64,000 nucleotides of DNA from an uncultured Alphaproteobacteria bacterium. GTDB taxonomy: Bacteria > Pseudomonadota > Alphaproteobacteria > CAAHEQ01 > UBA3637. Within the stretch, counting starts at the first letter, position 1, and every line of letters starts with the position of its first letter. The stretch is taken from the NCBI GenBank assembly GCA_944392125.1, contig CALXVP010000001.1, forward strand, positions 289,020 through 353,019. The letters are read 5' to 3'. The position numbers were made by a program, and so were the translations under genes. The notes beneath the pieces are model-generated. The model had not been told where the DNA came from, did no database searches, and worked only from the letters and a program-made list of their open reading frames with translations. Positions 1 through 64,000 of the stretch are shown one piece after another.

Positions 1-1567
1 CTTTACCTGTCGTCAAAAGGTCGGTCGAGGACTTCGTTTATGTGTCAATCAAGATGGCGAACGCATTGAGGATAAAGACGTCAATGTTTTGCATGTCATT
101 GCTAATGAAAGTTTTGCCGAATTTGCCGATAAACTGCAAAAAGAAATTGAAGAAGAAACCGGCGTTAAGTTTGGCGTTTTGGAAATCGGTATGTTGACAG
201 GATTAACTTACGAAGAAGAAGTTAAGGTTGAAAAACAAATCTCTCAGGAAACTGCCGAAACAGTCGTCCAAGAACTTCAAAAAACTGGCATTATTGATGT
301 TTGTGGAGCGGTTAATAAAGAAGTGTCCGTTGAAGCAATTGAGCTTTCAAGTGTGCCGGAACCTGTAAAAAAAGAAATTATTGAAACGATAAAGCAGGAA
401 AAACCCGTAACAGTTGCATCCCTTTCACAGACAACCTATACCGAAACAAAGGTTGAAAAAGTTTCTGTCAGCTATGAAGAAGCTGTTCAAATCATGGAAG
501 ATTTAAAAGGTACTCAGGTCATTGACAGTAAAGGTAAAATCAAAGATACCATGAAGGCAGAACTGGCCGCTGGTACATTAAATTTAAGTGACAGATGGTC
601 AAAGGCAAAACAACGTGCTGTTTTACAGGCCTTAAATAAAGCCGATAATAAACCGGTTATTCGTGATGCAAGCAAAGAAGTGACTGTTAAATTAAAGAAA
701 AAAGCAATCCTTAGTCCCGAATTTATGGAATTGTGGAATAAAATCAAGCAAAAGACCACTTATCGTGTCCAGTTTGATTTAGATACTTTGGTTGCAAATA
801 GCATTAAAGAAATTAAGGAAATGCCTGAAATCGGAACGGCTCGTTTACTCAGTCAAACAGCTAATGTTCATATTGAAAAATCGGGTGTTTCGCACCAAGC
901 AGGAAGAACATTTATTCAAGATTTAACCCGTAACTATGAAACATTACCGGATATTTTACGCCTGATTTCCACCAAGACACTTTTGAAACGGTCAACAGTT
1001 AATCGTATTTTACAAGAAAGTGGTCGCATGGCAGACTTTTTGAAGAATCCGCAAGAGTTTTATGAAAAAACATTGGAAATTATTGAACGCAATCGTCATA
1101 AATTGGCTATTGACGGTATTAAGTATATTAAACTCGCCGATGAAGAATACTATGTTCAAGAAATTTTTGACAGCACTGAGTTGATTGCCAACCTTGATAA
1201 AAATGCTGTACCCGTTGAAAACAGTGTTTATGACCATGTCATTTATGATAGCGGTATTGAAAGCAAATTTACTCTTGCCTTGGATAAAGATCCGGATGTT
1301 AAAATGTTCTTTAAAATCCCAAGCCGATTTAAAATTGAAACACCTATCGGAACCTATAATCCGGACTGGGCCGTTTATTTAGAGAAAAATGGCGAGCAAA
1401 AACTTTACTTTGTGTTAGAAACCAAAGGAACGGATAATTTATTCTTACTCAGAGAAGAAGAAAAGTTGAAAATCATGTGTGGAGCCGAACACTTTAAGGC
1501 TTTGGATGGCGTTGGTTTTTCAAAAAATCCTGTCAGAGAATGGCAAGAATTTAAACAAACGATTTAA
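1..1567 (+). CDS. Type III restriction enzyme Res subunit, C-terminal part (5' end outside window)
   Basis: The reading frame is open to the window start. A helicase motif VI-like QKVGRGLRL sits near the start. The C-terminus has a PD-(D/E)xK-like nuclease region (YNPDWAVYLE...ETKG). Confidence 0.55.
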   Translation, partial: FTCRQKVGRGLRLCVNQDGERIEDKDVNVLHVIANESFAEFADKLQKEIEEETGVKFGVLEIGMLTGLTYEEEVKVEKQISQETAETVVQELQKTGIIDVCGAVNKEVSVEAIELSSVPEPVKKEIIETIKQEKPVTVASLSQTTYTETKVEKVSVSYEEAVQIMEDLKGTQVIDSKGKIKDTMKAELAAGTLNLSDRWSKAKQRAVLQALNKADNKPVIRDASKEVTVKLKKKAILSPEFMELWNKIKQKTTYRVQFDLDTLVANSIKEIKEMPEIGTARLLSQTANVHIEKSGVSHQAGRTFIQDLTRNYETLPDILRLISTKTLLKRSTVNRILQESGRMADFLKNPQEFYEKTLEIIERNRHKLAIDGIKYIKLADEEYYVQEIFDSTELIANLDKNAVPVENSVYDHVIYDSGIESKFTLALDKDPDVKMFFKIPSRFKIETPIGTYNPDWAVYLEKNGEQKLYFVLETKGTDNLFLLREEEKLKIMCGAEHFKALDGVGFSKNPVREWQEFKQTI

Positions 1568-1680
1568 AATGAGAAGATAATGGCAAATTAAGTAAATTTT
1601 TAGTTGATTTTAATTTATTTTTAATTTATATAATAATTTTGATGGTAAAAACTAATATTATTTTTTATAGGGAGGATATA

Positions 1681-2112
1681 ATGACAGAAAGAAATGTCGG
1701 AGTTGGTTGCGGCGTTCTCTTATTGAATGATAAAGGACAATTTTTGATGATGAAAAGGGCCTCAAAGCACGCAACGGGAACTTATGCTATTCCCGGTGGT
1801 TGGATGGAGTTTGGAGAAACCTTTGAACAGGTTGCCGAGCGGGAAGTTATGGAAGAGCTTGGTGTTGAAATTGAAAATGTAAAGGTTCTAGGTGCTACAA
1901 ATAATATCTTTCCTATGGAAAATAAACATACGGTTGCTATTATTTTAGCGGCAAAACTTAAATCGGGGACACCGCGTATAATGGAACCGGATAAATGTGA
2001 AAGCATTGCCTGGTATGATGATTGGGAACAGTTGCCGACACCACTCTTTACAGACTATAACAAGTATATTTCAAAAGAACAAATTCAAAATTATGTCAAA
2101 TCAAATCTATGA
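1681..2112 (+). CDS. NUDIX hydrolase
   Basis: Nudix box GGWMEFGETFEQVAEREVMEELGV. RBS gggagg lies upstream of ATG 1681, so I used this later start rather than the ORF-track start. Confidence 0.8.
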   Translation: MTERNVGVGCGVLLLNDKGQFLMMKRASKHATGTYAIPGGWMEFGETFEQVAEREVMEELGVEIENVKVLGATNNIFPMENKHTVAIILAAKLKSGTPRIMEPDKCESIAWYDDWEQLPTPLFTDYNKYISKEQIQNYVKSNL

Positions 2113-3397
2113 TGTAATTGTTATCGGAGCAGGTCCGGCAGGTCTGTTTTCTTCTAGAATCCTAGATAAAAAAGGATTAAAGGTTTTATTATTAGAACAG
2201 GGTTCTAATGTTGCACATAGAGTTTGCGTAAAAAAGGAAAAATGTCAAAATTGCTATACGTGTGCGGAAACTTCTGGAATTGGAGGAGTTGGTGGTTATT
2301 CAGATGGAAAGTTATGTTTAGGTCCAGTTGGAATAGATGACGAGTTATTAGGAGATTCGTATTTATCAGAGTCGGCAGAAATTGAACATATTTTTGCAGA
2401 AAATTTGGGTGATAGAATTATATACCCTCAGTCTAAAAATTTTTTTATGCAGAAGAATAATTTTACTGAGGAGTCAACGCGGGTTATAAAATTAGGAAGT
2501 AATAATGTCAGATTTGCATTCCAGAAAATATTTGATGAATTGACTGTAGAAAAGTCAATACTAACAAGAGTTAATAGTATTCATAAAGCTAGTGATTTAT
2601 TCTTGGTTAAGACGCAAAATAAAGTTTTTTCAACAAAATATGTTGTTTTAGCAACAGGTAAATCTGATCTGCTTTTAAAAAATACCATTCTGCAAGAATT
2701 TTGTATTAATTCTGAGATTGGTTATCCATGTGTAGGCGTGAGAATAGAGGTCCCTCGAATTCAAGCTAAATTACTAGAGGAAACAGCAGAAAATTTAAAA
2801 ATAAAAATGAAGTTCTCAAAAGGATATGTAAAAACACATTGTTTTTGCTCCGCTGGTGAAGTTATTTCTTATAAAAGCAATGGTAATTTGCTAATAGGTG
2901 GTCGTTCTAATTCTGATCAAAGTTCTTCTTTTACAAATGTGGCTATTCTATATAAGTGTATAGATAATGACTTGAAACATGAGGCTTTATTATCTTTAAG
3001 GGCAATTTCAAAATTGTATCCTCATAATACTTTTTTTGAAAGTATTGCTTCTTTTGTTGGCAAAAAACAAGAAAGACTAAAAGTTATCCCTTTATCAAGC
3101 TCAATTCCCTATGAGATAGGTAAGTTATTTCCCGATGAAATTTCCAGTGCACTTAAGACATTTATTTTAAACTTGGAGAAAGAAAAATATATTGATTTAA
3201 CAGGTGGTATTGTTCATGCGCCTTGTTCGGAGTGGACAACACCCAAAATAATAACTTCTTTTGTGGGCGAAACAACACATAATTTATTTTATGTTGGTGA
3301 TGGTTCAGGAAGAACTCAGGGTATTGTTGCAGCAGCAATTATGGGACAACGAGCGGCTCGAGCTATATTAGAACGGGAGCAGAAAAATGGCAGATAA
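2093..3397 (+). CDS. FAD-dependent oxidoreductase (COG2509-like, with CxxC cluster)
   Basis: Dinucleotide-binding motif DVIVIGAGPAGL immediately after internal Met (MSNQIYD). CQNCYTC motif present. Overlaps the NUDIX stop by 20 nt. Confidence 0.65.
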   Translation: MSNQIYDVIVIGAGPAGLFSSRILDKKGLKVLLLEQGSNVAHRVCVKKEKCQNCYTCAETSGIGGVGGYSDGKLCLGPVGIDDELLGDSYLSESAEIEHIFAENLGDRIIYPQSKNFFMQKNNFTEESTRVIKLGSNNVRFAFQKIFDELTVEKSILTRVNSIHKASDLFLVKTQNKVFSTKYVVLATGKSDLLLKNTILQEFCINSEIGYPCVGVRIEVPRIQAKLLEETAENLKIKMKFSKGYVKTHCFCSAGEVISYKSNGNLLIGGRSNSDQSSSFTNVAILYKCIDNDLKHEALLSLRAISKLYPHNTFFESIASFVGKKQERLKVIPLSSSIPYEIGKLFPDEISSALKTFILNLEKEKYIDLTGGIVHAPCSEWTTPKIITSFVGETTHNLFYVGDGSGRTQGIVAAAIMGQRAARAILEREQKNGR

Positions 3398-3986
3398 ACT
3401 GAAAAGAGAAGATTATTTAAAAAATCCCTTTTTTATTGCAAGGCATATTTTACTAGGAGCGTATCTTTGCACAAATATAGATGGGAAACTCACAAGAGGG
3501 AAAATTACTGAGGTGGAGTTATATATTGGTGGGAAAGATAAAGCCTCTCATAGTTATGAGTATAAAAGGACAGCACGAACAGAAATTCAATACCACATTG
3601 GTGGGCATGCCTATATTTTTAAAATTTATGGTATGTATGATCAATTTTGCGTGGTAACTAATGATATAAATATTCCGAATGTAGTATTAATTCGTTCTTT
3701 AGAACCTATAGAAGGAATTGATGTTATGAGGGAAAGAAGAAAAACAAATAATATAAGAAACCTAACAACTGGCCCGGGAAAACTGTGTCAGGCATTGGGG
3801 ATTAAAACAGATGAACACTATGGTATTGATTTATTAGGAGATTTAATTTGGATATCTCCAAAATTGGAAGAAATTAAAATTTCAGACATTATCGCAACAC
3901 CGCGAATAGGGATTGATTACGCACAGGAGTACGTGAAAAAACGCTGGCGTTTTATATTAAAAGACAATAAATATCTTAGTCGTTAA
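3387..3986 (+). CDS. DNA-3-methyladenine glycosylase (Mpg/AAG family)
   Basis: Mpg family signatures: EVELYIGGKDKASH, YIFKIYGMY, LIRSLEPIEG, GPGKLCQALGI. Start overlaps the upstream gene by 11 nt. Confidence 0.8.
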   Translation: MADKLKREDYLKNPFFIARHILLGAYLCTNIDGKLTRGKITEVELYIGGKDKASHSYEYKRTARTEIQYHIGGHAYIFKIYGMYDQFCVVTNDINIPNVVLIRSLEPIEGIDVMRERRKTNNIRNLTTGPGKLCQALGIKTDEHYGIDLLGDLIWISPKLEEIKISDIIATPRIGIDYAQEYVKKRWRFILKDNKYLSR

Positions 3987-4560
3987 CTCGATCGAATCCT
4001 TTAAATTTATTTAAATATTGACATGATATTTTCGATGCCTGTATAAACGAAAGTGTTTTTCTCAAGACTTCATCTTTACTCTCATTGTTAAATTCGATAC
4101 ATGGAGATTTGAAGAGTGAGAGATTAAACTCCTCAAGTAATAAGTTGTCTCGATGTAATCTTGATGCTATTTTCTGAATTTGATCACCGCGATTGACCAT
4201 TCTTCGTTTGAGAGCACCTTGTGATGGATTTAAATAAATAATTCGGAGCAGTTGATCGGCAAAAATCCTCTCGACCTCTTTAGCAAAAGATAAATCAATA
4301 GCTACAATTCCATTTGGCTTACAAAGTTCTTTTTCCTCAATCCCATAGTAATCTGTTCCATTATTAAAACTTATTCTATATTTACGTTTTTGAAACTCGT
4401 CATGAGAAACAAAATAATAATCTTTTGAATCAATTTCCCCCATTCTTTTAAGACGAGTTGTTGTACAAATAATGTTTGAGAAACTTGAATTTGAAGATAA
4501 CAATCCCTCTTTCAAAGTTGTTTTTCCGCTCCCACCGGCACCAAACAAAATTATTAACAT
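3976..4560 (-). CDS. P-loop NMP kinase, guanylate-kinase-like
   Basis: Walker A GAGGSGKTT and a TTR motif (CTTTRLKRMGEIDSKDYYFV) typical of the GMP kinase fold. Convergent with Mpg. Confidence 0.55.
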   Translation of the reverse strand: MLIILFGAGGSGKTTLKEGLLSSNSSFSNIICTTTRLKRMGEIDSKDYYFVSHDEFQKRKYRISFNNGTDYYGIEEKELCKPNGIVAIDLSFAKEVERIFADQLLRIIYLNPSQGALKRRMVNRGDQIQKIASRLHRDNLLLEEFNLSLFKSPCIEFNNESKDEVLRKTLSFIQASKISCQYLNKFKGFDRVND

Positions 4561-4725
4561 GTTTTCCTCCTTTATATATATTATATGATTTTAAATTAAG
4601 ATTCAATATTTTTGATAAAAATAAGTTAGGGAAGCATCCAATAAAACCCATGATTTATATAGTTTTTACTTGCTAAAATACATACCTTTTGTTACATTAT
4701 ATAGGATTATGAAAGGCTTCCAAAA

Positions 4726-7380
4726 ATGAATAAGCAACTTTCTCCCCGTTTTCCCACACCTTTTGCCGCCTTTGCCGAACAACGGCGGCTAGACTGCTAT
4801 ATTGAGGATGAAGGGCTTGTTGCTGCATATGCGTCATCGGATATTCAAATTTTACCCTATCAAATCGCAGCGGCCCGTTTTGCTTTGCGATCTGCAAACA
4901 TAAAAGGCTGTATTTTATGTGATGAAGGCAGTCTTGGTAAAACTTATGAGGCTTTGTTGGTTGTATCGCAACGTTGGTATGAAGGTAAAGAACGGATTTT
5001 AATCGTTTTGCCCCAAAACCTTAAAAGTCAATGGCAAGAAAAATTAACCAAAGAATTTACTCTACCGATAACCGATTGGAGCGAATATACACAAGAGACC
5101 AAAGGCCTGTGCCTGATGACGTATGATGAAGTCATTAAAAATGAAGAAAAAGTCAGTCAAATCATTTGGGATTTAGCTGTTTTTGACGAGGCAGACTTTC
5201 TGTTCAAACCGGGTAATAAGTCAGTTGCCATGATTAAAAAGGCAGTTGGAAATGCGTTTAAACTGCTGTTAACACCAACGCCCATTACATTAAGCATTAT
5301 GGATATTTACGGACTTATCCATTTTATTGATGAAACTTTATTGCCCGATGCAGACAGTTTTTATAAAAGGTATTTTAGAAAACCCGAAAACTATCCCGAA
5401 CTTTCATCTTGGGTGTCTAAGTTTGCGTTTAGAACGCTCAAAAAACAGGTTGAGCCTTATGTTAATTTCACCAAACGCTTGCCGGTTGTTCTCAATTACA
5501 CGCCACAAGACAAGGAGAAAAAGCTCTATGATTTAACCGAAAAATACTTGGCTCTTGATAACAAAACTGCCTATCCGCAAATGGATAATTATCAGTTAGC
5601 ATTACAATTTTATAGAACTCTTTCTTCCTCTCCGCAGGCTTTTGCGAATATGTTGTCGGCTCCGATTGAACGGGCTTCGTCTGATGAACGCATTATTTTA
5701 CATACAATGCAAAAAATGGCTTTGGAAATACCCCTTTCTGCTAAAATGGAAGAATTGTTAAAGGCTCTTAAAACAACATTTGCTCATTTAAAATCTCGCA
5801 AAGAAGTGCAAAAAGCCATTATTTTTGTTGATAACCTGACAACTTTATCCGTTTTATCAGAGTTATTAAAGGAACATTATTCGATTATAAAACACACAGA
5901 TGATAATGCTTTGAACATTTTTAGAGAAGATAAAAATATTCAAATTCTTATCACAAACGATGCAACTGCCAAAGGCTTAGACATAGAATATTGCCCCATT
6001 GTTGTGAACTATGATTTACTTTATAATGCCGTTGAGATGGAACAACGAATTTGTCGTTGCCACCGCCAAGGACAACAATCCGATGTGTTGGTTATCAATT
6101 TGCTCAGTCAGGAAAATATGTCTGATGTGCGTATTTTGGAATTGATTAACAAACGAACTTTACAATTTCAGGGTATTTTCGGGATGTCAGACGATATTGT
6201 CGGTCATTTTGATGAAACTTTGGAGGCTGTTTTACAAAAACGCCGAACCTTGCCCGATATTCAAAGGGATTTTGCACAGAACTTAGAGATAAATAAAGAT
6301 GCCAACGCTCAAGTGGTTTCTGATGCCGAAAGTGTATTGTTTACGACATTTACAAAAGATGTAGCCGAAAAAGTACAGGTTTCACCGCAGTATATTCAAG
6401 AACAGGCCGAATTCATCAATCGGGACTTGTGGGAAGTTGTAAAGTTTTATTTTGAAAAGCATCATCCTCAATATATTATTGATGACATCAATCAAACATT
6501 AACTTTACCGGATGATTGTGAACAACCGCATATGTTCTATTATTGGACTGGGACAAGAAACACACCTTATATAGGAAAACGTCAGTATGGTATGGCCAAA
6601 GATTTTAAACCAGCAAGCGGAAGAATTACCTTAACTTCTATTTTAGCCAAGGGAATTTTTAGTGAAATTGAATGTGCTACAGAGGGCGAAATAAACCTTG
6701 AAACAAATATTGAACCTTGCCAAATCAGTATGTACAATGTCGAATTACGTCGAAAGGGAAAGTTTCTTAAAAGTTATGATGTTTTAACCGGTAAGACGAG
6801 AGATGGCAGGATTTTAACCCAAGAAGAATGTGTCAAAATTTTATCACAGCCAATTAAATCTGTTGAAAATAAGGATAGAGAACGCTCTTATTGGCTAGCA
6901 AACAGTTCGTTTTCTGACAGGTTGCCAGTATTCTTAGAAGATGAGTTGAAAAACAACTATATCAAACAACAAGAAGGTGCTTTTAATACGGATATTGATA
7001 TTATTAAAATGCGTTCATCTCGTCAAAAAGCCGTACTAGAACAAACTCTTGAATCCTTACGCCAAGAAACATCAAAGATTAAGGACTGCATCGGCAGTGC
7101 CAAAGACCGCTTAGAAGAACTTAAAATTCAAAAACAAATCAACGAAAAAGAAAAACAACTCCGCAAAAAGGAAGAAGGCTTGTTTTTTGAACAAATGCGC
7201 ATCGAAGCCAACGCCGAAGAACAAATTGAAAAATTATGTGGAACGGACGGAATATCTGTCGTAGTATCACCGATATTTAAGGTGCAATTTCAAAAAACAC
7301 CCATCATGGATGAAACCCAAGACAAGTGCTTTTTTTTAAATAGAAGTATGACTACTTCACAGCTATTGCGTTTTAACTAA
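4726..7380 (+). CDS. SNF2-family helicase with coiled-coil C-terminal extension
   Basis: Motif I DEGSLGKT, motif II VFDEADFL and motif VI CHRQGQQ. A predicted coiled coil lies near residues 760-840. Confidence 0.8.
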   Translation: MNKQLSPRFPTPFAAFAEQRRLDCYIEDEGLVAAYASSDIQILPYQIAAARFALRSANIKGCILCDEGSLGKTYEALLVVSQRWYEGKERILIVLPQNLKSQWQEKLTKEFTLPITDWSEYTQETKGLCLMTYDEVIKNEEKVSQIIWDLAVFDEADFLFKPGNKSVAMIKKAVGNAFKLLLTPTPITLSIMDIYGLIHFIDETLLPDADSFYKRYFRKPENYPELSSWVSKFAFRTLKKQVEPYVNFTKRLPVVLNYTPQDKEKKLYDLTEKYLALDNKTAYPQMDNYQLALQFYRTLSSSPQAFANMLSAPIERASSDERIILHTMQKMALEIPLSAKMEELLKALKTTFAHLKSRKEVQKAIIFVDNLTTLSVLSELLKEHYSIIKHTDDNALNIFREDKNIQILITNDATAKGLDIEYCPIVVNYDLLYNAVEMEQRICRCHRQGQQSDVLVINLLSQENMSDVRILELINKRTLQFQGIFGMSDDIVGHFDETLEAVLQKRRTLPDIQRDFAQNLEINKDANAQVVSDAESVLFTTFTKDVAEKVQVSPQYIQEQAEFINRDLWEVVKFYFEKHHPQYIIDDINQTLTLPDDCEQPHMFYYWTGTRNTPYIGKRQYGMAKDFKPASGRITLTSILAKGIFSEIECATEGEINLETNIEPCQISMYNVELRRKGKFLKSYDVLTGKTRDGRILTQEECVKILSQPIKSVENKDRERSYWLANSSFSDRLPVFLEDELKNNYIKQQEGAFNTDIDIIKMRSSRQKAVLEQTLESLRQETSKIKDCIGSAKDRLEELKIQKQINEKEKQLRKKEEGLFFEQMRIEANAEEQIEKLCGTDGISVVVSPIFKVQFQKTPIMDETQDKCFFLNRSMTTSQLLRFN

Positions 7381-7495
7381 TATTTAGGATTACGGTTTAA
7401 TTATTATTGATTATCGTGGTAAGTTATGATATAGTAAAGCAACAAAATGTCGTGTACTGGAGTATTATTCTTTAAAATACAAGAAAGATAATGTT

Positions 7496-8410
7496 ATGAG
7501 AAATTTGGTTGTATTTGATTTTGGAACAAGTAAAATTAAGACCTTGTTATGCAAAGTTGATGATTTTGGGAAATTTACAAAAAAAACAGAATTCACAAAT
7601 GTTTCCATAGGAAAATTATTATCTGATAACAATAAAATTTTCAATGATGAAAAATATGCAATTCTAAATGACTTCAATGAAAAAATAAATGGTCTTATGG
7701 AAAACTTTCAGGATACCGAGCTTGAGTTTAAAGCTATCGCAACAGAGGCTTTTAGAAAAAGTCATGAACTAGAAGATGCCCTTTATAAAGCTACCAATAA
7801 GTTTAGTATAGATTTAGAGATATTAACACCGAGGAGAGAGTGTGAACTGTTGGCTGCCAATTTTAACTTAACAGAATCTGATTTACTTTTGGATATAGGT
7901 GGTGGAAGCATAAACACTATCTATAAATGTAAAGGCATGTTAAATACCCACTGTTATAGCTTAGGCGCGTATGTTTTACATAATTTATTCCAAAGTAATG
8001 GTGAGTTATTTGATAATGCCATCTATACAGCTATGGATAAATATATAAAAAAAGAAATATTTTCTTCTATTTGTCACAGAACCTTTACGAGGGTTGTTGT
8101 TGGATCAAACCAGATGCTCAGTTTCTTTAATAGTCTTTCTGAGAAAACTGGGCTCAATTTTATGCGTAACGATTCTTTTGATGCTAGCTGCATCAATACG
8201 TTAATAAATAATGTTTTTTTGGACAGAAAGTATGAAGATTTATTTCAATATTTTGAACAAAACCCAAGTTTTATGTATGGAGCAGATAAAATGTTATTGA
8301 TTTTAGAAAATTTCGTTAAATTTTTTGATATTAAAGTAATATCTCCTACAGATGATGGAATAGCGTTAGGTTTTGTAAAAACCTGTTTAAACTTGGCTCC
8401 ACTTTCATGA
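7496..8410 (+). CDS. Ppx/GppA-family (ASKHA fold) phosphatase-like protein
   Basis: Phosphate-1 motif VVFDFGTSKIK and phosphate-2 motif LLLDIGGGSINT, as in the exopolyphosphatase/GppA N-terminal domains. Confidence 0.5.
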   Translation: MRNLVVFDFGTSKIKTLLCKVDDFGKFTKKTEFTNVSIGKLLSDNNKIFNDEKYAILNDFNEKINGLMENFQDTELEFKAIATEAFRKSHELEDALYKATNKFSIDLEILTPRRECELLAANFNLTESDLLLDIGGGSINTIYKCKGMLNTHCYSLGAYVLHNLFQSNGELFDNAIYTAMDKYIKKEIFSSICHRTFTRVVVGSNQMLSFFNSLSEKTGLNFMRNDSFDASCINTLINNVFLDRKYEDLFQYFEQNPSFMYGADKMLLILENFVKFFDIKVISPTDDGIALGFVKTCLNLAPLS

Positions 8411-8417
8411 TATTACT

Positions 8418-9095
8418 ATGATTTATTTAAAATACGATTTGAACGATGAAAAAGTAAAATATCTTATTCAAAGCGATGAAAATTTGGGTAAGCTAATCAA
8501 ATATATTGGTTCTAGTGAACTAGCTATAGAGGAAGATTCTTTTAAATGTCTTGTAAAATACATTATTGGACAGCAAATCAGTGATAAAGCACGCGAAACA
8601 ATTTGGAAAAAAGTTTGCTCTAACATTGAAAATATTGCCCCTAATGACATATTAGGAATGAGTGATGAAGGGCTTTATAAAGCGGAAATTCCAAGACATA
8701 AAGTTAAATATATAAAGGCGTTAGCACATGAAATTGTAAGAAAAAGAATAGATTTTGAAATATTACAAACACTTTCAAATGAAAAGATAATTTCGCAATT
8801 AACTTTAGTAAAAGGTATTGGGAGGTGGACCGCTGAGATGTATTTGATTTTTTCATTAAAACGAGAAAATATTTTTTCAGAGAGTGATGGAACTCTTAAG
8901 CGTGTTATCCAATGGATGTATAATCTGAATGAAATACCTTCTACAGGAGTAATAAAGGAATACTTCTCTAATTGGATGGAGTACGCTACGATTGTTTCTT
9001 CATACCTATGGAAATCTATTGAATTAGGGTTAATTTGTAAACCATTTGAGCAGGTAATTTCGGGAAAACAAGGCGATGTAGATAATGTTAGATAA
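8418..9095 (+). CDS. HhH-GPD superfamily DNA glycosylase (AlkA/Ogg-like)
   Basis: Helix-hairpin-helix LVKGIGRWTAEMYLIF followed by a conserved Asp (SESDG). Confidence 0.65.
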   Translation: MIYLKYDLNDEKVKYLIQSDENLGKLIKYIGSSELAIEEDSFKCLVKYIIGQQISDKARETIWKKVCSNIENIAPNDILGMSDEGLYKAEIPRHKVKYIKALAHEIVRKRIDFEILQTLSNEKIISQLTLVKGIGRWTAEMYLIFSLKRENIFSESDGTLKRVIQWMYNLNEIPSTGVIKEYFSNWMEYATIVSSYLWKSIELGLICKPFEQVISGKQGDVDNVR

Positions 9096-10326
9096 CTTAT
9101 ACTGGATGAAATATTCCATAAATATTTCACAAAAAGCACCTTGGTCTAAACTAAAAACAGGTGTGGTACTTGTTTCCAAGCAAAATGAATTGATTTGTTC
9201 CGCTTACACTGGGGAAGAAGATAATTCATCTTGGCTGGATGTTTTGTTAAAAAAAATAAAAGGTAGTAGTCTTTTCAATGGATGGTGTCTTTATCTCACG
9301 GTTAATACATTATCGAAAACAGAGTCATTTGATCTAATTGAATTACTAAAGCTAATTCACGTTCGTAAAATATATGTAGGGCTCCCGGATTTTAGGCTGG
9401 AAAATTATCTAAACGGGGATCCTGTTCTGGTACTAGATTATGTTCATCGTTACCCTGATGATTTACAACGTGAAATATTAAAACAGAATAAGCGTTTTTA
9501 CGCAAACAGTAGACAAAGCATTCAGTATAGTTCGTACTATTCTGCTAATAGAATCAGCAGTTTTGTGTTAGAGAAACTGGAACGAAAAGGTATAACTATT
9601 TCTGAAGAAGAGCTTAATATAAATAAAAAAAGTACAGCTCTCGCATCTTTAATTTTTAATAAATATGAAATTGAGTATGAGAAGGCCGCTTGTATAGTAG
9701 ATAATATCTTATCCGAGGCCTTTAATAACAAATATAGTAAATATGATTATTTGAATGATATACGTTCATTTGATTTAGGATGGAAACAAACCTTTCAATC
9801 TATCTATAACAGGGTATCTAAGAAGCCGATGCCTGGTATGAATATACTAAATGTTGGTGTTGGTTCTGGAAATGAAGCTATTAGTTTATTTTCAAATTGT
9901 CCTCATATCACCTTTGTTGATATTGCTGGGGAGGGACTTGAACGAATTAAAATACAACTTCCATTATCTAATTTTGTTGTTTCTAAAGCGGAAAATTTAT
10001 CTTCTTTGAATGAAAATAGCTATGAATTATATATTTCTTTAAGAACCTATAATTCTTCATTTTTTGATATTAATCATGCAATATCAGAAGCATACAGGGT
10101 GTTAAAAAAGGATGCTATTATAATTATTTCCATAGCCAATGGATTTTTATGTTCTGGGGAAAAACGAATTATCCCTGGTTTAATAGTTCCAGGTACAGAT
10201 TTTGTTGATATTTATAGGGGGATAGATACAGTTAAGTTGCTACATAAAAACTTCGTTCAAATAGGATTTAAAAATATTCAAATTTTCCCAACTAAAACAG
10301 AAAGTTATTTAACAGCAGTCAAGTAA
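9085..10326 (+). CDS. Fusion protein: degenerate cytidine/dCMP-deaminase-like domain + class I SAM-dependent methyltransferase
   Basis: The N-terminus resembles the RibD/dCMP-deaminase fold but lacks HxE and PCxxC. The C-terminus has methyltransferase motif I ILNVGVGSGNEA and a post-I acidic residue (FVDIAG). Confidence 0.5.
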   Translation: MLDNLYWMKYSINISQKAPWSKLKTGVVLVSKQNELICSAYTGEEDNSSWLDVLLKKIKGSSLFNGWCLYLTVNTLSKTESFDLIELLKLIHVRKIYVGLPDFRLENYLNGDPVLVLDYVHRYPDDLQREILKQNKRFYANSRQSIQYSSYYSANRISSFVLEKLERKGITISEEELNINKKSTALASLIFNKYEIEYEKAACIVDNILSEAFNNKYSKYDYLNDIRSFDLGWKQTFQSIYNRVSKKPMPGMNILNVGVGSGNEAISLFSNCPHITFVDIAGEGLERIKIQLPLSNFVVSKAENLSSLNENSYELYISLRTYNSSFFDINHAISEAYRVLKKDAIIIISIANGFLCSGEKRIIPGLIVPGTDFVDIYRGIDTVKLLHKNFVQIGFKNIQIFPTKTESYLTAVK

Positions 10327-10345
10327 TCAAACAAAGGCGAGTATT

Positions 10346-11062
10346 ATGATGAAACAAATAACTTTTGCAGATAACGTATTGCGCTTTCATGATGAACTTT
10401 CACATCAATCACTTTCATTGCCAGAAGGGTTTAGACTGGTCAATCCATTTGTTGCCGCTCAAAAAGAGAAAGTAAAACAGGTAACAACGCTTTTTTATCA
10501 AAAATATTATAACGATAGTAATCCTAGACGCCTTATACTTGGGAGTTCTCCAGCCAGACGGGGGACAGCCGTGACCGGCGTTCCCTTTGAAGATGCGGCA
10601 CATCTTCAAAAAGAAACAGGAATTTCCATTGATAAATTTTTTATCAATCACTCTTCATCAGGATTTTTATATGAAGTTATGGATGAATATGGTGGTTGTA
10701 ATAAATTTTATGCGGACTTTTATATGAGTTTTGTTTGCCCTCTTGGGATAGTTAAAATAAACTCAAAAGGTAATGAGGTTAATTGTAATTATTATGAAAA
10801 TAAAAAATTACGAGAGGTATTATCACCATTTATTGTACGTATGCTTCATCGACAAATAACTTTAGGTATTGATACATCTGTATGTTATTGTATTGGGAGT
10901 GGTGAAAATTATAGCTTTTTGTCTACACTTAATGAAGAGCATAAGTTTTTTGATTTAATATTACCATTAGAGCATCCTCGTTTTATAATGCAATACAATT
11001 TAAAAGATAAAGAAAAATTTATGAATAAATATATGAATGCATTTTGTAAGTATAAAAGTTAA
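10346..11062 (+). CDS. Uracil-DNA glycosylase superfamily protein (family 4/SMUG-like, DUF4918-like)
   Basis: LGSSPARRGTAVTGVPFED resembles the UDG motif GEAPG..E..G.PF. Confidence 0.5.
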   Translation: MMKQITFADNVLRFHDELSHQSLSLPEGFRLVNPFVAAQKEKVKQVTTLFYQKYYNDSNPRRLILGSSPARRGTAVTGVPFEDAAHLQKETGISIDKFFINHSSSGFLYEVMDEYGGCNKFYADFYMSFVCPLGIVKINSKGNEVNCNYYENKKLREVLSPFIVRMLHRQITLGIDTSVCYCIGSGENYSFLSTLNEEHKFFDLILPLEHPRFIMQYNLKDKEKFMNKYMNAFCKYKS

Positions 11063-11095
11063 TACAATGTAAAGTTTCTATGAATGGAGGAAGAA

Positions 11096-11875
11096 ATGGA
11101 AAATAGAGACAATAAAACACTGGTACATTTTAATACAGATACCATTAAAATATATGATTTAAAAAATGGTATATTAAAAATGTTAAATGAGGAGCGTGTT
11201 TCCTTTGGAACAGGTTGTTTAAGTGAGGTTTTAGAGAAGATAAAAGAATTTTTAAATCATTTAAGCAATTATACAAACGAAATAAATAATACATCTGTCA
11301 GGTTATATGCCACGGGTTTATTCCAAAATTTTAAACAGGAGGAAAAAAATCAAATAGTTAATAACATTTTCGTGGATTATGCTCTTTATTTTAATGTAGT
11401 GCCTTTCGATTTAGAACAGTTTTATTTGCAAAATAGCAGAAATATTTGTGAATCTGAAAATATGATACAAGGATTGCTATGTCAGGAATTTAGAAATGTT
11501 GTTGTATGCGGAAGCTTTCAACAGTTTTTACAAGACATTGAAAAACTGATTAAACATTTATATAGGTATAATATTAATGTACTTAGTCCAGCCTCAACAA
11601 AAATTAAACCAGAAACAATAGGAACTGAGTTCATTCTTTTTGATTATCAAGACTGTATTAAAAATGAGCGTGATACTTGGCGGCATAAGTATGAACATAT
11701 GGAAAAATTTAGACAAGCGGATGCTATTATCGTTTGTGATCCTCGTGGAGTGGTTGGCAAGGGAACTATATTTGAGTTTGGTTTTATGACTGCTATTTCA
11801 AAAAGGATCATATTTATGGAACAGCCAAAAAATATATCCATTTTCTTTCCGTATGAGATTGGACTTAATTTTTAG
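11096..11875 (+). CDS. Protein with C-terminal nucleoside 2-deoxyribosyltransferase-like (Rossmann-like) domain
   Basis: C-terminal ADAIIVCDPRG...GKGTIFEFGFMTAISKRII matches the nucleoside 2-deoxyribosyltransferase core motif. The RBS ggagg precedes the ATG at 11096. Confidence 0.45.
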   Translation: MENRDNKTLVHFNTDTIKIYDLKNGILKMLNEERVSFGTGCLSEVLEKIKEFLNHLSNYTNEINNTSVRLYATGLFQNFKQEEKNQIVNNIFVDYALYFNVVPFDLEQFYLQNSRNICESENMIQGLLCQEFRNVVVCGSFQQFLQDIEKLIKHLYRYNINVLSPASTKIKPETIGTEFILFDYQDCIKNERDTWRHKYEHMEKFRQADAIIVCDPRGVVGKGTIFEFGFMTAISKRIIFMEQPKNISIFFPYEIGLNF

Positions 11876-11925
11876 GAAACAGATGTCGAATCTTAGCGAT
11901 ATATAAAAATTTTAAAAAGATGCTA

Positions 11926-12120
11926 TTAATTCGAACACATTTCATCATAAACGAGGTTATTTCGGTCAATTTGCCGGATAGTTTCGGGTGTATCTTGCTC
12001 GTAATCCGCATAAATAGGCTCGTAAATCAGGCAGAAATCACCGTTTATATTTGTCGTGCAACCGGCGGATGCGGTCAATATCAATAACATTATCCCGTAT
12101 CGTTTTAGCTTTTTGAACAT
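11926..12120 (-). CDS. Rz1-like outer-membrane spanin lipoprotein (copy 1)
   Basis: Signal peptide plus lipobox LTASAGC. Partly overlaps the Rz-like gene in another frame. About 90% identical to copy 2. Confidence 0.6.
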   Translation of the reverse strand: MFKKLKRYGIMLLILTASAGCTTNINGDFCLIYEPIYADYEQDTPETIRQIDRNNLVYDEMCSN

Positions 12121-12304
12121 TTTCCAAGGTTCCTTTCATTGTTTTGACTTGTTCTTTATGTTTTCCTTTTTGGTAGCCCAGCAGGTATAAAATTGCTAAA
12201 CCACCGCCGATAATCCAATATTTTGCTTTATTCCAAGCTGTCGTTATGAGTGTCCACATTGTAGTTTTCCTTTCATTTTTTTTGTGTTTAGATTTGTTTT
12301 GTTG
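11928..12304. repeat. Direct repeat copy A (~375 bp, spanin module)
   Basis: About 90-93% identity to 13927-14293 by eye. Confidence 0.8.
12038..12259 (-). CDS. Rz-like inner-membrane spanin (copy 1)
   Basis: N-terminal TM (WIIGGGLAILYLL) followed by a charged/coiled region. The internal Met matches the start of copy 2. Confidence 0.5.
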   Translation of the reverse strand: MWTLITTAWNKAKYWIIGGGLAILYLLGYQKGKHKEQVKTMKGTLENVQKAKTIRDNVIDIDRIRRLHDKYKR

Positions 12305-12445
12305 CAAATATCTAAAAAACGACAGCTTCCGCAAGGAATTTCCAGAATTCTACCTTTAAAACCATTCAAAAGATTGTTAAAAATAAGGTCTGTATCAGAA
12401 GTATCTGAAAATTCCAAATCATAAAAGACACTTCTGTCCTTATAA

Positions 12446-13566
12446 TCATTTAATTTCATTCCAGTGTTCCATATGGCGTTGAACTTCAAAGTGGACTATC
12501 TTTCCGTTTTCAACAATTTTACCTGCTTCTGCTACATCATAAGGTTTTTGAGTATAAATACCCTCTGCCATTTGATATAGATAGTATGAGAGATGCTTTG
12601 ACATTGCCTGTACCGTTGTTACAGAATAAGCTGATGGCAGTACATCAATTTTACAATGTAATACACCATATTTTGAAAAAACAGGATTTTCAAGTGTTGT
12701 ATTGTGATCAAATGTTTCTATATATCCAGAACCATAACCACAGGTTACATCCATTATAATGGCGCCTTTTTTCATTTTTTTCACCATTTCTTTTGTTACA
12801 ATGGGTTTTGTATCATAAGTGGATATTAAAATAGCCCCAATCAACACATCTGCATCTAACAATTCTTGGCGTAATTTGTTAGGCGTATTTAGAAAACACT
12901 TAGTATTTGTTGGCATTGATGCCTGAAATGCTCTTAATTTTTCCCTGTTTTGGCCAAAAACAACTACATTTGCCCCCCATGGAAGCAGCCATTCTTGCAG
13001 CGGCACCACCCGCATTCCCATACCCGATGACAACAACCTTTGGTGGCTTTACATTCACCATAGGAGCTAATAAAACACCGGAGCCCCCTCTATTATTCTG
13101 TAGATGGTAAGCGGCAAAAATAACAGCTACTTTTCCTGCAATTTCACTACTTGCAACAGAAGCGGGAAAAATACCTTCTTTTGTTTTAAAAAATTCATAT
13201 GTATAAGCCGTACATTTACTTTTTAACAATTTATCCGTTAATTCTTTGTTGCCTTCTGCATGAAAAACAGCTCCAATATGTTTATCTGCATTAATAATTA
13301 ATATATTTGAACTCTGAATCAACTGGTGGCTTATATTTAAATATCACATTACTTTGAGTCCAAGCCTGTTTCGTGGAAACAATTTTAGCCCCAACATTTG
13401 CATATTCTTTATCAGGTATACCAATTCCTGAACCTGTGCCTCTTTCAACATATACATCATATCCGTTTTGAATGAATATGCGTAAATCTTCTGGCAAAAG
13501 TATTGTACGTCGCTCTCCTACCTTCTTTTCTTTAATGATAGAAATTGTTTTTTTATTCTTTTTCAT
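12446..13566 (-). pseudogene. Alanine dehydrogenase/PNT-family gene disrupted by two frameshifts
   Basis: Three consecutive overlapping minus-strand ORFs together cover an Ald-like protein. The N-terminal domain is ILLPEDLRIFIQNGYDVYVERGTGSGIG. The NAD-binding segment is VVVIGYGNAGGAAARMAA. The C-terminal segment is GAIIMDVTCGYGSGYIETFDHN. Confidence 0.6.
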
Positions 13567-13568
13567 TT

Positions 13569-13841
13569 TTAGTCCGATATGTCAAATTGAATCACTTGGA
13601 AGCCATACTTGCCAATTTCTTCTTGAGACCAGTAAGTACAATCCTTTGTTTTCATAACATAGGAAACATTGACATTCACTTTACGCCCAGTTTCTTGCTT
13701 TGTAACATCATCTATTTCAACTAAAACGAGTGTATCACCTTGATTGATTTTAAAATCAGCCAAACGTAATTCTGTTTTCTTTTCTCCTGAAAGTACTTTT
13801 TTGAAATATTCTGATAATATTTTCTTTTGAACTTGCGCCAT
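13569..13841 (-). CDS. DUF3850/ASCH-like small protein
   Basis: Pattern ILSEYFKKVLSGEKKTELRLADFKINQGDTLVLVE. Confidence 0.45.
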   Translation of the reverse strand: MAQVQKKILSEYFKKVLSGEKKTELRLADFKINQGDTLVLVEIDDVTKQETGRKVNVNVSYVMKTKDCTYWSQEEIGKYGFQVIQFDISD

Positions 13842-13911
13842 GGTTATCCCCCATACTTTTTGATATTTTCAATATAATATAAAAAATATATAAAAGCAAG
13901 AAAATTTTTTA

Positions 13912-14109
13912 CTACGTTTCTATACAAATTTCATCATAAACAAGGTTATTTCGGTCAATTTGCCGGATGGTTTCCGGTGTATCTTGTTCGTAATCCGCAT
14001 AAATCGGCTCGTAAATCAGGCAAAAATCACCGTTTATATTTGTTGTGCAACCGGCGGATGCGGTCAATATCGATAACATGATCCCGAATAATTTTAGCTT
14101 TTTGAACAT
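13912..14109 (-). CDS. Rz1-like outer-membrane spanin lipoprotein (copy 2)
   Basis: Near-identical paralog of 11926-12120 with the same lipobox. Confidence 0.6.
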   Translation of the reverse strand: MFKKLKLFGIMLSILTASAGCTTNINGDFCLIYEPIYADYEQDTPETIRQIDRNNLVYDEICIET

Positions 14110-14293
14110 TTTCCAAGGTTCCTTTCATCGTTTTTACTTGTTCTTTATGTTTTCCTTTTTGGTAGCCGAGCAGATATAAAATTGCCAAACCACCGCCGAT
14201 AATCCAATATTTTGCTTTATTCCAAGCCGTTGTTATAAGTGTTAACATTATAGTTTCCCTTTCATTTTTCTTGTGTTTAGATTTGTTTTGTTG
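13927..14293. repeat. Direct repeat copy B (spanin module)
   Basis: Matches 11928-12304. Confidence 0.8.
14027..14248 (-). CDS. Rz-like inner-membrane spanin (copy 2)
   Basis: Paralog of 12038-12259. Confidence 0.5.
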   Translation of the reverse strand: MLTLITTAWNKAKYWIIGGGLAILYLLGYQKGKHKEQVKTMKGTLENVQKAKIIRDHVIDIDRIRRLHNKYKR

Positions 14294-14614
14294 AATCGGG
14301 CAAATAAACCGGTATTGCTAAATTTTCTCACTAACCCCGTTCGAAAATAAAGCAATTACCTCGTTTATTTTCCTTTCTTTAACCCAATATCTCTTACTCC
14401 GCTTACGCCAAGCACAATATCTAGTCCCATCAGCAGATATTCCCAATCCACGTTTGGAACACTAAAAAACGGGACAACCACGCAGTTGTGGAATATCCCG
14501 TAGCAGAGTATCCACCCCCACCCAAGCCACCTTCATTCCTCACATTATCAAATTTGGTGCGATAAAAAATCATTGAGTAATAGGAAAATGGTCACAGATG
14601 TATAGTGACATACA

Positions 14615-16030
14615 TCAAGACCATTTGACGAAAATAATCAGTGATTTTTTACGCATCCGTAGGACAAGGCGTATTTTGCCGATTTTAAGTTGAATTTTGT
14701 TTAATTGTATATCTGCCAAAACCCAAGCAACAGAACGGGTTGCCACCGGCGATGACCATCCTCCACTTGGCGACCATGTCGGCAGTTTTCTTGTGACGAT
14801 ACAGTTGACCATACGAGACGAACGCTGTGATAGGTTATCGGTGGCTCGCATCGTAATGGCAAGCAATGTCACGTTCCCATAGTCTTTATCTGACACGATA
14901 TAGCCCTTGGCCGAACCCCACCGGATTTCATGGCCGGCACGTGAAGATGTGTCTTTGGCATCTAACCGAGTAGCTCTGACCTCATACCTGCCGGTTGTAA
15001 CCGAATAAGTATAGGTTTTATACATGGCATTGTGGTTATTGCTTGTAATACTTTCCGTTCCAAGCGTAACCCAATCACCCAGCGCATTATCTTCATCATC
15101 AATCCGCCTGGCATCGATACGCCATTGAATGGTTTTATTGGCCATGGTGCCATTGTTGTTTGCATAATAAAGGCCTCTTTGAAAAGCTACATCAATCTCT
15201 ATTTTATCGATTACACTTTCTGTCGGATTTAATACAAAAGGTCCGCATACCTCATCTTTTAGCAGTTCTTGCCCGGCAACTTCAGGCGAAGTCACAACAT
15301 CATCACGAAAGAGCGTGTTTTGCTCGCCCGGATTGATTATTTTGTATGTAATCTCTTCAAATGAATCAATCGGAGTATCTTCAATTCTTATTTGTTCGAT
15401 GTTATATTCACCTTGACCAATGCAATGGAGCTGATAAACATACTGTTCATCATTCGCATATGCATAATATGGCTGACTGGCAAAATCCGGATAAATCAGG
15501 TGCCGCCCGTAAATGACCGGTATCGGACTACCGAGCCTTGCTTGGTTTCCTTGCGCTTGCAAAGAGTATGTCGGACTTTGTGCCGCTATGGAGTTGGCCG
15601 AGCCTGAACCATTAAGCGATGCCCTTGGGGTGGGAACAAATGTATTAACCAAAAAGCTCCCGGCCATAGAGACACCGGCCGCCGCAACGCCGCCCCATAC
15701 AGCACCATAAGCTGCTCCTACAGCACCGCCAGTATAAACAGAAGCAACCACAACGGCCACCATCAAAACAACTTGAATAGGGTTTGATGACTTTTTACCG
15801 CCACCGCCTTGTGGTAAAGTGATGAAGCAGACCAAGGATTTCGGCTGAACGGTATCGTTCCAAAACTTCCTGAGGACTGCGGCACCGTCTATCATGCATA
15901 TTGTCGGGCGCGAAAGGTCCACTTTCTGTTCCCGGACCATGTCCCAAACGGTTTTGCCGTCATCAAGGACATTGTCTATCCGACCCTTATTCGGCTGAAA
16001 AGGGTTTGTAATGTGTGAAAAGTAAATCAT
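14615..16030 (-). CDS. Phage tail assembly protein I fused to N-terminal ~280 aa of host-specificity protein J (truncated)
   Basis: The N-terminal ~190 aa resemble lambda gpI, including the Gly-rich hydrophobic stretch and a PIPVIYG-like motif. The remainder resembles the lambda gpJ N-terminus. The ORF ends about 800 aa earlier than a J protein. Confidence 0.55.
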   Translation of the reverse strand: MIYFSHITNPFQPNKGRIDNVLDDGKTVWDMVREQKVDLSRPTICMIDGAAVLRKFWNDTVQPKSLVCFITLPQGGGGKKSSNPIQVVLMVAVVVASVYTGGAVGAAYGAVWGGVAAAGVSMAGSFLVNTFVPTPRASLNGSGSANSIAAQSPTYSLQAQGNQARLGSPIPVIYGRHLIYPDFASQPYYAYANDEQYVYQLHCIGQGEYNIEQIRIEDTPIDSFEEITYKIINPGEQNTLFRDDVVTSPEVAGQELLKDEVCGPFVLNPTESVIDKIEIDVAFQRGLYYANNNGTMANKTIQWRIDARRIDDEDNALGDWVTLGTESITSNNHNAMYKTYTYSVTTGRYEVRATRLDAKDTSSRAGHEIRWGSAKGYIVSDKDYGNVTLLAITMRATDNLSQRSSRMVNCIVTRKLPTWSPSGGWSSPVATRSVAWVLADIQLNKIQLKIGKIRLVLRMRKKSLIIFVKWS

Positions 16031-16435
16031 TTATTTTCCTTTTACTCGATAATAGCTGTCTATTTGCCACCCGCACAAGCGCATTGATGGTAAGTCTTGA
16101 AAGATAACACCGGCATCGCGGCAACAATGTAAAACACCACCGCCGTCTGCATCCAACCATAAGCCGGCATGAACCGGATGTTTTGACTGACGAAGCAGAA
16201 CGACATCACCGTCTTGCGGTTTTTCAACTTCATTAAATGCCTGGAAAGCAGAATCCTCTTTGAATGCAGTTAAAACGCTCCGAAGATTATCCGGATTAAC
16301 GTTTACTGCCGGCACATCTATGCCATATTCATGCTTCAGGATCCAGCGCACCATTCCCCAACAATCAAACTCGTCAGGGCCTTGCGCACCGGCAACCCAG
16401 GGCAAGCCTATATATTTACAAGCAAAATGTGTCAT
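16031..16435 (-). CDS. Phage tail protein K-like NlpC/P60 peptidase
   Basis: Cys/His catalytic motifs FDCWGMVRW and HAGLW. Sits immediately upstream of the I/J gene with a 4-nt overlap to the next gene. Confidence 0.65.
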   Translation of the reverse strand: MTHFACKYIGLPWVAGAQGPDEFDCWGMVRWILKHEYGIDVPAVNVNPDNLRSVLTAFKEDSAFQAFNEVEKPQDGDVVLLRQSKHPVHAGLWLDADGGGVLHCCRDAGVIFQDLPSMRLCGWQIDSYYRVKGK

Positions 16436-16974
16436 CGTGTTAATCCCGGATAGTTTTTAACGGTATAGTTTTCACTCGGAAACGACTTGTTGCCGATGTC
16501 CATCATGCGGGCCGTAGCCGTTATTTTATAGCAGTCCACATGAATATCAGTAATAACCAAGGTTATCGGCGGGTCCATCTGCGGCGTTGTCAGGTCGTCA
16601 GACAGATATGGCCGGTATGTCAGCTCGATCATGTCCTGTGTCTCTATTGCCCGGTCAAGATAAGCGATCATCTCGGTTGAAACGTTGTCGATCGTGACCG
16701 AAATCTCAGGTGTCGGCGTGTTGTTGACCGGTGGCAATTCCAAGTCAAAGGCCATGGCAACAAACTCCACAGCTTCACCCGGATTTAGAGGGGCCGAGTT
16801 TTCAAGCGTACAAGTGTGGCTGACGTGATCCCGAACCACGCGAATGGCAGTCTGATTTCCTTGTTCATCCACAAAAGACGGGTGTCGAAGCTCTAAGGTG
16901 TGCAATAAAATCACATCACCCGGAGCCGAAGCATAGGCTTCTTTTAAGGCTTCTGATAAAGTGTTATCTGTCAT
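16432..16974 (-). CDS. Phage minor tail protein (lambda L position)
   Basis: Called from synteny only (upstream of K-like gene, translationally coupled). No motif recognised. Confidence 0.4.
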   Translation of the reverse strand: MTDNTLSEALKEAYASAPGDVILLHTLELRHPSFVDEQGNQTAIRVVRDHVSHTCTLENSAPLNPGEAVEFVAMAFDLELPPVNNTPTPEISVTIDNVSTEMIAYLDRAIETQDMIELTYRPYLSDDLTTPQMDPPITLVITDIHVDCYKITATARMMDIGNKSFPSENYTVKNYPGLTR

Positions 16975-17379
16975 TTCATTTTTCCTTAAATATCCTCAAC
17001 AAGTTCACAGATTTTTGAATGATAAACTTTATTTCCCCGCATCACGACAATTGTATCTCCAACAATAACCATACTTTGCCGATACCATGTTGTTGAGGTA
17101 AATGGCATTTTATATTTTTTGTAAGTGGAAAAATCAGAAGTCGAATAGATTCTTGATTGGTCTATAATATAATACAGTCCGTTATAATAAAGGACATTAA
17201 AAGAATAGTGCTCGGCATTAAAACCTTCCGGTTTTGTTAACTCACTCCAATTTGTTCCGTCTGAACTTCTGATAAACTTATCACTCCAGTTGTAATGGTA
17301 AAAATAACCGTTACAATAAACGATGGATATCCGAATATGACCGCTAATATTCCTTGGTCCTTAAATCCTTGTACTGTCA

Positions 17380-18765
17380 TTATTTGACCTCCATTGTATA
17401 TGATGCAATACGAGCGGCAACCATATCCGGTGTTTCTTCCTGTTCTTCAACAGAAGGCGAAATGTTCGGATTTGGCACGCTTGCCATGGCTTTTTCAAAG
17501 TCTGTTGATTTTTGGGCTGTCGGAATAGTTCCTAAAACAGCCAAGATGTCAGAAGCTGACATATCTGTTTTTGCGAGCAACATCTGAGCGGTTTCTTCTT
17601 TACCTTTTACAAGTTCGGAAGCGAATACTTGGCTCATGCGTTCACGCTCGGCCATCTTAATGTCCTCGGCCGAAAAGGTGGGTTTTTGTTCATTCATGAA
17701 TGATTTCTCCGTTGGGGACGTATTTCCAGCTAATTGACAAATATGGTGCTGACAAAAATCATTTGATACTAAGGATTTGTTCGCAAATGATGTTTTTTCA
17801 TCATTAAGAAAAAATCCTGACGTAGTCGGATTATTTTTGTCGCATCCATCTGGACAAGGTAAAAATTGCTTTTTAACTGCTGAATTTTTCAAATGTGTAG
17901 AATCGACTACACTTTGTGAAAAATCCATTGTTCTAAAACAATTTTTACTCTTGCCATTTTTGCCTATTAACTGGTAATACGTCCCTGTGTTAAGGTCTGA
18001 CACTAATTCCTCGAATGAGGACAAGCCGTCCGCCAGACCGATACTGACGGCTTTTTGCCCAACAAACACATCTCCGCCACCGAAGTTTTCAATAACTTCC
18101 TTCGGGGAGATATCCCTGTTAAGCGCAACTTTATTGATAAAAACATCAGCCAACGCATCAACGTGCTCTTGAATTTTGGCTTTACCTTCCTCGGTTTCCA
18201 CATTGGGGCGTTTGTTCGGACTTTGCGATGAAACAATCTCTATGGTTTTGTTTTCATCATCCTTTTCAAAAATGGAAACGACACCGATTGAACCGATGAT
18301 AGCTGTATCGGTTGCATAAATCTTATCACAGGCTGAGGCGATCCAGTAAGCACCCGAGCAACAGTAACCGGATGCATAAGCGACAATCGGCTTTGTACCA
18401 CGAGCCTTATAAATCATATCTGCGACTTCCGAACAGCCGTTTACTTCGCCGCCCGGACTGTCCACATCAAGCAAAATAGCCTGAACGGTAGGGTCTTTGA
18501 GGGCTTTATTAAAATCTTGTGCGAAAAGCTCATAAGAGGTGGCACCGCAAATACGAGTGAAAAGGTTCGCATACCTGAATAATGGCCCGGTTACCCTGAT
18601 AACAGCAACGCCGTCTCTTATTGAAACGGCGTTTGTGTTTTTCATCTCTTTACCTAATTGACTGGCGACTGCTTCAGGGCTTCTGTTGTTCTGCTTCGCT
18701 ATCGTCATCATCGTCTGCAACATCTCTGGCGTTATTGCCCAAACGGTCTTGTTTAATAGTTTCAT
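17380..18765 (-). CDS. Phage prohead protease/scaffold (S49 family, lambda gpC-like)
   Basis: S49/ClpP-like core LLDVDSPGGEV...GYCCSGAYWIASACDKIYA, with a C-terminal scaffold-like tail. Confidence 0.7.
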   Translation of the reverse strand: MKLLNKTVWAITPEMLQTMMTIAKQNNRSPEAVASQLGKEMKNTNAVSIRDGVAVIRVTGPLFRYANLFTRICGATSYELFAQDFNKALKDPTVQAILLDVDSPGGEVNGCSEVADMIYKARGTKPIVAYASGYCCSGAYWIASACDKIYATDTAIIGSIGVVSIFEKDDENKTIEIVSSQSPNKRPNVETEEGKAKIQEHVDALADVFINKVALNRDISPKEVIENFGGGDVFVGQKAVSIGLADGLSSFEELVSDLNTGTYYQLIGKNGKSKNCFRTMDFSQSVVDSTHLKNSAVKKQFLPCPDGCDKNNPTTSGFFLNDEKTSFANKSLVSNDFCQHHICQLAGNTSPTEKSFMNEQKPTFSAEDIKMAERERMSQVFASELVKGKEETAQMLLAKTDMSASDILAVLGTIPTAQKSTDFEKAMASVPNPNISPSVEEQEETPDMVAARIASYTMEVK

Positions 18766-18887
18766 GGTTTTCTCCTAATGTTAAACCTAATTCGGCAAGT
18801 TTGGCAGTTTGCCTATCGCACGTTTTGTTATCAGCATTTGACCGGTAATCCGGCGAAAGGAACCAGAAAAACTAATTTTCCTCGCTA

Positions 18888-20297
18888 TCAACGCTCGTCA
18901 AAAAGTTTTTTCATACGTTCCTTTTCTCTTGCTCTTTGTTCTAAAACTTCTTCCCAGTCTAAGCCTTGACCGGCACATTCGGCCTCTAATGTTGAAAGTC
19001 CTATCTCCATTCGGATTTGGCAGGCTTGTGCCTCTTTGACAGGATCCACCCAACCACGACCCGGACCGATCCACTTACATCTTGTATATGCGTAGCGGTT
19101 CTCATAAAAGTCAGGAGCATCAACCAGTCCTTTATTAACGGTTTCTTCAAGCCATAGTTCATAAACCGGTGTTGCCCAGTAATCGGATAGCCATTGACGG
19201 CGACCGTTGAAATATCGCCAAGCTTCTAACAAGGCAGAACGGGCGGACGAGTAATTGGTCTTTGAGAAGTCTTTTAACAGCAACTCATACGGAATGTTTA
19301 ATCCGGTTCCGATGTGTCGGAGCAAGTTTTCAACGAAAGCACCATATGCCGAGTTCGGGCGAGACGGGGTAAATGGGGCGACCTTATCTCCGGGGAATAT
19401 CGGAATAATCGAGCCACCCTCTAACTTAACTTGCCAATCTTTTTTGGCATTTAAGTATTCATCGCTTGAACCACCAAACAGTTCGTTTAAGCCTTCATTA
19501 TCCATCGGCGTTTCAATAAATGCGGCAATCATTGCATTCACAATAGCGGCCTGCAGTTCTGACCGCTCATAATGATCGAGCATTTTGAACATCAGCATAA
19601 TGGCACTTAGGACAGGCTTTCCACGATTTTGATCAATTCGGCTGATATCGTGAACGTGTAGAACTCGTCTTCGGCCAAAAAGAGTAAAAGCCGAAATACG
19701 CTCCCAAGACGCAGCTCCAGTCCAATAGTCACCTGGGTGGTCCTTTTGAATGTGATAGGCAATGGGAGCACCATACTTATCAATTTCAATTCCACCTCTG
19801 AGGTTTTTGCTATCACTGGCATTGTTCGGATTAGATAATCTGTCCGGTTCGACCAGTTGAATGGTTGTTGAAAATGGTCTGTCTTTTAACCATAACGGCA
19901 ATGCCAATGCTTCACCGTTAATCAGACAAGACTTGAAAACCTGTGTCGTTAAACCATGAAAGTTTAACTTTTTGGCCGCATCACAGTTAAATGTTTCTGC
20001 CCACGATCGCCAAAGACCTTCCACCTTTACTTGCCATTCTTCTTCCCATTCTTTGGTTTTACCTAATGCTTTATAATCCGGCTTGACTGACAGGCGAAAC
20101 CCTGTGCCGACAATGTTATCGGATAAGGTTTGCATGGCACCCGAAGCCACACCATGGTTACGTGACAGGTCGCGAGAACGGGCAACCATCGTTGATAATT
20201 CCGGTAATAGGTCGCTGTCCGCCGACCCACGTCCGGGGAGCCAAGAAGCAATCTCTCTTAAAGAGTGCGAGGCTGATTTATGTGATGTGTCTGTCAT
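18888..20297 (-). CDS. Phage portal protein (lambda gpB family)
   Basis: N-terminal motif DLSRNHGVASGAMQTLSDNIVGTGFRLS parallels lambda gpB. Size and position match. Confidence 0.7.
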   Translation of the reverse strand: MTDTSHKSASHSLREIASWLPGRGSADSDLLPELSTMVARSRDLSRNHGVASGAMQTLSDNIVGTGFRLSVKPDYKALGKTKEWEEEWQVKVEGLWRSWAETFNCDAAKKLNFHGLTTQVFKSCLINGEALALPLWLKDRPFSTTIQLVEPDRLSNPNNASDSKNLRGGIEIDKYGAPIAYHIQKDHPGDYWTGAASWERISAFTLFGRRRVLHVHDISRIDQNRGKPVLSAIMLMFKMLDHYERSELQAAIVNAMIAAFIETPMDNEGLNELFGGSSDEYLNAKKDWQVKLEGGSIIPIFPGDKVAPFTPSRPNSAYGAFVENLLRHIGTGLNIPYELLLKDFSKTNYSSARSALLEAWRYFNGRRQWLSDYWATPVYELWLEETVNKGLVDAPDFYENRYAYTRCKWIGPGRGWVDPVKEAQACQIRMEIGLSTLEAECAGQGLDWEEVLEQRAREKERMKKLFDER

Positions 20298-20562
20298 AAG
20301 GCATTATTCTCCTAAATATAATCAAATTTGGTGTTAGCAAAAAATGTTTTTGATTAGGCGTTTGATTGCAAATGATTTGATTAATCATTAAAAACAAACA
20401 ACGACATCAGAAATATTTTTTGCAACATCGTAGACAATGCTTATTTTGCCGATTTTCTTCAAAATTTTTTTTGTTAATATATTCCATATTATCTGCATAA
20501 AATTCCTTGAAACTCATCAAAATAAGCTATTGCCAAATTGATGATATTCAGGAAAATAATGC

Positions 20563-20802
20563 CTAAAATACCACCTTTATCATACGTCTGCGAGAGGTTG
20601 TCGTTTTACCTTCGGCCGCCGCAATTTGAGATTTTAGACTTGAGATATAACTTTCCAAAGCCGCTCGTGAGGTTTGGTTGTAGGTCACCGAACCGAAATT
20701 GCCGACATTAACCGAGACTTCCTTGGCTCCGATGAGCAGTTTATGGTAGGCTTCTTCTGCCTCAGCCAATCGTGTTTTAAGTATTTCTTTATCTATAACC
20801 AT
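20563..20802 (-). CDS. Head-tail joining protein (gpW-like)
   Basis: About 79 aa, sits between the terminase remnant and the portal gene, as lambda W does. Confidence 0.5.
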   Translation of the reverse strand: MVIDKEILKTRLAEAEEAYHKLLIGAKEVSVNVGNFGSVTYNQTSRAALESYISSLKSQIAAAEGKTTTSRRRMIKVVF

Positions 20803-21256
20803 GGATTATCCACCTTTGTTGGTTGCATTTGAATAAATCGTTTTTTCTTTTGAACCGGAACAGCCGAGCTTTTAGCCGGAATAACGGCCTCTAACTCTTG
20901 CCATGCCTTTTCACTTAATCGGTCAAGACCATAAATTGCAGCTCCGGCACGAGCATAAACTCGGCAGTCCAAGGCTTCGTTTCGTCTTGCCGGGTTTTTT
21001 CCCATACGGGTTTCGGATAGCCGTTGCTGATTTTCACGACCTGTCGCATCCCGTCGTCATCGTAGCCGCCTTTGCCGGTTAAAAACCCGTAATCGGCCAT
21101 CGGGTTTTCACAAACCGCTTTATAAGCTTCTTCGTCTAAACGGATGGTTTCGGCGACCTTAACTTCGGTTGCTTCGTTGCCGTATCTTTTGGTTAACTCC
21201 ATGACTTCTTCTAAGTCACTTGGTTTTCGTACTAAGTAGGTTTTAACTGTTTTCAT
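20793..21256 (-). pseudogene. Terminase large subunit, C-terminal remnant with frameshift
   Basis: Two overlapping ORFs. The downstream one ends ...NPARRNEALDCRVYA, as in the lambda gpA C-terminus. The N-terminal roughly 500 aa are absent. Confidence 0.45.
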
Positions 21257-21335
21257 TTTAAGCTCCTTTTGTTCTTGTTTTTCAAGGCGTTCTCTGCCTT
21301 TCCTTACAATTACATTGTTGCTTGGAATTCGAAAT

Positions 21336-22553
21336 TTATCCAGTTAATTCTGCATCATTTTCTGTTATTTCTGCTTTATTTTCAATAAGTTGGGATTTGT
21401 TGCCGGTATATTCCTCCCAACGCTTGATAATGACGTCACAAAACTTCGGATCTAGCTCAATCAATCGGGCAGAACGACCCGTTTTTTCGCACGCAATCAG
21501 CGTCGAGCCGGAGCCTCCGAAACCATCTAAAACGATATTCCCGATTTTAGAGCTGTTATTTATGGCTCTTTCCACCAGTTCAACCGGCTTCATTGTCGGG
21601 TGTAAGTCGTTTTTGACCGGTTTATTATATTCCCAAACATCGGCTTGGTCTCGGTCGCCACACCAATGGTGCTTTTGTTCGGCGTTCCAACCGTAAAGAA
21701 TAGGCTCATATTGTCGCTGATAGTCGGCTCGGCCAAGGGTAAAGGTGTTCTTTTTCCATATGATGAAGGTCGACCACTTGCCACCGGCATTGATGAACGA
21801 GTTATAAAGGGTGTGCAGTTCAGATGAACTCATGCATACATAGGCCGCACCTTTGCAATACATCATCATGTTGGACAGGCTGTCCGTTAAGAATTGAGCG
21901 AAACCTTCGCCAAGGTTATCGTTCATAATCTTACGGCCACCGAGCGAGCCGGCATGATAACGGATACTGTCTTTCATGGTGGAGCCATAGTTCACATTAT
22001 AAGGAGGGTCTGTGAAAATCATATCGGCAACTTCGTCCTGCATCAGCTTTTTAACGTCATCTATCATGGTGGTATCACCACAAATCAAACGGTGTCGGCC
22101 CAGTTGCCAAATGTCACCACGCTTTGTGACAGCTTCCTCGGGTGCTTCCGGAACTTCGTCATCATCGGTGTTACCGGACGACTTTTCCTCACCGAACAGT
22201 TGGATTTCATTCAACTCGTCCGGGTTAAACCCAAGCAGGTTCAAATCAAAGTCCAATTCCGATAGTTCTTCCATTTCAAGGTAGAGCATCTCTTCGTCCC
22301 ATCCGGCATTTAGAGCAATCTTGTTGTCGGCAATGACAAGGGCTCTGCGTTGTGTTTCGGTTAAATGCGGCAACCTGATGACCGGAACCTCCGTCATGCC
22401 AAGGCGTTGTGCCGCCATTAATCGGCCATGACCGGCAATAATAACATCATCGTCCCCAATCAGGATTGGGTTGGTAAAGCCGAACTCCTTAATGCTTGCC
22501 ACGATTTGGGCGATTTCTTTTGAAAGTGTCCACTCATTTTTTGCACTCTGCAT
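21336..22553 (-). CDS. ParB-like nuclease domain / DNA methyltransferase fusion (DPPY, N6A/N4C-type)
   Basis: ParB N-terminal motif DDDVIIAGHGRLMAAQRLG. Methyltransferase motif IV DPPYN and a C-terminal SAM-binding segment DGFGGSGST. Confidence 0.75.
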   Translation of the reverse strand: MQSAKNEWTLSKEIAQIVASIKEFGFTNPILIGDDDVIIAGHGRLMAAQRLGMTEVPVIRLPHLTETQRRALVIADNKIALNAGWDEEMLYLEMEELSELDFDLNLLGFNPDELNEIQLFGEEKSSGNTDDDEVPEAPEEAVTKRGDIWQLGRHRLICGDTTMIDDVKKLMQDEVADMIFTDPPYNVNYGSTMKDSIRYHAGSLGGRKIMNDNLGEGFAQFLTDSLSNMMMYCKGAAYVCMSSSELHTLYNSFINAGGKWSTFIIWKKNTFTLGRADYQRQYEPILYGWNAEQKHHWCGDRDQADVWEYNKPVKNDLHPTMKPVELVERAINNSSKIGNIVLDGFGGSGSTLIACEKTGRSARLIELDPKFCDVIIKRWEEYTGNKSQLIENKAEITENDAELTG

Positions 22554-22933
22554 TTTTCCTTTCCTTTTAAATAAAACTCAATCTTTACAATGGCTTTATC
22601 ATACTTGAGCATTAACCTTGACCTGCAAAGGCCAAATTCTCGGCACAAAATTTTCCAAGGAATTCGGTTGGCTCGCTTCCAAACAAGGCGGCGTTCATCA
22701 ATTTCTAGAAGTGGTATCCATTCCAAAGTGACAGTCTCCCATAAACTTACCTGTGTCTGAGTTGGACGTGGCCGAACTAGTCGGCGGTCCATCAGAGCAA
22801 TTTCTTGCGGCGTGTATATAATCTCGGGCATCAAACACCGATATTTGGGAGAACGGACTGGCGGTAACAACCGGTCAACATAGGCGGCTGTTTCCAAGTT
22901 TGCTTTGATTTCTGCGATGGTTTTAGGTTTCAT
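22460..22933 (-). CDS. Hypothetical phage protein (possible wHTH)
   Basis: ORF only. Overlaps the methyltransferase start by about 94 nt. Confidence 0.3.
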   Translation of the reverse strand: MKPKTIAEIKANLETAAYVDRLLPPVRSPKYRCLMPEIIYTPQEIALMDRRLVRPRPTQTQVSLWETVTLEWIPLLEIDERRLVWKRANRIPWKILCREFGLCRSRLMLKYDKAIVKIEFYLKGKEKCRVQKMSGHFQKKSPKSWQALRSSALPTQS

Positions 22934-23600
22934 CCAGCACCACCTTTACTTTGCTAAGCACATCATGACAGATGTCCGTCATAGTCTCCATTTCCGAGTA
23001 TGCGAGACCGTTCTCCTTGCAAAACCATTTCCTAACGGCTTTACGCCAGTCAACGGCAATGTATTTCTTGCCGTTCATCCAACCACGTTCTTCGTTCCAC
23101 CGAACGAAGGCGACAGGGTCAATTGTATATCCACTTCGTTTGCAGTATTCAGCCACTTCTTCAATGCTCGGAGCCCCGACATATCCGGACTTATCCACAT
23201 TTTCAGCCCCTTTATTTTTATTATTTTTAATAAAAACATATCCGGACTCTTCATCTCCTTTATCCTTATCCTTCTCCTTATCAGGTTTTTCGTTGGCGGA
23301 ATTTGGCGGTGGTTCAGAAACCTTAAGGTTTTCCTTTTCACGTTTTGGCCGACCACCTTTAGAGCTGCCAGCCTTACGTTTTTCGCAGGTTCCAAAATAT
23401 TTGCGATTGTTTTCATCAATGCCTGCTTGCAAAAAATTAAAACGGTCTTGAACTTTTTCCGATAAATTTTTTGTGATTTTTCCGTACAGAGCGTATTCAC
23501 AAAGTGCCTTAATTAATGTCGCACATTCACAATTTGTAAAATTATACACAGATGCAAGGAACTCCGCCGGATAAAACACGAATGACGTTTTTCTATCCAT
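22923..23600 (-). CDS. Hypothetical phage protein with K/E-rich linker
   Basis: ORF with a conserved-looking N-terminal domain and a basic low-complexity centre. Confidence 0.45.
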   Translation of the reverse strand: MDRKTSFVFYPAEFLASVYNFTNCECATLIKALCEYALYGKITKNLSEKVQDRFNFLQAGIDENNRKYFGTCEKRKAGSSKGGRPKREKENLKVSEPPPNSANEKPDKEKDKDKGDEESGYVFIKNNKNKGAENVDKSGYVGAPSIEEVAEYCKRSGYTIDPVAFVRWNEERGWMNGKKYIAVDWRKAVRKWFCKENGLAYSEMETMTDICHDVLSKVKVVLDET

Positions 23601-23891
23601 TTAGTCCTCCTTTGAAAGATCTACGACCATGATAACTGTCTCAGGAGGCATCTTTCCTGTTTTTTTATATTCAGCACTTGTTTTAATTCGACGAATACCT
23701 TGAAGCCATTTAAGTGAAAGCAAGGCTCTGCGGTATGCACGAGTTTTTTGACGGCCGATTTCTTTTAGCCCGTCAATTTCTTCTTGTACCTCGTTTTCCC
23801 AAAAGATAAGTTGGCTGTTATCCATCGCCATTAATTTATCAACGGGAATGGTTTTAATCATTTCATAAACAGTATTTTTACATTTTCTCAT
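23601..23891 (-). CDS. Hypothetical phage protein
   Basis: Tightly abutting ORF in the prophage block. Confidence 0.35.
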   Translation of the reverse strand: MRKCKNTVYEMIKTIPVDKLMAMDNSQLIFWENEVQEEIDGLKEIGRQKTRAYRRALLSLKWLQGIRRIKTSAEYKKTGKMPPETVIMVVDLSKED

Positions 23892-23966
23892 AGCTTTTTA
23901 TCCTTTCATGTTTGGTTGCTACATGAGGTAAAAATCCACGAGAGGTCGAAAAAGTACCAAACAATA

Positions 23967-24398
23967 TCAAATTTTTTTCTTTATTTTCTCAGCAATCCTT
24001 TTTGGTGTTCCTTTTGACATTTTAAGTGATTGATAAACATCATTTAATTTTTCTCCTTGAAATAGTCGTTTTATAAATTCCTGTTCTTTTTCTGAGAGCA
24101 TTTTTAATAAATATCTTAAATCTATTTCATTTTCTAAATCCTCTAAACAAAACTTCGAAGTAAGTTCAAATCCTTTTTCTTCTGACATACGATTTAATGA
24201 CTCATTAAAAAAAACTCCCGACTTCATGCTAAATAGTCGGGAGCGAAGTATTTGCTGTGCCTTTCGTTTTAGGGCAATGAAAAGGAGTTCATCAGGGATA
24301 TCTTCTTTTTTATAAAATCTTTCGATATAAAAAAGAGCGAGTTCCTGAAGTAGGTCATCTCGCTCTTGGTTCGGTTTTATCTTACTAACCCCGACCAT
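23967..24398 (-). CDS. Sigma-70 family (ECF-like) regulator, probably 5'-truncated
   Basis: Region-2-like DLLQELALFYIERF and region-4 HTH LSEKEQEFIKRLFQGEKLNDVYQSLKMSKGTPKRI. No RBS at the ORF start. The start abuts a terminator. Confidence 0.5.
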   Translation of the reverse strand: MVGVSKIKPNQERDDLLQELALFYIERFYKKEDIPDELLFIALKRKAQQILRSRLFSMKSGVFFNESLNRMSEEKGFELTSKFCLEDLENEIDLRYLLKMLSEKEQEFIKRLFQGEKLNDVYQSLKMSKGTPKRIAEKIKKKI

Positions 24399-24403
24399 TT
24401 AGA

Positions 24404-24433
24404 AAAAGAGCCACCATTCAGGTGGCTTTTTTT
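24404..24433. terminator. Bidirectional rho-independent terminator hairpin
   Basis: GAGCCACC-attca-GGTGGCTC stem, flanked by an A-run and a T-run. Confidence 0.6.
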
Positions 24434-24442
24434 GTAAATAAT

Positions 24443-24520
24443 CAGGCGGGGATTGAACCCGCGGGGAAGCGGGTTCGAGTGCAGTCGCAGGCGGGCGAAG
24501 AACGCCGAAAAAGCGACAAA
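24443..24520 (-). other. tRNA-like 3' fragment (T-arm GCGGG-TTCAATC-CCCGC); possible prophage att remnant
   Basis: Canonical T-stem/loop on the minus strand, followed by the terminator. No complete cloverleaf could be built. Confidence 0.3.
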
Positions 24521-24826
24521 CTAACGCCGAAGGCGCCCCCAAACAACGCAAGGAGTGAATGCGCTATCACACGCATAACTCCCTCTTTTTGTCCCGAAAT
24601 CGAAATGAGCCGAGATTACAGAAAGCAATAAGAATAGCTTAACATCCGTTATTTCAGATTGATTTACGGTTAGACTGTTCAAAATTAATTCGTGAATAGA
24701 CTCAAATCAATGGCGTTTTAAAAAACTATGTTTATTCTAAGCCGACAACAATCAGCATAATCATGTTGACATTCAAAACGATGTTTATTATAGTGATAAA
24801 TACAAAATTAAGGAAGGTGATAGCGT

Positions 24827-25066
24827 ATGCGGAAAGATGATTTAATTTCTGTTGTCATACCCGTTTATCAGGATAAAAAAACAATTGAGAAATCAATTTG
24901 TAATACCTCTTGCAAAAATTTAGAGATTATTATTGTATATAGAGCTGATAAGGATACTACACATGAAAAAAATAGTGCGTCAATCGGCACTGTTACGGGA
25001 ACTTTATTTCAAACAATACATAAAAATATGAAGCATATAGTTAAATTAAAAAACGTATTTTATTGA
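24827..25066 (+). pseudogene. Family-2 glycosyltransferase N-terminal remnant
   Basis: ISVVIPVYQ motif. The DxD region is degenerate. The ORF terminates after 79 aa. Confidence 0.4.
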
Positions 25067-25102
25067 AAAAAATCATGTAATAAAATAAAAAAGGATATTA
25101 TT

Positions 25103-26140
25103 ATGGTTAAAAAAGCACTTATTACAGGTATTACCGGCATGGTGGGATCACATTTATGTGATTACTTACTTGAAAATACCGAATGGGAAATACACGGCGT
25201 ATGCAGATGGCGCAGTCCTCTTGATAACGTGTCTCATCTGTTGGAAAGAGCAAATAAGAAAGATAGGCTTTTGTTTGAATATGCTGATTTAAACGATCAA
25301 ACTTCATTAATTACCGTCGTTCAAAAAATAAAACCTGATTACATTTTCCACTTAGCCGCACAAAGTTATCCCCAAACAAGCTTTACTGCTCCGATTGATA
25401 CCCTTAATACGAATATTTTAGGAACCTGTCGACTATTAGAGAGTATCCGTTTTGTAATGAATAATGATAAAAATTACAAACCTATTATTCATGTCTGTGC
25501 CTCATCCGAAGTATTTGGGAAAATTCCTCGCGAGAAAAAGCCGGATACCGGTATTCATGAGGAATGCCCCTTTCATCCGGCTTCTCCTTATGCCATTTCA
25601 AAAGTAGGAACCGATCTTATCGGTCGCTACTATGCCGAGGCCTTCGGAATGACGGTAATGACAACAAGGATGTTTACTCATACAGGGCCTCGTAGGGGTG
25701 ATGTCTTTCATGAATCAACATTTGCAAAACAAATTGCCATGATTGAAGCCGGGCTAATTTCTCCGATTGTTAAAGTCGGCAATTTAAAATCGTTAAGAAC
25801 ATACGCAGATGTGCGCGATGCCGTTCGCGCATATTATATGCTGGTTACCGTAAATCCAATTCCCGGAGAATACTATAATATCGGCGGTTCATATACTTGT
25901 GAAGTTGGTGATACATTAAACACCCTTATTTCTTTCTCCACAATGAAAGACAAAATCAAAATAGAAATTGATCCGGAACGATTACGCCCGATTGATGCGG
26001 ATTTACAAATCCCGGATTGCCGGAAATTTAAACATCATACCGGCTGGGAACCACAGATACCCTATGAAAAGACCATGAAAGATTTATTGGATTATTGGAG
26101 AGATAGAATTTCTCGTGGCGAAAAATTTTTACAAAGATAA
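25103..26140 (+). CDS. GDP-sugar 4,6-dehydratase (Gmd/DmhA/WcbK-like)
   Basis: N-terminal match to E. coli Gmd (ALITGITGMVGSHL, HLAAQSYP, GTCRLLESIR) and an SDR catalytic YxxxK. Confidence 0.7.
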   Translation: MVKKALITGITGMVGSHLCDYLLENTEWEIHGVCRWRSPLDNVSHLLERANKKDRLLFEYADLNDQTSLITVVQKIKPDYIFHLAAQSYPQTSFTAPIDTLNTNILGTCRLLESIRFVMNNDKNYKPIIHVCASSEVFGKIPREKKPDTGIHEECPFHPASPYAISKVGTDLIGRYYAEAFGMTVMTTRMFTHTGPRRGDVFHESTFAKQIAMIEAGLISPIVKVGNLKSLRTYADVRDAVRAYYMLVTVNPIPGEYYNIGGSYTCEVGDTLNTLISFSTMKDKIKIEIDPERLRPIDADLQIPDCRKFKHHTGWEPQIPYEKTMKDLLDYWRDRISRGEKFLQR

Positions 26141-26160
26141 TAAGATACGGAGATTTCAAA

Positions 26161-26742
26161 ATGCTTAATGAAATTAAAAGTTCATGTGATCAAATCTCGC
26201 AAAATTTTCAAAATTTAAAAAACAGGGCGCCAATAATTGAAGAAATTGCTCATATATGGATTGAAGCGCTTTCAAATGGAAATAAGGTAATTTTTTGCGG
26301 AAACGGCGGTTCGGCTGCCGATTCTCAACACTTAGCCGCCGAACTAATGGGAAAATACAGATTAGATAGATCTCCTTTACCGGCCATCAGCCTGACTGTT
26401 GATACATCTGCTTTAACAGCTATCGGAAATGATTATGGATATAATAAGGTATTTTCACGGCAATTGCTTGGAATTGGGCATTCGGGTGATGTGTTGGTTG
26501 GTGTATCTACTTCCGGGAACTCTGAAAATGTTGTTGATGCATTTATTACTGCTCAAGAAAGAGGCATCAAAACCGTTGCTTTTACGGGTGAACACGGCGG
26601 GAAATTAAAAGAAATTGCCGATGTATGCTTAAATGTTCCTTCAACGATAACAAACAGTATTCAGGAAATGCATATTGCTTGCGGGCATTTAATTTGTGGC
26701 CTTGTCGAATCGTATTTGTTTAGCAATAAAAAAGGAGAATAG
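26161..26742 (+). CDS. gmhA: Sedoheptulose-7-phosphate isomerase
   Basis: SIS domain with GNGGSAADSQHLAAEL. Confidence 0.8.
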   Translation: MLNEIKSSCDQISQNFQNLKNRAPIIEEIAHIWIEALSNGNKVIFCGNGGSAADSQHLAAELMGKYRLDRSPLPAISLTVDTSALTAIGNDYGYNKVFSRQLLGIGHSGDVLVGVSTSGNSENVVDAFITAQERGIKTVAFTGEHGGKLKEIADVCLNVPSTITNSIQEMHIACGHLICGLVESYLFSNKKGE

Positions 26743-26748
26743 TTTACC

Positions 26749-27819
26749 ATGATCATAACAAGAGCACCTTACCGAATTTCTTTTTTTGGCGGAGGGACGG
26801 ATTATCACACATGGTATCAAGAACACGGTGGTGATGTGCTTTCAACCAGTATCAATCATTATAATTATATCAGTTGCAGATATTTACCGCCTTTTCATGC
26901 CGAATATCGAAATCGAATCGCCTGGAGTATACTGGAATATCCCGATAATGTTAACGATATTCAGCATAATGCCATACGAGAGGCGTTAAAGTATTATAAC
27001 GTTACACAAGGTGTTGAAATCAGCAATCAATGTGATTTACCGGCACGATCCGGTTTAGGTTCCAGCTCTTGCTTTTGTGCGGGATTAATACAAGCAATTT
27101 TTGCACTTAAAGGGAAAATGATAACAAGATACGGCTTAGCTAAAGAAACCATCCGATTAGAGCGAGAAATACTAAAAGAAAACGGAGGAATCCAAGATCA
27201 AATTGCTACTGTTTACGGAGGACTTAATCATATCCACATTAACCAAAACGGCTCATTTTCCGTCAATCCTGTTGTCATCAGTGAAGAAAGGAAAGAGTAC
27301 TTTAATAATCATTTATTACTCTTTTTCACAGGAACTTCACGCACATCTTCCGATATTGCCGAAAAACAAGAAAAAGTTGCAAAGAAAAGAGTTAGTCAAC
27401 TATCGCGGATGCAAGAAATGGTATCTGAAGCTTGTCGCATTTTAACATCAAGCAATGAAGATTTGGACAATTTCGGCAGACTACTCCATGAAACTTGGAT
27501 GTTAAAGAAATCCCTTACAGATAAGATTAGCAATTCGTTAATAGATGAGATATACCGAATAGGTATGGAAAACGGTGCATTGGGGGGCAAAATATTGGGT
27601 GCCGGCGGTGGCGGATTTATAATGTTTTATGCTACTCCAAAAAATCAATCGAAAATTAAACAAGCATTGCATAATCTGATACATGTTCCTTTTAAATTTG
27701 ACGATCAGGGATGCCAAATTTTATACTATTCGCCCAAGGAATATCATCCCTCAGTATATGAAAAACGCGATTACATTCATATTCAAAATCAAGGTCAGGA
27801 GATAAAACATAAACGATGA
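26749..27819 (+). CDS. hddA: D-glycero-alpha-D-manno-heptose 7-phosphate kinase (GHMP family)
   Basis: GHMP motif PARSGLGSSS and N-terminal RAPYRISFFGGGTDY. Confidence 0.75.
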   Translation: MIITRAPYRISFFGGGTDYHTWYQEHGGDVLSTSINHYNYISCRYLPPFHAEYRNRIAWSILEYPDNVNDIQHNAIREALKYYNVTQGVEISNQCDLPARSGLGSSSCFCAGLIQAIFALKGKMITRYGLAKETIRLEREILKENGGIQDQIATVYGGLNHIHINQNGSFSVNPVVISEERKEYFNNHLLLFFTGTSRTSSDIAEKQEKVAKKRVSQLSRMQEMVSEACRILTSSNEDLDNFGRLLHETWMLKKSLTDKISNSLIDEIYRIGMENGALGGKILGAGGGGFIMFYATPKNQSKIKQALHNLIHVPFKFDDQGCQILYYSPKEYHPSVYEKRDYIHIQNQGQEIKHKR

Positions 27820-29066
27820 AAGTGATTATTCTGGCAGGAGGATTCGGCACAAGGCTACAATCTGTTATACACGATATTCCTAAGCCTATGGCAGATATAC
27901 ACGGCACACCGTTTCTTGAACTTTTAATGGCAAATATGCTTCATTTTGGCGCCACGGAATTTATTTTATGTGTATCACACTTACGAGATAAAATTATCTC
28001 TTATTTTGGTGATGATTTTAGGGGTATTCCAATAAAATATTCCGTTGAAACAGAACCGCTTGGAACCGGAGGCGCCATAAAGCAAGCGTTTCAACTGTTT
28101 GATTTGGATGAAGCAATTGTTATGAACGGGGATAGTTTTGTTAAGATGGATTATGCTGATTTCTATCATCAAAACAGAGGCCATTCCCTTGCTCTGGCAT
28201 TAAAATTTGTCAGTAATGCTTCACGTTTTGGTTTGGTTGAAACAGCAAATGGACTGATTACGCACTTTCATGAAAAATCTACTGAAAATAAAGCAGGACT
28301 GATTAACGCAGGCATCTATTTTATTAGGAAGGAATTGTGGCAATATGCCCCAGAACAATCAAAATTTTCATTTGAAAAAGATATATTGGAAACACACATT
28401 GATAATCTACACCCCCCCTTTTATCGCACGGAAGATTATTTTATAGATATTGGTATACCGGAAAGTTATCATCAAGCATTAAAAGAGCTTAAAAATATTA
28501 TCTTACCTAAATGCAAAGCACTCTTTTTGGATAGAGATGGCGTTATAAATGTAGATAAGCACTATGTTTACCGCATTCAAGATTGTGAGTTTGTTGATGG
28601 GATATTTGATTTTTGTATGCAAGCCAAAAAAGATGATTACAAGTTAATTGTCATTACAAATCAAGCAGGAATAGCTAAAAATATCTATTCAAAAGAAGCA
28701 TATTTTAATCTTAGAAACTATATTCATGATATATTCGTAAAAAGGGGGTGCCCTTTGGATGGCGAGTATTACTGTCCATACCATCCGCAGGCAATCTTAA
28801 AAGAATATCGCTATGAATCAACGGATAGGAAGCCTAATCCCGGTATGATATTAAAAGCAGCCAAAGATTTTAATATTGATTTAAAACAATCCATTTTAAT
28901 CGGAGATAAAGAAAGCGATATTTTGGCGGCAAAACGAGCCGGTATCGGCACAACAATTCGTTTTGTTACCGAGGGAAATGTATATGAGCCACAGGCCAGT
29001 CAAGCAACGTATGTATGGACAAATACTTTGAAAGAATTTCACGAATTAACCGAGAAAATATTATGA
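27816..29066 (+). CDS. Bifunctional heptose-1-phosphate guanylyltransferase (HddC-like) / D,D-heptose-1,7-bisphosphate phosphatase (GmhB, HAD)
   Basis: N-terminal nucleotidyltransferase motif MKVIILAGGFGTRL. C-terminal HAD motif FLDRDGVIN. ATGA start/stop overlap with hddA. Confidence 0.75.
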   Translation: MKVIILAGGFGTRLQSVIHDIPKPMADIHGTPFLELLMANMLHFGATEFILCVSHLRDKIISYFGDDFRGIPIKYSVETEPLGTGGAIKQAFQLFDLDEAIVMNGDSFVKMDYADFYHQNRGHSLALALKFVSNASRFGLVETANGLITHFHEKSTENKAGLINAGIYFIRKELWQYAPEQSKFSFEKDILETHIDNLHPPFYRTEDYFIDIGIPESYHQALKELKNIILPKCKALFLDRDGVINVDKHYVYRIQDCEFVDGIFDFCMQAKKDDYKLIVITNQAGIAKNIYSKEAYFNLRNYIHDIFVKRGCPLDGEYYCPYHPQAILKEYRYESTDRKPNPGMILKAAKDFNIDLKQSILIGDKESDILAAKRAGIGTTIRFVTEGNVYEPQASQATYVWTNTLKEFHELTEKIL

Positions 29067-29347
29067 AGCTACGATCATCACCAACCGAGCTTTACAAAAC
29101 AACATTCAAAAATTTTCGCAATATATAATTTCACGAAAAATTTGAAATAAAGTGGAACTTATTAAAAGTAGCAATTAAAAGGCATGACAATAGGATAACT
29201 TTATGATAAACTAGGATAATAAGAGTTGCAGAGGGAAATATATCAAGTGTTATTAAATAAAAAAATATAAAAATACCAGCATAGGAATTTACCCAATATA
29301 GAGAATTTTAAACTGTAACAACCGATTAAAAAGAAAGGATTATCAAG

Positions 29348-30232
29348 GTGTATATTATCATTGGAGGCAGTGGATTTTTAGGACGCTATTGCATTAAAAA
29401 CATTATAGAAAACACAAATGAAAACATTATCGCCACACATTCGGAAAAAACCATCCCGGTATATGAAAATCCGAGAGTAGAATGGATATCATTAGATGTT
29501 TGCAATATAACTGCGCTGAAACAATTGGCCGATAAAGTGGATGATAATACAAAAATAATTTACCTAGCAGCCATGCATCATCCTGATCAAGTTCAAAAAT
29601 TTCCGGAACAGGCATGGGAAGTTAATATTATAGCTTTGGCAAATGCAGTTAATTTGTTTGGAAAAGCAAAATGTTTATACTATTCTTCAACTGACGCGAT
29701 TTATGGAGAAGGAAGTAAAAATAAAAAATTTGTTGAATCCGATCCGTATGCGCCTATCAATTTATATGGAAAACATAAGGCTCTTGCAGAACAAATCTGC
29801 CTTACAAAAGGATTTAACATTGTTCGTTTTCCGTTAATTTTCGGCCCATCTCTCATTGAAACTAAGCCTCATTTTTTTGATCATATAAAATCAAGTATGG
29901 AGGCGGGTAAAGAGGTAGAATTGTTTTCCGATTCATACCGCTCTATTTTATCGTTTAACCAATGCGCCTATTTTTTGGTTATGCTTATCGAAAAATTCGG
30001 CAGTTGCAACGAGAAGATTATCAATATTGCCGGAGATGATATCATGAGTAAATATGATGCTGCTGTTGCATTGGCGAATAAGTATCATCTTGATAAAAGT
30101 TTAATTAAACCGATATCAATGCAACAAAACACAACCATCTTTAAAATAAAGCGTGCTACAGACATAATCGTTGATAATTCTAAATTAAAAAGCTTATTGA
30201 ATATTAAAGAAATACACTGGGATATAGGATAG
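29348..30232 (+). CDS. NAD-dependent sugar reductase/epimerase (SDR; RmlD/DmhB-like)
   Basis: N-terminal GGSGFLGR and catalytic YGKHK. Confidence 0.55.
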   Translation: MYIIIGGSGFLGRYCIKNIIENTNENIIATHSEKTIPVYENPRVEWISLDVCNITALKQLADKVDDNTKIIYLAAMHHPDQVQKFPEQAWEVNIIALANAVNLFGKAKCLYYSSTDAIYGEGSKNKKFVESDPYAPINLYGKHKALAEQICLTKGFNIVRFPLIFGPSLIETKPHFFDHIKSSMEAGKEVELFSDSYRSILSFNQCAYFLVMLIEKFGSCNEKIINIAGDDIMSKYDAAVALANKYHLDKSLIKPISMQQNTTIFKIKRATDIIVDNSKLKSLLNIKEIHWDIG

Positions 30233-30412
30233 CTAAAAATAATGTAAGCTATAGTGTAAATATTTTTAAGTTGTTTAAACAGCATAATTTTACTCATTCT
30301 GATAAAAACCTTTAGTTTGAAATGATAATGATGATTTTAAATTGTATTTTTTTCTAATCTATACGATACTTAATTATGTTAAATCGCTAGAAAATATAAA
30401 GAGAGGAAAAAC

Positions 30413-42100: not shown

Positions 42101-45100
42101 GGGCGGGAGTGGCGCAACAACGAATAATACCTCCGTTGCCGATGCACAAGTTGATATGAACGGCAAGAGCAATGTAGCCGTCAATAATGTTGCCATCAAT
42201 GCAACCAATACGTTTGAAAAGAAAAACAGTGCAAATCAGGCCGAAGTGAATATCAATTCGGGCAGTGGCGGAATTGTGGATGCGGCAGCCGTTCAAAGCG
42301 AAACAACAACGAATCATTCGGCCAAAGTTGTGTTCGGCAAAGAGGCACAGTTCAATCAAAATACGGGTAAAAAATCATCCAGCATCAATGCAACGGCCGA
42401 TGAGGCGTCGGTTGATGGATTTACCGTGAACGCCGTCAATAATATCACGGCGGAAGATAAAGTCAGATTAGTGAGCGGCGGGGCCATACCGATTGCCAAA
42501 ATCATTACAAAAATCAAAGATAATGCCGATTCTTTGATTGAAATAAACGGCTCGATTTCTTCGGGACAAGATATTGTGATGAATGCCCATGATAACGTTA
42601 ACATCACAACCGACGGGGAAGCCAGCACTTACGGTCTGTCGGCCGTTGCCGGCGGGGAAGCGGAATCTTCATCCGTTGCGAACAATACCATTCGTTTGGC
42701 AGACGGAAGCAGTCTCTATTCGGATAAAAATGTTTATCTTTCCGCCGGACAGGTTAAGGAAGATCAATCCAACAAAACGACATTAAAATCGCTGACGCAA
42801 TTATGGAATAATTCTGCCGTTCCCATCTCGGATAATACGGCAAGGGCTCAACTCAATTTAACAAATTTAATTGATTTACAAAAGGGCTCTGTTTTAAAGA
42901 GCGGGCAAGATGCTTTTCTGACATCACAAACATCGCAGGAATATGAAATCGTCGGACAAGCAGATTCGCATAATCCGTATAACCAAGCCTTCGCAACAAA
43001 TGCAACGACCTACGATTCGGACGGACTGCATGAAAATTCCGCCATTGCGATTAACGGCAGTCTCTTTGCCGGCGTGAATAATGAGAAACATATCACGATT
43101 GATCAAGACGGCCATGTGCATGTTGTCGGGGCGAACGGCAAAGAAGAAGATGCTTCGCAATACTATACGGAAACGCAAAAAAGTTTATATACCGAAATGC
43201 AAACGCAAATGACCAACTTACAACAAATGTTGGCCGACTATGGAAATGATCCGGTATACAAAGCCTTTTACGAACAAGAAATCAATGCGCTGAAAGAGCA
43301 AATGAAAGCCATGGGCTTATTGGTTGAATATGTCGATAAAGGTGGAAACGAACAATTTTATATTCGCGAAGATATAACAACACCTTATATTCAAATTCAC
43401 GATTTGCAAGCCGGTGCGGGCGCCGTTGAATTGCTGACAGACAACGTAACGGGTTCCGGCAATATTGAAACAACGAGCGGTGCCGAAATCAGCATTACCA
43501 ATAACAGCAATCGCTTTTTGGAATTAAATGATTTAACCATCAACGAACGCGAAAGCGGTTTATTGCGCTATAATCATAAAACGGTGTCTCCAACCGCTGA
43601 AACGGATTCAAGTGGCTTTTATGATACATTTACCGGTCAAGTCAACCTGGCTTCCGGCGATACAACGGATCAATCCATCACGATTAAATCAACTTATGTT
43701 GAAAATACGGATACGGGTATTGCTCTATCGCCGAGTGTTGATATTTTAGGCAACGTTATCAATTATAACGGCAATATAGATATCACTGCTGCCGGCGCTA
43801 TTTATACCGACGGCGTTGTTCGCGGAAAGTCAATCAATATGACAACGGGTGGCGCCATTGTGCAAAAAGCGAACGATTTGGTTTATCATGTCGGCGGAGA
43901 TCCCTCGTCGGCATGGAACGACACAGCCTCTAAAAATGAAGCGGGTAGCAGTTCGGCAACACCCAACGTTTCGCAAGATTTAGCCAGCTATGATTCCGCT
44001 TTGATTGCGTCGGGCAATATCTATCTCAGCGGGCGTTACTTAAATTTGAACGGGTTGGTTCAAAGCGGAACGAGTGATTTTAAAATGAATCTGCAAGATG
44101 GTCATTTAAAATTAACATCGGCAGGAAAAACGCTCACGGTTGAGCAGGCAAAGGCCGACTATGCGTCAAAAGCGCAAACAAACGCAGATGCTTCACCGCT
44201 TTATGCGCTCGTTAAAGATGATAATAATAATGTAACGGCCTATTTCAACGTATTAACGAATCAAATTGAAATAGACGATGTGCGCATTCAGGGCGGTTAT
44301 ATTGAATTACACGGGCAAATTATGAATACGTCTGCTTCCACCGGTGAATTACGAGTTGCAGACGGCTACGGGCGGTTATCCGTCAACAATAAATCGGGAT
44401 ATGATATTGTGTTAAACAATGTCAATTTAAACGAAAAAATCATCGGAATGATTAAAATTACCGATACGGGCAAAAATAATGAAACAACCGTTTATCTGCG
44501 AGACGGTAATACAATCAGGCAAGATGTATTCGCAGCGGACGGCACGCAAAAAAGTAGCACAACCATTACGGCCGGCATTGATGAAAACGGTTATTCGTCA
44601 ACAACATACAATACGGCTTCGGGTCAGCGTTATCAATGGATGACGGGTATTGAAACCACCACCCAAAGAGAAACAACCTACAATACCAGCACGTTCTGGG
44701 ATATTGACTGGCTTTCGCCCGATGATGATGATATTATTGCTTTCAAAGAATGGAATTTAACGGATAGTCCTTTGCGCGAAGGCGAAAGCGTATTAACGGC
44801 GCAAAATAATCCGTATACTTATTCATTTTCAAAACAAACCGTGACGTTAAACGATTGGACGGAAGTCAATCGCAAACAGTGGACGGATACAAAGGGCTGG
44901 TGGATTTTCTCAACCCAAGAAAATTACACGAAGATTACGGAGCAAAAAGGCACAAAAACTTACTATACGCACTCTTTAAAAGCCGATAATCCGATTAAAG
45001 TTTCTTTCAGCGGTTTCCAAACAGGGCAAACAGACGTTCAAAGCAACGGCAACATTTATTTGCAAGGCGATATTCTCACCAAAAACGGTTCGGTTGTATT

Positions 45101-48100
45101 AAACAGCACGAACGGCAAAATCGATTCGCTTTCCAATGCAGCATCCGTGAATGCCGATACCATTCACCTCTCGGCGCAAACAGGCATCGGAGCAGAAGAA
45201 TCCCTCAATATTACCTTAACGGGTAACGGCTTATTAACTGCCGATAATACCGGAACGGGGGATATTTCCCTAAATGCACTCAGTGGGAACGTTCTGTTTG
45301 ATAACATTACGACGGCTGACGGGGATATTTCCGTTCACGCATTCGGGAATATCACGGGCGATACATCGCAATCCCTTATCAGCGGAAATCATTTAACCTT
45401 AACGGCAGAGAACGGCACGATTTCTACAAAAGACAATGGTGCGTTAAATATTCAAACCTCATCAACCGATGGCACACTCACGGCTTTTGCCGACGGCGAT
45501 ATTAAATTAACGCAAGCAAACGGCGATCTCGGTATTGTGCAAGTTGCTTCACGGCAAGGAAATGTGGAATTAACCGCTTTGCAAGGAGGCATTTATGATG
45601 CCAACGATGAATCGCAAGAAAACCAGCAAACAAAAGCCGAGTTGGAAAAACGTTGGGAAAATATGGGCTTAACGGGTTTAAGCGGTGAATTGTTGGATAA
45701 AGCAGTAGAAGCGTTTGAAAATCAAAAAACGGCAGAATATCAAGCCTATTGGGAGCAACGGAATCAAACGGGCAACACGCAATTTACTTATTCGGCTGAA
45801 GAAAAAGCCGTTTTAAGCGATAGTTTAATTCGCTCCGTAAAAACGGAAAAAGAAATTGCCAAGATGAGTAGCGATGAAATTCGCGCCATAACAGATCCGA
45901 TGATTACCGCATTAGAGGCGGAAATAACGGCTCGTTTTGAAGATACCGTTTATGATACTTCCTACCGTTACACGGCCACAAGCGAAGATAAGGCGCAACT
46001 GGCGCGCGGTGCCGGTTGGAATAAATCGCAACTGGAGTATAGTTTTGCGGTGGCGAAATTAGATACGCAAGTCGGCACGCAAACAACTGTGGAAGAGCCG
46101 AATCTCGTCGGGAAAAAGGTTGTGGTTAATGCCAATGGGTCTATCGGACGGGATAACGGGGAAATCACCTTATCGGTAGACGATATGGAAAATTGGTCCG
46201 AGCAAGAGAAGCTGATATTTACGGCGGCCGAAAGGGATAATGTCAGTCTATCGGAAGATGGCAAAGAAGTAACCGTATCATTACGTGAAGATTTAGATAT
46301 TCACGCCTCCGATTCCTTAACATTGCAGGCAAAAGACTATGTTTATCTCGGGGCAGAAGAGAATATCTACATTGATAAAATCATGGCCGGAGACGAAACC
46401 AATCGGCAAAATATCTCCATTGCGGGAGCCGGCAATATCTATCAAGTTTCCACGGATTCATCGCCGGCATTAACGGGGAACGACGTGGTATTAGAATCCG
46501 CAAACGGCAGTATCGGCACACAAGATATTCCCGTTTCCGTTGATTTAGTCGGCAAAATCAATGCCCGCGCTCAAAACGATATTTATCTGACGAGTGTAGA
46601 TAAAAACGGAGCGTTAAATGATTTGAATGTTGACTATTTATATGCAGCCAATCAAATCGGATTAACCGGCAAAAACATCTCGGATAGCCGAAATGATGAC
46701 CTTGTCAACATTCGGTCAAATAAAGTCATTTTAAATGCGTCGGAAGATATCGGATCAGCGGAAAATGCGGTAGACGTTGCATTAACAAACACCGATGATT
46801 CATCTGAACTCATCACCGTTTCCGGCAAAAACACACACATCCAAAATGCCGAATCCGGTCAGTTAACCATCACGGCCGAAAGCGGGGAAAATTTAACGGT
46901 TACGGCACCGAGCGGGAATATTTATGTTGCAAAGGCAACGGCAAAGGGGAATACCGACCTGACGGCGCAAGCGGGTGATATGGATATTGAAACAATTTCG
47001 GCAGATGGGAATATGCGACTATATGCCGATCAGTCACTCCGTATCAATCAGGCTCAAAGCAATGGAAATATGGATTTGCAAAGCGGTGATTTAACGGCCG
47101 AAAATATTTTAAGTGGCGATACATTGTCAATCCAAGCGCATACCAGCGATATTTTCATTAACACGGCCGAAAGCAATCACGATGCGACCATTATTGCAGA
47201 TGCAGGCAACATTACCATTCAAAACGGTTTACTCTCACGGCTCGGCAACGGTATTGTTAAGGCATTGAAAAAGGCATTAACGGCGCACCGCATTGAAACA
47301 GCTCAATCTTTAACGGTTGAAACCGGCAGTGATTTGCAAGCCGACACGCTGGTGAGTGGCACAAATGCCGACATTACCGTCGGCGGAAAAGGCGTGATTG
47401 ACTCCTTAATCAGTGGGGCGGATATAACCTTGACGGTGGAGAAAGATGCCGAAATTGAATCGCTTGACGCCACGGGTAATGCCACGATTTCCATCGGGAA
47501 GAATGCAGCCATTCAATCGGCACAGGCAGATAAAAATATCACGCTTACGGTTCAAAACGGAAGCACAACCGTAAACAAACTGTCAAGCGGGGAGAAAACA
47601 ACGCTTGTTGCAAACGGCGGAGATGTTTTACTGAACGAAGTTGTGTCGGGCGATGATATTGCAGGCGAAACGAATAACGGGAACGTTTTGATTAACAATA
47701 TGAAATCAAATAAAAATATTTCTTTTACCGCTCAAAACGGGGATTTGGATATTGGGTTAATTGAAGCGATGAACGGCTCGGCAACGCTGTCGGCAGAGCA
47801 AGGCAACATCATGGGAATAACCGACGATACCTCTGTTCGCGCGCAAACGGTTACATTAGGACTTGCAGGTCAAAATATCGGCTCAGAGAATCGTCCGATG
47901 AAAATTGAAGCGAATTTAGCCAACGCCTCGGCCAAAGAGAATATTTATGTATCCCTGCGTTCGCCGGATGAAACGGCTACCGATACCCATTTCGGCACAT
48001 TTACCTCCGAAAGCGGGAATATCACATTAACTGCCGAAAATGAAAATGCCGTTTTAAATGGCGAAGTATCGGCTCGGAACGGGCATATTTCACTCTTTGC

Positions 48101-48872
48101 CAATCAATCCATTCAGGATAAGGCACAAAGCGAAAACGGCACATTACAAGCCAACACACTTACGCTCATGGCTCAAAACGGTAAAATCGGCGATGAATCC
48201 GCCTATATTCAAGTTGATTCATCTACTTTGCAAGACGGTTGGATTGATGCTCAGGCTTCCAACGGAATTTTCATCAATGAAACCAAAGGGCCCATGTATG
48301 TGCGTCAACTGGCGGTAGAAGACGGGGATTTAAAAATGCACGTTAATTCAAGCATTTTAGGCGCCAAGAATACCGATAAAGAACCACATATTATTGCCGA
48401 GAGCATTGAACTGCATTCAAATGAAGGCAGTATCGGTTCATCGGATAACGGGTTAGTTATGCAAATTAACGATACCCGACCGGGACGCATCAATTTGCAA
48501 GCGGCAACGGGCATTCACTTTGAAAAGACAACTTCCGATTTATGGTCTGACTATATGGTCATTACGGATAGCGGAAAAATACAGGCATACTTCCCGAGCG
48601 GACATGTGCGTGTTCAATACCTGCAAGCACCGAACGGGGCCGATTTCTTGTTTACGGATCGCGGGCAACGCTCTAACCTCTGGCTGGCAACAAAGGATAT
48701 TGAAAGCGTTTTGCTTGATTCAAAAGCCATGCAAAATCCGTTAAAACAAAATCAACCGCAAGATCAAACACCTTTTGAATGGTCATACGAATTGCAATTC
48801 AAAAATCATGCCGGCCAAATTATGGAAAAAGAAGATTGGAAAGATTATTTTATTGAAGCAAGTTTGAAATAA
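33192..48872 (+). CDS. Giant TpsA exoprotein (filamentous-hemagglutinin-like, ~5.2k aa)
   Basis: Signal peptide, then a TPS domain (NAFNSF...LLLNPNGIMVGANG) and long beta-helical repeats. RBS aagggg upstream. The start codon overlaps the tpsB stop. Confidence 0.85.
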   Translation: MKNGQHTHSMNIHTNHVSEKTNRVHQSQTQGKEKTASKIAKPQIDWIKTYKFLLNTMIFICPSIATAQMIRPDGMTATNVNVNGNIYNVTTGTVSGNNAFNSFHTFDVYKGTTVNLILPNQTQNLINLIHDKATNIDGILNSYQNGQIGGNVLLLNPNGIMVGANGVVNVGSITMATPDAAFLKTLVSNGKINQTAVNAVLDGDMPISPSGTVSVKGKIKAQKKVAVRAQHVKNEGEIRVKPNLSDLVNTGNAQIEHQDISIKDGAIIINAEQDFTNAGTIAVEGKNNKKTNGINIQAGNDIVLEKNAVISADGKGVNSSGGDIILKAKNDAVLKEGSKLSAKGGASGDGGFIELSADNRVDLAGGQFDTSAQDGETGVAYIDPDTVEISQDQTSSSNIVIEGRVVSVKDNVKLTAKNADITITAKNGAKDGNDYTSGTLTNGKAVAGITIGKNAQLDADNINLSALNVIETGWGSSGEPSLSGFLGVSLLDAETYIRLSQGASLSADNDISLNLESIAKAKATVGTMVVSASYAELNHTAEISVTDAIMNAGGNISLKSALLSSVDLDAYTVASKDSNVATGFAGSFAYGQMFSDNTISVSGGSVTAGKNINVEATTDKNMTVKAATVGLISSVGALDVAIAESEVNNKALINSAVSGKDVNVVSDIHSITSTNASGNAGLGNLGSKFVGAVENKVQALTPDAILNLITSTGAGKKITDAADNHQQGQTQGQKATIKIAGAISYVDHQNTAEAVIGAQGDVQAQNDINVQSKVYDVATNAAEASASGGSSDDNQAKNAVAAAVTIADFQNTSRAYISGNAQVDAVHRLNVQSDVIMPPKYTAEGSTYFNLSSLKKGESEGFWNDFVDSSETLWGTIFEHANTNLGILDEFYNSWAKSSANLDNPDDSDQQFAGNGSVNLTDYWNNSVAFIGEGAKINQRNTAQAGNRVVDVNAGTDVTGVNLGGMVGLPSSTETGQGVGVGASFMMTRYNNTTGAFIGNNAKVDAEGLNVSAELENQNISTTVAFGKSENLGINGMMNFLKTENNTIAQVSGGAQVSVNGGIDKNAYKDATGKNYTERDGTIKSYDAVHIRTYEDSLFVNATGDMAKKDGGSTVVAAVTVSQVNRLAHAVLGDIRTDLMSTTALSNWQKALQSGDTLLYDLTRTGASDGYFSTPSALNVTADADGLNVSVAIAASKTKSDAGNVPGVDVSDPDDVEDGVELEDFDEEEVEAPADITSEDQKQKGKFGMGISASFSWNQFANDVAAYLKNARYNGRDTRNANDINLTAGDKTESYAVTGGVSLELAKNKGTNVAVGASASYNTIQDNVRAVIDNSSVSNVKDVTADAQNNTKMMALAIGAAAGMAENGVTLNGSATVNDIANTTEASILNSTITGRNIRLTAKDKSWLLQTGLGLSVSNNAGGGAVAGWNNVSNTVKALAQNNQITAGDLTLNASNEMDIRSISTGGAASAKGAVALTGAYNNISNTTEASVTGSQTDDEAQKIKVDSASLTATDDSDILAISTGAGIGKKLGANIVVGVNRIGNTTRAGFETVDVAGTAQKSPVFKATAVNKGVIRSFANSVGVGEYGGLGNVGTYNSIYNTTETFSRNALLSGTSLSFSSQDRSYILAETAGAGISSGIGLGLAVSINRIGNTLRAVAENSKLNMTGDVSLTAQSYPSDTAPTDDLPQEAGDISALDDVDKRSITTITVGAGVGNYGAGLAGTYADVQNTIESAIKGGTVQAQNIQLSAIDQANILNIGVAAGGGKTAGIAGLSTTNIIKNQVKATIGYDKDEKNTATDITTDENIRLTAAENSTINAITAAAAGGGSAGVAGNIAYNEISNSIQTGINQAGVSVDGSIDLTALAQDNANFYYGTVAGGAGVGVGGVIGLNFLNNKASANIDSSDLIVNGTTAIDNRYGLITNATVSDDVAIYGGSAGGAGNIGISGSVGFAQVNNEAETKLTESSVTTDSPSANNSGADMNATNETAVQIYAGAVGGAGSTGIGGAVTTAVIRNNTIARAEKSYLDLPGDISLDASDTTHFNGAVVAGGGAGGTGIGASVNVALIENTVDSALDSSIAKAGKNLSVEATGVTGIGKSGVPAEENDDFKNNAFVIGGAGVGGTLGLGISMNVAQVQNTVSAKIKNSHAQATENLSVSADDTTHITDYIIAAGMGGMAGVAGSLGVHYVDSSVTAGIESDQETISVGNINEITQAAGKNISVTADNNMNHQTVMTVVGAGGTGVGASVNVSTLRGSTDAHIQGAMDIIADEDISVDALTTRGTDIKVITGGGGGMAGVAGAISVSTLGHGDNNSSAYTSGTQDGEKQGTDDTVAQYLAENEKALNSAQSQKLFMTKDAEDTGIKKSDSLSVQINSSEGNGSLSGKESSSNTNNQQSNLSAENASERFKGTRAFIDLGNKALTAGQDIQVSAKDTVNSQTLNGGVGVGGFAAVGASVAVANIDTNTQAFIQNATVVASGDVSVESGLDETADALTFAAAGAQSYALSGAISVVNSHNINDSFLGNNAVISKAKNLSVRTNGDATLSAETIGASVSMTAGVGASVTEINKSGESNAWIDSNASVGQEVYYAKEDTDYTNPLTRAEMEEIIGRPISDSDFTSGEMGADGKTTVYYLKGDTAKKRPFTATEKEAYISLYNADLPTEDDFVHFAKGEQVETLLVNAIDTVNLTAETTAAAGGVVSGAGTSSGATISDKQKAVINSGADIAVLKSADIKTNASAKANATTLGVAVGGAAVSTSLSRAEINLDNTAEVQDNVTLSAENATVEAYQSKADAFTDSLAAAGALLAGNGADSNSTVSGRVSADIGAGAEITAKDTLSVTAKAMQNANAVASAYRGGLLAAGAALADSRTNVDTRTRFENGVIIEADSLNLNAVNDITLYGETVSGSGSLIGGAAAISTTANDSSAQVQLGTSETNPESESLYNLNSLSVTAENKIKQNAFSDSINASLLGGSGATTNNTSVADAQVDMNGKSNVAVNNVAINATNTFEKKNSANQAEVNINSGSGGIVDAAAVQSETTTNHSAKVVFGKEAQFNQNTGKKSSSINATADEASVDGFTVNAVNNITAEDKVRLVSGGAIPIAKIITKIKDNADSLIEINGSISSGQDIVMNAHDNVNITTDGEASTYGLSAVAGGEAESSSVANNTIRLADGSSLYSDKNVYLSAGQVKEDQSNKTTLKSLTQLWNNSAVPISDNTARAQLNLTNLIDLQKGSVLKSGQDAFLTSQTSQEYEIVGQADSHNPYNQAFATNATTYDSDGLHENSAIAINGSLFAGVNNEKHITIDQDGHVHVVGANGKEEDASQYYTETQKSLYTEMQTQMTNLQQMLADYGNDPVYKAFYEQEINALKEQMKAMGLLVEYVDKGGNEQFYIREDITTPYIQIHDLQAGAGAVELLTDNVTGSGNIETTSGAEISITNNSNRFLELNDLTINERESGLLRYNHKTVSPTAETDSSGFYDTFTGQVNLASGDTTDQSITIKSTYVENTDTGIALSPSVDILGNVINYNGNIDITAAGAIYTDGVVRGKSINMTTGGAIVQKANDLVYHVGGDPSSAWNDTASKNEAGSSSATPNVSQDLASYDSALIASGNIYLSGRYLNLNGLVQSGTSDFKMNLQDGHLKLTSAGKTLTVEQAKADYASKAQTNADASPLYALVKDDNNNVTAYFNVLTNQIEIDDVRIQGGYIELHGQIMNTSASTGELRVADGYGRLSVNNKSGYDIVLNNVNLNEKIIGMIKITDTGKNNETTVYLRDGNTIRQDVFAADGTQKSSTTITAGIDENGYSSTTYNTASGQRYQWMTGIETTTQRETTYNTSTFWDIDWLSPDDDDIIAFKEWNLTDSPLREGESVLTAQNNPYTYSFSKQTVTLNDWTEVNRKQWTDTKGWWIFSTQENYTKITEQKGTKTYYTHSLKADNPIKVSFSGFQTGQTDVQSNGNIYLQGDILTKNGSVVLNSTNGKIDSLSNAASVNADTIHLSAQTGIGAEESLNITLTGNGLLTADNTGTGDISLNALSGNVLFDNITTADGDISVHAFGNITGDTSQSLISGNHLTLTAENGTISTKDNGALNIQTSSTDGTLTAFADGDIKLTQANGDLGIVQVASRQGNVELTALQGGIYDANDESQENQQTKAELEKRWENMGLTGLSGELLDKAVEAFENQKTAEYQAYWEQRNQTGNTQFTYSAEEKAVLSDSLIRSVKTEKEIAKMSSDEIRAITDPMITALEAEITARFEDTVYDTSYRYTATSEDKAQLARGAGWNKSQLEYSFAVAKLDTQVGTQTTVEEPNLVGKKVVVNANGSIGRDNGEITLSVDDMENWSEQEKLIFTAAERDNVSLSEDGKEVTVSLREDLDIHASDSLTLQAKDYVYLGAEENIYIDKIMAGDETNRQNISIAGAGNIYQVSTDSSPALTGNDVVLESANGSIGTQDIPVSVDLVGKINARAQNDIYLTSVDKNGALNDLNVDYLYAANQIGLTGKNISDSRNDDLVNIRSNKVILNASEDIGSAENAVDVALTNTDDSSELITVSGKNTHIQNAESGQLTITAESGENLTVTAPSGNIYVAKATAKGNTDLTAQAGDMDIETISADGNMRLYADQSLRINQAQSNGNMDLQSGDLTAENILSGDTLSIQAHTSDIFINTAESNHDATIIADAGNITIQNGLLSRLGNGIVKALKKALTAHRIETAQSLTVETGSDLQADTLVSGTNADITVGGKGVIDSLISGADITLTVEKDAEIESLDATGNATISIGKNAAIQSAQADKNITLTVQNGSTTVNKLSSGEKTTLVANGGDVLLNEVVSGDDIAGETNNGNVLINNMKSNKNISFTAQNGDLDIGLIEAMNGSATLSAEQGNIMGITDDTSVRAQTVTLGLAGQNIGSENRPMKIEANLANASAKENIYVSLRSPDETATDTHFGTFTSESGNITLTAENENAVLNGEVSARNGHISLFANQSIQDKAQSENGTLQANTLTLMAQNGKIGDESAYIQVDSSTLQDGWIDAQASNGIFINETKGPMYVRQLAVEDGDLKMHVNSSILGAKNTDKEPHIIAESIELHSNEGSIGSSDNGLVMQINDTRPGRINLQAATGIHFEKTTSDLWSDYMVITDSGKIQAYFPSGHVRVQYLQAPNGADFLFTDRGQRSNLWLATKDIESVLLDSKAMQNPLKQNQPQDQTPFEWSYELQFKNHAGQIMEKEDWKDYFIEASLK

Positions 48873-49096
48873 GTCTCTTTTTATCATTGTCCAACAATGC
48901 AGGATTATCAACGCCGTTTAAGGGGTTGATTTTCCTGTAAGCGTGGTGTAATTTTGATGAGCAAGGAAAAAGGATATATGTTTTGATTGCATACCCGTGC
49001 CCAAGCAGAATAGCAACAGACTAAATTCGCATTCGGTTCAAAACGGCGTATTATCCGCATGACAATAAAAAACAAAAACGGGGGATAGAAATAAAA

Positions 49097-49555
49097 ATGA
49101 TTAAAGTTGTATTTGTGTGTTTGGGCAATATTTGCCGTTCACCCATGGCAGAATTTATTTTTAAACAAATGGTTAGCGAACGCGGATTAGATAATGAATT
49201 TCAAATAGCCTCACGCGCCACGGAAAAATATAATGAACTTTGTCATGCCGGTATTCACCCGCGCACAAAACAAATTTTGCAAGAAATGCACATTCCTTTT
49301 CAAGAGCATTTTTCGCGTCAAATCCGCAAAAATGAATACGATGATTTTGATTATATTCTGGCCATGGATTCGCAAAACGTATCCGATTTACATCAACTGT
49401 TAGGACCTGACCATCAGCATAAAATTTTCCGATTGCTTGATTTTACCCCAAATCCGCTCAACATTAAAGACCCGTGGTATACGGGGAATTTTGATGAAAC
49501 ATACTGGGATATAACGGAAGGATGCGAAGCGTTTTTATCGTTTTTAAAGAAATAA
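49097..49555 (+). CDS. Low-molecular-weight protein-tyrosine phosphatase
   Basis: P-loop CLGNICRSP and a DPWY loop. Confidence 0.85.
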   Translation: MIKVVFVCLGNICRSPMAEFIFKQMVSERGLDNEFQIASRATEKYNELCHAGIHPRTKQILQEMHIPFQEHFSRQIRKNEYDDFDYILAMDSQNVSDLHQLLGPDHQHKIFRLLDFTPNPLNIKDPWYTGNFDETYWDITEGCEAFLSFLKK

Positions 49556-49648
49556 ATACAACCGCACGAACGGGTTTTTAAAATTTCGTTAAAAAAGATT
49601 TTGAAATTTCCTTGCAATCAGATAAAAGAAGAGTATAATGAAAGAATG

Positions 49649-51181
49649 AAAAAGTTTACGCTGCTTTTAGGTTTAACACTCACATTCATCGGCACAAGCG
49701 CTTTTGCCGAATCGTTTTTATTGGATGAACAGCGCATTTACACGCAAAACAATAAGTGCTATATCAACTATTTAACCGAAAAAAATACCAGTGGCTGGTA
49801 TGCCGAAACGAATCGCGAAGAATGCGGTGAAAGCGGTGCCTTAACGGGGTATCATAATATTACGATATATAATGCCTTTTCAAAACCGATTGAAAAATTA
49901 TACGGCTACTTTTCCAATGGCTATTGGACGGGAGATTCCTTTTTAAAACAAGTTGAATTTAATCGCTTTTCGGATGAATTGGGGATTCAAAAAGCAACCT
50001 TTAATTTCCCCGGAGAAAATAAACCAAGCGGTATGCATTATATCGGGCAAATGGTTACACAAAAAACATCATCCGGCACCTACCCTGCTTTTCGTGTTTG
50101 TTCACCGATGCGCGTTTTAGGGATTGTTGATGATGTGAAGAAGCTGGACGACCCGCACTTTTTGCAACGCATATTTACGTATGTTGAACGTAAAGTGCGG
50201 TTAATGTGTCCCACGGATGAGCGTGTGATGCTGTTTTTAAGTTCATCGGAAAATCCGAAACAGGAAGAAATTGCCGTATTTGTGCGAATGAACTTGAAAA
50301 ACAGACGCCATAAAATCATTCGCGCCGATGAATTGCGAGCCGTTCCGAAGCCGTTAAGAATTAAATCCGAAAAAGGGAAAACGCTCTCTGTTTTCCTCGG
50401 GCAAAAAAAGCCGGATACGGCGCAATCAGCAAAAGAAGCGGAAGATAAAATCATAGCAAATGCCGAATTGGTTGAAGCAGATGAGATTTCTTCGGAAGAT
50501 ATACCGGAAAGCGCCGTGGAAATTTTAACGGATACCGTAACGGAAGACGCACCCAATAATGAAACGACCGCATCGGATGAAACAGACACAAAAAAATCCG
50601 CAACCAGAGATAATACCGCCAAAACAGCGCAACAGAGGGCGACAACGGCAACGCAACAAAATAAAACCAGCGCCCAAAATGAAAAGCCTCTTTCCTCAGC
50701 GGAACAAGCGGCACAAGACGCGGCAGCCTATTTTAATTCCGGCGGAGACGGCGAACAAGGGGAAGATTTAATCGAAGACGAGACATTCAGAATCCCGCGC
50801 CCGAAAAAATCTTATCTGCAACCGCTCGGGAAGAAAGATGAGCGCGGTTTTTCGGATAGATTTCAAGGGCAATCTGCCGAGAGAGATATTTCAAAAACGA
50901 TTGAACCGTTGGCAAACGTCTTCTTAATCAGCAAAGTATTGAATGCGCCCGTAATTGCACGTTCTGCCGTGCATGTTGATGCCATGCACATGGATAATAC
51001 GGGATATGCACTCCGCCCACTTCCCGCAAATTTAGAGGGGAAATACGTGCCTGAAGGGTGGCACATTATTAAAGGATACTTTTATGCGTATCCCGGGGAG
51101 GAAATGCAATCGGGGCAAGGGGTGATTCGCATTATCGGTGCCGAAGAATGCACGCGCGCAATTTGCAGGGAGAAATTATGA
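49649..51181 (+). CDS. Secreted hypothetical protein with acidic/Thr-rich linker
   Basis: Signal peptide MKKFTLLLGLTLTFIGTSAFA at an internal Met, and a low-complexity centre. Confidence 0.45.
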   Translation, partial: KKFTLLLGLTLTFIGTSAFAESFLLDEQRIYTQNNKCYINYLTEKNTSGWYAETNREECGESGALTGYHNITIYNAFSKPIEKLYGYFSNGYWTGDSFLKQVEFNRFSDELGIQKATFNFPGENKPSGMHYIGQMVTQKTSSGTYPAFRVCSPMRVLGIVDDVKKLDDPHFLQRIFTYVERKVRLMCPTDERVMLFLSSSENPKQEEIAVFVRMNLKNRRHKIIRADELRAVPKPLRIKSEKGKTLSVFLGQKKPDTAQSAKEAEDKIIANAELVEADEISSEDIPESAVEILTDTVTEDAPNNETTASDETDTKKSATRDNTAKTAQQRATTATQQNKTSAQNEKPLSSAEQAAQDAAAYFNSGGDGEQGEDLIEDETFRIPRPKKSYLQPLGKKDERGFSDRFQGQSAERDISKTIEPLANVFLISKVLNAPVIARSAVHVDAMHMDNTGYALRPLPANLEGKYVPEGWHIIKGYFYAYPGEEMQSGQGVIRIIGAEECTRAICREKL

Positions 51182-51951
51182 AATCAACTAAAATCGTTTA
51201 CATTTTTATTTTGATTTTAATTGCGGTATTCGGGCTTTTTGTGATGTATCAGCGATTAGCGGCGCAATCGGCTTTAAATGTGTTTTTAAAAGAGGCGAGA
51301 TTAAAAGAACCCGATATTGTTTATTCTTCCAAAGAAAAACCATTTTTAAACAGCGGATTAATTTTATATGATGTGGTTTTACCGCAATTTAAAATCGCGC
51401 AAAAAACAGATAAATTGATTATTCGCAAAAACGAAGACGATATTATTTTGCAATTTCAAGGGATGCGAATCAATGTGCCGGAAACATTGCGCAATCATTA
51501 CGGCGCAAACATCGTGCAAGCGGTTCAAGGCTATCAACCTTTTACGGATGCCCTGCGCAAACCTTTTATTTCGCTTGGGTTAATGGGATTAGATACGATA
51601 ACGGCCGATATTGTTTTAATTTTCAACCCGCAAGAAAGAAATAAGTTAATAGATGGGAAAATATCGCTCAGAGAATTAGGGGATATTCAGATTTCATTTT
51701 TAATTCAACCGCAAACGGATGAAGGGTATCGGAAAAACTTAATCTATTCGGGATATGGATATATTCCGCAAATCAGTGTTGATATTCAAGATACGGGCTT
51801 ATTCAAACGCTATGCGCGGTATTTGCGCTCGCTCGGCACGGATGAATCCATGGCGTATGCGAAAGAATTGATGAAACACACGGGATTTACGCGCCGTTTT
51901 CAATTTTCACAGCCGATAACATTAGCGCCTTATTACCACACACAAAGATAG
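51178..51951 (+). CDS. Membrane-anchored hypothetical protein
   Basis: N-terminal TM IVYIFILILIAVFGLFVMY. ATGA overlap with the upstream gene. Confidence 0.45.
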   Translation: MKSTKIVYIFILILIAVFGLFVMYQRLAAQSALNVFLKEARLKEPDIVYSSKEKPFLNSGLILYDVVLPQFKIAQKTDKLIIRKNEDDIILQFQGMRINVPETLRNHYGANIVQAVQGYQPFTDALRKPFISLGLMGLDTITADIVLIFNPQERNKLIDGKISLRELGDIQISFLIQPQTDEGYRKNLIYSGYGYIPQISVDIQDTGLFKRYARYLRSLGTDESMAYAKELMKHTGFTRRFQFSQPITLAPYYHTQR

Positions 51952-51962
51952 GGAGGTTTTTT

Positions 51963-53687
51963 ATGCACTTAATAGATTTGTTTAATGAACTGGGGCTTAA
52001 AACATATTCTCACAGGGCGGAAGATGCCAACTATCTGCGCTTTTGGAAAAAATTGCATAGACAGATGGGTGAGGAGAACGAAAAATCGGCCTATGGCTCG
52101 TATATCGTGCAAATCCTTACGAAGCATATTTCGCAACAGGCGAAATCCGAGAAAACAAATTCCGCACCGATTGAAATGAAGTTTCAGCCAAAGAGTGTTT
52201 TTTCGTTGACAAATGCCGACGAGTTTCCGCCTCTTCCGCTAACGAATGCCGTGTTGATACATTTAAGTGATTCTTACTATCAATTCTTAAGACATGCTCA
52301 TTTTTCCACCCTTCCCAGTATTGCACAAGAAGATTCATTCTATCATAAGATGTTAACGAACACGGGGAAAGTGGAGGCCTCAACCGGTGACGATGATAAC
52401 CCTTGGCTATGGAGAACATCGGAATCTTATCAGCAAAACAGAATGAGCAAATTAGCAACCTCTTTTCGGATAACGGCAAATGTTAATTGCACGCCTGAAT
52501 GGGTAGACGCGATGGATGCGTTTGCCGAAAAATACGGGGCGAAATATAAATCTCCGGTAGATTGCCATACAACAAATCGCATAGATACGTTGAATGTGTA
52601 TTTTGCAACACCTGAGAAGAAACCGACGCCTGAAATGATCAATGATTTTGTTCGGATAATGAATCCCTACATTCGCAAAGAAAATAATGAACGGCTCATC
52701 GGCGGAAAAATTGCGGAAGGGATACACTGGTCACCCGAACATATTTCAACTGCCGAAAAAAAGCGGTTTGATGCGGAAGTAAATAAACAATTTATTCCTC
52801 TGGACACATCAACCGGATTTCCAAGAGCGCGCGAATCAAGTAGGTTGCATTTTTTTGGTAAATGTACGGATCCTCAACGCAGTGCCGCGCAAATTGAGGT
52901 GATGTATCAAATCAAGGAGTTGTTGGAAGGCGTGGTGTTAGAGCAACCGATAAGCCCCCGCGGAAAAGAAATGGTTGCACCGCCTATTCCGGCCGTGCGT
53001 GGCTTAACATTGCCCAAAACACCGAAACCTGCGGGACTGGCGGGCATAGGGGTAAAAGCCGGCGGAAAAACACCTGTTATGTCGCCGAAAACGGCCTATC
53101 AAGCAATGATGGACGCTCTTTACACACCGAATAAAACACCTGCGGAATTGGAACGTATGAGCAGTTGGCTGAACTTCGGCAGTGAAATTAACACACAAGG
53201 CTTTAAAACCAAAACAGCGCGTAGTACAGGAGAAACGGGAGCGCGATTACTTGAAGCCGCCGTTGAACACGGGCACGTGGGCGTTGTTGCCAATTTGATG
53301 AAACAAGGGGCGAACCCCACACTATTGACGGGAAGTTTCGGCAATACTCAGGCAGGGGAAACTATTTTTCATCTGGTGGCAGACAATATATACGATTCAG
53401 CCGTGATGAATCAAATGGTAAAGCAATTACTCACGTATTCCGATAAAAAAGCCGTTCAAGCTTTGCTCAATCGGCCCAATGCAAGCGGGATTACACCTGT
53501 CACGTATGCCATTTTGTTTAATCCGCGGAATGCCGAGGTGTTTATGCGGTATGGCGGAAAATATCAAAGTAATGCCGAATTATCGGCCTATTTCAAGAAA
53601 TTTCCCGAACAGAAAAAACAATACGATTCCTATATGAGAAAACATTGCATTGCTTCATCATTCAAGTCCACAAAATCATACGCATGA
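51963..53687 (+). CDS. Hypothetical protein with C-terminal ankyrin-like repeats
   Basis: Ankyrin-like repeats LLEAAVEHGHVGVVANLMKQGANP and TPVTYAILFNPRNAEVFMRYGG. Confidence 0.4.
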   Translation: MHLIDLFNELGLKTYSHRAEDANYLRFWKKLHRQMGEENEKSAYGSYIVQILTKHISQQAKSEKTNSAPIEMKFQPKSVFSLTNADEFPPLPLTNAVLIHLSDSYYQFLRHAHFSTLPSIAQEDSFYHKMLTNTGKVEASTGDDDNPWLWRTSESYQQNRMSKLATSFRITANVNCTPEWVDAMDAFAEKYGAKYKSPVDCHTTNRIDTLNVYFATPEKKPTPEMINDFVRIMNPYIRKENNERLIGGKIAEGIHWSPEHISTAEKKRFDAEVNKQFIPLDTSTGFPRARESSRLHFFGKCTDPQRSAAQIEVMYQIKELLEGVVLEQPISPRGKEMVAPPIPAVRGLTLPKTPKPAGLAGIGVKAGGKTPVMSPKTAYQAMMDALYTPNKTPAELERMSSWLNFGSEINTQGFKTKTARSTGETGARLLEAAVEHGHVGVVANLMKQGANPTLLTGSFGNTQAGETIFHLVADNIYDSAVMNQMVKQLLTYSDKKAVQALLNRPNASGITPVTYAILFNPRNAEVFMRYGGKYQSNAELSAYFKKFPEQKKQYDSYMRKHCIASSFKSTKSYA

Positions 53688-53992
53688 GGGAATAGCTTTT
53701 GCTCCCTTTGAGTAAATAAAACAAATCGTTTCGGGCAACCTGAAAATGCGTAAGCCATATTGTGCAGAAAATAAACAATGCGCAACATACAAGGTGCAAA
53801 CGATTAAACGATGCGCAAACCTTATTCTGCGGAGAAATAAACAGCACGCCAACTAAAAAATGTTGCTTGAAAATGAGCCAATGTAAGCAAAAGCGTATCT
53901 CTATCCGAGGTGGGGTTTGATTGAGGTTTGCTCGGGGCTTTCTCGGGCTTGTTTGAGACTGGTTTGTGGGATTTTAGCTTGCAGAAAAAACG

Positions 53993-54457
53993 CTAACTTT
54001 GCGGGAAAAAGCGGGCCAAATCGGGGCATGTATTATCCACACTTAACATAACCGTAATTGTTTTGCATATTTCCAACTGCTCTTGCGGGAACGACATTAG
54101 GATACTTACCCCATTTTCACAAATACCGCCAACACACTCTTTTCCGCCAGTATATGCCGTATTTAAGGCAATCCCGACGCCGTTAATTGAATCCATATTC
54201 GCAATACTTACGCCGGAATTTGCCAACGTTGCGGGGGTAAACCCGATAACCGAGCCACCGTGTTTGGCTTTATAGGATTGAAATTGCATATAAACGGTTG
54301 AAGCATATTTTGAGGCGGTATCTAAAACCAAATCGGCCCGATAGCGACGCATGGCCAGCATATAGCCCAGCGTTCCGCCGATGGATAAAACAGCAATAAT
54401 CGCCAGCACGGCTAGCATTTCCACCATTGAGCGACCCGATTCGTTCGTTTTTTGCAT
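53993..54457 (-). CDS. Type IV pilin-like protein (paralog 1)
   Basis: Prepilin leader MQKTNESG|RSMVEML with Glu at +5, a hydrophobic helix, and C-terminal Cys residues. Confidence 0.65.
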   Translation of the reverse strand: MQKTNESGRSMVEMLAVLAIIAVLSIGGTLGYMLAMRRYRADLVLDTASKYASTVYMQFQSYKAKHGGSVIGFTPATLANSGVSIANMDSINGVGIALNTAYTGGKECVGGICENGVSILMSFPQEQLEICKTITVMLSVDNTCPDLARFFPQS

Positions 54458-54715
54458 TTTGATTCCTTTTATCTAACCCCGACCCACACCCGAATCAGCC
54501 TATTAAAGGCTGGCGATTCAAACTGATGATATCGGTAATAATTCATTATACCGTTTTCAAATTAAAAGTTCAAGTTTTTTCATATCGTATTGATAACTTT
54601 TTTAATTTATCCAAAAATCACGCGCTAAAAAGAAGAGATGAATCATCATAGCGGGAGGAATAAGGGAGACGTAGATGTAAGGGTGAGCAAAAAGAGAAAA
54701 TAAGAGGCATAAAAA

Positions 54716-54752
54716 AGTGAGGCGTTCAAAGCGAACGCCCCGTTGTTCAGAA
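54716..54752 (-). terminator. Rho-independent terminator downstream of pilin paralog 2
   Basis: GGCGTTC-aaagc-GAACGCC stem followed by a T-run on the minus strand. Confidence 0.55.
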
Positions 54753-54784
54753 TGTTTAAAAACGAAATTCTTGTGTTTCGCTGA

Positions 54785-55306
54785 TTAGCTGTTGCGTGAA
54801 CAGAATGTGACTTGACTACTTGAACAAGTTGAACCCAGTGTTGAAGCTGCTGCTTTGCACACAGCATCATCATCAAAATCCAACGTTAAATTTACACCCA
54901 CTGCAGTCGTGCTATTATCAGCTGCGTCTGATCCTAGCTTATTGGCAGCGCTACAAACAGTATCATCATAGTAACCTTCCAGTGTAATCTCTGTTCCATT
55001 GACTTTACACGAGGTTGTTTGGGTGCCGCCTGATCCTGTTGTTGTAGTTGTAGCAACTAAGCCCGTATCACAAAAACCTGGTGCTGTAAAAGAAGTTACC
55101 ACACCATTATGCATAGCTCTATTCGTTTCACGCGCTGAGAAAGCAATAACAGCGTATTTATTTGCCATATCAATTACTTCATTGGCACGATAGCGGTTCA
55201 TTGCCATTGTGTAACCGGCAATACCACCGACCGATAAAACACCGATAATAGCTAAAACGCCAAGCATTTCAACCATTGAACGGCCTGATTCATTTGTTCT
55301 TTTCAT
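54785..55306 (-). CDS. Type IV pilin-like protein (paralog 2)
   Basis: Leader MKRTNESG|RSMVEMLGVLAIIGVL. Strong RBS aaggagag. C-terminal Cys pair. Confidence 0.7.
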   Translation of the reverse strand: MKRTNESGRSMVEMLGVLAIIGVLSVGGIAGYTMAMNRYRANEVIDMANKYAVIAFSARETNRAMHNGVVTSFTAPGFCDTGLVATTTTTGSGGTQTTSCKVNGTEITLEGYYDDTVCSAANKLGSDAADNSTTAVGVNLTLDFDDDAVCKAAASTLGSTCSSSQVTFCSRNS

Positions 55307-55765
55307 GTTTCTCTCCTTTTCTTTTTCGTTTCCCGAAAGTCCCGTCTTCCCATTCCCCGAATGAGTCAACTCCCGTTTTGATGTTTATTTTGCATCGTTA
55401 TTCTTTCGGATGAAGTGCCTCTTTCATCACCTCATACTTATTATTTTATTAAATTATTTTTAAGTTTTCAACTATTTTTTTATAAAAAATATAATTTTTA
55501 TTTAAATTTTTGGGAAATGGTAGATTTTTTGGGCATTTATGTTTTTTTTGCAGAAGCATGAAGCCATCATCAGCCATTCGGTTGACCCATTCAAAAGTAA
55601 GCGTATCTTATACCGCCTTTTCAGCCAAATCAAGTTTAAATACGTTGCGCACTTTGCTTGGCGCAAAGACCGCGCTTGCTTTTTACTCCCACTTTTCTCG
55701 GGAGAGAGCAGTTATCGTTTGTTTTTTTAGCGTAAAAATATCGCGTGCTTTGCGCTTTTTATATC

Positions 55766-55940
55766 CTGCGCGAATGGGGCGAAATTGCAATGGCTTTTTT
55801 ATATTCGTGCGAACAGGGCGAAAATGCGACGGCTTTTAGCGTTCCAATCGAACAGCGTTAAAATGCCCCGTTATTCGCTGTTCTTCCCGTCAACGGCGCG
55901 AAATATACCCGTTTATTCGCTATTTTCCAAACGAACGGCA
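55766..55940. repeat. Array of ~40-bp degenerate direct repeats (about 5 units)
   Basis: Recurrent cgaa..gggcgaaa.tgc.a.ggctttt and c.aac.gcg..aaat...ccc.tt.attcgct units. Confidence 0.55.
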
Positions 55941-55941
55941 A

Positions 55942-56050
55942 ACATCTCTCAGGAGGGGGGCAAGGCTCCCCTCAGGCGAGTGGCGCAAAAACATCTCTCA
56001 GTCGGGGGCAAGGCTCCCCTCAGGTGAGTGGCACAAAGACATCTCTCGGA
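55942..56050. repeat. Tandem ~48-bp direct repeat (2.2 copies)
   Basis: Unit ACATCTCTCAG(G/T)(A/C)GGGGGCAAGGCTCCCCTCAGG(C/T)GAGTGGC(G/A)CAAA(A/G). The unit contains a GAGGGG/CCCCTC hairpin. Confidence 0.8.
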
Positions 56051-56083
56051 TTGAGCAAAGGCATCTCCGCCCCACATCATACA

Positions 56084-56118
56084 AAAAGAGGCGCTCGAAA
56101 TGAACGCCCCTCTCAGAA
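56084..56118 (-). terminator. Rho-independent terminator downstream of pilin paralog 3
   Basis: GC-rich hairpin (GAGGGGCG...CGCCTCT) followed by a T-run on the minus strand. Confidence 0.45.
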
Positions 56119-56150
56119 TTTTCAAAAACGAAATTCTTATGTTCAGCAAA

Positions 56151-56621
56151 TCAGCTACTGCGTGAACAGAAGTTAACAGTAGAACAAGTCCCTGACACAG
56201 ATTGACCCAATGTTGAAGCTGCAGCTTTGCAAACATTTTCATTTGAGAATGTAATAGGAATTTTAACGCTCAATGCAGACTGATTGTCAGTAGCTTGGGT
56301 TGCTCCACACGTTGTATCCGTGTGATACGTAAGGGCACCAAAAGTTGCACCATTGATTGTGCTACTTGTGAACAAACCTGACGTTGTCAACGTCGGCGCT
56401 TGATAACCTGTTGTGCTACCATTGTGCATTGCCATATATGTTTCACGTGCCGAGAAAGCAACAACGGCCAATTTGTTTGCCATATCAATAATTTCGTTTG
56501 AACGATAACGGTTCATTGCCATTGTGTAACCGGCAATACCACCGACCGACAAAACACCGATAATAGCCAAAACGCCGAGCATTTCAACCATTGAACGGCC
56601 TGATTCATTTGTTCTTTTCAT
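56151..56621 (-). CDS. Type IV pilin-like protein (paralog 3)
   Basis: First 40 aa identical to paralog 2, with a variable C-terminus and Cys pair. RBS aaggagag. Confidence 0.7.
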   Translation of the reverse strand: MKRTNESGRSMVEMLGVLAIIGVLSVGGIAGYTMAMNRYRSNEIIDMANKLAVVAFSARETYMAMHNGSTTGYQAPTLTTSGLFTSSTINGATFGALTYHTDTTCGATQATDNQSALSVKIPITFSNENVCKAAASTLGQSVSGTCSTVNFCSRSS

Positions 56622-57059
56622 GTTTCTCTCCTTTTGTTTTATATTTACCGAAAGCCCCGTCTTCCCATTCCCCGAATGAGTTAACTCACGTTTTGATACT
56701 TATCTCGTATCGTTAATCTCTCGGATGAAGCGCTTATTCCATCACCTCATACTTTTCATTTTATCCGAGGTTCCCATTCTTTGCAATCTTTTTTTCCAAA
56801 AAAACCGCATTTTTTTGCTTTTTTTTGCGAAAATTAATTTTAAAACTATTTGATTTTAAATTATAATTTAATTTTGTCTTTTTTTGTTTAATTTATTTTT
56901 AAATTCTCAAATCACATTTAAAAAAACTATCAAAACGATTCTTTCTTTTTTCGCCGTCGGCTATCTTAAACAACACTCGTCAGGCTCAAAAAAATACCGA
57001 AAGCCAATCATCGATTCGTCGGCTTTCGGTATTTTACTGTTGCGTTTATTACTTAAATG

Positions 57060-57260
57060 CTATTTTTGCTCTTTTTCCAATTCTTCAATTTCTTGCTTAA
57101 TAGCTAATTTTTGCTTTTTATACTCCTGTATCTTTAACGAATCCGGCATCGGACGCGCATTTTCTTCATCAATTTTAACATCCAATTCTGCATGTTTGGC
57201 TTTTAATGAGGCTAAGTGTTTTTCAATTTTTTCCATGTCTTTCTCCTTATGTTGACTCAT
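57060..57260 (-). CDS. DUF465 (YdcH-like) small protein
   Basis: 66 aa coiled-coil protein. Pattern LKxKHAELDxKIDEE. Confidence 0.5.
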   Translation of the reverse strand: MSQHKEKDMEKIEKHLASLKAKHAELDVKIDEENARPMPDSLKIQEYKKQKLAIKQEIEELEKEQK

Positions 57261-57313
57261 TTAATATAATCGTATTATTTTTAAATTGCAAGGTCTCTTT
57301 TATTTTCTTTTCC

Positions 57314-58405
57314 TTATTCGCCCACATAAATGCCCAGTTGGCGCGCCGTATACACCAATTTCCCTTTCGGATCAACCGGCGTATTCGCAATTTTTAAAAT
57401 CGTATTCAAGGCTTCATCTTTCACTTCGCCGTCTTTATGAATCACCACGCGATTCGTTTCGCCTTTCTCAATTAAATCAACCGCTCGCACCGCAAATTCA
57501 GAGGCTAAAATCCGATCATCCGATACCGGATTGCCTGCCCGTTGCACGTGGCCCAATACCGTGGCGCGCACGTTGTAGCCGTCTTTTTGCAACTTCTCGG
57601 CAAAAATAGCCGATACACCGCCGAATGTTTTGCCGTTTGTGGCAAAATGGTGTTTACCCTCGGGCGATTTAATTCCTTCCGAAATCACAATCAAGCCGTA
57701 TTTCTTTCCTTGCGCTTTTATCTCTTGCAGTTTCTTGACAACCCCCTCATACGTGTAATCAATCTCGGGGATTAAAATCACATCCGCATATCCCGCAATA
57801 CCTGCCGATAATGCCAAATGCCCCGCGCCTCTGCCCATGACTTCCGCAATCATTACCCGATTGTGCGACGTGGCGGTTGTGGTTAATTTATCCAGCGAAT
57901 CCATCACAACATTAACCGCCGTTTCAAATCCGATGGCAATATCCGTGCCCGGTGCATCGTTATCAATCGTTTTCGGAATACCAATCATGGAAATGCCTGC
58001 CCGCTTGCAGAATTTGCTGATGATTGCCATTGAGCCATCTCCGCCCACAACAACCAATGCACTGATTCCCAATTCCTTAATGCCGGATTGAAAACGCTCA
58101 TCCAATTCTTCATCCGTTAAATTTTCCGTTGTGCCGTCGGCCTTTTCTTGAATATGCGGATTGCCGGAATTATTCGTGCCGAGCATTGTGCCTCCCAGTG
58201 ACGCATACGGATAATCAAATTCCGAAATCGTGAGCTTTTTGTATTTCATCGGACGCGAAAATAATCCGTCTGTTGAATTATAAATGCCGATCACTTCCCA
58301 GCCTTTTGCAATCGCCGCAAACACAACTCCGCGAATCGCCGCGTTTAAGCCCGAGCAATCTCCGCCACTCGTTAAAATACCGATTTTTTTTGTTTCTGTT
58401 GTCAT
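57314..58405 (-). CDS. pfkA: ATP-dependent 6-phosphofructokinase
   Basis: Motifs GILTSGGDCSGLNAAIR, GGDGS and LGHVQRAG. RBS ggagag precedes the ATG at 58405. Confidence 0.85.
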   Translation of the reverse strand: MTTETKKIGILTSGGDCSGLNAAIRGVVFAAIAKGWEVIGIYNSTDGLFSRPMKYKKLTISEFDYPYASLGGTMLGTNNSGNPHIQEKADGTTENLTDEELDERFQSGIKELGISALVVVGGDGSMAIISKFCKRAGISMIGIPKTIDNDAPGTDIAIGFETAVNVVMDSLDKLTTTATSHNRVMIAEVMGRGAGHLALSAGIAGYADVILIPEIDYTYEGVVKKLQEIKAQGKKYGLIVISEGIKSPEGKHHFATNGKTFGGVSAIFAEKLQKDGYNVRATVLGHVQRAGNPVSDDRILASEFAVRAVDLIEKGETNRVVIHKDGEVKDEALNTILKIANTPVDPKGKLVYTARQLGIYVGE

Positions 58406-58451
58406 TCTTCTCTCCATTACAAACACATATTTTTAAACAATTACTTTTAAA

Positions 58452-59186
58452 CTATAATGTGAAATTTTTACCCAAATACGTTCTGCGCACATTCTCATCC
58501 GAAATAATTTCTTCCGGCGTGCCTTGTTTTAGCACCACCCCATCGTGCAGAATATAGGCTCTATCTATAATACTCAACGTTTCACGCACATTATGATCCG
58601 TAATCAATACGCCGAGTCCTCGGTTTTTAAGCTGTCCGACCAGCTCCTTAATCTCGCCGACGGCAATCGGATCAATCCCCGCCAACGGCTCATCCAGTAA
58701 AATAAACGACGGTCTTGACGCCAACGCCCGCGCAATTTCCAACCGCCGACGCTCCCCGCCCGATAACGCGCGCGAAGGCGAAAATCTTAAATGCTCAATC
58801 GCAAATTCTTTCAACAGCGAATCTAATTCCTGCTCGCGCTTTTCTTCATTCTTTTCCACAACTTCCAAAACCGCGCGGATATTATCTTCCACATTTAACC
58901 CGCGAAAAATTGACGCTTCTTGCGGTAAATACCCGATTCCGAGACGCGCCCGCCGATAAACGGGAAATCCCGTAATATCTATTCCGTTCAACGTAATCTT
59001 CCCCGTATCGGGCGAAATAAGACCCGTAACGCAATAAAACGAGGTTGTCTTCCCGGCTCCGTTCGGCCCTAATAAGCCGACCGCTTCCCCTTGTTGCACG
59101 GATAGCGACACATCTTTTAATACCGTGCGCTTCTTATAGCTTTTACTTAAATTGGATACAACCAAACCGCGTTGGGGTATAATCAT
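58452..59186 (-). CDS. lptB: LPS export ABC transporter ATP-binding protein
   Basis: Walker A GPNGAGKTT, signature LSGGERRRLEIARAL and Walker B ILLDEP. Lies in kdsD-lptC/A-lptB synteny. Confidence 0.85.
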   Translation of the reverse strand: MIIPQRGLVVSNLSKSYKKRTVLKDVSLSVQQGEAVGLLGPNGAGKTTSFYCVTGLISPDTGKITLNGIDITGFPVYRRARLGIGYLPQEASIFRGLNVEDNIRAVLEVVEKNEEKREQELDSLLKEFAIEHLRFSPSRALSGGERRRLEIARALASRPSFILLDEPLAGIDPIAVGEIKELVGQLKNRGLGVLITDHNVRETLSIIDRAYILHDGVVLKQGTPEEIISDENVRRTYLGKNFTL

Positions 59187-59196
59187 AGAACCTCAC

Positions 59197-60906
59197 TTAT
59201 TCTTTTTTCGTCTCAAAATCATTCGGGATAATCTGCCCTTTCACGCGCCCTGCCTTTTTCCCCGTTTTGGATGCATGAAGCGAACTGATACCCGTTTTCA
59301 AATTCAAAGTTGCGTATTCCCCTTGTAATACACTTTCTTTCTCATGTAAAGAAACTTTTTCATATACGCTGACAATTTTCGTTTTCGGCGTATAGACACC
59401 GTTGACGCCATACACCCGTTGAGCGCCGTTTGTGGCCGATGTGTTGCCCAATGTAACGGCTTTTATCATTTCCGTTCCCGCCTTATTATACAACGCATAT
59501 ATTTTATCGGCCTTAACTGTGTTTGCGCCCTCTTTAATAACGGCTTTCCCCGTTAAAACAATGACTTGCCCCGGCGTTTCGCTGACTTGAAATTCTTTAT
59601 CGCTCGGCAAGGATTTCAAGATATTCTCAATTTCCGCCCCGTCCCGATAAATCACAATTTCGTTGCCCGTTGCCGTCTGCCCGCCACTGACGGCCGATGC
59701 TTTCCCGAGCGCAATCGCTTTGATAAGACTCGAACTGTCCGATGTGGCCGATTTTTCCGAAGCGGACGATATTGCCGATAACGCTGATTTGTTTGGTGCC
59801 GTTGCCTCGCCGAGTTCGTTCGCATAAACGGCAATTAACTTCTGCGCTTTAATCGTATTCTTTTTTTCTTTGACCGTTGCATTATTTTCCGAACTTTTCA
59901 ACGTAATCACTTGCGATAAATTTTGCGCCGTTTGAGCAGGCACCGATGCCATCGGCACCGCCTGCAACACTTGCGCCATTTCGGCCGGCGCACGATAAAC
60001 CGTCATCACGTCACCCGTTGCCGTCTGCGCCGATGTTGTGGCAATCACGTTTCCCTCTGCCGATACCTTGCGAACAGATGTTTTCCCCTGCCCGTCGCGC
60101 ACATAATGCAACACAAGGTTATCCGATTCCAAATGGCCGTCATTTTGATAAACGTCCACATTTTTTTGCGCCGTAATCGTTTGCTCTGTCTGATTGATAA
60201 TCAAGCCGTTTTCAGAGGTGATATACACATTGCCCTTATCTTCTTTCAAATACGATTTTTGCTTTTCAAAATCCAATGCGCCAACGGCTTCTTTCGGTTT
60301 TTCGGATTGAAATAAAAGGGTTGACGTGTATCCCTTAAAGAAAAGATAATTCCCGTGTTCCTTAATATAGAACCCGTTTGCCTGCAACATACCTGCCGGC
60401 CCCTTGATGAAGACATCTTGCTCGCTCGCCAACGTGCCCGCATTATAATCGCATACGATTTTTTCCGAAATCGCTTGATACCCCGTATCCGTTGCGCCGT
60501 CAACCCGGTCTTCAAAATATAAGTATTTATCGTTTTGGAAAATCAGGCCGTAAGACGTTTCACCCGTTAAAATTACGCCGTCCGACATAATATATTTTGC
60601 CGTCGGCCGTGTTAACGCAATAATCTTGCGCGTTTTATCCAGTTCGCGCACGGTTTGCGATGTAATCGTCAACGGATTTTCTTCACTGTCCTTTGAAAAA
60701 TAGCGCACGGCCGTCATATCGGAATTACCCGTTTGAACATCGGTCGCCTCTTTCGTTGCCAACGTAAATTTATCTTTCTGTTCATTAAAAGCCGGCCATG
60801 CAATCATCACGCTTGCCAATAAAAATGCAAACGCCGGCAGAGCGCGTTTAAATACCACTACCCGCCTTGAATGAATTTTTAATTTCAGCAATCGCAATGT
60901 AAACAT
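59197..60906 (-). CDS. LptC/LptA-like (OstA-fold) periplasmic protein, fused/multi-module
   Basis: N-terminal TM anchor, then repeated OstA-like beta-jellyroll segments. Sits between kdsD and lptB. Confidence 0.5.
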   Translation of the reverse strand: MFTLRLLKLKIHSRRVVVFKRALPAFAFLLASVMIAWPAFNEQKDKFTLATKEATDVQTGNSDMTAVRYFSKDSEENPLTITSQTVRELDKTRKIIALTRPTAKYIMSDGVILTGETSYGLIFQNDKYLYFEDRVDGATDTGYQAISEKIVCDYNAGTLASEQDVFIKGPAGMLQANGFYIKEHGNYLFFKGYTSTLLFQSEKPKEAVGALDFEKQKSYLKEDKGNVYITSENGLIINQTEQTITAQKNVDVYQNDGHLESDNLVLHYVRDGQGKTSVRKVSAEGNVIATTSAQTATGDVMTVYRAPAEMAQVLQAVPMASVPAQTAQNLSQVITLKSSENNATVKEKKNTIKAQKLIAVYANELGEATAPNKSALSAISSASEKSATSDSSSLIKAIALGKASAVSGGQTATGNEIVIYRDGAEIENILKSLPSDKEFQVSETPGQVIVLTGKAVIKEGANTVKADKIYALYNKAGTEMIKAVTLGNTSATNGAQRVYGVNGVYTPKTKIVSVYEKVSLHEKESVLQGEYATLNLKTGISSLHASKTGKKAGRVKGQIIPNDFETKKE

Positions 60907-60978
60907 TTTTTTCGTTTCCTTTTTTGATGACTCTTTTGTTTGAACGGCTTACAAAAATCCGCCGACTTCCTTCTCCTT

Positions 60979-64000: not shown

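Follow-up and report, generated by a model that had tools for sequence, protein, structure and literature searches.

Nucleoside 2-deoxyribosyltransferase (NDT)-like effectors occur in retron defence (PMC13276650), lone genes for UDG-fold and HhH-fold glycosylases are able to give anti-phage defence (PMC11078745; bioRxiv 10.1101/2025.10.29.685425), and the aGPT-Pplases are glycosylase-fold proteins that modify DNA bases (PMC8989533). The locus studied here carries genes for such folds within an island that varies between strains of an uncultured alphaproteobacterium from the gut. A preliminary description of the window, by which we mean the whole stretch of 64,000 nucleotides that was analyzed, had grouped ten genes between 1681 and 11875 into one novel defence or DNA-modification system. 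We recovered its open reading frames at the same coordinates, with genes overlapping at 2093-2112, 3387-3397, and 9085-9095, and a Pfam search backed every domain call for the ten genes. As it had also proposed, the region is AT-richer than the housekeeping end (GC of 0.29 to 0.36 over 1-14 kb versus 0.41 to 0.52 over 31-64 kb) and neighbors a prophage, with tail and portal genes from 14.6 kb onward. The ten-gene cluster is, however, no single system: it is a mosaic in which three modules are inherited independently. We are highly confident of this mosaic structure together with the conserved cassette that it contains.

The sole conserved multi-gene unit of the three modules is the five-gene operon at 7496-11875, which consists of the following genes.

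7496..8410, plus strand: Ppx/GppA-like ASKHA phosphohydrolase, operon gene 1 (Ppx-GppA PF02541, 35.8 bits against a cut-off of 27, 8e-9)
8418..9095, plus strand: AlkA/Mag-type HhH-GPD DNA glycosylase (HhH-GPD, 2e-14)
9085..10326, plus strand: MT, a zinc-less deaminase-fold domain joined to a class I SAM methyltransferase, core gene 1 (Pfam class I methyltransferase plus an extra N-terminal domain)
10346..11062, plus strand: SMUG2-type UDG-fold protein, core gene 2 (UDG, 3e-13; PDB 5h0j, 1.8e-63)
11084..11875, plus strand: half-GppA plus NDT fold, core gene 3 (Nuc_deoxyrib_tr, 1.5e-4, under the Pfam cut-off)

The last three genes (MT, UDG, and NDT; 9085-11875) are the invariant core of the operon. 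This trio is previously undescribed, and no published description of it or of the operon was found in the literature. In 75 of the 80 species-level loci compared, the three genes share one strand and one fixed order; four of the five exceptions are short or rearranged contigs. These loci span Actinomycetota, Bacillota, and Pseudomonadota (among them Streptomyces, gut Firmicutes, and Listeria), and 45 to 60% identity is kept across phyla. The MT and NDT families are apparently confined to the trio association, and in one case (P0362) MT and UDG are naturally fused, with an NDT-like gene following. The cassette is accessory and mobile: it was found on a conjugative element, beside Tn3, between IS elements, on giant linear plasmids, and beside tRNA and tmRNA genes, and recombinases or transposases make up about 20 of the 139 nearest neighbors.

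The other two modules lie upstream of the operon and comprise these features.

2..1567, plus strand: Res, type III restriction subunit, an intact gene of which the 3' part lies in the window (RE_endonuc, 3e-37; PADLOC REase_III, 1.5e-83)
1574..4801, no single strand: strain-variable 3.2 kb insertion holding NUDIX, FAD-oxidoreductase, Mpg, and a convergent kinase (strain alignment)
1639/1681..2112, plus strand: NUDIX hydrolase (PF00293, 3e-19)
1997/2093..3397, plus strand: FAD-dependent oxidoreductase (Pyr_redox_3, HI0933_like, FAD-depend_C)
3387..3986, plus strand: Mpg/AAG-type 3-methyladenine DNA glycosylase (PF02245, Pur_DNA_glyco, 8e-52)
3976..4560, minus strand: guanylate-kinase-like P-loop kinase, convergent with Mpg (PF00625, 5e-15)
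4726..7380, plus strand: SNF2-family helicase (Pfam; DrmD equivalog, 257 bits against a cut-off of 950)

Res and SNF2 form one module, with Mod upstream of the window. Res had been taken for a remnant, but its frame stays open as far as base 2, the gene being cut by the window edge, and in two other assemblies of the window species (L001 and L103) it is complete (1047 amino acids) and has Mod upstream. Homologues of SNF2 with 50 to 65% identity adjoin Mod and Res in other taxa, in differing gene orders. SNF2 is therefore an accessory partner of the type III restriction-modification system and not of the operon, and it adjoins the trio in the window species only.

The insertion between Res and SNF2 is the second module. 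Its NUDIX, called as a 143-amino-acid gene in L001, scored far under the cut-offs of all NCBIfam equivalogs, while Mpg exceeded that of TIGR00567 (167 bits; cut-off, 116) and the kinase fell under that of TIGR03263 (77 bits; cut-off, 160). The FAD oxidoreductase gene shares 20 nt with NUDIX and 11 nt with Mpg, and a protein identical to its product was found only in contigs of the window species. L013, from the same species, aligns to window positions 1-1573 and 4802-12304 with just 65 bp between them; there, SNF2 and the operon come straight after Res, and the NUDIX-FAD oxidoreductase-Mpg-kinase block is absent. L107, in turn, carries this block and SNF2, diverges from the window at position ~7239, and has Ham1-like and PfkB genes in place of the operon. 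Across the 80 species-level loci, neither Res and SNF2 nor the NUDIX, FAD oxidoreductase, and Mpg genes of the insertion were found beside the trio outside the window species; weak homologues of the guanylate-kinase-like gene lie 4 to 5 kb from it in two other loci (L089 and L090).

A single system had been suggested by the dense, mostly co-directional, AT-rich arrangement with its several overlaps and its common theme of nucleotide processing and base excision. This is contradicted by the strain comparisons, as the sub-blocks occur separately in L013 and L107. Moreover, what recurs across 80 other species is no more than the trio, at times accompanied by the HhH-GPD and Ppx genes, and SNF2 travels with type III restriction-modification; we thus give the ten-gene system hardly any credence. 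Conservation of the neighborhood, the comparison put forward in the preliminary description, held for 7496-11875 and failed for the genes at 1681-7380, which are not co-conserved with the trio. The 7.5-11.9 kb operon that it had singled out is indeed a co-conserved, undescribed unit.

In MT, the first protein of the trio, a helical linker connects the deaminase-fold domain (about residues 1-125) to the SAM methyltransferase domain (about residues 245-413). The fusion of deaminase-like and methyltransferase parts had been recognized correctly. A role as a DNA methyltransferase is not supported, since neither DPPY nor Pro-Cys motifs were found in MT and the structures that it matches best are those of small-molecule methyltransferases. 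The UDG-fold protein shares about 47% identity with a bona fide DNA glycosylase and matches 5h0j, a structure of SMUG2. In the MUG, TDG, and SMUG families, an Asn positions the hydrolytic water. This Asn of SMUG2 (GINPGRFG) is replaced by Ser in all but one of about 85 trio-linked UDG copies (GSSPxxxx, mostly GSSPARRG, the lone exception being GSNPARRA), whereas the His motif HPRF/Y is kept. Because the catalytic Asn is lost, hydrolase activity is in doubt, and the protein may, judging from these motifs, not be a hydrolase at all. Core gene 3, which starts at 11096 in the gene calls of other assemblies, encodes an N-terminal half-ASKHA domain resembling domain I of Ppx/GppA and lacking the DxG phosphate motif, followed by a C-terminal nucleoside 2-deoxyribosyltransferase fold. 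The Pfam match to this fold is weak in the window protein, but homologues and a fold comparison confirm it; its catalytic Glu is invariant.

These features bear on two further explanations. One is a chance neighborhood of ordinary housekeeping repair genes without joint function, in line with the Mpg score above its curated family cut-off and with the existence of AlkA-type and SMUG2-type enzymes as stand-alone repair genes. For 9085-11875 this is contradicted by the gene order fixed across three phyla, the MT-UDG fusion, and the cassette-specific motif change, which is incompatible with chance; the apparent restriction of the MT and NDT families to the trio also speaks against it. We regard chance as extremely improbable for the locus, although it is possible for the 1574-4801 block. 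The other is a DNA-modification writer, in which the Asn-less SMUG2-like protein would flip a target base out of DNA without cutting and hand it to MT, yielding an unusual methylated base. Policing or recycling of the modified or unmodified base would then fall to the AlkA-type glycosylase and the NDT-like protein. The loss of Asn from an otherwise maintained fold, the MT-UDG fusion, the 11-nt overlap that tightly couples the HhH-GPD and MT genes, and the precedent of the aGPT-Pplases all fit. We nevertheless find a writer highly doubtful: MT resembles small-molecule enzymes, the trio has no conserved nuclease or restriction partner, and the nucleotide-level NUDIX, Ppx, and NDT enzymes would be unexplained.

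The accessory genes vary by lineage. The HhH-GPD protein matches solved 3-methyladenine glycosylases (2h56, 1e-29; S. pombe Mag1, 2e-22), and the hairpin GIGxWT(A/S/V)EMY, with its invariant core GIGxWTxEMY, and the catalytic Asp are kept in 29 of 29 operon copies. Of 39 non-actinobacterial species, 26 have its gene immediately before the trio; the actinomycete versions lack an AlkA-type glycosylase, and a DNA-level step is therefore not universal. The Ppx/GppA-like gene, whose product matches Aquifex Ppx/GppA at 1e-4, is a lineage-specific accessory with homologues adjoining the trio in two other Proteobacteria (L030 and L096). Immediately ahead of the core is a slot filled by Ppx/GppA in three Proteobacteria, by NUDIX, in the same position, in 15 to 17 Firmicutes loci, and by CYTH in 4 to 5 loci. 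That non-homologous phosphohydrolases of the same function are swapped in this slot argues for a nucleotide-level step. Besides these glycosylase and phosphohydrolase partners, thymidylate-kinase-like genes accompany the trio in some lineages and PKS-like genes in Streptomyces.

Such neighbors raise the question of a biosynthetic cassette, making a methylated nucleobase or nucleoside-derived small molecule. The NDT-like enzyme would free or transfer the base, MT would methylate it, and phosphohydrolases and kinases would adjust its phosphate state; PKS-like enzymes would elaborate the product in Streptomyces and pumps would export it elsewhere. Of about 40 actinomycete species, all have genes for an ACP-AMP-ligase, KS, KS, and an ACP-thioesterase just after the trio and a phosphotransferase gene (APH-like in Streptomyces) adjacent to it, whereas the genes on the upstream side differ. 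ABC and MFS exporters, PqqD, radical SAM, and LOG-like neighbors occur in Listeria, Legionella, and other loci, MT is of the small-molecule type, and sequence conservation is as high as is typical of metabolic enzymes. However, a biosynthetic role does not account for two DNA-glycosylase folds, of which one retains its catalytic Asp and an entire DNA-binding hairpin while the other is so close to a bona fide DNA glycosylase. Furthermore, biosynthetic or export genes are absent from the surroundings of most Firmicutes loci, and ABC transporters, present near 21 of about 85 loci, are not clearly above chance. We consider this role unlikely.

Abortive infection would also use the glycosylase folds, here as sensors of phage DNA, with the NDT-like protein as a toxic effector destroying NAD+ or nucleotides, like the NDT-like effector of retron Ec86. 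The operon occupies a strain-variable slot beside type III restriction-modification and a prophage and is often mobile-element cargo, and both the retron effectors and the single-gene defensive glycosylases are precedents. On the other hand, none of the four core proteins matched a PADLOC model, known defence genes are a handful of the 139 nearest neighbors, and no reverse transcriptase or retron RNA was found with the operon. Divergence across phyla is very slow, which is unusual for sensor/effector pairs, and the PKS linkage in Streptomyces would be left unexplained; such a system thus seems to us quite improbable. No phage record carrying the operon was found either. The suggestion of a defence island is borne out as to strain variability and adjoining restriction genes, and a defence function has little support; HMM searches confirmed the domains through Pfam and gave no PADLOC model for the operon.

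The handling of a non-canonical base at both the DNA and the nucleotide level, already suggested in the preliminary description, fits the operon enzyme set best. Our best reading of these protein families, held with low confidence, is that the operon may clear one non-canonical base from the nucleotide pool and from DNA. A phosphohydrolase (Ppx/GppA-like here, NUDIX or CYTH in other lineages) would trim an aberrant nucleoside polyphosphate to the monophosphate, whose N-glycosidic bond the NDT-like enzyme would cleave through its conserved Glu in a DNPH1- or MilB-like manner. In DNA, the same base would be found by the SMUG2-like protein and by the AlkA-type glycosylase, in which the HhH hairpin and the catalytic Asp are intact. 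The zinc-less deaminase-like pocket of MT would hold the freed base or nucleotide, methylation would block its salvage, and neighboring exporters, in some loci, could then remove the methylated base. The base might come from phage DNA or nucleotides, which would mean immunity, or from a nucleobase-analogue antimetabolite, which would mean resistance or self-protection. Several observations run against clearance: thymidylate-kinase-like genes and the Streptomyces APH-like phosphotransferase are unexpected in a pure clearance pathway, the four genes following the trio in actinomycetes look biosynthetic, the catalytic Asn and the DxG motif are missing, and no LexA box or riboswitch gave a regulatory clue at the operon. 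As an overall explanation, a three-module mosaic with a base-clearing operon is the best we can offer, at somewhat less than an even chance.

Clearance by this operon would have human parallels in known enzymes, including NUDT15, MutT, and TPMT. The best structural matches of MT include TmtA and XrdM, small-molecule methyltransferases that inactivate toxins. DNPH1 (PMC10603095) and SMUG1 (PMC12699328) are further human parallels.

The AT-rich end of the window harbors the genes listed here.

Genes in the first 12 kb of the window, from the ORF list and Pfam.
2-1567, 3' part of a type III Res gene
1681-2112, NUDIX protein
2093-3397, FAD-dependent oxidoreductase
3387-3986, Mpg
3976-4560, opposite strand, guanylate-kinase-like gene
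4726-7380, SNF2 helicase
7496-8410, Ppx/GppA-like protein
8418-9095, HhH-GPD glycosylase
9085-10326, 413-aa protein with a C-terminal class I methyltransferase domain
10346-11062, UDG-superfamily protein
11084-11875, nucleoside 2-deoxyribosyltransferase (weak match)

Every gene named in the preliminary description of this DNA was borne out by the ORF list and the Pfam scans, and the three gene overlaps claimed there are present in the ORF list. The claimed AT-richness was likewise found, with a GC content of 0.29 to 0.36 in the first 14 kb versus 0.41 to 0.52 between 31 and 64 kb. Res had been taken for a remnant, which is wrong, as its reading frame stays open up to the window's first bases and the gene encodes 1047 aa behind Mod in other assemblies of the same species. 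A genome in GTDB (CASEYR010000003.1) shares 99% protein identity with the window organism, an uncultured gut alphaproteobacterium. A nucleotide search of E. coli genomes with window 1600-12000 gave no match, and a promoter and terminator scan of 1400-12600 gave no signal above the shuffled expectation. A second AT-rich stretch (25103-30232, GC 0.29 to 0.38) carries sugar-nucleotide genes, namely a GDP-mannose-dehydratase-like gene, a SIS isomerase, a GHMP kinase, a nucleotidyltransferase-HAD fusion, and an RmlD-like reductase, and is probably a surface-polysaccharide or heptose island. Further on lies a two-partner secretion pair made of a ShlB/FhaC-type TpsB transporter (31108-33180) and a 5232-aa exoprotein with an N-terminal TPS domain (33174-48872). 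The prophage encodes a ParB-N domain fused to an N6/N4 DNA methyltransferase (21336-22553, minus strand).

The last three genes of the list, encoding the methyltransferase fusion (MT), the UDG-like protein, and the nucleoside 2-deoxyribosyltransferase (NDT)-like protein, form a conserved trio with a fixed order and, in one case, a gene fusion. Scanning one genome per species yielded 86 relatives of the MT fusion, and 80 loci were kept. The family shows 52 to 78% identity along its full length and is found in Streptomyces, Kitasatospora, Saccharothrix, Clostridia, Bacilli, Tenericutes-like MAGs, Caedibacter, and Rickettsiales and Holosporales MAGs. Of these loci, 75 have the MT, UDG-like, and NDT-like genes one after another in this order and on one strand; among the five exceptions, four are contigs that are short or rearranged. 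The NDT-like family gave 245 matches, all of about 260 aa, including proteins of Listeria monocytogenes and of a Legionella MAG. Furthermore, we found a metagenomic protein (P0362, 655 aa; L102:102-2069) representing a natural in-frame fusion of MT and the SMUG2-like UDG protein, with an NDT-like gene (45% identity) after it; P0362 occurs on one contig only and could be an assembly or frameshift artefact. No description of the MT-UDG-NDT combination was found in the literature searched.

The genes around the trio vary by lineage. HhH-GPD immediately precedes the trio in 26 of the 39 non-actinobacterial species and in none of the actinomycetes. The slot preceding HhH-GPD is occupied by the Ppx/GppA-like gene in the window and by a NUDIX gene in 15 to 17 Firmicutes loci, and Ppx homologs were found near the trio in two further Proteobacteria (L030 and the Legionella locus L096). 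CYTH phosphohydrolases are present near the trio in four to five loci, and thymidylate-kinase-like genes in Listeria, L098, and others.

Comparison of loci from the same species showed that the ten-gene stretch is a mosaic. In one of them (L013), two stretches match window 1-1573 and 4802-12304 and are separated by 65 bp; this locus contains Res, SNF2, and the five-gene operon from Ppx/GppA-like to NDT-like, and lacks NUDIX, FAD oxidoreductase, Mpg, and kinase. Another (L107) is 97.5% identical to window 1-7239 and has this four-gene block and SNF2, but past about 7239 it carries a 100-aa ORF, a Ham1-like ITPase, and a PfkB-family kinase instead of the five-gene operon (L107:9068-11009). The same variable slot 3' of SNF2 thus hosts a different nucleotide-handling module, and each block exists without the other. 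There is therefore no single ten-gene system of the kind that had been proposed. This is in agreement with the neighborhoods of the 80 species-level loci with an MT-fusion homolog: Res, NUDIX, FAD oxidoreductase, Mpg, and SNF2 of the window never recurred there, and the kinase had weak matches in two loci. A metagenome scan found no relatives of the FAD oxidoreductase. A dense and thematically coherent gene cluster can nonetheless be mosaic.

Two copies of a 370-bp direct repeat (11935-12304 and 13924-14293, 93% identical) lie at the 3' side of the operon. Between them are an alanine dehydrogenase gene broken into three ORF pieces (12446-13566, minus strand) and a DUF3850/ASCH gene (13569-13841). 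L013 has a single copy of the repeat and none of the bracketed content, which points to an indel via recombination between the repeats.

On the other side, Res belongs to a type III restriction-modification (R-M) system (RE_endonuc, 3e-37; REase_III, 1.5e-83), and complete Res and Mod genes, a regular type III pair, are present in L103 to L106. SNF2 homologs of other gut taxa (50 to 65% identity) adjoin Mod and Res in differing orders, such as Mod-AbiTii-Res-SNF2 and SNase-SNF2-Mod-Res, indicating that SNF2 is a partner of the type III R-M system. In the type III R-M system of this lineage, SNF2 is conserved while its position relative to Mod and Res shifts between taxa, and the slot between Mod and Res, upstream of window position 1, holds a variable small gene encoding KilA-N, Bro-N, or AbiTii (L099, L101, L103, L104, L105, and L106). 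The arrangement may represent an undescribed three-component type III variant. The helicase core of SNF2 is common to DrmD of DISARM (PADLOC, 9e-81, partial), but the curated model NF038318 gave 257 bits against a cut-off of 950, which rules out that SNF2 is DrmD. DISARM also requires DrmA, DrmB, DrmC, and a methyltransferase, and PADLOC found no further Drm match among the scanned window genes. MADS was rejected as well, the only matches being mad2 (4.5e-8, a generic methyltransferase fold) and mad8 (0.0064); the MAD6, MAD7, and MAD8 proteins, which are mandatory in that system (bioRxiv 10.1101/2023.03.30.534895), are absent here. A link to MADS through neighboring genes was dropped, as the mad3 matches are not the thymidylate-kinase-like genes.

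We established the fold assignments and motif states of the encoded proteins. In the AF2 model of the MT fusion (pLDDT, 85.7), the N-terminal 125 residues follow the a-b-b-a-b-a-b-a-b order of the cytidine deaminase fold. A fold search with the whole model returned matches to the methyltransferase domain only, and the N terminus was therefore judged from this topology and from weak profile matches: PF00383 in 12 of 18 members (best 1.6e-3, below cut-off) and dCMP deaminase, RibD, and TadA in the PDB (E values of 0.6 to 2). The zinc ligands H/C-x-E and P-C-x-x-C are missing, the corresponding positions reading GEE...SW and TINTLS, and the family has no conserved His or Cys pair. The term "deaminase-like" used in the preliminary description hence probably applies to the fold but not to the activity, since without these motifs the domain is not an active deaminase of a known kind. 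As for the C-terminal domain, Pfam matches were limited to Methyltransf_11, Methyltransf_25, and UbiE, and the best fold matches were small-molecule methyltransferases. We rejected an R-M-type DNA methyltransferase, as the family alignment contains neither (D/N/S)PP(Y/F) nor Pro-Cys motifs and no DNA methyltransferase Pfam family was matched.

The UDG-like protein matches PF03167 above the cut-off (2.6e-13) and aligns over residues 5 to 234 with PDB 5h0j, which we take to be SMUG2 of Pedobacter heparinus (E value of 1.8e-63, about 47% identity over the full length). It shares the SMUG2 fold and the second motif E-H-P-R-F/Y, whose His (HPS/HPR) is kept in essentially all trio-linked copies. Motif 1 reads GINPGRFG with a catalytic Asn in SMUG2, whereas nearly all trio-linked copies have lost G-(I/M)-N-P-G and harbor Ser for Asn (GSSPxxxx, mostly GSSPARRG). 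Other SMUG2 representatives read GINPGR(F/L/H/K)G, and a set of 150 representatives of the wider family contained both motif types, with GINPG as the more frequent one. In MUG, TDG, and SMUG enzymes, the motif 1 Asn positions the attacking water. Because this residue is gone, catalysis by the UDG-like protein is predicted to be altered or lost.

In the HhH-GPD protein, the fold of AlkA/Mag enzymes is kept together with their GIG hairpin and, about 20 residues further on, their catalytic Asp; the protein matched short members of this group (2h56, 1e-29; Schizosaccharomyces pombe Mag1, 3s6i, 2e-22). The GIGxWTxEMY hairpin and x-x-D-G-T are invariant in all 29 cassette copies, the latter aligned with the Asp of 2h56 and Mag1. 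The score against the NCBIfam AlkA model NF007641 was only 18.5 bits (cut-off, 229), and by sequence the protein is of the short Mag-type branch and not E. coli AlkA itself. Unlike AlkA/Mag genes, this gene is translationally coupled to the MT fusion and confined to non-actinobacterial cassettes.

The Ppx/GppA-like protein exceeded the cut-off of PF02541 (35.8 bits versus 27) and carries FDFGTS and DIGGGS, corresponding to the ASKHA motifs DxGxN and DxGGGS. It remained well below that of the exopolyphosphatase model TIGR03706 (46 bits versus 307), and the Glu of GGGS-T-E is replaced by Asn (GGGSIN), which makes its predicted activity uncertain. The NDT-like protein was modeled in two domains (AF2; pLDDT, 83.8). 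Its C-terminal domain has the Rossmann-like NDT fold, and the ASKHA phosphate motif of its N-terminal half is degenerate. The window protein scored 22.3 bits with PF05014, below the cut-off of 28.8, and a Streptomyces homolog scored 30.7, above it; many homologs carry this domain. E231, which is the Glu in the G-T-x-F-E-x-G loop, does not vary among 24 sequences and is the putative catalytic nucleophile, as judged from the motif rather than from structural superposition.

The cassette is often the cargo of mobile or variable DNA. It was found on a conjugative element with MobL and a type IV coupling protein, next to Tn3, between IS elements in Legionella, between two sRNA genes in Listeria, and adjoining tRNA and tmRNA genes. 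Such genes are classical integration sites of genomic islands. In one Bacilli MAG (L079:13074-13525), the end of the cassette lies a few hundred bases from the tRNA and tmRNA genes. Giant linear plasmids are among the actinomycete carriers. The 139 nearest ORFs of 40 non-actinobacterial loci included about 20 recombinases or transposases and 15 NUDIX genes, and only a handful were matched by PADLOC to known defense proteins. When all eleven proteins of the region were scanned, PADLOC matched only Res, SNF2 (partial, DrmD-like), NUDIX (generic), and the generic methyltransferase fold, leaving the Ppx, HhH, UDG, and NDT proteins without a match. The defense role suggested earlier is thus unsupported. 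No MT-fusion homolog was found in INPHARED phages or IMG/VR contigs, in a search bearing on phage origin. With respect to SOS regulation, no Cheo or LexA box precedes the operon in the Firmicutes loci, and actinomycete loci gave no more than scattered, degenerate matches. Rfam gave no riboswitch or retron RNA match in window 1-15000 (E values up to 0.1) and none beside the cassette in 14 other loci.

In L. monocytogenes GCA_037096375.1 (L095:3183-10556) and in L098:815-15204, the cassette adjoins a recurring gene pair, encoding a 272-aa protein without Pfam match and a PqqD-like protein. Rce1-like and MFS genes are also nearby in Listeria, and L098 has radical SAM/SPASM enzymes, two thymidylate-kinase-like genes, two ABC exporters, and a CYTH gene. 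These neighbors are RiPP-like. ABC exporters accompany the cassette in 21 loci, a number not clearly beyond what chance would give.

In Streptomyces, Kitasatospora, and relatives, the trio is part of a conserved island of about 11 kb (L093:15986-26841, L094:16016-26750, L028, and about 40 others). In about 40 actinomycete species, downstream of it are invariably an ACP-AMP-ligase, two KS-like genes, an ACP-thioesterase, a small ORF, and an APH-like phosphotransferase, and a NUDIX gene often closes the series; the flank upstream of the trio varies.

Since the enzyme set spans every level at which an unwanted base could be removed, we favor a multilevel clearance pathway for one noncanonical base. 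Trimming of nucleoside polyphosphates would fall to Ppx, NUDIX, or CYTH proteins, which appear interchangeable in one slot across lineages, and the NDT-fold N-glycosidase would act on the monophosphate, cleaving it in the way of DNPH1 or MilB. The AlkA-type and SMUG2-type proteins would rid DNA of the base, and the freed base could then be methylated by the small-molecule methyltransferase with its dead deaminase pocket. The base might stem from modified-base phages or from a nucleobase antimetabolite. However, the lost Asn of the SMUG2-like protein, the kinases, and the actinomycetes devoid of an AlkA-type gene do not fit easily with clearance. The same is true of the strict linkage to PKS-like genes in Streptomyces, which leaves a biosynthetic role of the trio as a live alternative. 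Further alternatives are a DNA-modification writer that combines a base-flipping reader with a methyltransferase, or abortive infection in which the NDT-like protein would serve as the toxin. We consider it improbable that the trio is a three-enzyme system for postreplicative base exchange or base editing that writes or swaps out a noncanonical base and has spread horizontally among Streptomyces, Firmicutes, Listeria, Legionella, and gut Alphaproteobacteria. There, the Asn-less glycosylase-fold protein would extract or flip a base and pass it to the methyltransferase on its dead deaminase pocket, and the NDT-fold enzyme would reattach or exchange bases on deoxyribose.

If clearance holds true, this would be the first operon-encoded pathway policing one aberrant base in both nucleotide pools (triphosphate and monophosphate) and in DNA at once. 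It would unite activities that are scattered in humans (NUDT15, DNPH1, SMUG1, and TPMT) and relevant to thiopurine and PARP-inhibitor pharmacology. Knowledge of the target base would lead to one of three things, a class of modified-base phages, a natural nucleobase antimetabolite, or a new DNA modification; in the case of an antimetabolite, the Streptomyces-linked PKS-like genes would be candidate producer genes. The Asn-less SMUG2, the pseudo-deaminase-methyltransferase, and the half-GppA-NDT are new enzyme architectures and possible base-specific DNA tools. Besides being widespread and strongly conserved, the trio can be tested directly, since its carriers include cultivable and tractable hosts (L. 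monocytogenes GCA_037096375.1, Sporofaciens musculi WCA-9-b2, and many Streptomyces).

The human set for sanitation of the nucleotide pool and DNA includes NUDT15 or MutT-type NUDIX and TPMT. DNPH1 (PMC10603095) and SMUG1 (PMC12699328) are members of the same set. It shows the same combination as predicted here, namely an NTP pyrophosphohydrolase, an NDT-fold dNMP N-glycosidase, a SMUG-type glycosylase, and a small-molecule methyltransferase that keeps a base analogue from being salvaged. However, the human genes are unlinked and have separate targets, whereas here they form one operon, in which MT has a pseudo-deaminase domain and the NDT enzyme a pseudo-GppA domain. The SMUG2 uracil-DNA glycosylase of P. 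heparinus (PDB 5h0j/5h0k) is known from Pang et al. 2017 (PMID 28049757), as cited in PMC8307549 and PMC10776899. Trio-linked copies differ from it in that the MT fusion and the NDT-like protein always accompany them, with fusion to MT in one case; none of the 80 retrieved trio loci is from Bacteroidota, including Pedobacter. Single-gene glycosylase defenses, namely Brig1 (PMC11078745), Brig2, and the Dag families (bioRxiv 10.1101/2025.10.29.685425), are similar in being UDG- or HhH-fold glycosylases on mobile or variable DNA that could attack modified phage bases. They are nevertheless single proteins far diverged from repair enzymes, whereas the HhH protein here is near AlkA/Mag (1e-29) and belongs to an operon of three to five genes with nucleotide-level enzymes and a methyltransferase. 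Compared with MilB and BcmB, the NDT-fold N-glycosidases of nucleoside-antibiotic pathways, and with the NDT-like effector of retron Ec86 (PMC13276650), the cassette NDT has an additional N-terminal module resembling domain I of Ppx/GppA. Near the cassette operon, we found neither a thymidylate-synthase-like hydroxymethylase nor, among the called genes, a retron reverse transcriptase, nor a retron (msr/msd) RNA. We rate the cassette as a set of base-excision and pool-sanitation enzymes gathered in an undescribed mobile unit, and none of the closest described items has this operon architecture or these fusions.

Follow-up and report, generated by a model that had tools for sequence, protein, structure and literature searches.

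What does a protein do that couples a deaminase-like domain stripped of its zinc ligands to a SAM methyltransferase, and why does its gene sit among DNA glycosylase genes? The question is raised by an ORF at 9085..10326 (+ strand) of the window, the whole 64,000-nucleotide stretch analysed here. This target gene starts with an ATG, overlaps the stop of the upstream gene by 11 nt and encodes 413 aa. A preliminary description had read its product as an inactive deaminase fold fused to a methyltransferase, with a base-modification role inside an island.

Overall architecture of the target protein

The target protein belongs to a family of 556 full-length homologues of ~415 aa each, for which the fullest public name is "methyltransferase domain-containing protein". 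Hosts include Streptomyces, gut Firmicutes and intracellular Alphaproteobacteria, and the family is acidic, with a median pI of 5.7. The full-length AF2 model has a pLDDT of 89.5 and a pTM of 0.83. The sequence motifs quoted in the preliminary description were all found in place, namely S49-W50-L51-D52, N74-T75-L76-S77-K78-T79-E80-S81 and I253 to G261 (ILNVGVGSG). A two-module architecture, in which a RibD/dCMP-deaminase-fold domain without a zinc site is joined to a UbiE/Coq5-type SAM methyltransferase, is well supported.

The N-terminal domain is a deaminase fold without a zinc site

Residues 1 to 124 (9085..9456, + strand) form the pseudo-deaminase domain. The CDA/dCMP-deaminase fold proposed earlier for the N-terminal ~120 aa is borne out by the predicted structure, in which this region adopts a three-layer α/β/α deaminase fold. 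The nearest structural matches are the deaminase domains of RibD, not CDA or dCMP deaminase; TadA and ADAT2/3 also match strongly. The deaminase of RibD acts on a ribosylaminopyrimidine phosphate. Sequence evidence by itself is weak for this assignment: the Pfam dCMP_cyt_deam_1 profile (PF00383) matches residues 5 to 48 only, with an E-value of 0.015 and 15.6 bits against a cut-off of 25. A single-sequence search with the N-terminal 170 aa against 1.84 billion representatives returned the target family alone (54 clusters) with no bridge to an active deaminase, and a profile search with the N-terminal alignment returned nothing but short or truncated family members. The N-terminal half matches no Pfam family of its own, and no description of it was met in the literature searched.

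The positions of the zinc ligands were mapped by aligning the family profile to Acinetobacter baumannii RibD (PDB 3zpc). In this weak alignment (E-value 0.3), where the spacer between the Cys positions is 7 residues against 8 in 3zpc, S49 aligns to the His ligand, L51 to the catalytic Glu, L76 and L84 to the two Cys ligands, and P101-D102-P103 to the PDP of RibD. The replacement of the ligands and of the Glu, first noticed in the window's protein, extends to all 205 distinct family sequences compared. The (H/C)-x-E motif is absent, the window's protein having S49-W50-L51 in its place; at position 49 no sequence has His (0/205) and a single one has Cys (1/205), and Y, C, S and L predominate at position 51. 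The P-C-x(n)-C motif is likewise absent (T75-L76...L84 in the window), positions 76 and 84 being aliphatic or aromatic and Cys in 0/205. The sole conserved Cys or His in the whole domain is C38. Because the zinc ligands and the catalytic Glu are gone in the entire family, the domain is predicted to be catalytically dead as a deaminase, in line with the original proposal.

The dead domain is under purifying selection. Its mean pairwise identity is 49%, equal to that of the linker, and among the 205 sequences W50, N74, T75, D102, Y108, D112 and R122 are near-invariant, with T72 and G99 also strictly conserved. The P-D-P motif is kept (D102 in 203/205), and the family lacks the His that is conserved in the RibD insert. 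Since conserved residues occupy the positions of the RibD active-site motifs, they may form a pocket for a pyrimidine- or purine-like (ribosyl) ligand. As placed by the alignment, this putative base or nucleotide pocket would be lined by W50, N74, T75, D102 and D112. No result points to cytosine or deoxycytidylate, the kind of substrate first suggested, as its ligand.

The C-terminal domain is a small-molecule type methyltransferase

A helical linker, delimited by the secondary structure of the AF2 model, spans residues 125 to 245 (9457..9819, + strand). The alignment to RibD reaches approximately residue 145 and the alignment to Coq5 begins at approximately residue 207; the last ~40 linker residues hold the UbiE/Coq5 N-terminal motif YDY..D.RS...W. 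The class I SAM methyltransferase core of UbiE/Coq5 type follows at residues 246 to 413 (9820..10323, + strand). Its earlier identification as a class I methyltransferase stands: Methyltransf_11 scores 39.6 against a gathering score of 21.2, Methyltransf_25 and Ubie_methyltran are also above their gathering scores, and the cofactor motifs are intact. The NCBIfam UbiE/MenG equivalog cut-offs are far from reached (39.5 bits vs 351, and 38 vs 158). A SLRTYNSSFF loop following strand 4 is invariant in the family and unique when compared with UbiE/Coq5/GtmA-type enzymes. The methyltransferase module is probably active and of the small-molecule kind.

Structural neighbours of this domain are small-molecule rather than DNA methyltransferases. 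No DNA-methyltransferase motif IV, either (D/N/S)PP(Y/F/W) or PCQ with its catalytic Cys, and no target-recognition domain was found in the target protein. The base-modification role suggested at first, if read as DNA modification, is doubtful, because the enzyme is of the UbiE/Coq5 small-molecule type without motif IV, the family is acidic, and restriction or DNA-modification genes are missing from its conserved partners.

The target gene marks a mobile cassette

Synteny was counted over 86 loci from Actinobacteria, Firmicutes and Alphaproteobacteria. That the target gene is the hallmark of a cassette that moves horizontally, with the order (NUDIX)-(AlkA-like glycosylase)-target-SMUG2-type glycosylase-NDT-like N-glycosidase, is well supported.

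The upstream partner (8418..9095, + strand) is an AlkA/Mag-like HhH-GPD DNA glycosylase (Pfam HhH-GPD, 2e-14) that matches PDB 2h56 at 1.3e-29, as well as Mag1 and Deinococcus radiodurans AlkA, and conserves the catalytic Asp. Of the 86 loci, 33, all low-GC, have such a gene immediately before the target. Downstream, at 10346..11062 (+ strand), lies a SMUG2-type (DUF4918) glycosylase of the UDG superfamily (Pfam UDG, 2.6e-13; PDB 5h0j, 1.8e-63), which adjoins the target in 85/86 loci. Its C-terminal HPRF is identical to that of 5h0j. Motif 1 reads G-S-S-P-A-R-R-G, invariant in the clade, where 5h0j has G-I-N-P-G-R-F-G; UDG families with no polar residue in motif 1 are nevertheless active, as published. 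We considered the GSSPA motif as a mark of a glycosylase repurposed for the cassette and rejected this, as stand-alone Listeria genes, named "SMUG2 DNA glycosylase family protein" by NCBI, share it. SMUG2-like glycosylases of nearly identical type thus stand alone as Listeria housekeeping genes, which shows that the partner has no specialisation for the cassette.

The last gene (11084..11875, + strand) encodes an N-terminal region of ~135 aa of unknown nature followed by a nucleoside 2-deoxyribosyltransferase-like domain (Pfam Nuc_deoxyrib_tr, 1.5e-4; 8e-6 for a Streptomyces orthologue), and is present in 81/86 loci. A KGT.FE.GFM motif aligns to the catalytic Glu of PTD (1s2d), and the corresponding E231 is invariant. 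The similarity of the N-terminal region to the neighbouring Ppx/GppA-like protein is not significant. A NUDIX hydrolase gene recurs with the cassette in three lineages, often upstream. The conserved partners are thus cleavers of N-glycosidic bonds (two DNA glycosylases and the NDT-like protein) together with NUDIX, with no restriction or DNA-modification genes among them. To judge from the conserved HhH-GPD Asp, UDG HPR motif and NDT Glu, the partners look catalytically competent.

In this genome the operon also includes a Ppx/GppA-like (ASKHA) gene (7496..8410, + strand; Pfam Ppx-GppA, 8e-9), which is found beside the target only in the window's own species (L007) and at one other locus, L024. 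No terminator-like sites were seen on the + strand between 7380 and 11974. Further upstream in the same orientation, a SNF2 helicase with a DrmD-like N-terminal half (4726..7380, + strand; Pfam SNF2-rel_dom and Helicase_C) matches PADLOC DrmD at 9e-81; it is far below the NCBIfam equivalog cut-off and is not conserved with the cassette at other loci. A block at 1569..4842, with genes for a NUDIX protein, an FAD oxidoreductase, an MPG/AAG glycosylase and a guanylate-kinase-like protein (Pfam, NCBIfam), is missing from the 97%-identical locus L007; this strain-variable insertion has a related theme, yet lies outside the conserved cassette. The target gene sits here between a type III restriction gene, the SNF2 helicase and a prophage remnant. 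Among 137 distinct flanking proteins surveyed from low-GC loci, no enrichment of defence genes was found. PADLOC-DB 2.0 gave only a weak generic match of the target to the MADS N6-methyltransferase mad2 and recognised no system at the locus, and PADLOC gave no matches for the HhH-GPD, UDG-like, NDT-like and Ppx-like proteins. Literature searches on the gene combination, DUF4918 and SMUG2 yielded no description of the cassette.

Outside Actinobacteria the cassette numbers four or five genes, is carried by integrative or conjugative elements and has no PKS-like genes with it. A ~7 kb integrative element in gut Firmicutes has no other cargo, implying that the cassette confers a selectable trait on its own. 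Every Streptomyces copy of the three-gene core has an AMP-ligase/ACP-KS-KS-ACP/TE operon after it. The resulting ~10-gene block is conserved on four Streptomyces plasmids whose upstream flanks differ, and occurs in 26-34 of 41 high-GC loci. A gap of 96-184 bp separates core and KS operon, so the two may be separate units. No relatives of the target were found in a phage genome collection or in IMG/VR, and a phage DNA-hypermodification pathway was set aside on these grounds.

Two natural variants bear on the division of labour within the protein. One, P0146, known from a single 3-kb contig, is a fusion of the target protein with the SMUG2-type glycosylase. In the other, the P0178 lineage (11 contigs), a verified internal deletion has removed the methyltransferase core and left the N-terminal domain and the other cassette genes; methylation can thus be dispensed with, at least for a short time. 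Two further short forms of 248 aa (P0176 and P0179) are probably artefacts, as their contigs either end there or are crowded with short ORFs.

Proposed function

The target protein probably handles an unusual or damaged base. Our leading reading, to which we give a probability of roughly 40%, is that its base- or nucleotide-binding pseudo-deaminase hands a non-canonical base over to the methyltransferase as part of a mobile excision and disposal module. The two glycosylases would strip a deaminated, alkylated or analogue base from DNA. The same base would be cleared from the nucleotide pool by NUDIX, which would convert the (d)NTP to the (d)NMP, and by the NDT-like enzyme, which would release the free base from the (d)NMP or nucleoside. 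The pseudo-deaminase pocket would capture the released base or its nucleotide, and the attached methyltransferase would methylate it, preventing salvage and re-incorporation. Candidate triggers are genotoxin or base-analogue resistance, nitrosative or alkylation damage, and phage DNA with odd bases. The Streptomyces association with AMP-ligase, KS, ACP and TE genes is not explained by this disposal model.

That the substrate is instead a nucleic acid seems unlikely to us. The dead deaminase would then flip a base out of single-stranded DNA (incoming conjugative DNA, for example) or RNA in a TadA/ADAT3-like manner, and the methyl mark would protect self DNA from the glycosylases or flag foreign DNA, as in a base-excision system resembling restriction-modification (R-M). 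The strong matches to TadA and ADAT2/3 favour this, ADAT3 showing that a dead deaminase subunit can bind nucleic acid, as do DNA glycosylase partners of which one is physically fused to the target protein in P0146, the restriction, helicase and prophage neighbours in the window, and carriage as the sole cargo of a small element, which is typical of selfish R-M modules. Against it stand the small-molecule type of the methyltransferase, with neither (D/N/S)PP(Y/F) nor PCQ nor a target-recognition domain, the acidity of the family, and NUDIX and NDT-like partners that act on nucleotides and not on DNA. Moreover, neighbours at low-GC loci are not defence-enriched, PADLOC recognises no system, and the lineage without the methyltransferase core survives with its glycosylases intact.

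The Streptomyces block invites a biosynthetic interpretation, which we hold to be quite improbable. Here the target would methylate an intermediate, either nucleobase-derived or ribosylaminopyrimidine-like, on the way to a secondary metabolite or signal, with the NDT-like and UDG-like proteins supplying or trimming the base and the AMP-ligase/KS/ACP/TE proteins adding an acyl or polyketide part. The recurrence of the ~10-gene block on plasmids and in high-GC loci and the small-molecule type of the methyltransferase would fit, but PKS-like genes do not accompany the cassette outside Actinobacteria, two partners are closely related to genuine DNA repair glycosylases, and the intergenic gap allows core and KS operon to be separate.

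An equally improbable alternative dispenses with a ligand altogether, the dead deaminase domain serving just for dimerisation or as a scaffold that keeps methyltransferase and glycosylases together in one complex. Obligate oligomerisation is a trait of deaminase-fold proteins, and RibD, dCMP deaminase and TadA all oligomerise through this domain; the N-terminal domain also outlasts deletion of the methyltransferase core, and the glycosylase fusion suggests complex formation. However, W50, N74-T75, D102 and D112 cluster at former catalytic-motif positions rather than across the surface, and the RibD P-D-P motif is kept.

Abortive infection, with the NDT-like protein as a toxic NAD+- or nucleotide-depleting effector as in retron Ec86 and the other proteins as sensors or regulators, is very unlikely: NDT-like NAD+-depleting effectors are known from defence systems, as reviewed, and the context in the window is defence-like, but a retron, a reverse transcriptase or any other known sensor is lacking, the NDT-like, UDG-like and HhH proteins have no PADLOC matches, and neighbourhoods are not defence-enriched.

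Beyond the excision and disposal reading, a bolder idea that we think has a low chance of being right treats the three-to-five-gene cassette as an unrecognised, self-contained base-excision mobile system. The target would be its specificity element, either recognising a foreign or toxic base and neutralising it by methylation, or laying a methyl mark by which the glycosylases distinguish self from non-self; that base may be a phage-modified base, a base-analogue antibiotic or the product of the neighbouring Streptomyces KS operon.

Significance and comparison with known systems

A family with hundreds of members, publicly just "methyltransferase", gains a zinc-less RibD-type reading of its N-terminal half. 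If the cassette confers genotoxin or base-analogue resistance or restricts DNA with unusual bases, it would represent a new class of mobile trait and a further example of a pseudo-enzyme domain serving as substrate reader. A base-reading role would be a new use of the dead deaminase fold, coupled to a methyltransferase of non-DNA type. Should the cassette prove to be no more than an accessory to ordinary repair, its genes can still be given a corrected annotation.

Compared with RibD (RibG), the target has neither the His-x-Glu nor the Cys ligands, hence no zinc and no catalysis; its C-terminus is a SAM methyltransferase, whereas that of RibD is a DHFR-like reductase, and it lies outside a riboflavin operon, with glycosylase neighbours instead. 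ADAT3/Tad3 is likewise an inactive CDA fold, but retains its zinc ligands and acts on tRNA as the partner of an active deaminase, whereas the target has lost all ligands and carries its methyltransferase partner in cis. The plant RibD-like PyrR is another catalytically inactive CDA-fold domain. The target family is not among the clades in the parts of the published deaminase classification consulted.

Brig1 is described as a DNA glycosylase that is encoded in an accessory or mobile region and acts on unusual bases. Like the cassette, the Brig1-type defence glycosylases and the genotoxin self-resistance glycosylases AlkZ and AlkD/YtkR2 represent accessory or mobile DNA glycosylases for unusual bases, but they are single genes of other families, without a methyltransferase, a pseudo-deaminase or an NDT-like enzyme. 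Relative to UbiE/Coq5/GtmA-type enzymes, the target carries a pseudo-deaminase domain in addition at its N-terminus and lies outside any quinone-biosynthesis context. In the human handling of thiopurines, the NUDIX enzyme NUDT15 clears the aberrant nucleotide and the SAM methyltransferase TPMT caps the free base. The order of events proposed here, to excise and to cap, would resemble the logic of NUDT15 and TPMT by analogy, with homology going no further than the general folds.

Gene and protein family

The open reading frame at 9085-10326 (+ strand) is real: it comprises 413 codons, begins with ATG, shares its first 11 nt with the end of the preceding gene and carries AAGG about 12 nt upstream of the start. 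A homologue search returned 556 family members, almost all of 407 to 430 residues and alignable from end to end. Their names go no further than 'methyltransferase domain-containing protein', and no homologue carries a precomputed Pfam domain in its N-terminal half. The motifs quoted in the preliminary description were located at residues 49 to 52 (SWLD), 74 to 81 (NTLSKTES) and 253 to 261 (ILNVGVGSG).

N-terminal domain

The deaminase is barely visible from sequence alone, as Pfam dCMP_cyt_deam_1 matches residues 5 to 48 with an E-value of 0.015 and 15.6 bits, against a cut-off of 25. AlphaFold models, computed from an alignment of 53 sequences, reached a pLDDT of 89.5 and a pTM of 0.83 for the full-length protein, and a pLDDT of 89.7 for residues 1 to 170. 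Structure comparison matched the N-terminal domain to RibD deaminase domains (15.2 and 13.0, with 145 of 170 residues aligned), T4 dCMP deaminase (12.5), fungal Rib2 (12.3), TadA and ADAT2 (about 12) and the inactive ADAT3 (11.4), with lower scores for FdhD, PurH, TM1506, CDA and APOBEC. The deaminase topology claimed in the preliminary description is thus supported by a confident model, and membership in the deaminase-like fold, closest to RibD, is a solid structural prediction.

The N-terminal profile aligns to Acinetobacter RibD (3zpc) with an E-value of only 0.3. In this alignment, S49 replaces the His ligand, W50 an Ala and L51 the catalytic Glu; N74-T75-L76 stands opposite E-P-C, L84 opposite the second Cys, and G99-L-P-D-P103 opposite A-C-P-D-P. 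Across 205 distinct family sequences, S, T, D, L, N or P fills position 49, with no case of His; positions 76 and 84 carry aliphatic or aromatic residues and in no case Cys, and Y, C, S and L predominate at position 51. C38 is the only conserved Cys or His across the whole domain. The replacement of the zinc ligands, initially reported for this one protein, therefore extends to the family; judged from these sequences, a zinc site is impossible and the protein is predicted to fail all catalytic criteria of zinc deaminases.

The dead domain is not decaying. Pairwise identity within it averages 49%, the same as in the linker; residues G99 and D112 never vary, and W50, T72, N74, T75, P101, D102, Y108 and R122 are near-invariant. 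W50 and N74-T75 lie at or beside former catalytic motif positions, and other conserved residues belong to the P-D-P motif common to RibD. We infer that these residues may form a retained ligand pocket.

Methyltransferase domain

The C-terminal class I methyltransferase proposed earlier is confirmed by three methyltransferase families that exceed their Pfam gathering scores and by motif I and the acidic D279 after strand 2, both invariant in the family. The profile of residues 205 to 413 best matches yeast Coq5 (1.4e-6), followed by GtmA/TmtA-type thiol methyltransferases, and the Coq5 alignment takes in the UbiE/Coq5-specific N-terminal motif YD..ND..S...W. The domain is accordingly classified by similarity as UbiE/Coq5 type, and is probably an active methyltransferase of the small-molecule type. 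A UbiE/MenG orthologue is excluded by the score of 39.5 bits against a cut-off of 351. Nor is the domain of the DNA-methyltransferase type: the loop after strand 4 reads S-L-R-T-Y-N-S-S-F-F, invariant in the family, instead of motif IV.

A conserved and mobile cassette

Synteny was surveyed in GTDB genomes and in metagenomes, over 86 loci. The gene is followed by a uracil-DNA glycosylase (UDG)-like gene in 85 of them and by a nucleoside 2-deoxyribosyltransferase (NDT)-like gene in 81; an HhH-GPD glycosylase gene precedes it in 33, all low-GC, and is itself preceded by a NUDIX gene in at least 15 loci. No further conserved genes surround the cassette in low-GC loci. The survey shows that the gene is obligatorily linked in genomes with enzymes cleaving the N-glycosidic bonds of DNA and of nucleotides, and that a NUDIX gene recurs.

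The UDG-like protein shares about 50% identity with PDB 5h0j (E 1.8e-63), which we take to be Pedobacter SMUG2. Listeria proteins 66 to 69% identical to the UDG-like protein are named 'SMUG2 DNA glycosylase family protein' by NCBI, and one Streptomyces record labels the UDG-like protein DUF4918. Its motif 1 reads G-S-S-P-A-R-R-G, versus G-I-N-P-G-R-F-G. Because this motif also occurs in stand-alone Listeria genes, and because UDG families 4 to 6 likewise lack the polar motif-1 residue yet are active, the protein is assumed to be an active glycosylase. On a Listeria booriae chromosome, a SMUG2-family gene (6001-6711 of locus L103) lies beside a SPOUT methyltransferase gene, without the other cassette genes. 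The HhH-GPD protein matches AlkA/Mag-type 3-methyladenine glycosylases (1.3e-29), with its catalytic Asp retained. The NDT-like domain keeps its catalytic Glu within K-G-T-x-F-E-x-G-F-M, and the N-terminal ~135 residues of that protein gave no match. One 3-kb contig, the only support for such a fusion, encodes a single 655-residue ORF (102-2069 of L102) joining a pseudo-deaminase/methyltransferase to a UDG-like part 50% identical to the window's copy, followed by an NDT-like gene.

The cassette is horizontally mobile. It is carried by conjugative elements with MobL, TraG and primase, and it also adjoins serine recombinases. In human-gut Firmicutes contigs (L092 to L094, about 6836-14163) it is the sole cargo of a ~7-kb integrative element inserted in the peroxiredoxin gene ahpC, which comprises an HTH protein, a small ORF, the four-gene cassette, a second small ORF and a large serine recombinase. 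No relatives of the protein were found in a phage genome collection or in IMG/VR. The cassette seems to be broken up in a Caedibacter MAG, where the gene (104-1597 of L009) stands alone amid IS elements, beside a LOG/SLOG-like gene and an N6/N4 DNA methylase.

Genomic neighbourhood

The gene belongs to a same-strand run in which the gaps are tiny and terminator-like sites are absent up to 11974. The run encodes, in order, a SNF2 helicase (DrmD-like), a Ppx/GppA-like protein, the AlkA-like HhH-GPD glycosylase, the protein itself, the UDG-superfamily protein and the NDT-like protein. In this genome, the SNF2 helicase and the Ppx/GppA-like ASKHA protein (4726-8410) appear to belong to the cassette's operon. 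The N-terminal half of the helicase strongly resembles DISARM DrmD (PADLOC 9e-81), far under the equivalog cut-off, and a Ppx-like gene also adjoins the gene in one other proteobacterial locus (L024). Upstream of the run lie the C-terminus of a type III restriction enzyme and a 3.2-kb block (1569-4842) encoding a NUDIX hydrolase, an FAD-dependent oxidoreductase, an MPG/AAG 3-methyladenine glycosylase and, on the minus strand, a guanylate-kinase-like protein. The block is missing from locus L007, which represents the window's own uncultured alphaproteobacterium (99% identity) and is otherwise 94 to 97% identical as a genome locus; it is a second nucleotide/base-repair-themed module inserted directly beside the cassette.

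The G+C content is 30-36% from base 1 to about 14,000 and 40-50% over most of the remainder. Two small minus-strand ORFs just past the cassette (11926-12334; 64 aa, lipoprotein-like, and 98 aa, membrane-like) look like lysis/spanin genes. They are accompanied by a minus-strand prophage remnant (14615-23600) encoding tip attachment J-like, NlpC/P60, DUF1833, S49 protease, lambda-type portal and ParB-fused N6/N4 DNA methylase proteins, so that the cassette abuts a prophage end. Two overlapping minus-strand ORFs at 12446-13322 both match alanine dehydrogenase/PNT domains and probably represent one pseudogene with a frameshift; L007 lacks the segment 12305-13923.

Proposed function

We propose, with a probability of roughly 0.4, that the cassette handles a single class of non-canonical base, both in DNA and in the nucleotide pool. 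The protein's former deaminase pocket would capture either the base or the corresponding nucleotide, which the protein would methylate, an 'excise and cap' disposal. A deaminase pocket accommodates the amino substrate and the deaminated product alike; a dead copy would therefore be a natural reader of deaminated bases. Known substrates of SMUG2-, AlkA- and MPG-type glycosylases are U, xanthine and hypoxanthine. From the RibD affinity, ring-opened purine (Fapy-like) or aminouracil-type ligands are also conceivable.

One lineage stands against excision and capping. Seen on 11 contigs, it has lost residues ~244-333 (the SAM-binding core) and gained a frameshift (L097, 8001-9008; also L098 and L099); what is left of the C-terminus still shows 65% identity and contains no stops, and the NUDIX, HhH-GPD, UDG-like and NDT-like genes are intact. 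Alternatively, the protein might methylate (ss)DNA or RNA, the glycosylases having a self/non-self role; this is unlikely, and the family is acidic (median pI 5.7), which weakly favours a small ligand rather than a polynucleotide.

Excision and capping also leaves the linkage to the Streptomyces KS operon unaccounted for. Our high-GC sample comprises 41 loci of Streptomyces and relatives, plus six large plasmids, and lacks the HhH-GPD gene. There the three-gene core is instead followed by AMP-ligase/ACP, KS, KS-like, ACP-thioesterase, small reverse-strand, APH-type kinase and NUDIX genes. A role in the biosynthesis of a base-derived metabolite is rather improbable. On four Streptomyces plasmids (L088 to L091, about 14000-25000 of each locus), a conserved block of ~10 genes runs from our gene, DUF4918/UDG and NDT-like genes through an AMP-ligase with N-terminal ACP, KS, KS-like and ACP-thioesterase genes to a small reverse-strand gene, an APH-type kinase and one to three NUDIX genes. 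Its upstream flanks vary by plasmid and include a conservon and a type I-E CRISPR-Cas locus.

A purely scaffolding dead domain, compatible with the other readings, has a similarly low probability beside the conserved residues of the putative pocket. An abortive-infection system in which the NDT-like protein serves as the effector is the least probable reading, and defence genes are not enriched among cassette neighbours in low-GC loci.

Published passages already record dead deaminase domains, in ADAT3/Tad3 and inactive plant RibD versions; the family is not mentioned in the relevant passages of the 2011 deaminase classification. In our literature search, neither this cassette nor the fusion of a dead deaminase domain with a methyltransferase was found described. 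The cassette is striking for its conservation and mobility, and the function of the protein is directly testable. The disposal proposed here, by excising and capping a non-canonical base, would be comparable to the action of NUDT15 and TPMT on thiopurines.

Follow-up and report, generated by a model that had tools for sequence, protein, structure and literature searches.

Two orphan spanin pairs around a broken alanine dehydrogenase-family gene in a defective alphaproteobacterial prophage

Why would two closely similar pairs of phage lysis genes stand on either side of a metabolic dehydrogenase in a bacterial genome? The case concerns 64,000 nucleotides of DNA from an uncultured Alphaproteobacteria bacterium (GCA_944392125.1, CALXVP010000001.1:289020-353019), referred to here as the window, where an earlier note made from the sequence had remarked on the arrangement as a duplicated lysis module with an unusual passenger. 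The features discussed are collected in Table 1. The locus is one of ordinary prophage decay, and the two spanin pairs are what recombination between two related phages has left behind; they form neither a functioning unit nor a genuine gene duplication. The fuller reading, to which we give a probability of about 80%, is that of a decaying composite prophage in which the right ends of two phages from separate lineages meet at one non-homologous join and nothing is expected to work in lysis.

Table 1. Features at and around the two spanin pairs (window coordinates)
Feature	Position	Strand	Description
Convergent 263-aa gene adjoining copy A	11084..11875	+	weak similarity to nucleoside 2-deoxyribosyltransferase
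o-spanin A, 64 aa	11926..12120	-	predicted lipoprotein signal MFKKLKRYGIMLLILTASAG directly before C; +1 frame; C-terminal end ...DEMCSN*
Direct repeat copy A, 370 nt	11935..12304	-	ribosome-binding region and i-spanin/o-spanin pair minus last o-spanin codons
i-spanin A, 73 aa	12038..12259	-	Lys-rich N-terminus, hydrophobic at about residues 12-28, charged C-terminal part of about 44 aa
Class I SAM methyltransferase, N-terminal 51 codons	12305..12459	-	262 aa in relatives; tblastn 100% to L006 residues 1-51
AlaDH/PNT-family pseudogene	12446..13566	-	PF05222 and PF01262; three frames; pieces of 91, 140 and 196/156 aa
Second disabling mutation	12973..12978	-	one extra G, G5 to G6; Rossmann-fold region
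First disabling mutation	13297..13303	-	7-nt tandem duplication TATTAAT
DUF3850/ASCH-like gene, 90 aa	13569..13841	-	intact; first in cargo operon; PF12961, E 1.3e-14
o-spanin B, 65 aa	13912..14109	-	C-terminal end ...DEICIET*
Direct repeat copy B, 370 nt	13924..14293	-	from repeat search, alignment and self-BLAST
i-spanin B, 73 aa	14027..14248	-	4 amino-acid differences from A
Remnant of 59-aa hydrophobic, holin-like gene	14368..14517	-	C-terminal 50 codons; tblastn 98%
Truncated tail tip protein J	14615..16030	-	N-terminal ~438 of ~740 residues; PF24801, phrog_31/phrog_469
Remnant of 66-aa small gene (L002-type alternative)	14621..14734	-	tblastn 76% over 38 aa; in-frame fusion to J

Two overlapped spanin pairs in a phage remnant

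The module of about 375 bp and about 90% identity that the earlier note described was recovered as a direct repeat of 370 nt with 92.97% identity (E 4e-157, by alignment and self-BLAST). The repeat search gave 94% over 300 nt (11935-12234 against 13924-14223), which alignment and self-BLAST lengthen to the full 370 nt. Copies A and B lie head to tail with sharp common boundaries, 1989 nt apart, and enclose three items: an intact DUF3850 gene, an alanine dehydrogenase/PNT-family (AlaDH) gene that two indels have broken, and a methyltransferase gene reduced to its first 51 codons. An adenine-targeted, diversity-generating pattern of mutation in the cassette was considered and rejected, the substitutions being mixed and mostly synonymous on inspection.

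On the minus strand each copy encodes a 73-aa ORF and a second ORF of 64 or 65 aa, whose start codon falls within the first, in the +1 frame, and whose stop lies past it. The o-spanin starts 139 nt past the i-spanin start, shares 83 nt with it and extends 112-115 nt further, an organization that places both pairs, as read from their frames, in the overlapped class. The hydropathy maximum of the i-spanin falls at residues 12-28 (mean Kyte-Doolittle 1.37 over 17 residues), and a type II topology is predicted, with an N-terminal transmembrane helix and the remainder in the periplasm. ORF calling extends i-spanin A to 98 aa from an upstream TTG at 12334, within the methyltransferase fragment; the 73-aa protein is the same in five other loci (L013, L015, L016, L019 and L022), where it comes just after an endolysin and a small membrane protein. 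The o-spanin translations read MFKKLK(R/L)(Y/F)GIML(L/S)ILTASAG before the lipid-bearing Cys, a signal that we take to fit the PROSITE PS51257-type rule, with Thr instead of Asp at residue +2. Most copies keep the lipobox codons, which differ or fall in a deleted region in those of L007. From the lipid Cys through residue 60 the mature part of o-spanin B is the same as that of A.

Both o-spanins match phrog_1275, 'Rz-like spanin' (A, E 8.5e-8; B, E 1.5e-6). The i-spanin of copy A, scanned as its 98-aa extension, has a weak match to phrog_1026 (E 0.0066), that of copy B has none to this family, and neither i-spanin nor o-spanin matches Pfam. The spanin identity and overlapped architecture proposed in the earlier note were upheld. 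Outer-membrane disruption after endolysin action is the predicted role of either pair.

A close parallel is the overlapped class represented by LysB/LysC of phage P2, in which a type II inner-membrane gene is likewise followed by a lipoprotein gene that runs in the +1 frame past its stop; Rz/Rz1 of lambda, in contrast, are of the embedded class. As in other two-component spanins, the pair directly follows the endolysin in intact relatives, and the combined periplasmic length of about 87 residues lies inside the range of 62-300 residues given for 528 spanin pairs (PMC6139136). The window pairs are unlike them in the very short i-spanin of 73 aa, which has no periplasmic cysteine, in a profile similarity that is only distant, and in standing in a window that has neither endolysin nor holin.

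A search by tblastn found neither a holin candidate nor an endolysin homologue anywhere in the window, so that the earlier statement that none is adjacent holds for the whole stretch. The lysis cassette, represented in the window by no homologue of the 83-aa or 137-aa protein, is present in relatives, in which the 137-aa protein matches phrog_873 'endolysin' (E 8e-58) and a hydrophobic membrane protein of 59-70 aa lies directly upstream of the spanins. Of the tail tip protein J of L004, only residues 1-438 are matched in the window by tblastn, and the deletion of its C-terminus also took the 83-aa holin candidate and the 137-aa endolysin. The 59-aa holin-like gene, of which a remnant persists, lies between endolysin and spanins in L004, L006 and L019. 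Altogether, fragments of five genes mark the deletion junctions.

The phage genes of the window comprise sigma-like, ParB-methylase, gpW, portal and protease genes, tail proteins L and K and the truncated J; terminase, major capsid, tail tube and tape measure were not detected among the ORFs scanned. The region is thus a defective (cryptic) prophage. Its phage genes have a GC content of 42-45%, and the DNA on either side one of 30-36%. A TpsB transporter next to a 5232-aa ORF marks the host as diderm. The search for a phage attachment site located none: neither the window nor six loci scanned contain a tRNA or tmRNA, and the SNF2 3′ region and the left prophage edge have no direct repeat of 11 nt or longer in common. 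Homology breaks inside the 3′ end of SNF2 at about 7237, as it does again in L001, and this yields no defined site. Rfam returned no RNA families across the window, and a scan of 11700-14900 gave promoter-like sites below shuffled expectation and terminator-like sites within about one SD of it.

Relatives of the two copies

All comparison sequences are metagenome assemblies. The copy-B i-spanin allele occurs in 10 contigs, of which the seven shown share the window arrangement and the other three were collapsed as similar. The seven come from seven samples in two sample series, with contig names of the 'NODE_' and 'scaffold_' types, and all have the same AlaDH pieces of 91, 140 and 156 aa, the 71-aa methyltransferase fragment and the second spanin. 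Identity to the window reaches 99.4% over 14.8 kb in L003, 100% over 6.2 kb in L008 and 99.95% in L011. The earlier note had proposed comparing spanin numbers among related genomes: two copies are found in the window-type contigs, and a single one in L002, L004, L006 and L012. The last of these (CASEYR010000003.1, 'uncultured Alphaproteobacteria bacterium') encodes J of 741 aa, proteins of 84, 138 and 66 aa, the single spanin and the 263-aa gene, and was the one locus returned when species-representative genomes were searched with that gene. L001 carries three spanin copies within 9 kb, all with open reading frames.

By DNA, the phage collection yielded just two short unannotated faecal phage contigs, which matched at the spanin repeats; at the protein level the relatives were limited to two unannotated faecal phage contigs, at 60-65% amino-acid identity, and no cultured phage relative was found. 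IMG/VR viral contigs, searched with the AlaDH protein and with a conserved spanin DNA word, returned no match, and a scan of JGI metagenomes with the spanin word gave one short contig, in which an intact lysis cassette is followed by HU and integrase.

The label 'tandemly duplicated' fails when the copies are compared with these relatives. Copy A shares 96.5% identity with the one spanin present in L004/L006 and 93% with copy B, and copy B is itself only 93% identical to the cargo-linked single copy of L004, whose flanking cargo shows no substitutions. Sister copies made in place would be each other's closest relatives and no more diverged than their surroundings; A and B are neither. When the 1.6 kb that separates them is set against L004, it shows two indels and not one substitution. 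To the right of copy A there are 0 differences in 925 nt against 22-54 inside the cassette (L012 and L007 compared), and to the right of copy B 0 in 345 nt against 26-42 (L002, L004 and L007 compared). The cassettes are 84-94% identical to those of relatives, while the surrounding DNA is 99.4-100% identical.

In the non-overlapping parts, A and B differ by 15 synonymous codon changes and one non-synonymous change, a nearly wholly synonymous divergence which argues that it accumulated in working phages. The 3′ end of each copy is typical of its own downstream context in single-copy relatives, that of o-spanin A being shared with L012, which adjoins the same 263-aa gene. Start types (MW or ML) and 3′ end types (CSN* or CI[E/K]T*) occur among the copies in all four pairings, which points to recombination within the cassette. 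The idea that the direct repeats are the footprint of an insertion or duplication thus stands as far as a rearrangement is meant, and not as to duplication.

The cargo operon and its broken genes

In L002, L004 and L006 the spanin is followed in order by DUF3850, AlaDH of 370 aa, a methyltransferase of 262 aa, proteins of 243, 400 and 165 aa, AdoMetDC and SNF2. In the intact relatives a cargo operon of seven genes thus comes after endolysin, a small membrane protein and the spanins. The operon partners of AlaDH are two methyltransferases, a match to a phage family labelled 'tRNA synthetase', the unassigned 165-aa protein and AdoMetDC. On its left the cargo begins inside the final 2-4 o-spanin codons, a boundary at which at least six unrelated cargos occur; they include the AlaDH-AdoMetDC operon as well as PEP-mutase and radical-SAM sets. 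The dehydrogenase was earlier placed inside a lysis module; in relatives it lies downstream of the lysis cassette, in a slot with quite different cargo elsewhere, and it belongs to this hypervariable slot and not to lysis. The DUF3850 assignment of the gene between the copies was upheld by its PF12961 match. The identical DUF3850 protein is indexed in 60 blocks of a public collection, and neither it nor the 400-aa cargo protein has a meaningful match among sequences of solved structures.

The frameshifts that had been placed near 12950 and 13300 are real, one of +1 nt and the other of +7 nt, and they spread the window allele of AlaDH over three frames. Save for these two indels, the gene is the intact 370-aa gene of L004 and L006, and in L002 it is uninterrupted with one substitution. 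The TATTAAT duplication is found in L003, L008 and L011 and absent from L002, L004, L005 and L006; the G-run numbers five in intact alleles, four in L005 and six in the window. Elsewhere the gene is broken by that different G-run change in L005 and truncated in L001 and L007. By comparison of alleles, the window indels are recent and disabling.

Over its whole length, the intact AlaDH of a relative can be aligned with alanine dehydrogenases of solved structure (8hyh, E 2e-54; 1pjb, E 1e-51), and it has both Pfam domains, as does alanine dehydrogenase of TIGR00518. The L004 allele is unlike that family in scoring 236.8 bits, below the equivalog cut-off of 391.85, and in its operon context, and the window gene is a pseudogene. 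Judged by these profiles, the protein is assigned to the AlaDH/PNT superfamily and to nothing narrower.

The methyltransferase fragment, which the earlier note did not mention, ends exactly at the edge of repeat copy A. In alignment with L002, L004 and L005, homology stops after ...GATATTTG. No microhomology was found between this junction and the sequence usual upstream of the spanin. A microhomology-mediated origin was rejected, and 12304/12305 is called non-homologous because ATTTG, the nearest word in common, lies 7 nt out of register. Relatives have junctions of this type that arose independently: in L001, L009 and L010 a truncated AlaDH (window-equivalent 12836) is joined about 160 nt upstream of a second spanin, and in L007 and L015 a degenerate second spanin still follows scraps of J and the 59-aa gene. 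The L007 copy has an in-frame stop and its lipobox is deleted.

Origin of the arrangement

The composite prophage that we favour would have as its relatives lambda-like temperate siphophages whose late operon ends in J, an 83-aa membrane protein, endolysin, a holin-like protein and overlapped spanins, with a hypervariable cargo slot immediately after the last Cys codon of the o-spanin. One unit (B) would consist of truncated J, small lysis-gene scraps, spanin B and the first genes of the DUF3850-AlaDH-methyltransferase cargo operon; the other (A) would run from 42 nt before the start codon of spanin A into the 263-aa/UDG block, which with SNF2 may be either host DNA or phage cargo. Placed head to tail, these units would have been fused once, non-homologously, at 12304/12305, in an event that would have truncated the methyltransferase after codon 51 and deleted the remaining five operon genes. 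The junction may have come from a deletion inside a tandem lysogen, or in one step, when an incoming phage with cargo recombined illegitimately with a resident remnant; no contig with the full tandem-lysogen ancestor was found, and the route is therefore one that we infer. Selection on the AlaDH-family gene would have been relaxed since its operon partners were gone, and two slippage indels would have followed very recently, unaccompanied by substitutions.

Of the alternatives, an in-situ tandem duplication of one spanin cassette, by slippage or unequal crossing-over round inserted cargo and with later divergence or patching by gene conversion, would explain the two head-to-tail copies with their sharp common boundaries, and Kongari et al. 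have proposed that spanin loci duplicate during changes of architecture (PMC6139136). We consider it improbable: the 7% divergence of A and B stands against the absence of substitutions in the intervening 1.6 kb relative to L004, copy A resembles a copy from elsewhere (L004/L006) more than it does copy B, the 3′ ends of the two go with different single-copy relatives, a truncated unrelated gene is joined to copy A at its left edge, and divergence so purely synonymous is not what decay after duplication in a dead prophage would leave. That an assembler joined two strain alleles of one spanin, with homopolymer or indel errors making the AlaDH frameshifts, is a reading with next to no probability. 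In its favour, the sequences compared are metagenome assemblies and the G-run indel is in a homopolymer, but all 10 copy-B contigs have this junction together with the two indels (seven of them shown, from seven samples in two series), which argues that neither is a sequencing or assembly error; moreover, a 7-nt tandem duplication is atypical of read error, and the join between methyltransferase and spanin has no shared k-mer to mislead an assembler.

A functional reading, in which AlaDH is made by programmed or phase-variable frameshifting at the G-run and the orphan spanins are selected for envelope remodelling or as anchors for cargo capture, we hold to be very unlikely. It could call on a G-run of G4, G5 or G6 across contigs, on a perfectly conserved DUF3850 and on spanin ORFs that have stayed open in the two copies of the window and the three of L001. 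Yet a programmed shift would be conserved and needed for the product, and the gene is uninterrupted in L004, L006 and L002 and broken differently in others; together with the 10 of 10 copy-B contigs that carry both indels and the intact 370-aa alleles with 0-1 substitution, this tells against the earlier suggestion of programmed frameshifts or sequencing errors. Against function stand also the two +1 shifts (7 nt and 1 nt) into three frames, a 7-nt duplication that is no slippery site, a run of 5-6 G that is short for phase variation, the deletion of the downstream operon genes, intact alleles that are otherwise nucleotide-identical, relatives with AlaDH deletions instead, and the degenerate second copy of L007. 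Nor do the open spanin frames exceed chance significantly for targets of 340 nt. AlaDH has two disabling events in 1.1 kb, a rate that predicts about 1.2 for 680 nt, so that the absence of any is not significant; the open frames could hint at retention by selection. A related proposal, that the last o-spanin codons are a hot spot of cargo exchange at which spanin units accrete in arrays (up to three, in L001) and the cassette is a selected homology anchor by which resident remnants take up metabolic cargo from incoming phages, is unlikely, if the least so of the four. The sharp island of divergence, with 84-94% identity in the cassette and 99.5-100% just outside it, and the at least six unrelated cargos at one boundary are compatible with it, and modular recombination with decay covers that evidence equally.

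Spanins of the lambda Rz/Rz1 kind are inactive until endolysin removes the peptidoglycan, and both window pairs could therefore persist as harmless relics within the composite prophage. Escherichia coli K-12 offers what we take to be a counterpart in the orphan rzpD/rzoD of DLP12, rzpR/rzoR of Rac and rzpQ/rzoQ of Qin. In that strain several diverged spanin pairs persist in remnants short of most structural genes, and the copies come from separate lambdoid phages, not from gene duplication. The window differs in that a single locus has two remnants stacked at a distance of only 2 kb (in L001, three fit into 9 kb), that each ends at the o-spanin stop, and that the host is an uncultured alphaproteobacterium. 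The cargo resembles that of morons and the lambdoid b-region, where variable, AT-rich, non-phage-like genes that differ by phage lie between the last late gene and the prophage end; it is unlike them in its unusually sharp left boundary and its multi-gene metabolic sets.

We would annotate the region as two orphan spanin pairs, an AlaDH-family pseudogene, a truncated methyltransferase and an intact DUF3850 gene, all within a defective prophage; the labels of a metabolic gene in a lysis module, or of an enzyme regulated by frameshifting, are not warranted. The locus offers a clean example, from an uncultured gut alphaproteobacterium, of the stacking and erosion of prophage right ends at a single chromosomal site, and it points to a phage family in which the slot after the spanins carries varied multi-gene metabolic sets. 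The intact operon, with AlaDH, two methyltransferases, a tRNA-synthetase-family-like gene and AdoMetDC, is a more promising object than the window remnant. Among deposited phage genomes, AlaDH-family genes are rare and occur in 8 of 50,697 records, at no more than 32.5% identity.

Spanin genes of a decayed prophage

Both lipoprotein reading frames of the locus match the "Rz-like spanin" family in a PHROG scan, and each overlaps a 73-aa frame with a Lys-containing N-terminus, a single hydrophobic stretch at residues ~12-28 and a charged tail of ~44 aa. Relative to the 73-aa ORF, the 64/65-aa lipoprotein frames are shifted by +1, begin 139 nt after its start and extend past its end; they carry a lipoprotein signal ending LTASAG|C. 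The architecture is that of the overlapped spanin class. The combined periplasmic length of a pair, ~87 residues, falls within the 62-300 residues reported across 528 two-component spanins (PMC6139136). Gene context provides the strongest support: in relatives, a full-length gene for tail tip protein J is followed by genes for a 137-aa protein that matches phrog_873 "endolysin" (E 8e-58) and for a hydrophobic, holin-like protein of 59-70 aa, and directly after these come the same spanin genes. The host is diderm, as the window encodes a TpsB outer-membrane transporter adjoining a 5232-aa ORF. Architecture and lysis-cassette context in relatives agree with the earlier note's assignment of overlapped i-/o-spanin pairs.

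Features of the locus and of the wider window
Feature	Coordinates	Strand
Tail tip gene J, truncated	16030-14615	minus
Scrap of small lysis-region gene	14734-14621	minus
Second small lysis-region gene scrap	14517-14368	minus
i-spanin B	14248-14027	minus
o-spanin B	14109-13912	minus
DUF3850 gene, intact	13841-13569	minus
AlaDH/PNT-family gene, in three frames	13566-12446	minus
AlaDH 7-nt tandem duplication	13297-13303	
AlaDH G6 run	12973-12978	
SAM methyltransferase, first 51 codons only	12459-12305	minus
i-spanin A	12259-12038	minus
o-spanin A	12120-11926	minus
263-aa gene, convergent, ending 50 nt past spanin pair A	11084-11875	plus
370-nt direct repeat, copy A	11935-12304	
370-nt direct repeat, copy B	13924-14293	
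Glycosylase-rich block	1-11875	
SNF2 3' homology break	7105-7237	
gpW-portal gap	20304-20559	
TpsB-type transporter, then 5232-aa ORF	31108-48872	
Other direct repeat	55103-55449, 56418-56764	
Weaker repeat pair	54708-54863, 56078-56235	

The direct repeat (92.97% identity) begins 42 nt 5' of the i-spanin ATG and ends 3-4 codons ahead of the o-spanin stop. In Pfam and PHROG scans, DUF3850, the N- and C-domains of AlaDH (alanine dehydrogenase family) and J were confirmed among the window ORFs. The arrangement first noticed, repeated spanin pairs around DUF3850 and a broken AlaDH gene, stands as an observation.

Remaining prophage genes encode a sigma-like protein, ParB-methylase, gpW, portal, head protease, tail proteins L and K, and the N-terminal ~438 residues of J. 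The relatives' 160-, 284- and 497-aa tail-region proteins, 83-aa holin candidate, endolysin and distal cargo genes have no homologue anywhere in the window, in keeping with the remark that no holin or endolysin is adjacent, and no window ORF scanned resembled a terminase, major capsid, tail tube or tape-measure protein. Phage genes have a GC content of 42-45% within surroundings of 30-36%, and host sugar-nucleotide and heptose biosynthesis lies beyond 25.1 kb. To judge by this gene content, the prophage is dead. From lambda Rz/Rz1 biology, spanins without an endolysin have nothing to act on, and since none is present both pairs are best regarded as relics that do no harm. That their frames are open is statistically unremarkable, because the two disabling events per 1.1 kb of AlaDH predict only ~1.2 in 680 nt of spanin coding sequence.

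Descent of the two cassettes

The description of the cassettes as "tandemly duplicated" did not survive comparison with related metagenome contigs. Copy A is closer to the single cassette of L004/L006, relatives with an intact AlaDH gene (96.5% identity), than to copy B (93%). In the non-overlapping parts of both genes, A and B differ by 15 synonymous codon changes and one non-synonymous, and the mature o-spanins share every residue from the lipid Cys to position 60; the divergence therefore arose under purifying selection, in working phages. It is also confined to the cassette: against L012 (CASEYR010000003.1, an "uncultured Alphaproteobacteria bacterium" MAG with a single spanin cassette) or L007, the window shows 22-54 differences within copy A and none in the adjoining 925 nt on its right, while against L002, L004 or L007 there are 26-42 within copy B and none in the next 345 nt. 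The 3' ends are context-specific, ...DEMCSN* pairing with the 263-aa neighbour (window A, L012 and the second, degenerate copy in L007) and ...DEICI(E/K)T* with DUF3850 cargo (window B, L002, L004, L005, L006). Copies A and B are thus not a tandem duplication. All four pairings of start type (MW or ML) with end type are found, and the cassette itself is therefore a product of recombination among lineages. Over 11926-12304 and 13912-14293, cassettes are 84-94% identical to those of L002, L004, L007 and L012, and DNA from the o-spanin stop is 99.5-100% identical: the cassettes form a sharply bounded "divergence island".

Both parental arrangements exist with a single spanin. In L002/L004/L006, the spanin is followed by DUF3850, intact AlaDH, a methyltransferase (262 aa), a methyltransferase-like protein (243 aa), a 400-aa protein (phrog_35625 "tRNA synthetase"; KLSKS motif), a 165-aa protein and AdoMet decarboxylase (TIGR03330), then a convergent SNF2 helicase sharing 92% identity with that of the window; in L012, J (741 aa), 84-, 138- and 66-aa genes and the spanin lead directly into the 263-aa gene, UDG and the rest. 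The window joins the left part of the former, to methyltransferase codon 51, to the right part of the latter, from 42 nt 5' of the spanin. The left edge of copy A, a further point against duplication, is a junction with a truncated unrelated gene; every other copy has the usual spanin upstream sequence, and comparison with it revealed no useful microhomology. Stacking of spanin remnants recurs independently in relatives, in L001/L009/L010 and L007/L015. In the former, an AlaDH truncated at window-equivalent 12836 is joined ~160 nt 5' of a second spanin, and a third cassette lies 7 kb further along; in the latter, a degenerate second cassette adjoins the same 259-aa/UDG genes, with 56 nt of J and part of the 59-aa gene still ahead of it, scraps showing that it once belonged to a whole phage. 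Single-spanin parents and stacking elsewhere lead us to interpret the locus as right ends of prophages that were stacked and pared down by deletions. The 12304/12305 junction could come from a deletion inside a tandem lysogen or from one illegitimate recombination step with an incoming phage; no ancestor contig for it was found among the comparison sequences.

In L001 (also L009, L010) three cassettes, each with an open i-spanin ORF, lie within 9 kb (9549-9918, 11150-11528 and 18250-18601 in L001); the first is fused directly to a ParB-methylase gene fragment, implying loss of nearly the whole phage by deletion.

The broken dehydrogenase and its cargo slot

Compared with the uninterrupted 370-aa gene of L004/L006, the window AlaDH shows no substitutions in 1113 nt and two indels only, a tandem duplication of TATTAAT and one extra G that turns a G5 run into G6, which places exactly the two frameshifts previously noticed. 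Sequencing error, one explanation then offered, and assembly error are excluded because both indels recur in L003, L008 and L011 and the same 91-, 140- and 156-aa pieces in 10/10 contigs with i-spanin allele B (7 shown, from 7 samples in two sample series). Programmed frameshifting, the other, is excluded by uninterrupted alleles, by two shifts that give three different frames, and by relatives broken differently (G4 at the same run in L005; truncation in L001 and L007). The frameshifts are real, recent and disabling. The run, G4 in L005 at ~10856, has slipped independently in both directions. With 237 bits, the intact homologue falls short of the 392-bit equivalog cut-off for alanine dehydrogenase, a score that does not assign its substrate; AlaDH-type genes are rare among deposited phage genomes.

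The dehydrogenase does not lie inside a lysis module, as the earlier note had it; its position is a hypervariable cargo slot right after the last Cys codon of the o-spanin. Relatives with identical i-spanin protein carry very different sets there, at least six unrelated ones: the DUF3850-AlaDH operon; the 263-aa/UDG/methyltransferase/HhH-GPD/Ppx-GppA block; a phosphonate-like PEP-mutase/TPP-enzyme/aldehyde-dehydrogenase/OTCase set; one including two radical-SAM enzymes; a deoxynucleoside-kinase-like gene with a HAD hydrolase; and HU, then an integrase and type I restriction system. Slot contents were seen downstream of the spanin in L013, L015, L016, L018, L019 and L021, and the operon at L004/L006 10001-14970. 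This uncharacterised seven-gene operon, intact in relatives only, is the part most worth more work.

The original interpretation was partly right: the observation and the footprint of rearrangement hold, and the tandem duplication, the lysis-module dehydrogenase and the programmed or erroneous frameshifts do not. What the locus shows is a new instance of something well known, the decay of a prophage, with mosaic recombination at the borders of genes and with orphan Rz/Rz1-type genes such as also occur in E. coli K-12 cryptic prophages. Mildly unusual are the sharpness with which the cargo begins at the o-spanin stop and the repeated stacking of remnants that end in spanins.

Other features of the window

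The block right of copy A is rich in DNA glycosylase and nucleotide-metabolism genes, encoding a ResIII/RE_endonuc C-terminus, NUDIX, FAD oxidoreductase, Pur_DNA_glyco, guanylate kinase, SNF2 helicase, Ppx-GppA, HhH-GPD, methyltransferase, a UDG-family protein and the 263-aa protein, weakly similar to nucleoside deoxyribosyltransferase. It varies among relatives (L012 lacks window 1568-4843) and might be a defence or DNA-modification island. Homology between contigs stops at one point within the SNF2 3' end (L001 17336-17468, L004 near 15253), where the 133-nt SNF2 fragment retained by L001 terminates; the point may mark a site of repeated recombination or an attachment site. The ~250-nt gpW-portal gap is 69% similar to the endolysin-spanin region of L002-type relatives (L002 9053-9309), has no Rfam match and may be a repeated phage intergenic element. 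The 5232-aa ORF, without a Pfam match at E 1e-5, follows a TpsB-type transporter (ShlB + POTRA_2) and is presumably an exoprotein of two-partner secretion with an unusual sequence. Another direct repeat, of 347 nt and 87.6% identity, has its copies ~1.3 kb apart and is accompanied by a weaker pair.

Follow-up and report, generated by a model that had tools for sequence, protein, structure and literature searches.

A tandem trio of type IV pilin-like genes, two of them hypervariable between strains, in an uncultured alphaproteobacterium

The window analysed here, a stretch of 64,000 nucleotides from the genome of an uncultured gut alphaproteobacterium, carries three prepilin-like genes in tandem, which sit between the DUF465/PFK genes and unrelated genes.

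53993..54457, minus strand: paralog 1, prepilin-like gene, 154 aa, recognized by its ORF and motif; the conserved member of the trio.
54785..55306, minus strand: paralog 2, prepilin-like gene, 173 aa counted from MKRTNESG, 6 Cys; hypervariable, with a 'type B' allele in the window strain.
56151..56621, minus strand: paralog 3, prepilin-like gene, 156 aa, 4 Cys; hypervariable, 'type A' allele.
54434-54457, minus strand: leader peptide codons of paralog 1, counterpart of 56598..56621.
55283-55306, minus strand: leader peptide codons of paralog 2, counterpart of 56598..56621.
56598..56621, minus strand: codons of the class III leader peptide of paralog 3, 8 residues (MKRTNESG), read from the sequence; cleavage predicted at Gly8|Arg9.

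The N-terminus reads MQKTNESG|RSMVEML in paralog 1 and MKRTNESG|RSMVEML in paralogs 2 and 3, so that Gly at -1, Arg at +1 and Glu at +5 are common to all three. The residue preceding TNESG is K or R; an earlier reading of this DNA made without database searches (the sequence-only reading) had given K or Q, and the Q is an error. A six-frame motif scan of the 64 kb found this motif in these three genes only. An alternative upstream TTG start for paralog 2, at position 55369, appears in the ORF listing. Identical N-termini had been ascribed to the whole trio. This holds for paralogs 2 and 3, which are the same over their first 40 amino acids and, as was also noticed earlier, nearly the same in DNA (4 of the first 120 nucleotides differ), but not for paralog 1, which differs at 36 of these 120 nucleotides and is about 40% identical to the other two overall. 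The cysteines are at positions 108, 113, 131 and 144 in paralog 1, at 79, 100, 118, 150, 161 and 169 in paralog 2, and at 105, 131, 146 and 152 in paralog 3. C131 and C146 of paralog 3 form the pair that is conserved in the wider family and that may bound a C-terminal disulfide loop.

Each of the three genes has an AAGGAG ribosome-binding site and a start codon, and further putative expression signals surround them.

54545..54573, minus strand: paralog 1 candidate sigma-70-like promoter by consensus match, TTGAAC, 17-nt spacer, TATAAT.
55443..55471, minus strand: paralog 2 candidate sigma-70-like promoter by consensus match, TTGAAA, 17-nt spacer, TAAAAT.
56758..56786, minus strand: paralog 3 candidate sigma-70-like promoter by consensus match, TTGCAA, 17-nt spacer, TAAAAT.
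55307-55442, minus strand: 5' leader of paralog 2, counterpart of that of paralog 3, from folding.
56622..56757, minus strand: conserved 5' leader of paralog 3, about 135 nt, predicted by folding to be structured.
56078..56114, minus strand: intrinsic terminator of paralog 3, a 13-bp stem followed by a U-run (-23.6 kcal/mol over a 76-nt stretch, z = -3.3).
55756..56062, no strand: tandem repeats between paralogs 3 and 2 (48 bp in 2.5 copies; 39-42 bp in 2-2.4 copies).

The promoter-like site of paralog 3 is kept at the same position in loci L001 and L002, and the 5' leader is kept across L001-L005. Folding predicts a common structure for the two leaders of paralogs 2 and 3 (z = -2.8 and -3.1), with one compensatory pair change and an unpaired ribosome-binding site. 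An Rfam search of positions 53000-58000 assigned the conserved leader to no known RNA family; the only match, to AgvB, was sub-threshold at 22.8 bits (gathering score 56). Of the terminators ascribed earlier to each gene, those of paralogs 2 and 3 are strong and intrinsic, but paralog 1 has no convincing one, and the T-run of the hairpin near it lies on the opposite strand. Judging from these signals, each gene appears to be its own, monocistronic transcription unit. The 21-nt core of the spacer repeat is missing from the 92 loci compared.

The proposal that these are type IV pilin-like proteins is borne out by the motif and by the predicted fold. All three begin with a short basic leader that ends in Gly at -1, as is typical of type IV pilin or class III signals, and continue as RSMVE(+5)MLGVLAIIGVLSVGGIAGY, in which Glu +5 is followed by a hydrophobic stretch of about 20 residues. 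Both the N_methyl model of Pfam and TIGR02532 align where they should, and their scores (15.1-17.4 and 11.5-15.6 bits) lie just below the respective cut-offs of 21.2 and 16.3. The first mature residue is Arg and not one of the hydrophobic residues (Phe, Met, Leu, Val) expected there. The AF2 model of paralog 3 (pLDDT 93) is predicted to have the alpha/beta pilin fold, with a long N-terminal helix (residues 7-65) packed on an antiparallel sheet, and its best structural matches are CofA and TcpA. The head domains of the three proteins match no pilin domain in a Pfam scan, including PilS (PF08805) and Bundlin (PF05307). When the window proteins are aligned by hhalign with bundlin-like members of their family, only residues 1-70 align, and a profile search of PDB sequences gave only a weak match, to the N-terminus of Geobacter PilA (E 0.34). 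Flp/Tad pilins, which are 50-80 aa long when mature and have the motif G|xxxxEY, were considered and rejected: the window proteins have 146-165 aa, a globular head and Met at +6.

The sequence-only reading described paralogs 2 and 3 as having conserved 5' ends and variable 3' ends. This is not the case, however, because both the 5' and the 3' blocks are shared and the divergence is confined to the middle.

55103..55402, minus strand: conserved 5' block of paralog 2, repeat partner of 56418-56717.
56418..56717, minus strand: conserved 5' block of paralog 3 (leader RNA and N-terminal coding sequence), from repeat analysis.
54866..55120, minus strand: hypervariable core of paralog 2, from sequence comparison.
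56241..56435, minus strand: hypervariable core of paralog 3, residues 63-127 (alpha-beta loop and beta-sheet), from column entropy and dS.
54714..54870, minus strand: conserved 3' block of paralog 2, with an intrinsic terminator at 54719-54741, from repeat and terminator analysis.
56083..56242, minus strand: conserved 3' block of paralog 3 (C-terminal coding NVCKAAASTLG...FCSRSS and terminator), repeated at 54714-54870.

The two 5' blocks form a direct repeat of 300 nt with 88% identity, which is a substrate for homologous exchange. The 3' block common to the two genes spans about 150 nt and comprises the last ~90 nt of coding sequence and the terminator. In paralog 3 the mean column entropy is 0.8-1.16 bits in the core, compared to 0.06 bits for residues 1-62.

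Comparison of the locus between strains, proposed earlier as a check, revealed high variability in two members of the trio. The flanking proteins are 87-100% identical (LptB, PFK and DUF465 99.6-100%) and paralog 1 is 95-99% identical between strains. Paralog 3 is 75-84% identical to the orthologs in its slot and paralog 2 only 55-72% (55-62% to those of L001 and L002). Type-B alleles (P0014-P0018) were found on other contigs. Over residues 1-62, dN is 0 between slot orthologs and 0.04 between the window's own two paralogs, with dS of 0-0.35. In the variable core, dS is 0.8-2.7, which is saturated compared to a background of 0.05-0.2, and dN is 0.19-0.74. Since dN/dS in the core is below 1, positive selection is not directly demonstrated; these sequence data would be better fitted by old alleles that have been maintained and shuffled. 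Strong differences between strains, as in paralogs 2 and 3, are what surface proteins that are exposed and under selection would be expected to show.

Traces of the shuffling can be recognized. The leader of paralog 2 in L002 switches partway to the paralog-3 type, and the boundary of this gene conversion falls within the conserved 5' block. The C-terminal block of paralog 3 in the window is 91% identical to that of paralog 2 in L002, compared to 65% for the ortholog in its own slot. Recombination-based antigenic variation, as put forward in the sequence-only reading, is thus correct insofar as sequence is exchanged between slots and between strains, but the locus contains no silent cassettes and the array is nearly identical in ten metagenomes. 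Seven of the ten consensus assemblies match the window at 100% wherever they contain the array; the remaining three fall to 99.0-99.9% in one or two segments.

Programmed antigenic variation, either of the Neisseria pilE/pilS kind or by inversion as in Moraxella, in which the paralogs would often donate cassettes within a clone, is very improbable. The variable core between conserved flanks and the demonstrable exchange between two slots would agree with it, and Neisseria too has paralogous pilins with conserved and variable segments and conversion tracts between copies. However, the window has no promoterless or 5'-truncated silent cassette: all copies are complete and have their own expression signals, and both variable copies have the identical full N-terminus. 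All three genes have one orientation, with no recombinase nearby and no relevant inverted repeats found. The same haplotype, 99-100% identical, is present in ten independent metagenome assemblies, where the consensus sequences show no within-clone variation, and the saturated dS of the core indicates old alleles rather than rapid turnover. With all three genes complete and provided with candidate promoters, and the array nearly invariant in these metagenomes, the locus shows allelic diversification between strains in which recombination plays an occasional part; it represents neither pilE/pilS-type switching nor a minor-pilin operon. Strain-level alleles are also found in the PilA groups of Pseudomonas aeruginosa and the FimA serogroups of Dichelobacter nodosus. 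Here, in contrast, two variable slots lie in tandem beside a third, conserved paralog, the locus is unlinked to pilB, pilC and pilD, and the N-terminal motif is different.

The family to which the trio belongs is unannotated; it comprises at least 5,750 clusters at 50% identity, distributed almost entirely among MAGs of gut and rumen Alphaproteobacteria. Paralog 1 falls into a single 90% cluster with 17 members, and its next relative is 47% identical. Gly-1, Arg+1, Ser+2 and Glu+5 are invariant in all 249 representatives, whose leaders are mostly 7-9 aa long, and 33 N-terminal residues are nearly invariant over thousands of divergent proteins. The Arg at +1, singled out earlier as unusual, is thus a constant of the family; to our knowledge, it departs from every characterized prepilin substrate. 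Public annotation labels family members 'hypothetical', since the Arg+1 motif scores under the thresholds of the standard pilin models. A full-text literature search for the N-terminal motif, for RF32 pili or for type IVb pili in Alphaproteobacteria MAGs returned nothing relevant. The conserved N-terminal module is fused to heads of 110 to 620 aa, which include Cys-rich and teneurin-type EGF repeats. These large extra domains resemble those of the modular type IV pilins, such as PilB and PilC of Streptococcus sanguinis and CofB of ETEC, whereas the window genes are short and single-module.

In relatives, pilins with the same N-terminus are encoded directly downstream of a type IVb machine, consisting of TcpQ, a secretin, PilO, an ATPase, a platform protein and a PilT-like ATPase. 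In locus L093 the secretin, PilO, T2SSE ATPase and T2SSF platform genes are followed by a pilin and a second ATPase; TcpQ is also present in the L160 cluster. Eighty loci with an L093-type ATPase were recovered. All of them contain the platform gene, 61 contain the secretin and 64 PilO, and a GRSMVEML pilin lies directly downstream of the machine in 22 of 28 long loci. The first 24 mature residues of paralogs 2 and 3 (GRSMVEMLGVLAIIGVLSVGGIAGY) are identical to those of these machine-encoded, PilS/bundlin-like pilins; paralog 1 departs at a few of the 24 positions.

The window itself has no pilus machine gene according to Pfam scans of essentially all its large ORFs, and no Gsp or Pil genes were found near the trio. 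The ~6.6 kb beyond its left edge carry no machine genes, only a type III restriction-modification system. Queries with E. coli HofB, HofC, GspC-O and PpdD (tblastn and phmmer) over 1.2 Mb around 86 pilin loci returned a single ATPase, in L086. It is a conserved PilT-like gene that adjoins rimP-nusA-infB, and it shares 56% identity with the second ATPase found in type IVb clusters. The link of the trio to the machine rests on the identical N-terminal module, because none of the sampled loci showed a small-head pilin and a type IVb cluster in one MAG.

The type IVb pilins (bundlin BfpA of EPEC with BfpD/E/F, PilS of R64/Salmonella with PilN-R, TcpA of V. cholerae and CofA of ETEC) are the closest known proteins. 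The likeness lies in the CofA and TcpA matches of the paralog 3 model, in family members with the same N-terminus that pass the Pfam PilS and Bundlin thresholds, and in the gene content of the family clusters (TcpQ, secretin, PilO, T2SSE ATPase, T2SSF platform and a second, PilT/BfpF-like ATPase). The differences are considerable. Type IVb pilins have leaders of 13-30 aa, whereas those of the family have 7-9 and those of the window 8, and Arg takes the place of Met, Leu, Val or Trp at +1. The mature window proteins, with 146-165 aa compared to ~180-200 aa, are smaller, and their heads have no type IVb Pfam match. Furthermore, the family clusters lack a prepilin peptidase gene, and the pilin genes, each apparently monocistronic, are scattered in many copies.

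A possible, though doubtful, reading is that the trio encodes minor, low-abundance pilins that prime or cap a fiber of a bundlin-like major pilin encoded elsewhere, with the variable heads as tip adhesins. The machine-linked pilins of relatives do belong to a different, PilS/bundlin-like subfamily of 175-208 aa, many long family members have Cys-rich or teneurin-EGF heads resembling adhesin modules, and dispersed copies are many per MAG (at least 9 in the 43-50 kb sampled). Known minor pilins, however, are usually co-transcribed together or with the machine and have an N-terminus unlike that of the major pilin. The units here are apparently monocistronic, with strong ribosome-binding sites, terminators and stabilizing-looking leaders; the small head resembles that of a major pilin, and no bundlin-like gene has been shown in the window genome. 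The minor-pilin set suggested in the sequence-only reading does not fit three genes of similar size with a common N-terminus and no GspH-K or PilVWX-like members.

Neither a Peptidase_A24 homolog nor a GxGDxK membrane protein turned up in ~2.5 Mb surrounding the pilin loci and machine clusters, which were searched with E. coli GspO (tblastn and phmmer) and for the GxGDxK motif combined with a transmembrane filter. This result would favor a different use of the N-terminus, in which it anchors the protein in the membrane or tags it for export and varied heads are shown in the periplasm or at the cell surface. Such a use, possibly with cleavage by a non-canonical protease, would be pseudopilus- or bindosome-like. 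The unusual, invariant Arg+1 and the fusion of the module to heads of very different size, EGF repeats included, would point the same way. We nevertheless regard it as decidedly unlikely that the proteins are not fiber subunits. The near-invariance of the 33 N-terminal residues suits helix-helix packing in a filament core better, pilins with the same module sit within complete, secretin-bearing type IVb clusters, and the predicted fold is that of a standard pilin.

On balance, and although the A24 peptidase missing from the ~2.5 Mb searched, the lack of machine genes in the window and the heads without a Pfam pilin match speak against it, it is moderately probable that the trio encodes prepilin-type subunits of a type IV filament, with paralogs 2 and 3 exposed and diversified, in the following way. 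Each gene, flanked by promoter-like sites and terminators, would be transcribed alone. A prepilin peptidase would remove the 8-residue basic leader after its terminal Gly, before Arg+1. The mature protein of ~146-165 aa, with its N-terminal hydrophobic helix, would then be polymerized into a surface fiber by a type IVb-like machine of the relatives' kind, as suggested by the N-terminal assembly module that both have in common. Paralogs 2 and 3 would most likely be abundantly expressed, exposed subunits, that is alternative or co-major pilins. Their heads (alpha-beta loop, sheet and C-terminal Cys loop) may be kept diverse between strains by frequency-dependent selection that phage or host immunity exerts, and homologous recombination in the 5' and 3' blocks would create new combinations, whether between slots or between strains. 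The distinct, conserved head of paralog 1 would reflect a constrained role.

A broader extension of the filament reading, which we consider fairly unlikely as a whole, is that the GRSM(V/I)EML module defines a type IV filament system peculiar to this lineage of gut Alphaproteobacteria. The invariant Arg+1 would replace the hydrophobic, N-methylated first residue and perhaps pair with Glu+5 in the fiber core, the peptidase would not be a recognizable A24 enzyme, and the products of dozens of subunit genes scattered over each genome, ranging from hypervariable small pilins to eukaryote-like EGF-repeat subunits, would depend on a single machine. If true, this would be a general means of surface display, open to diversification, in interactions with hosts or protists. 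The gut and rumen Alphaproteobacteria are uncultured and widespread, and their surface biology is undescribed. Recognition of the family and of its type IVb machine annotates thousands of proteins, present in several to many copies per MAG in the sampled loci, and suggests what is probably their chief surface antigen or phage receptor. How much prepilin peptidases and filament cores can tolerate is a concrete biochemical question raised by the invariant Arg+1 and the missing peptidase, and the strain-level hypervariability is a ready marker for strain tracking in metagenomes.

Ankyrin repeats suspected by eye in a 574-aa neighbor have no Pfam support at E <= 0.001. Clustering of the neighbors of pilin genes gave no recurrent partner, and the largest cluster is an ABC ATPase artefact. 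Ankyrin-repeat proteins adjoin pilin genes in about eight loci.

The three pilin-like genes, paralogs 1, 2 and 3, all lie on the minus strand of the window. The genes, their signals (the sigma-70-like sites are called from sequence) and the repeats between them are positioned as follows.

53993-54457, minus strand: paralog 1, ORF of 154 aa
54785-55306, minus strand: paralog 2, ORF of 173 aa counted from MKRTNESG
56151-56621, minus strand: paralog 3, ORF of 156 aa
54573..54545, minus strand: sigma-70-like site of paralog 1
55471..55443, minus strand: sigma-70-like site of paralog 2
56786..56758, minus strand: sigma-70-like site of paralog 3
55307-55442 and 56622-56757, minus strand: conserved 5' leaders of paralogs 2 and 3, predicted fold
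55756-56062: tandem repeats in the spacer between paralogs 3 and 2, 48 bp x 2.5 copies and 39-42 bp x 2-2.4 copies

All three proteins start with M(Q/K)(K/R)TNESG-RSMVEML and continue with a hydrophobic stretch of about 20 residues. If this start is taken to be a class III (prepilin) signal, Gly is at -1, Arg is at +1 and Glu is at +5. No fourth copy turned up when the 64 kb window was scanned for the motif in six frames. The Pfam N_methyl and TIGR02532 models match the window proteins at the right position but below threshold (15-17 bits versus a cut-off of 21.2, and up to 15.6 versus 16.3, respectively). The public names of the relatives are all 'hypothetical protein', which these sub-threshold matches explain. 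For paralog 3, AlphaFold2 with 79 family sequences as input gave a confident model (pLDDT 93, pTM 0.80), which consists of a helix (residues 7-65), a small sheet and a short helix (residues 128-138). A profile search of PDB sequences matched the N-terminal motif alone (E 0.34). The sequence-only reading was right that the trio is pilin-like, and its observation stands with small corrections.

The N termini had been described as identical in all three proteins. They do have a common leader and RSMVEML start, but paralog 1 is more distantly related, with about 40% identity to the other two. Paralogs 2 and 3, as had been noted, are identical over 40 N-terminal residues, and 4 of their first 120 nt differ. 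Their common 5' block of 300 nt (88% identity) comprises about 137 nt upstream of the ATG and the N-terminal coding region, and a second common block comprises the last ~90 coding nucleotides and the terminator. The divergence is restricted to the middle of the gene, and not to the 3' ends as had been supposed. An AAGGAG-type ribosome-binding site precedes each gene. Strong hairpin-plus-U terminators close paralogs 2 and 3, whereas paralog 1, also credited with its own terminator, lacks one on the gene's strand. In paralogs 2 and 3 the ~135-nt leaders share one predicted fold of three hairpins (z = -2.8 and -3.1), with one compensatory pair change (GAUAC/GUAUC versus GAUG/CAUC) and an unpaired ribosome-binding site. 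They match no Rfam family and may be a stabilising or regulatory element. The 21-nt repeat core of the paralog 3-2 spacer is absent from 92 loci; the whole spacer is unchanged in other assemblies of the window's own haplotype.

The trio belongs to a large, unannotated, lineage-specific pilin family. A word-indexed homologue search, saturated with 8,000 candidates scored, matched at least 7,892 clusters at 90% identity. When 1.84 billion representatives of 50%-identity clusters were searched in full with HMMER, 5,750 matched at E <= 1e-3 and, at the stricter E <= 1e-10, 4,280. Species-representative genomes have the N-terminal motif at more than 598 places. Nearly all carriers are MAGs of rabbit, ruminant and human gut origin that bear the label Alphaproteobacteria, and 'Acetobacter sp. 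CAG:977' is also found; the few with other taxon labels look like binning errors. Copies are many per MAG, at least nine in the 43-50 kb sampled. The motif is unmentioned in the literature searched by full text. When family representatives were anchored on the hydrophobic stretch alone and residues then tallied, Gly-1, Arg+1, Ser+2 and Glu+5 were present in all 249. Arg+1, rightly called odd, is yet invariant. The first 24 mature residues are near-invariant in the same set, and the leader is mostly 7-9 aa long. Family members range from ~120 to 654 aa; the long ones, which retain the pilin N terminus, contain Cys-rich repeats and, in one case, teneurin-type EGF domains.

L079:2926-4851, L006:323-2287, L019:495-2336 and L054:9935-11722: long family members with Cys-rich repeats, 595-654 aa, 36-58 Cys

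The long member in the metagenome locus L079 exceeds the Pfam gathering thresholds for EGF_Teneurin, EGF_2, DUF5885 and laminin EGF; its EGF_TEN match, longer and over threshold, appears truncated. A eukaryote-like module thus sits on a bacterial pilin. Genes for ankyrin-repeat proteins lie ~65-530 bp from family pilin genes in L007, L010, L011, L018, L026 and L079.

In syntenic loci from other metagenomes, the three pilin genes always sit between DUF465/PFK and a gene for a 574-aa protein. Strain comparison, which had been proposed earlier, found paralogs 2 and 3 to be variable (55-84% identical) and gave the following protein identities.

Flanking proteins: 87-100% (LptB, PFK and DUF465, 99.6-100%)
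Paralog 1: 95-99%
Paralog 3: 75-84%
Paralog 2: 55-72%

Between L001 and L002, the loci of two related strains, the flank proteins are 92.7-100% identical (97.5-100% without the 574-aa neighbour). Despite these near-identical flanks, paralogs 2 and 3 are 72% and 75% identical, respectively. Paralog 1 forms one 90% cluster, its next relative being 47% identical, and paralog 3-like alleles form more than 12. The alleles of paralogs 2 and 3 include types A and B. The second slot, or syntenic position, holds a distinct six-Cys type B allele in the window; L001 and L002 have type A in both slots. Mean column entropy over 15 type-A alleles is distributed as follows.

Residues 1-62: 0.06 bits
Residues 63-127: 0.8-1.2 bits
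Residues 128-138: 0.3 bits
Residues 139-148: 1.4 bits

Variation is found in the alpha-beta loop, the sheet and the C-terminal loop bounded by Cys, all of which are surface-exposed in known pilins. By the Nei-Gojobori method, dN in codons 1-62 is 0 between slot orthologues and 0.04 between window paralogs 2 and 3, with dS of 0-0.35. In the core, the divergent middle, dS is 0.8-2.7 and dN 0.19-0.74, with dN/dS <1. The core dS is far above the background dS between the same strains (0.05-0.2 in PFK, LptB and the 574-aa gene), and by this measure the alleles of the core long predate the strains. Allelic classes that have been maintained over a long time and shuffled by recombination fit better than recent bursts of substitution.

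Recombination had been proposed to shape these genes, and a sliding-window comparison of six transcription units bears this out. The outermost flanks are slot-specific. The L002 paralog 2 leader changes from paralog-2 type to paralog-3 type at a point ~110 nt before the ATG. Window paralog 3 has a C-terminal loop block that is 91% identical to that of L002 paralog 2 and 65% to that of its own slot orthologue; the corresponding dS is 0.28, versus 2.66 in the adjoining core. Similar block mixing is present in protein alleles of other contigs, e.g. P0003.

Recombination-based antigenic variation had also been suggested; a pilE/pilS-style system of this kind is not upheld. Paralogs 1-3 are complete, independently signalled genes in a single orientation, none being a truncated silent cassette, and the vicinity of the trio has neither recombinase genes nor relevant inverted repeats. 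At least ten metagenome assemblies, drawn from two studies, contain the window's exact haplotype. In ten of these, where assembled, there is no difference from the window in PFK, DUF465, paralogs 2 and 1 and three of four spacers; identity is 99.0-100% for paralog 3, 99.7-100% for the paralog 2-1 spacer and 99.9-100% for the 574-aa gene. The comparison is one of consensus assemblies, which would mask minority variants. A switching device was rejected on these grounds. In one locus of this haplotype (L183:3251-3673), paralog 2 is called as 140 aa, with 481 of 522 nt aligned to the window; either a break in the assembly or a true truncation of the repeat-flanked gene may account for this.

The window contains no pilus-assembly genes, and E. 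coli Hof/Gsp queries within 10 kb of 86 pilin loci found a single ATPase and nothing else. With paralog 1 as query, family members above the Pfam PilS and Bundlin thresholds were found, which makes them type IVb pilins. The surroundings of one, in locus L093, are as follows.

In order: secretin, PilO, 581-aa protein of unknown function, 606-aa T2SSE ATPase, T2SSF platform protein
After the platform protein: weakly bundlin-like 190-aa protein, three unrelated genes (RuvC, YebC, DEAD-box helicase), pilin
Other side of the pilin: 317-aa T2SSE ATPase

The 606-aa ATPase, used as a query on metagenome contigs, retrieved 80 loci at 68-94% identity, with the platform protein in 80, PilO in 64 and the secretin in 61. 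Of the 28 ATPase loci longer than 15 kb, 22 have a GRSMVEML pilin of PilS/bundlin type, sometimes in two or three tandem copies, immediately downstream and on the same strand. In L160 a TcpQ-domain protein is encoded upstream of the secretin. In other MAGs, a conserved PilT-like gene adjoins rimP-nusA-infB; the 317-aa ATPase is 56% identical to its T2SSE product, which scores well under every curated ATPase model and often has a long repetitive proline-rich N-terminal extension.

L160:2823-15740, similar in L112, L125, L146 and L176: conserved chromosomal type IVb cluster of gut Alphaproteobacteria, with two ATPases, TcpQ, secretin and PilO
L086:16443-18326, also L089-L092: solitary, highly conserved PilT-like T2SSE ATPase, 65-89% identical across many MAGs

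The type IVb clusters also encode a second bundlin-like protein, which lacks the cleavage motif, and have no recognisable prepilin peptidase gene; no Peptidase_A24 homologue or polytopic GxGDxK-motif protein was found across ~2.5 Mb. Over their first 24 mature residues, the machine-linked pilins are identical to window paralogs 2 and 3. Among the loci sampled, no MAG was found to have both a small-head pilin (a short pilin like the trio) and the type IVb cluster, and the trio's own genome was read within the window; that the machine of the relatives would serve the trio is inferred from this shared assembly module. The best reading is that the three proteins would be subunits of a type IVb-like fibre of a gut alphaproteobacterium, paralogs 2 and 3 being hypervariable, strongly signalled, probably exposed subunits and paralog 1 a conserved one. 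The earlier suggestion of a minor-pilin set is judged to be wrong.

Elsewhere in the window, no Pfam or NCBIfam family matches the convergent 574-aa neighbour (51963-53687) or the two genes upstream of it. A predicted two-partner secretion pair, scanned for domains in its transporter, consists of a ShlB/FhaC-type transporter with a POTRA domain (31108-33180) and a 5,232-aa ORF (33174-48872). In L001 and L002 the LMW phosphatase gene directly adjoins HU and GreA, which suggests that the pair is strain-specific at this site. The minus strand also carries a prophage remnant (~14600-23600), which encodes a lambda-type portal, S49 protease, DUF1833, NlpC/P60 and GpJ-like tip protein, as well as ParB-methylase, DUF6362 and DUF6291; its G+C is 0.42-0.45 versus 0.30-0.36 on the left flank. 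The alanine dehydrogenase/PNT gene at 12446-13322 is split into two overlapping ORFs, suggesting a frameshift or pseudogene, and the same split is called in L187, a locus from another sample.
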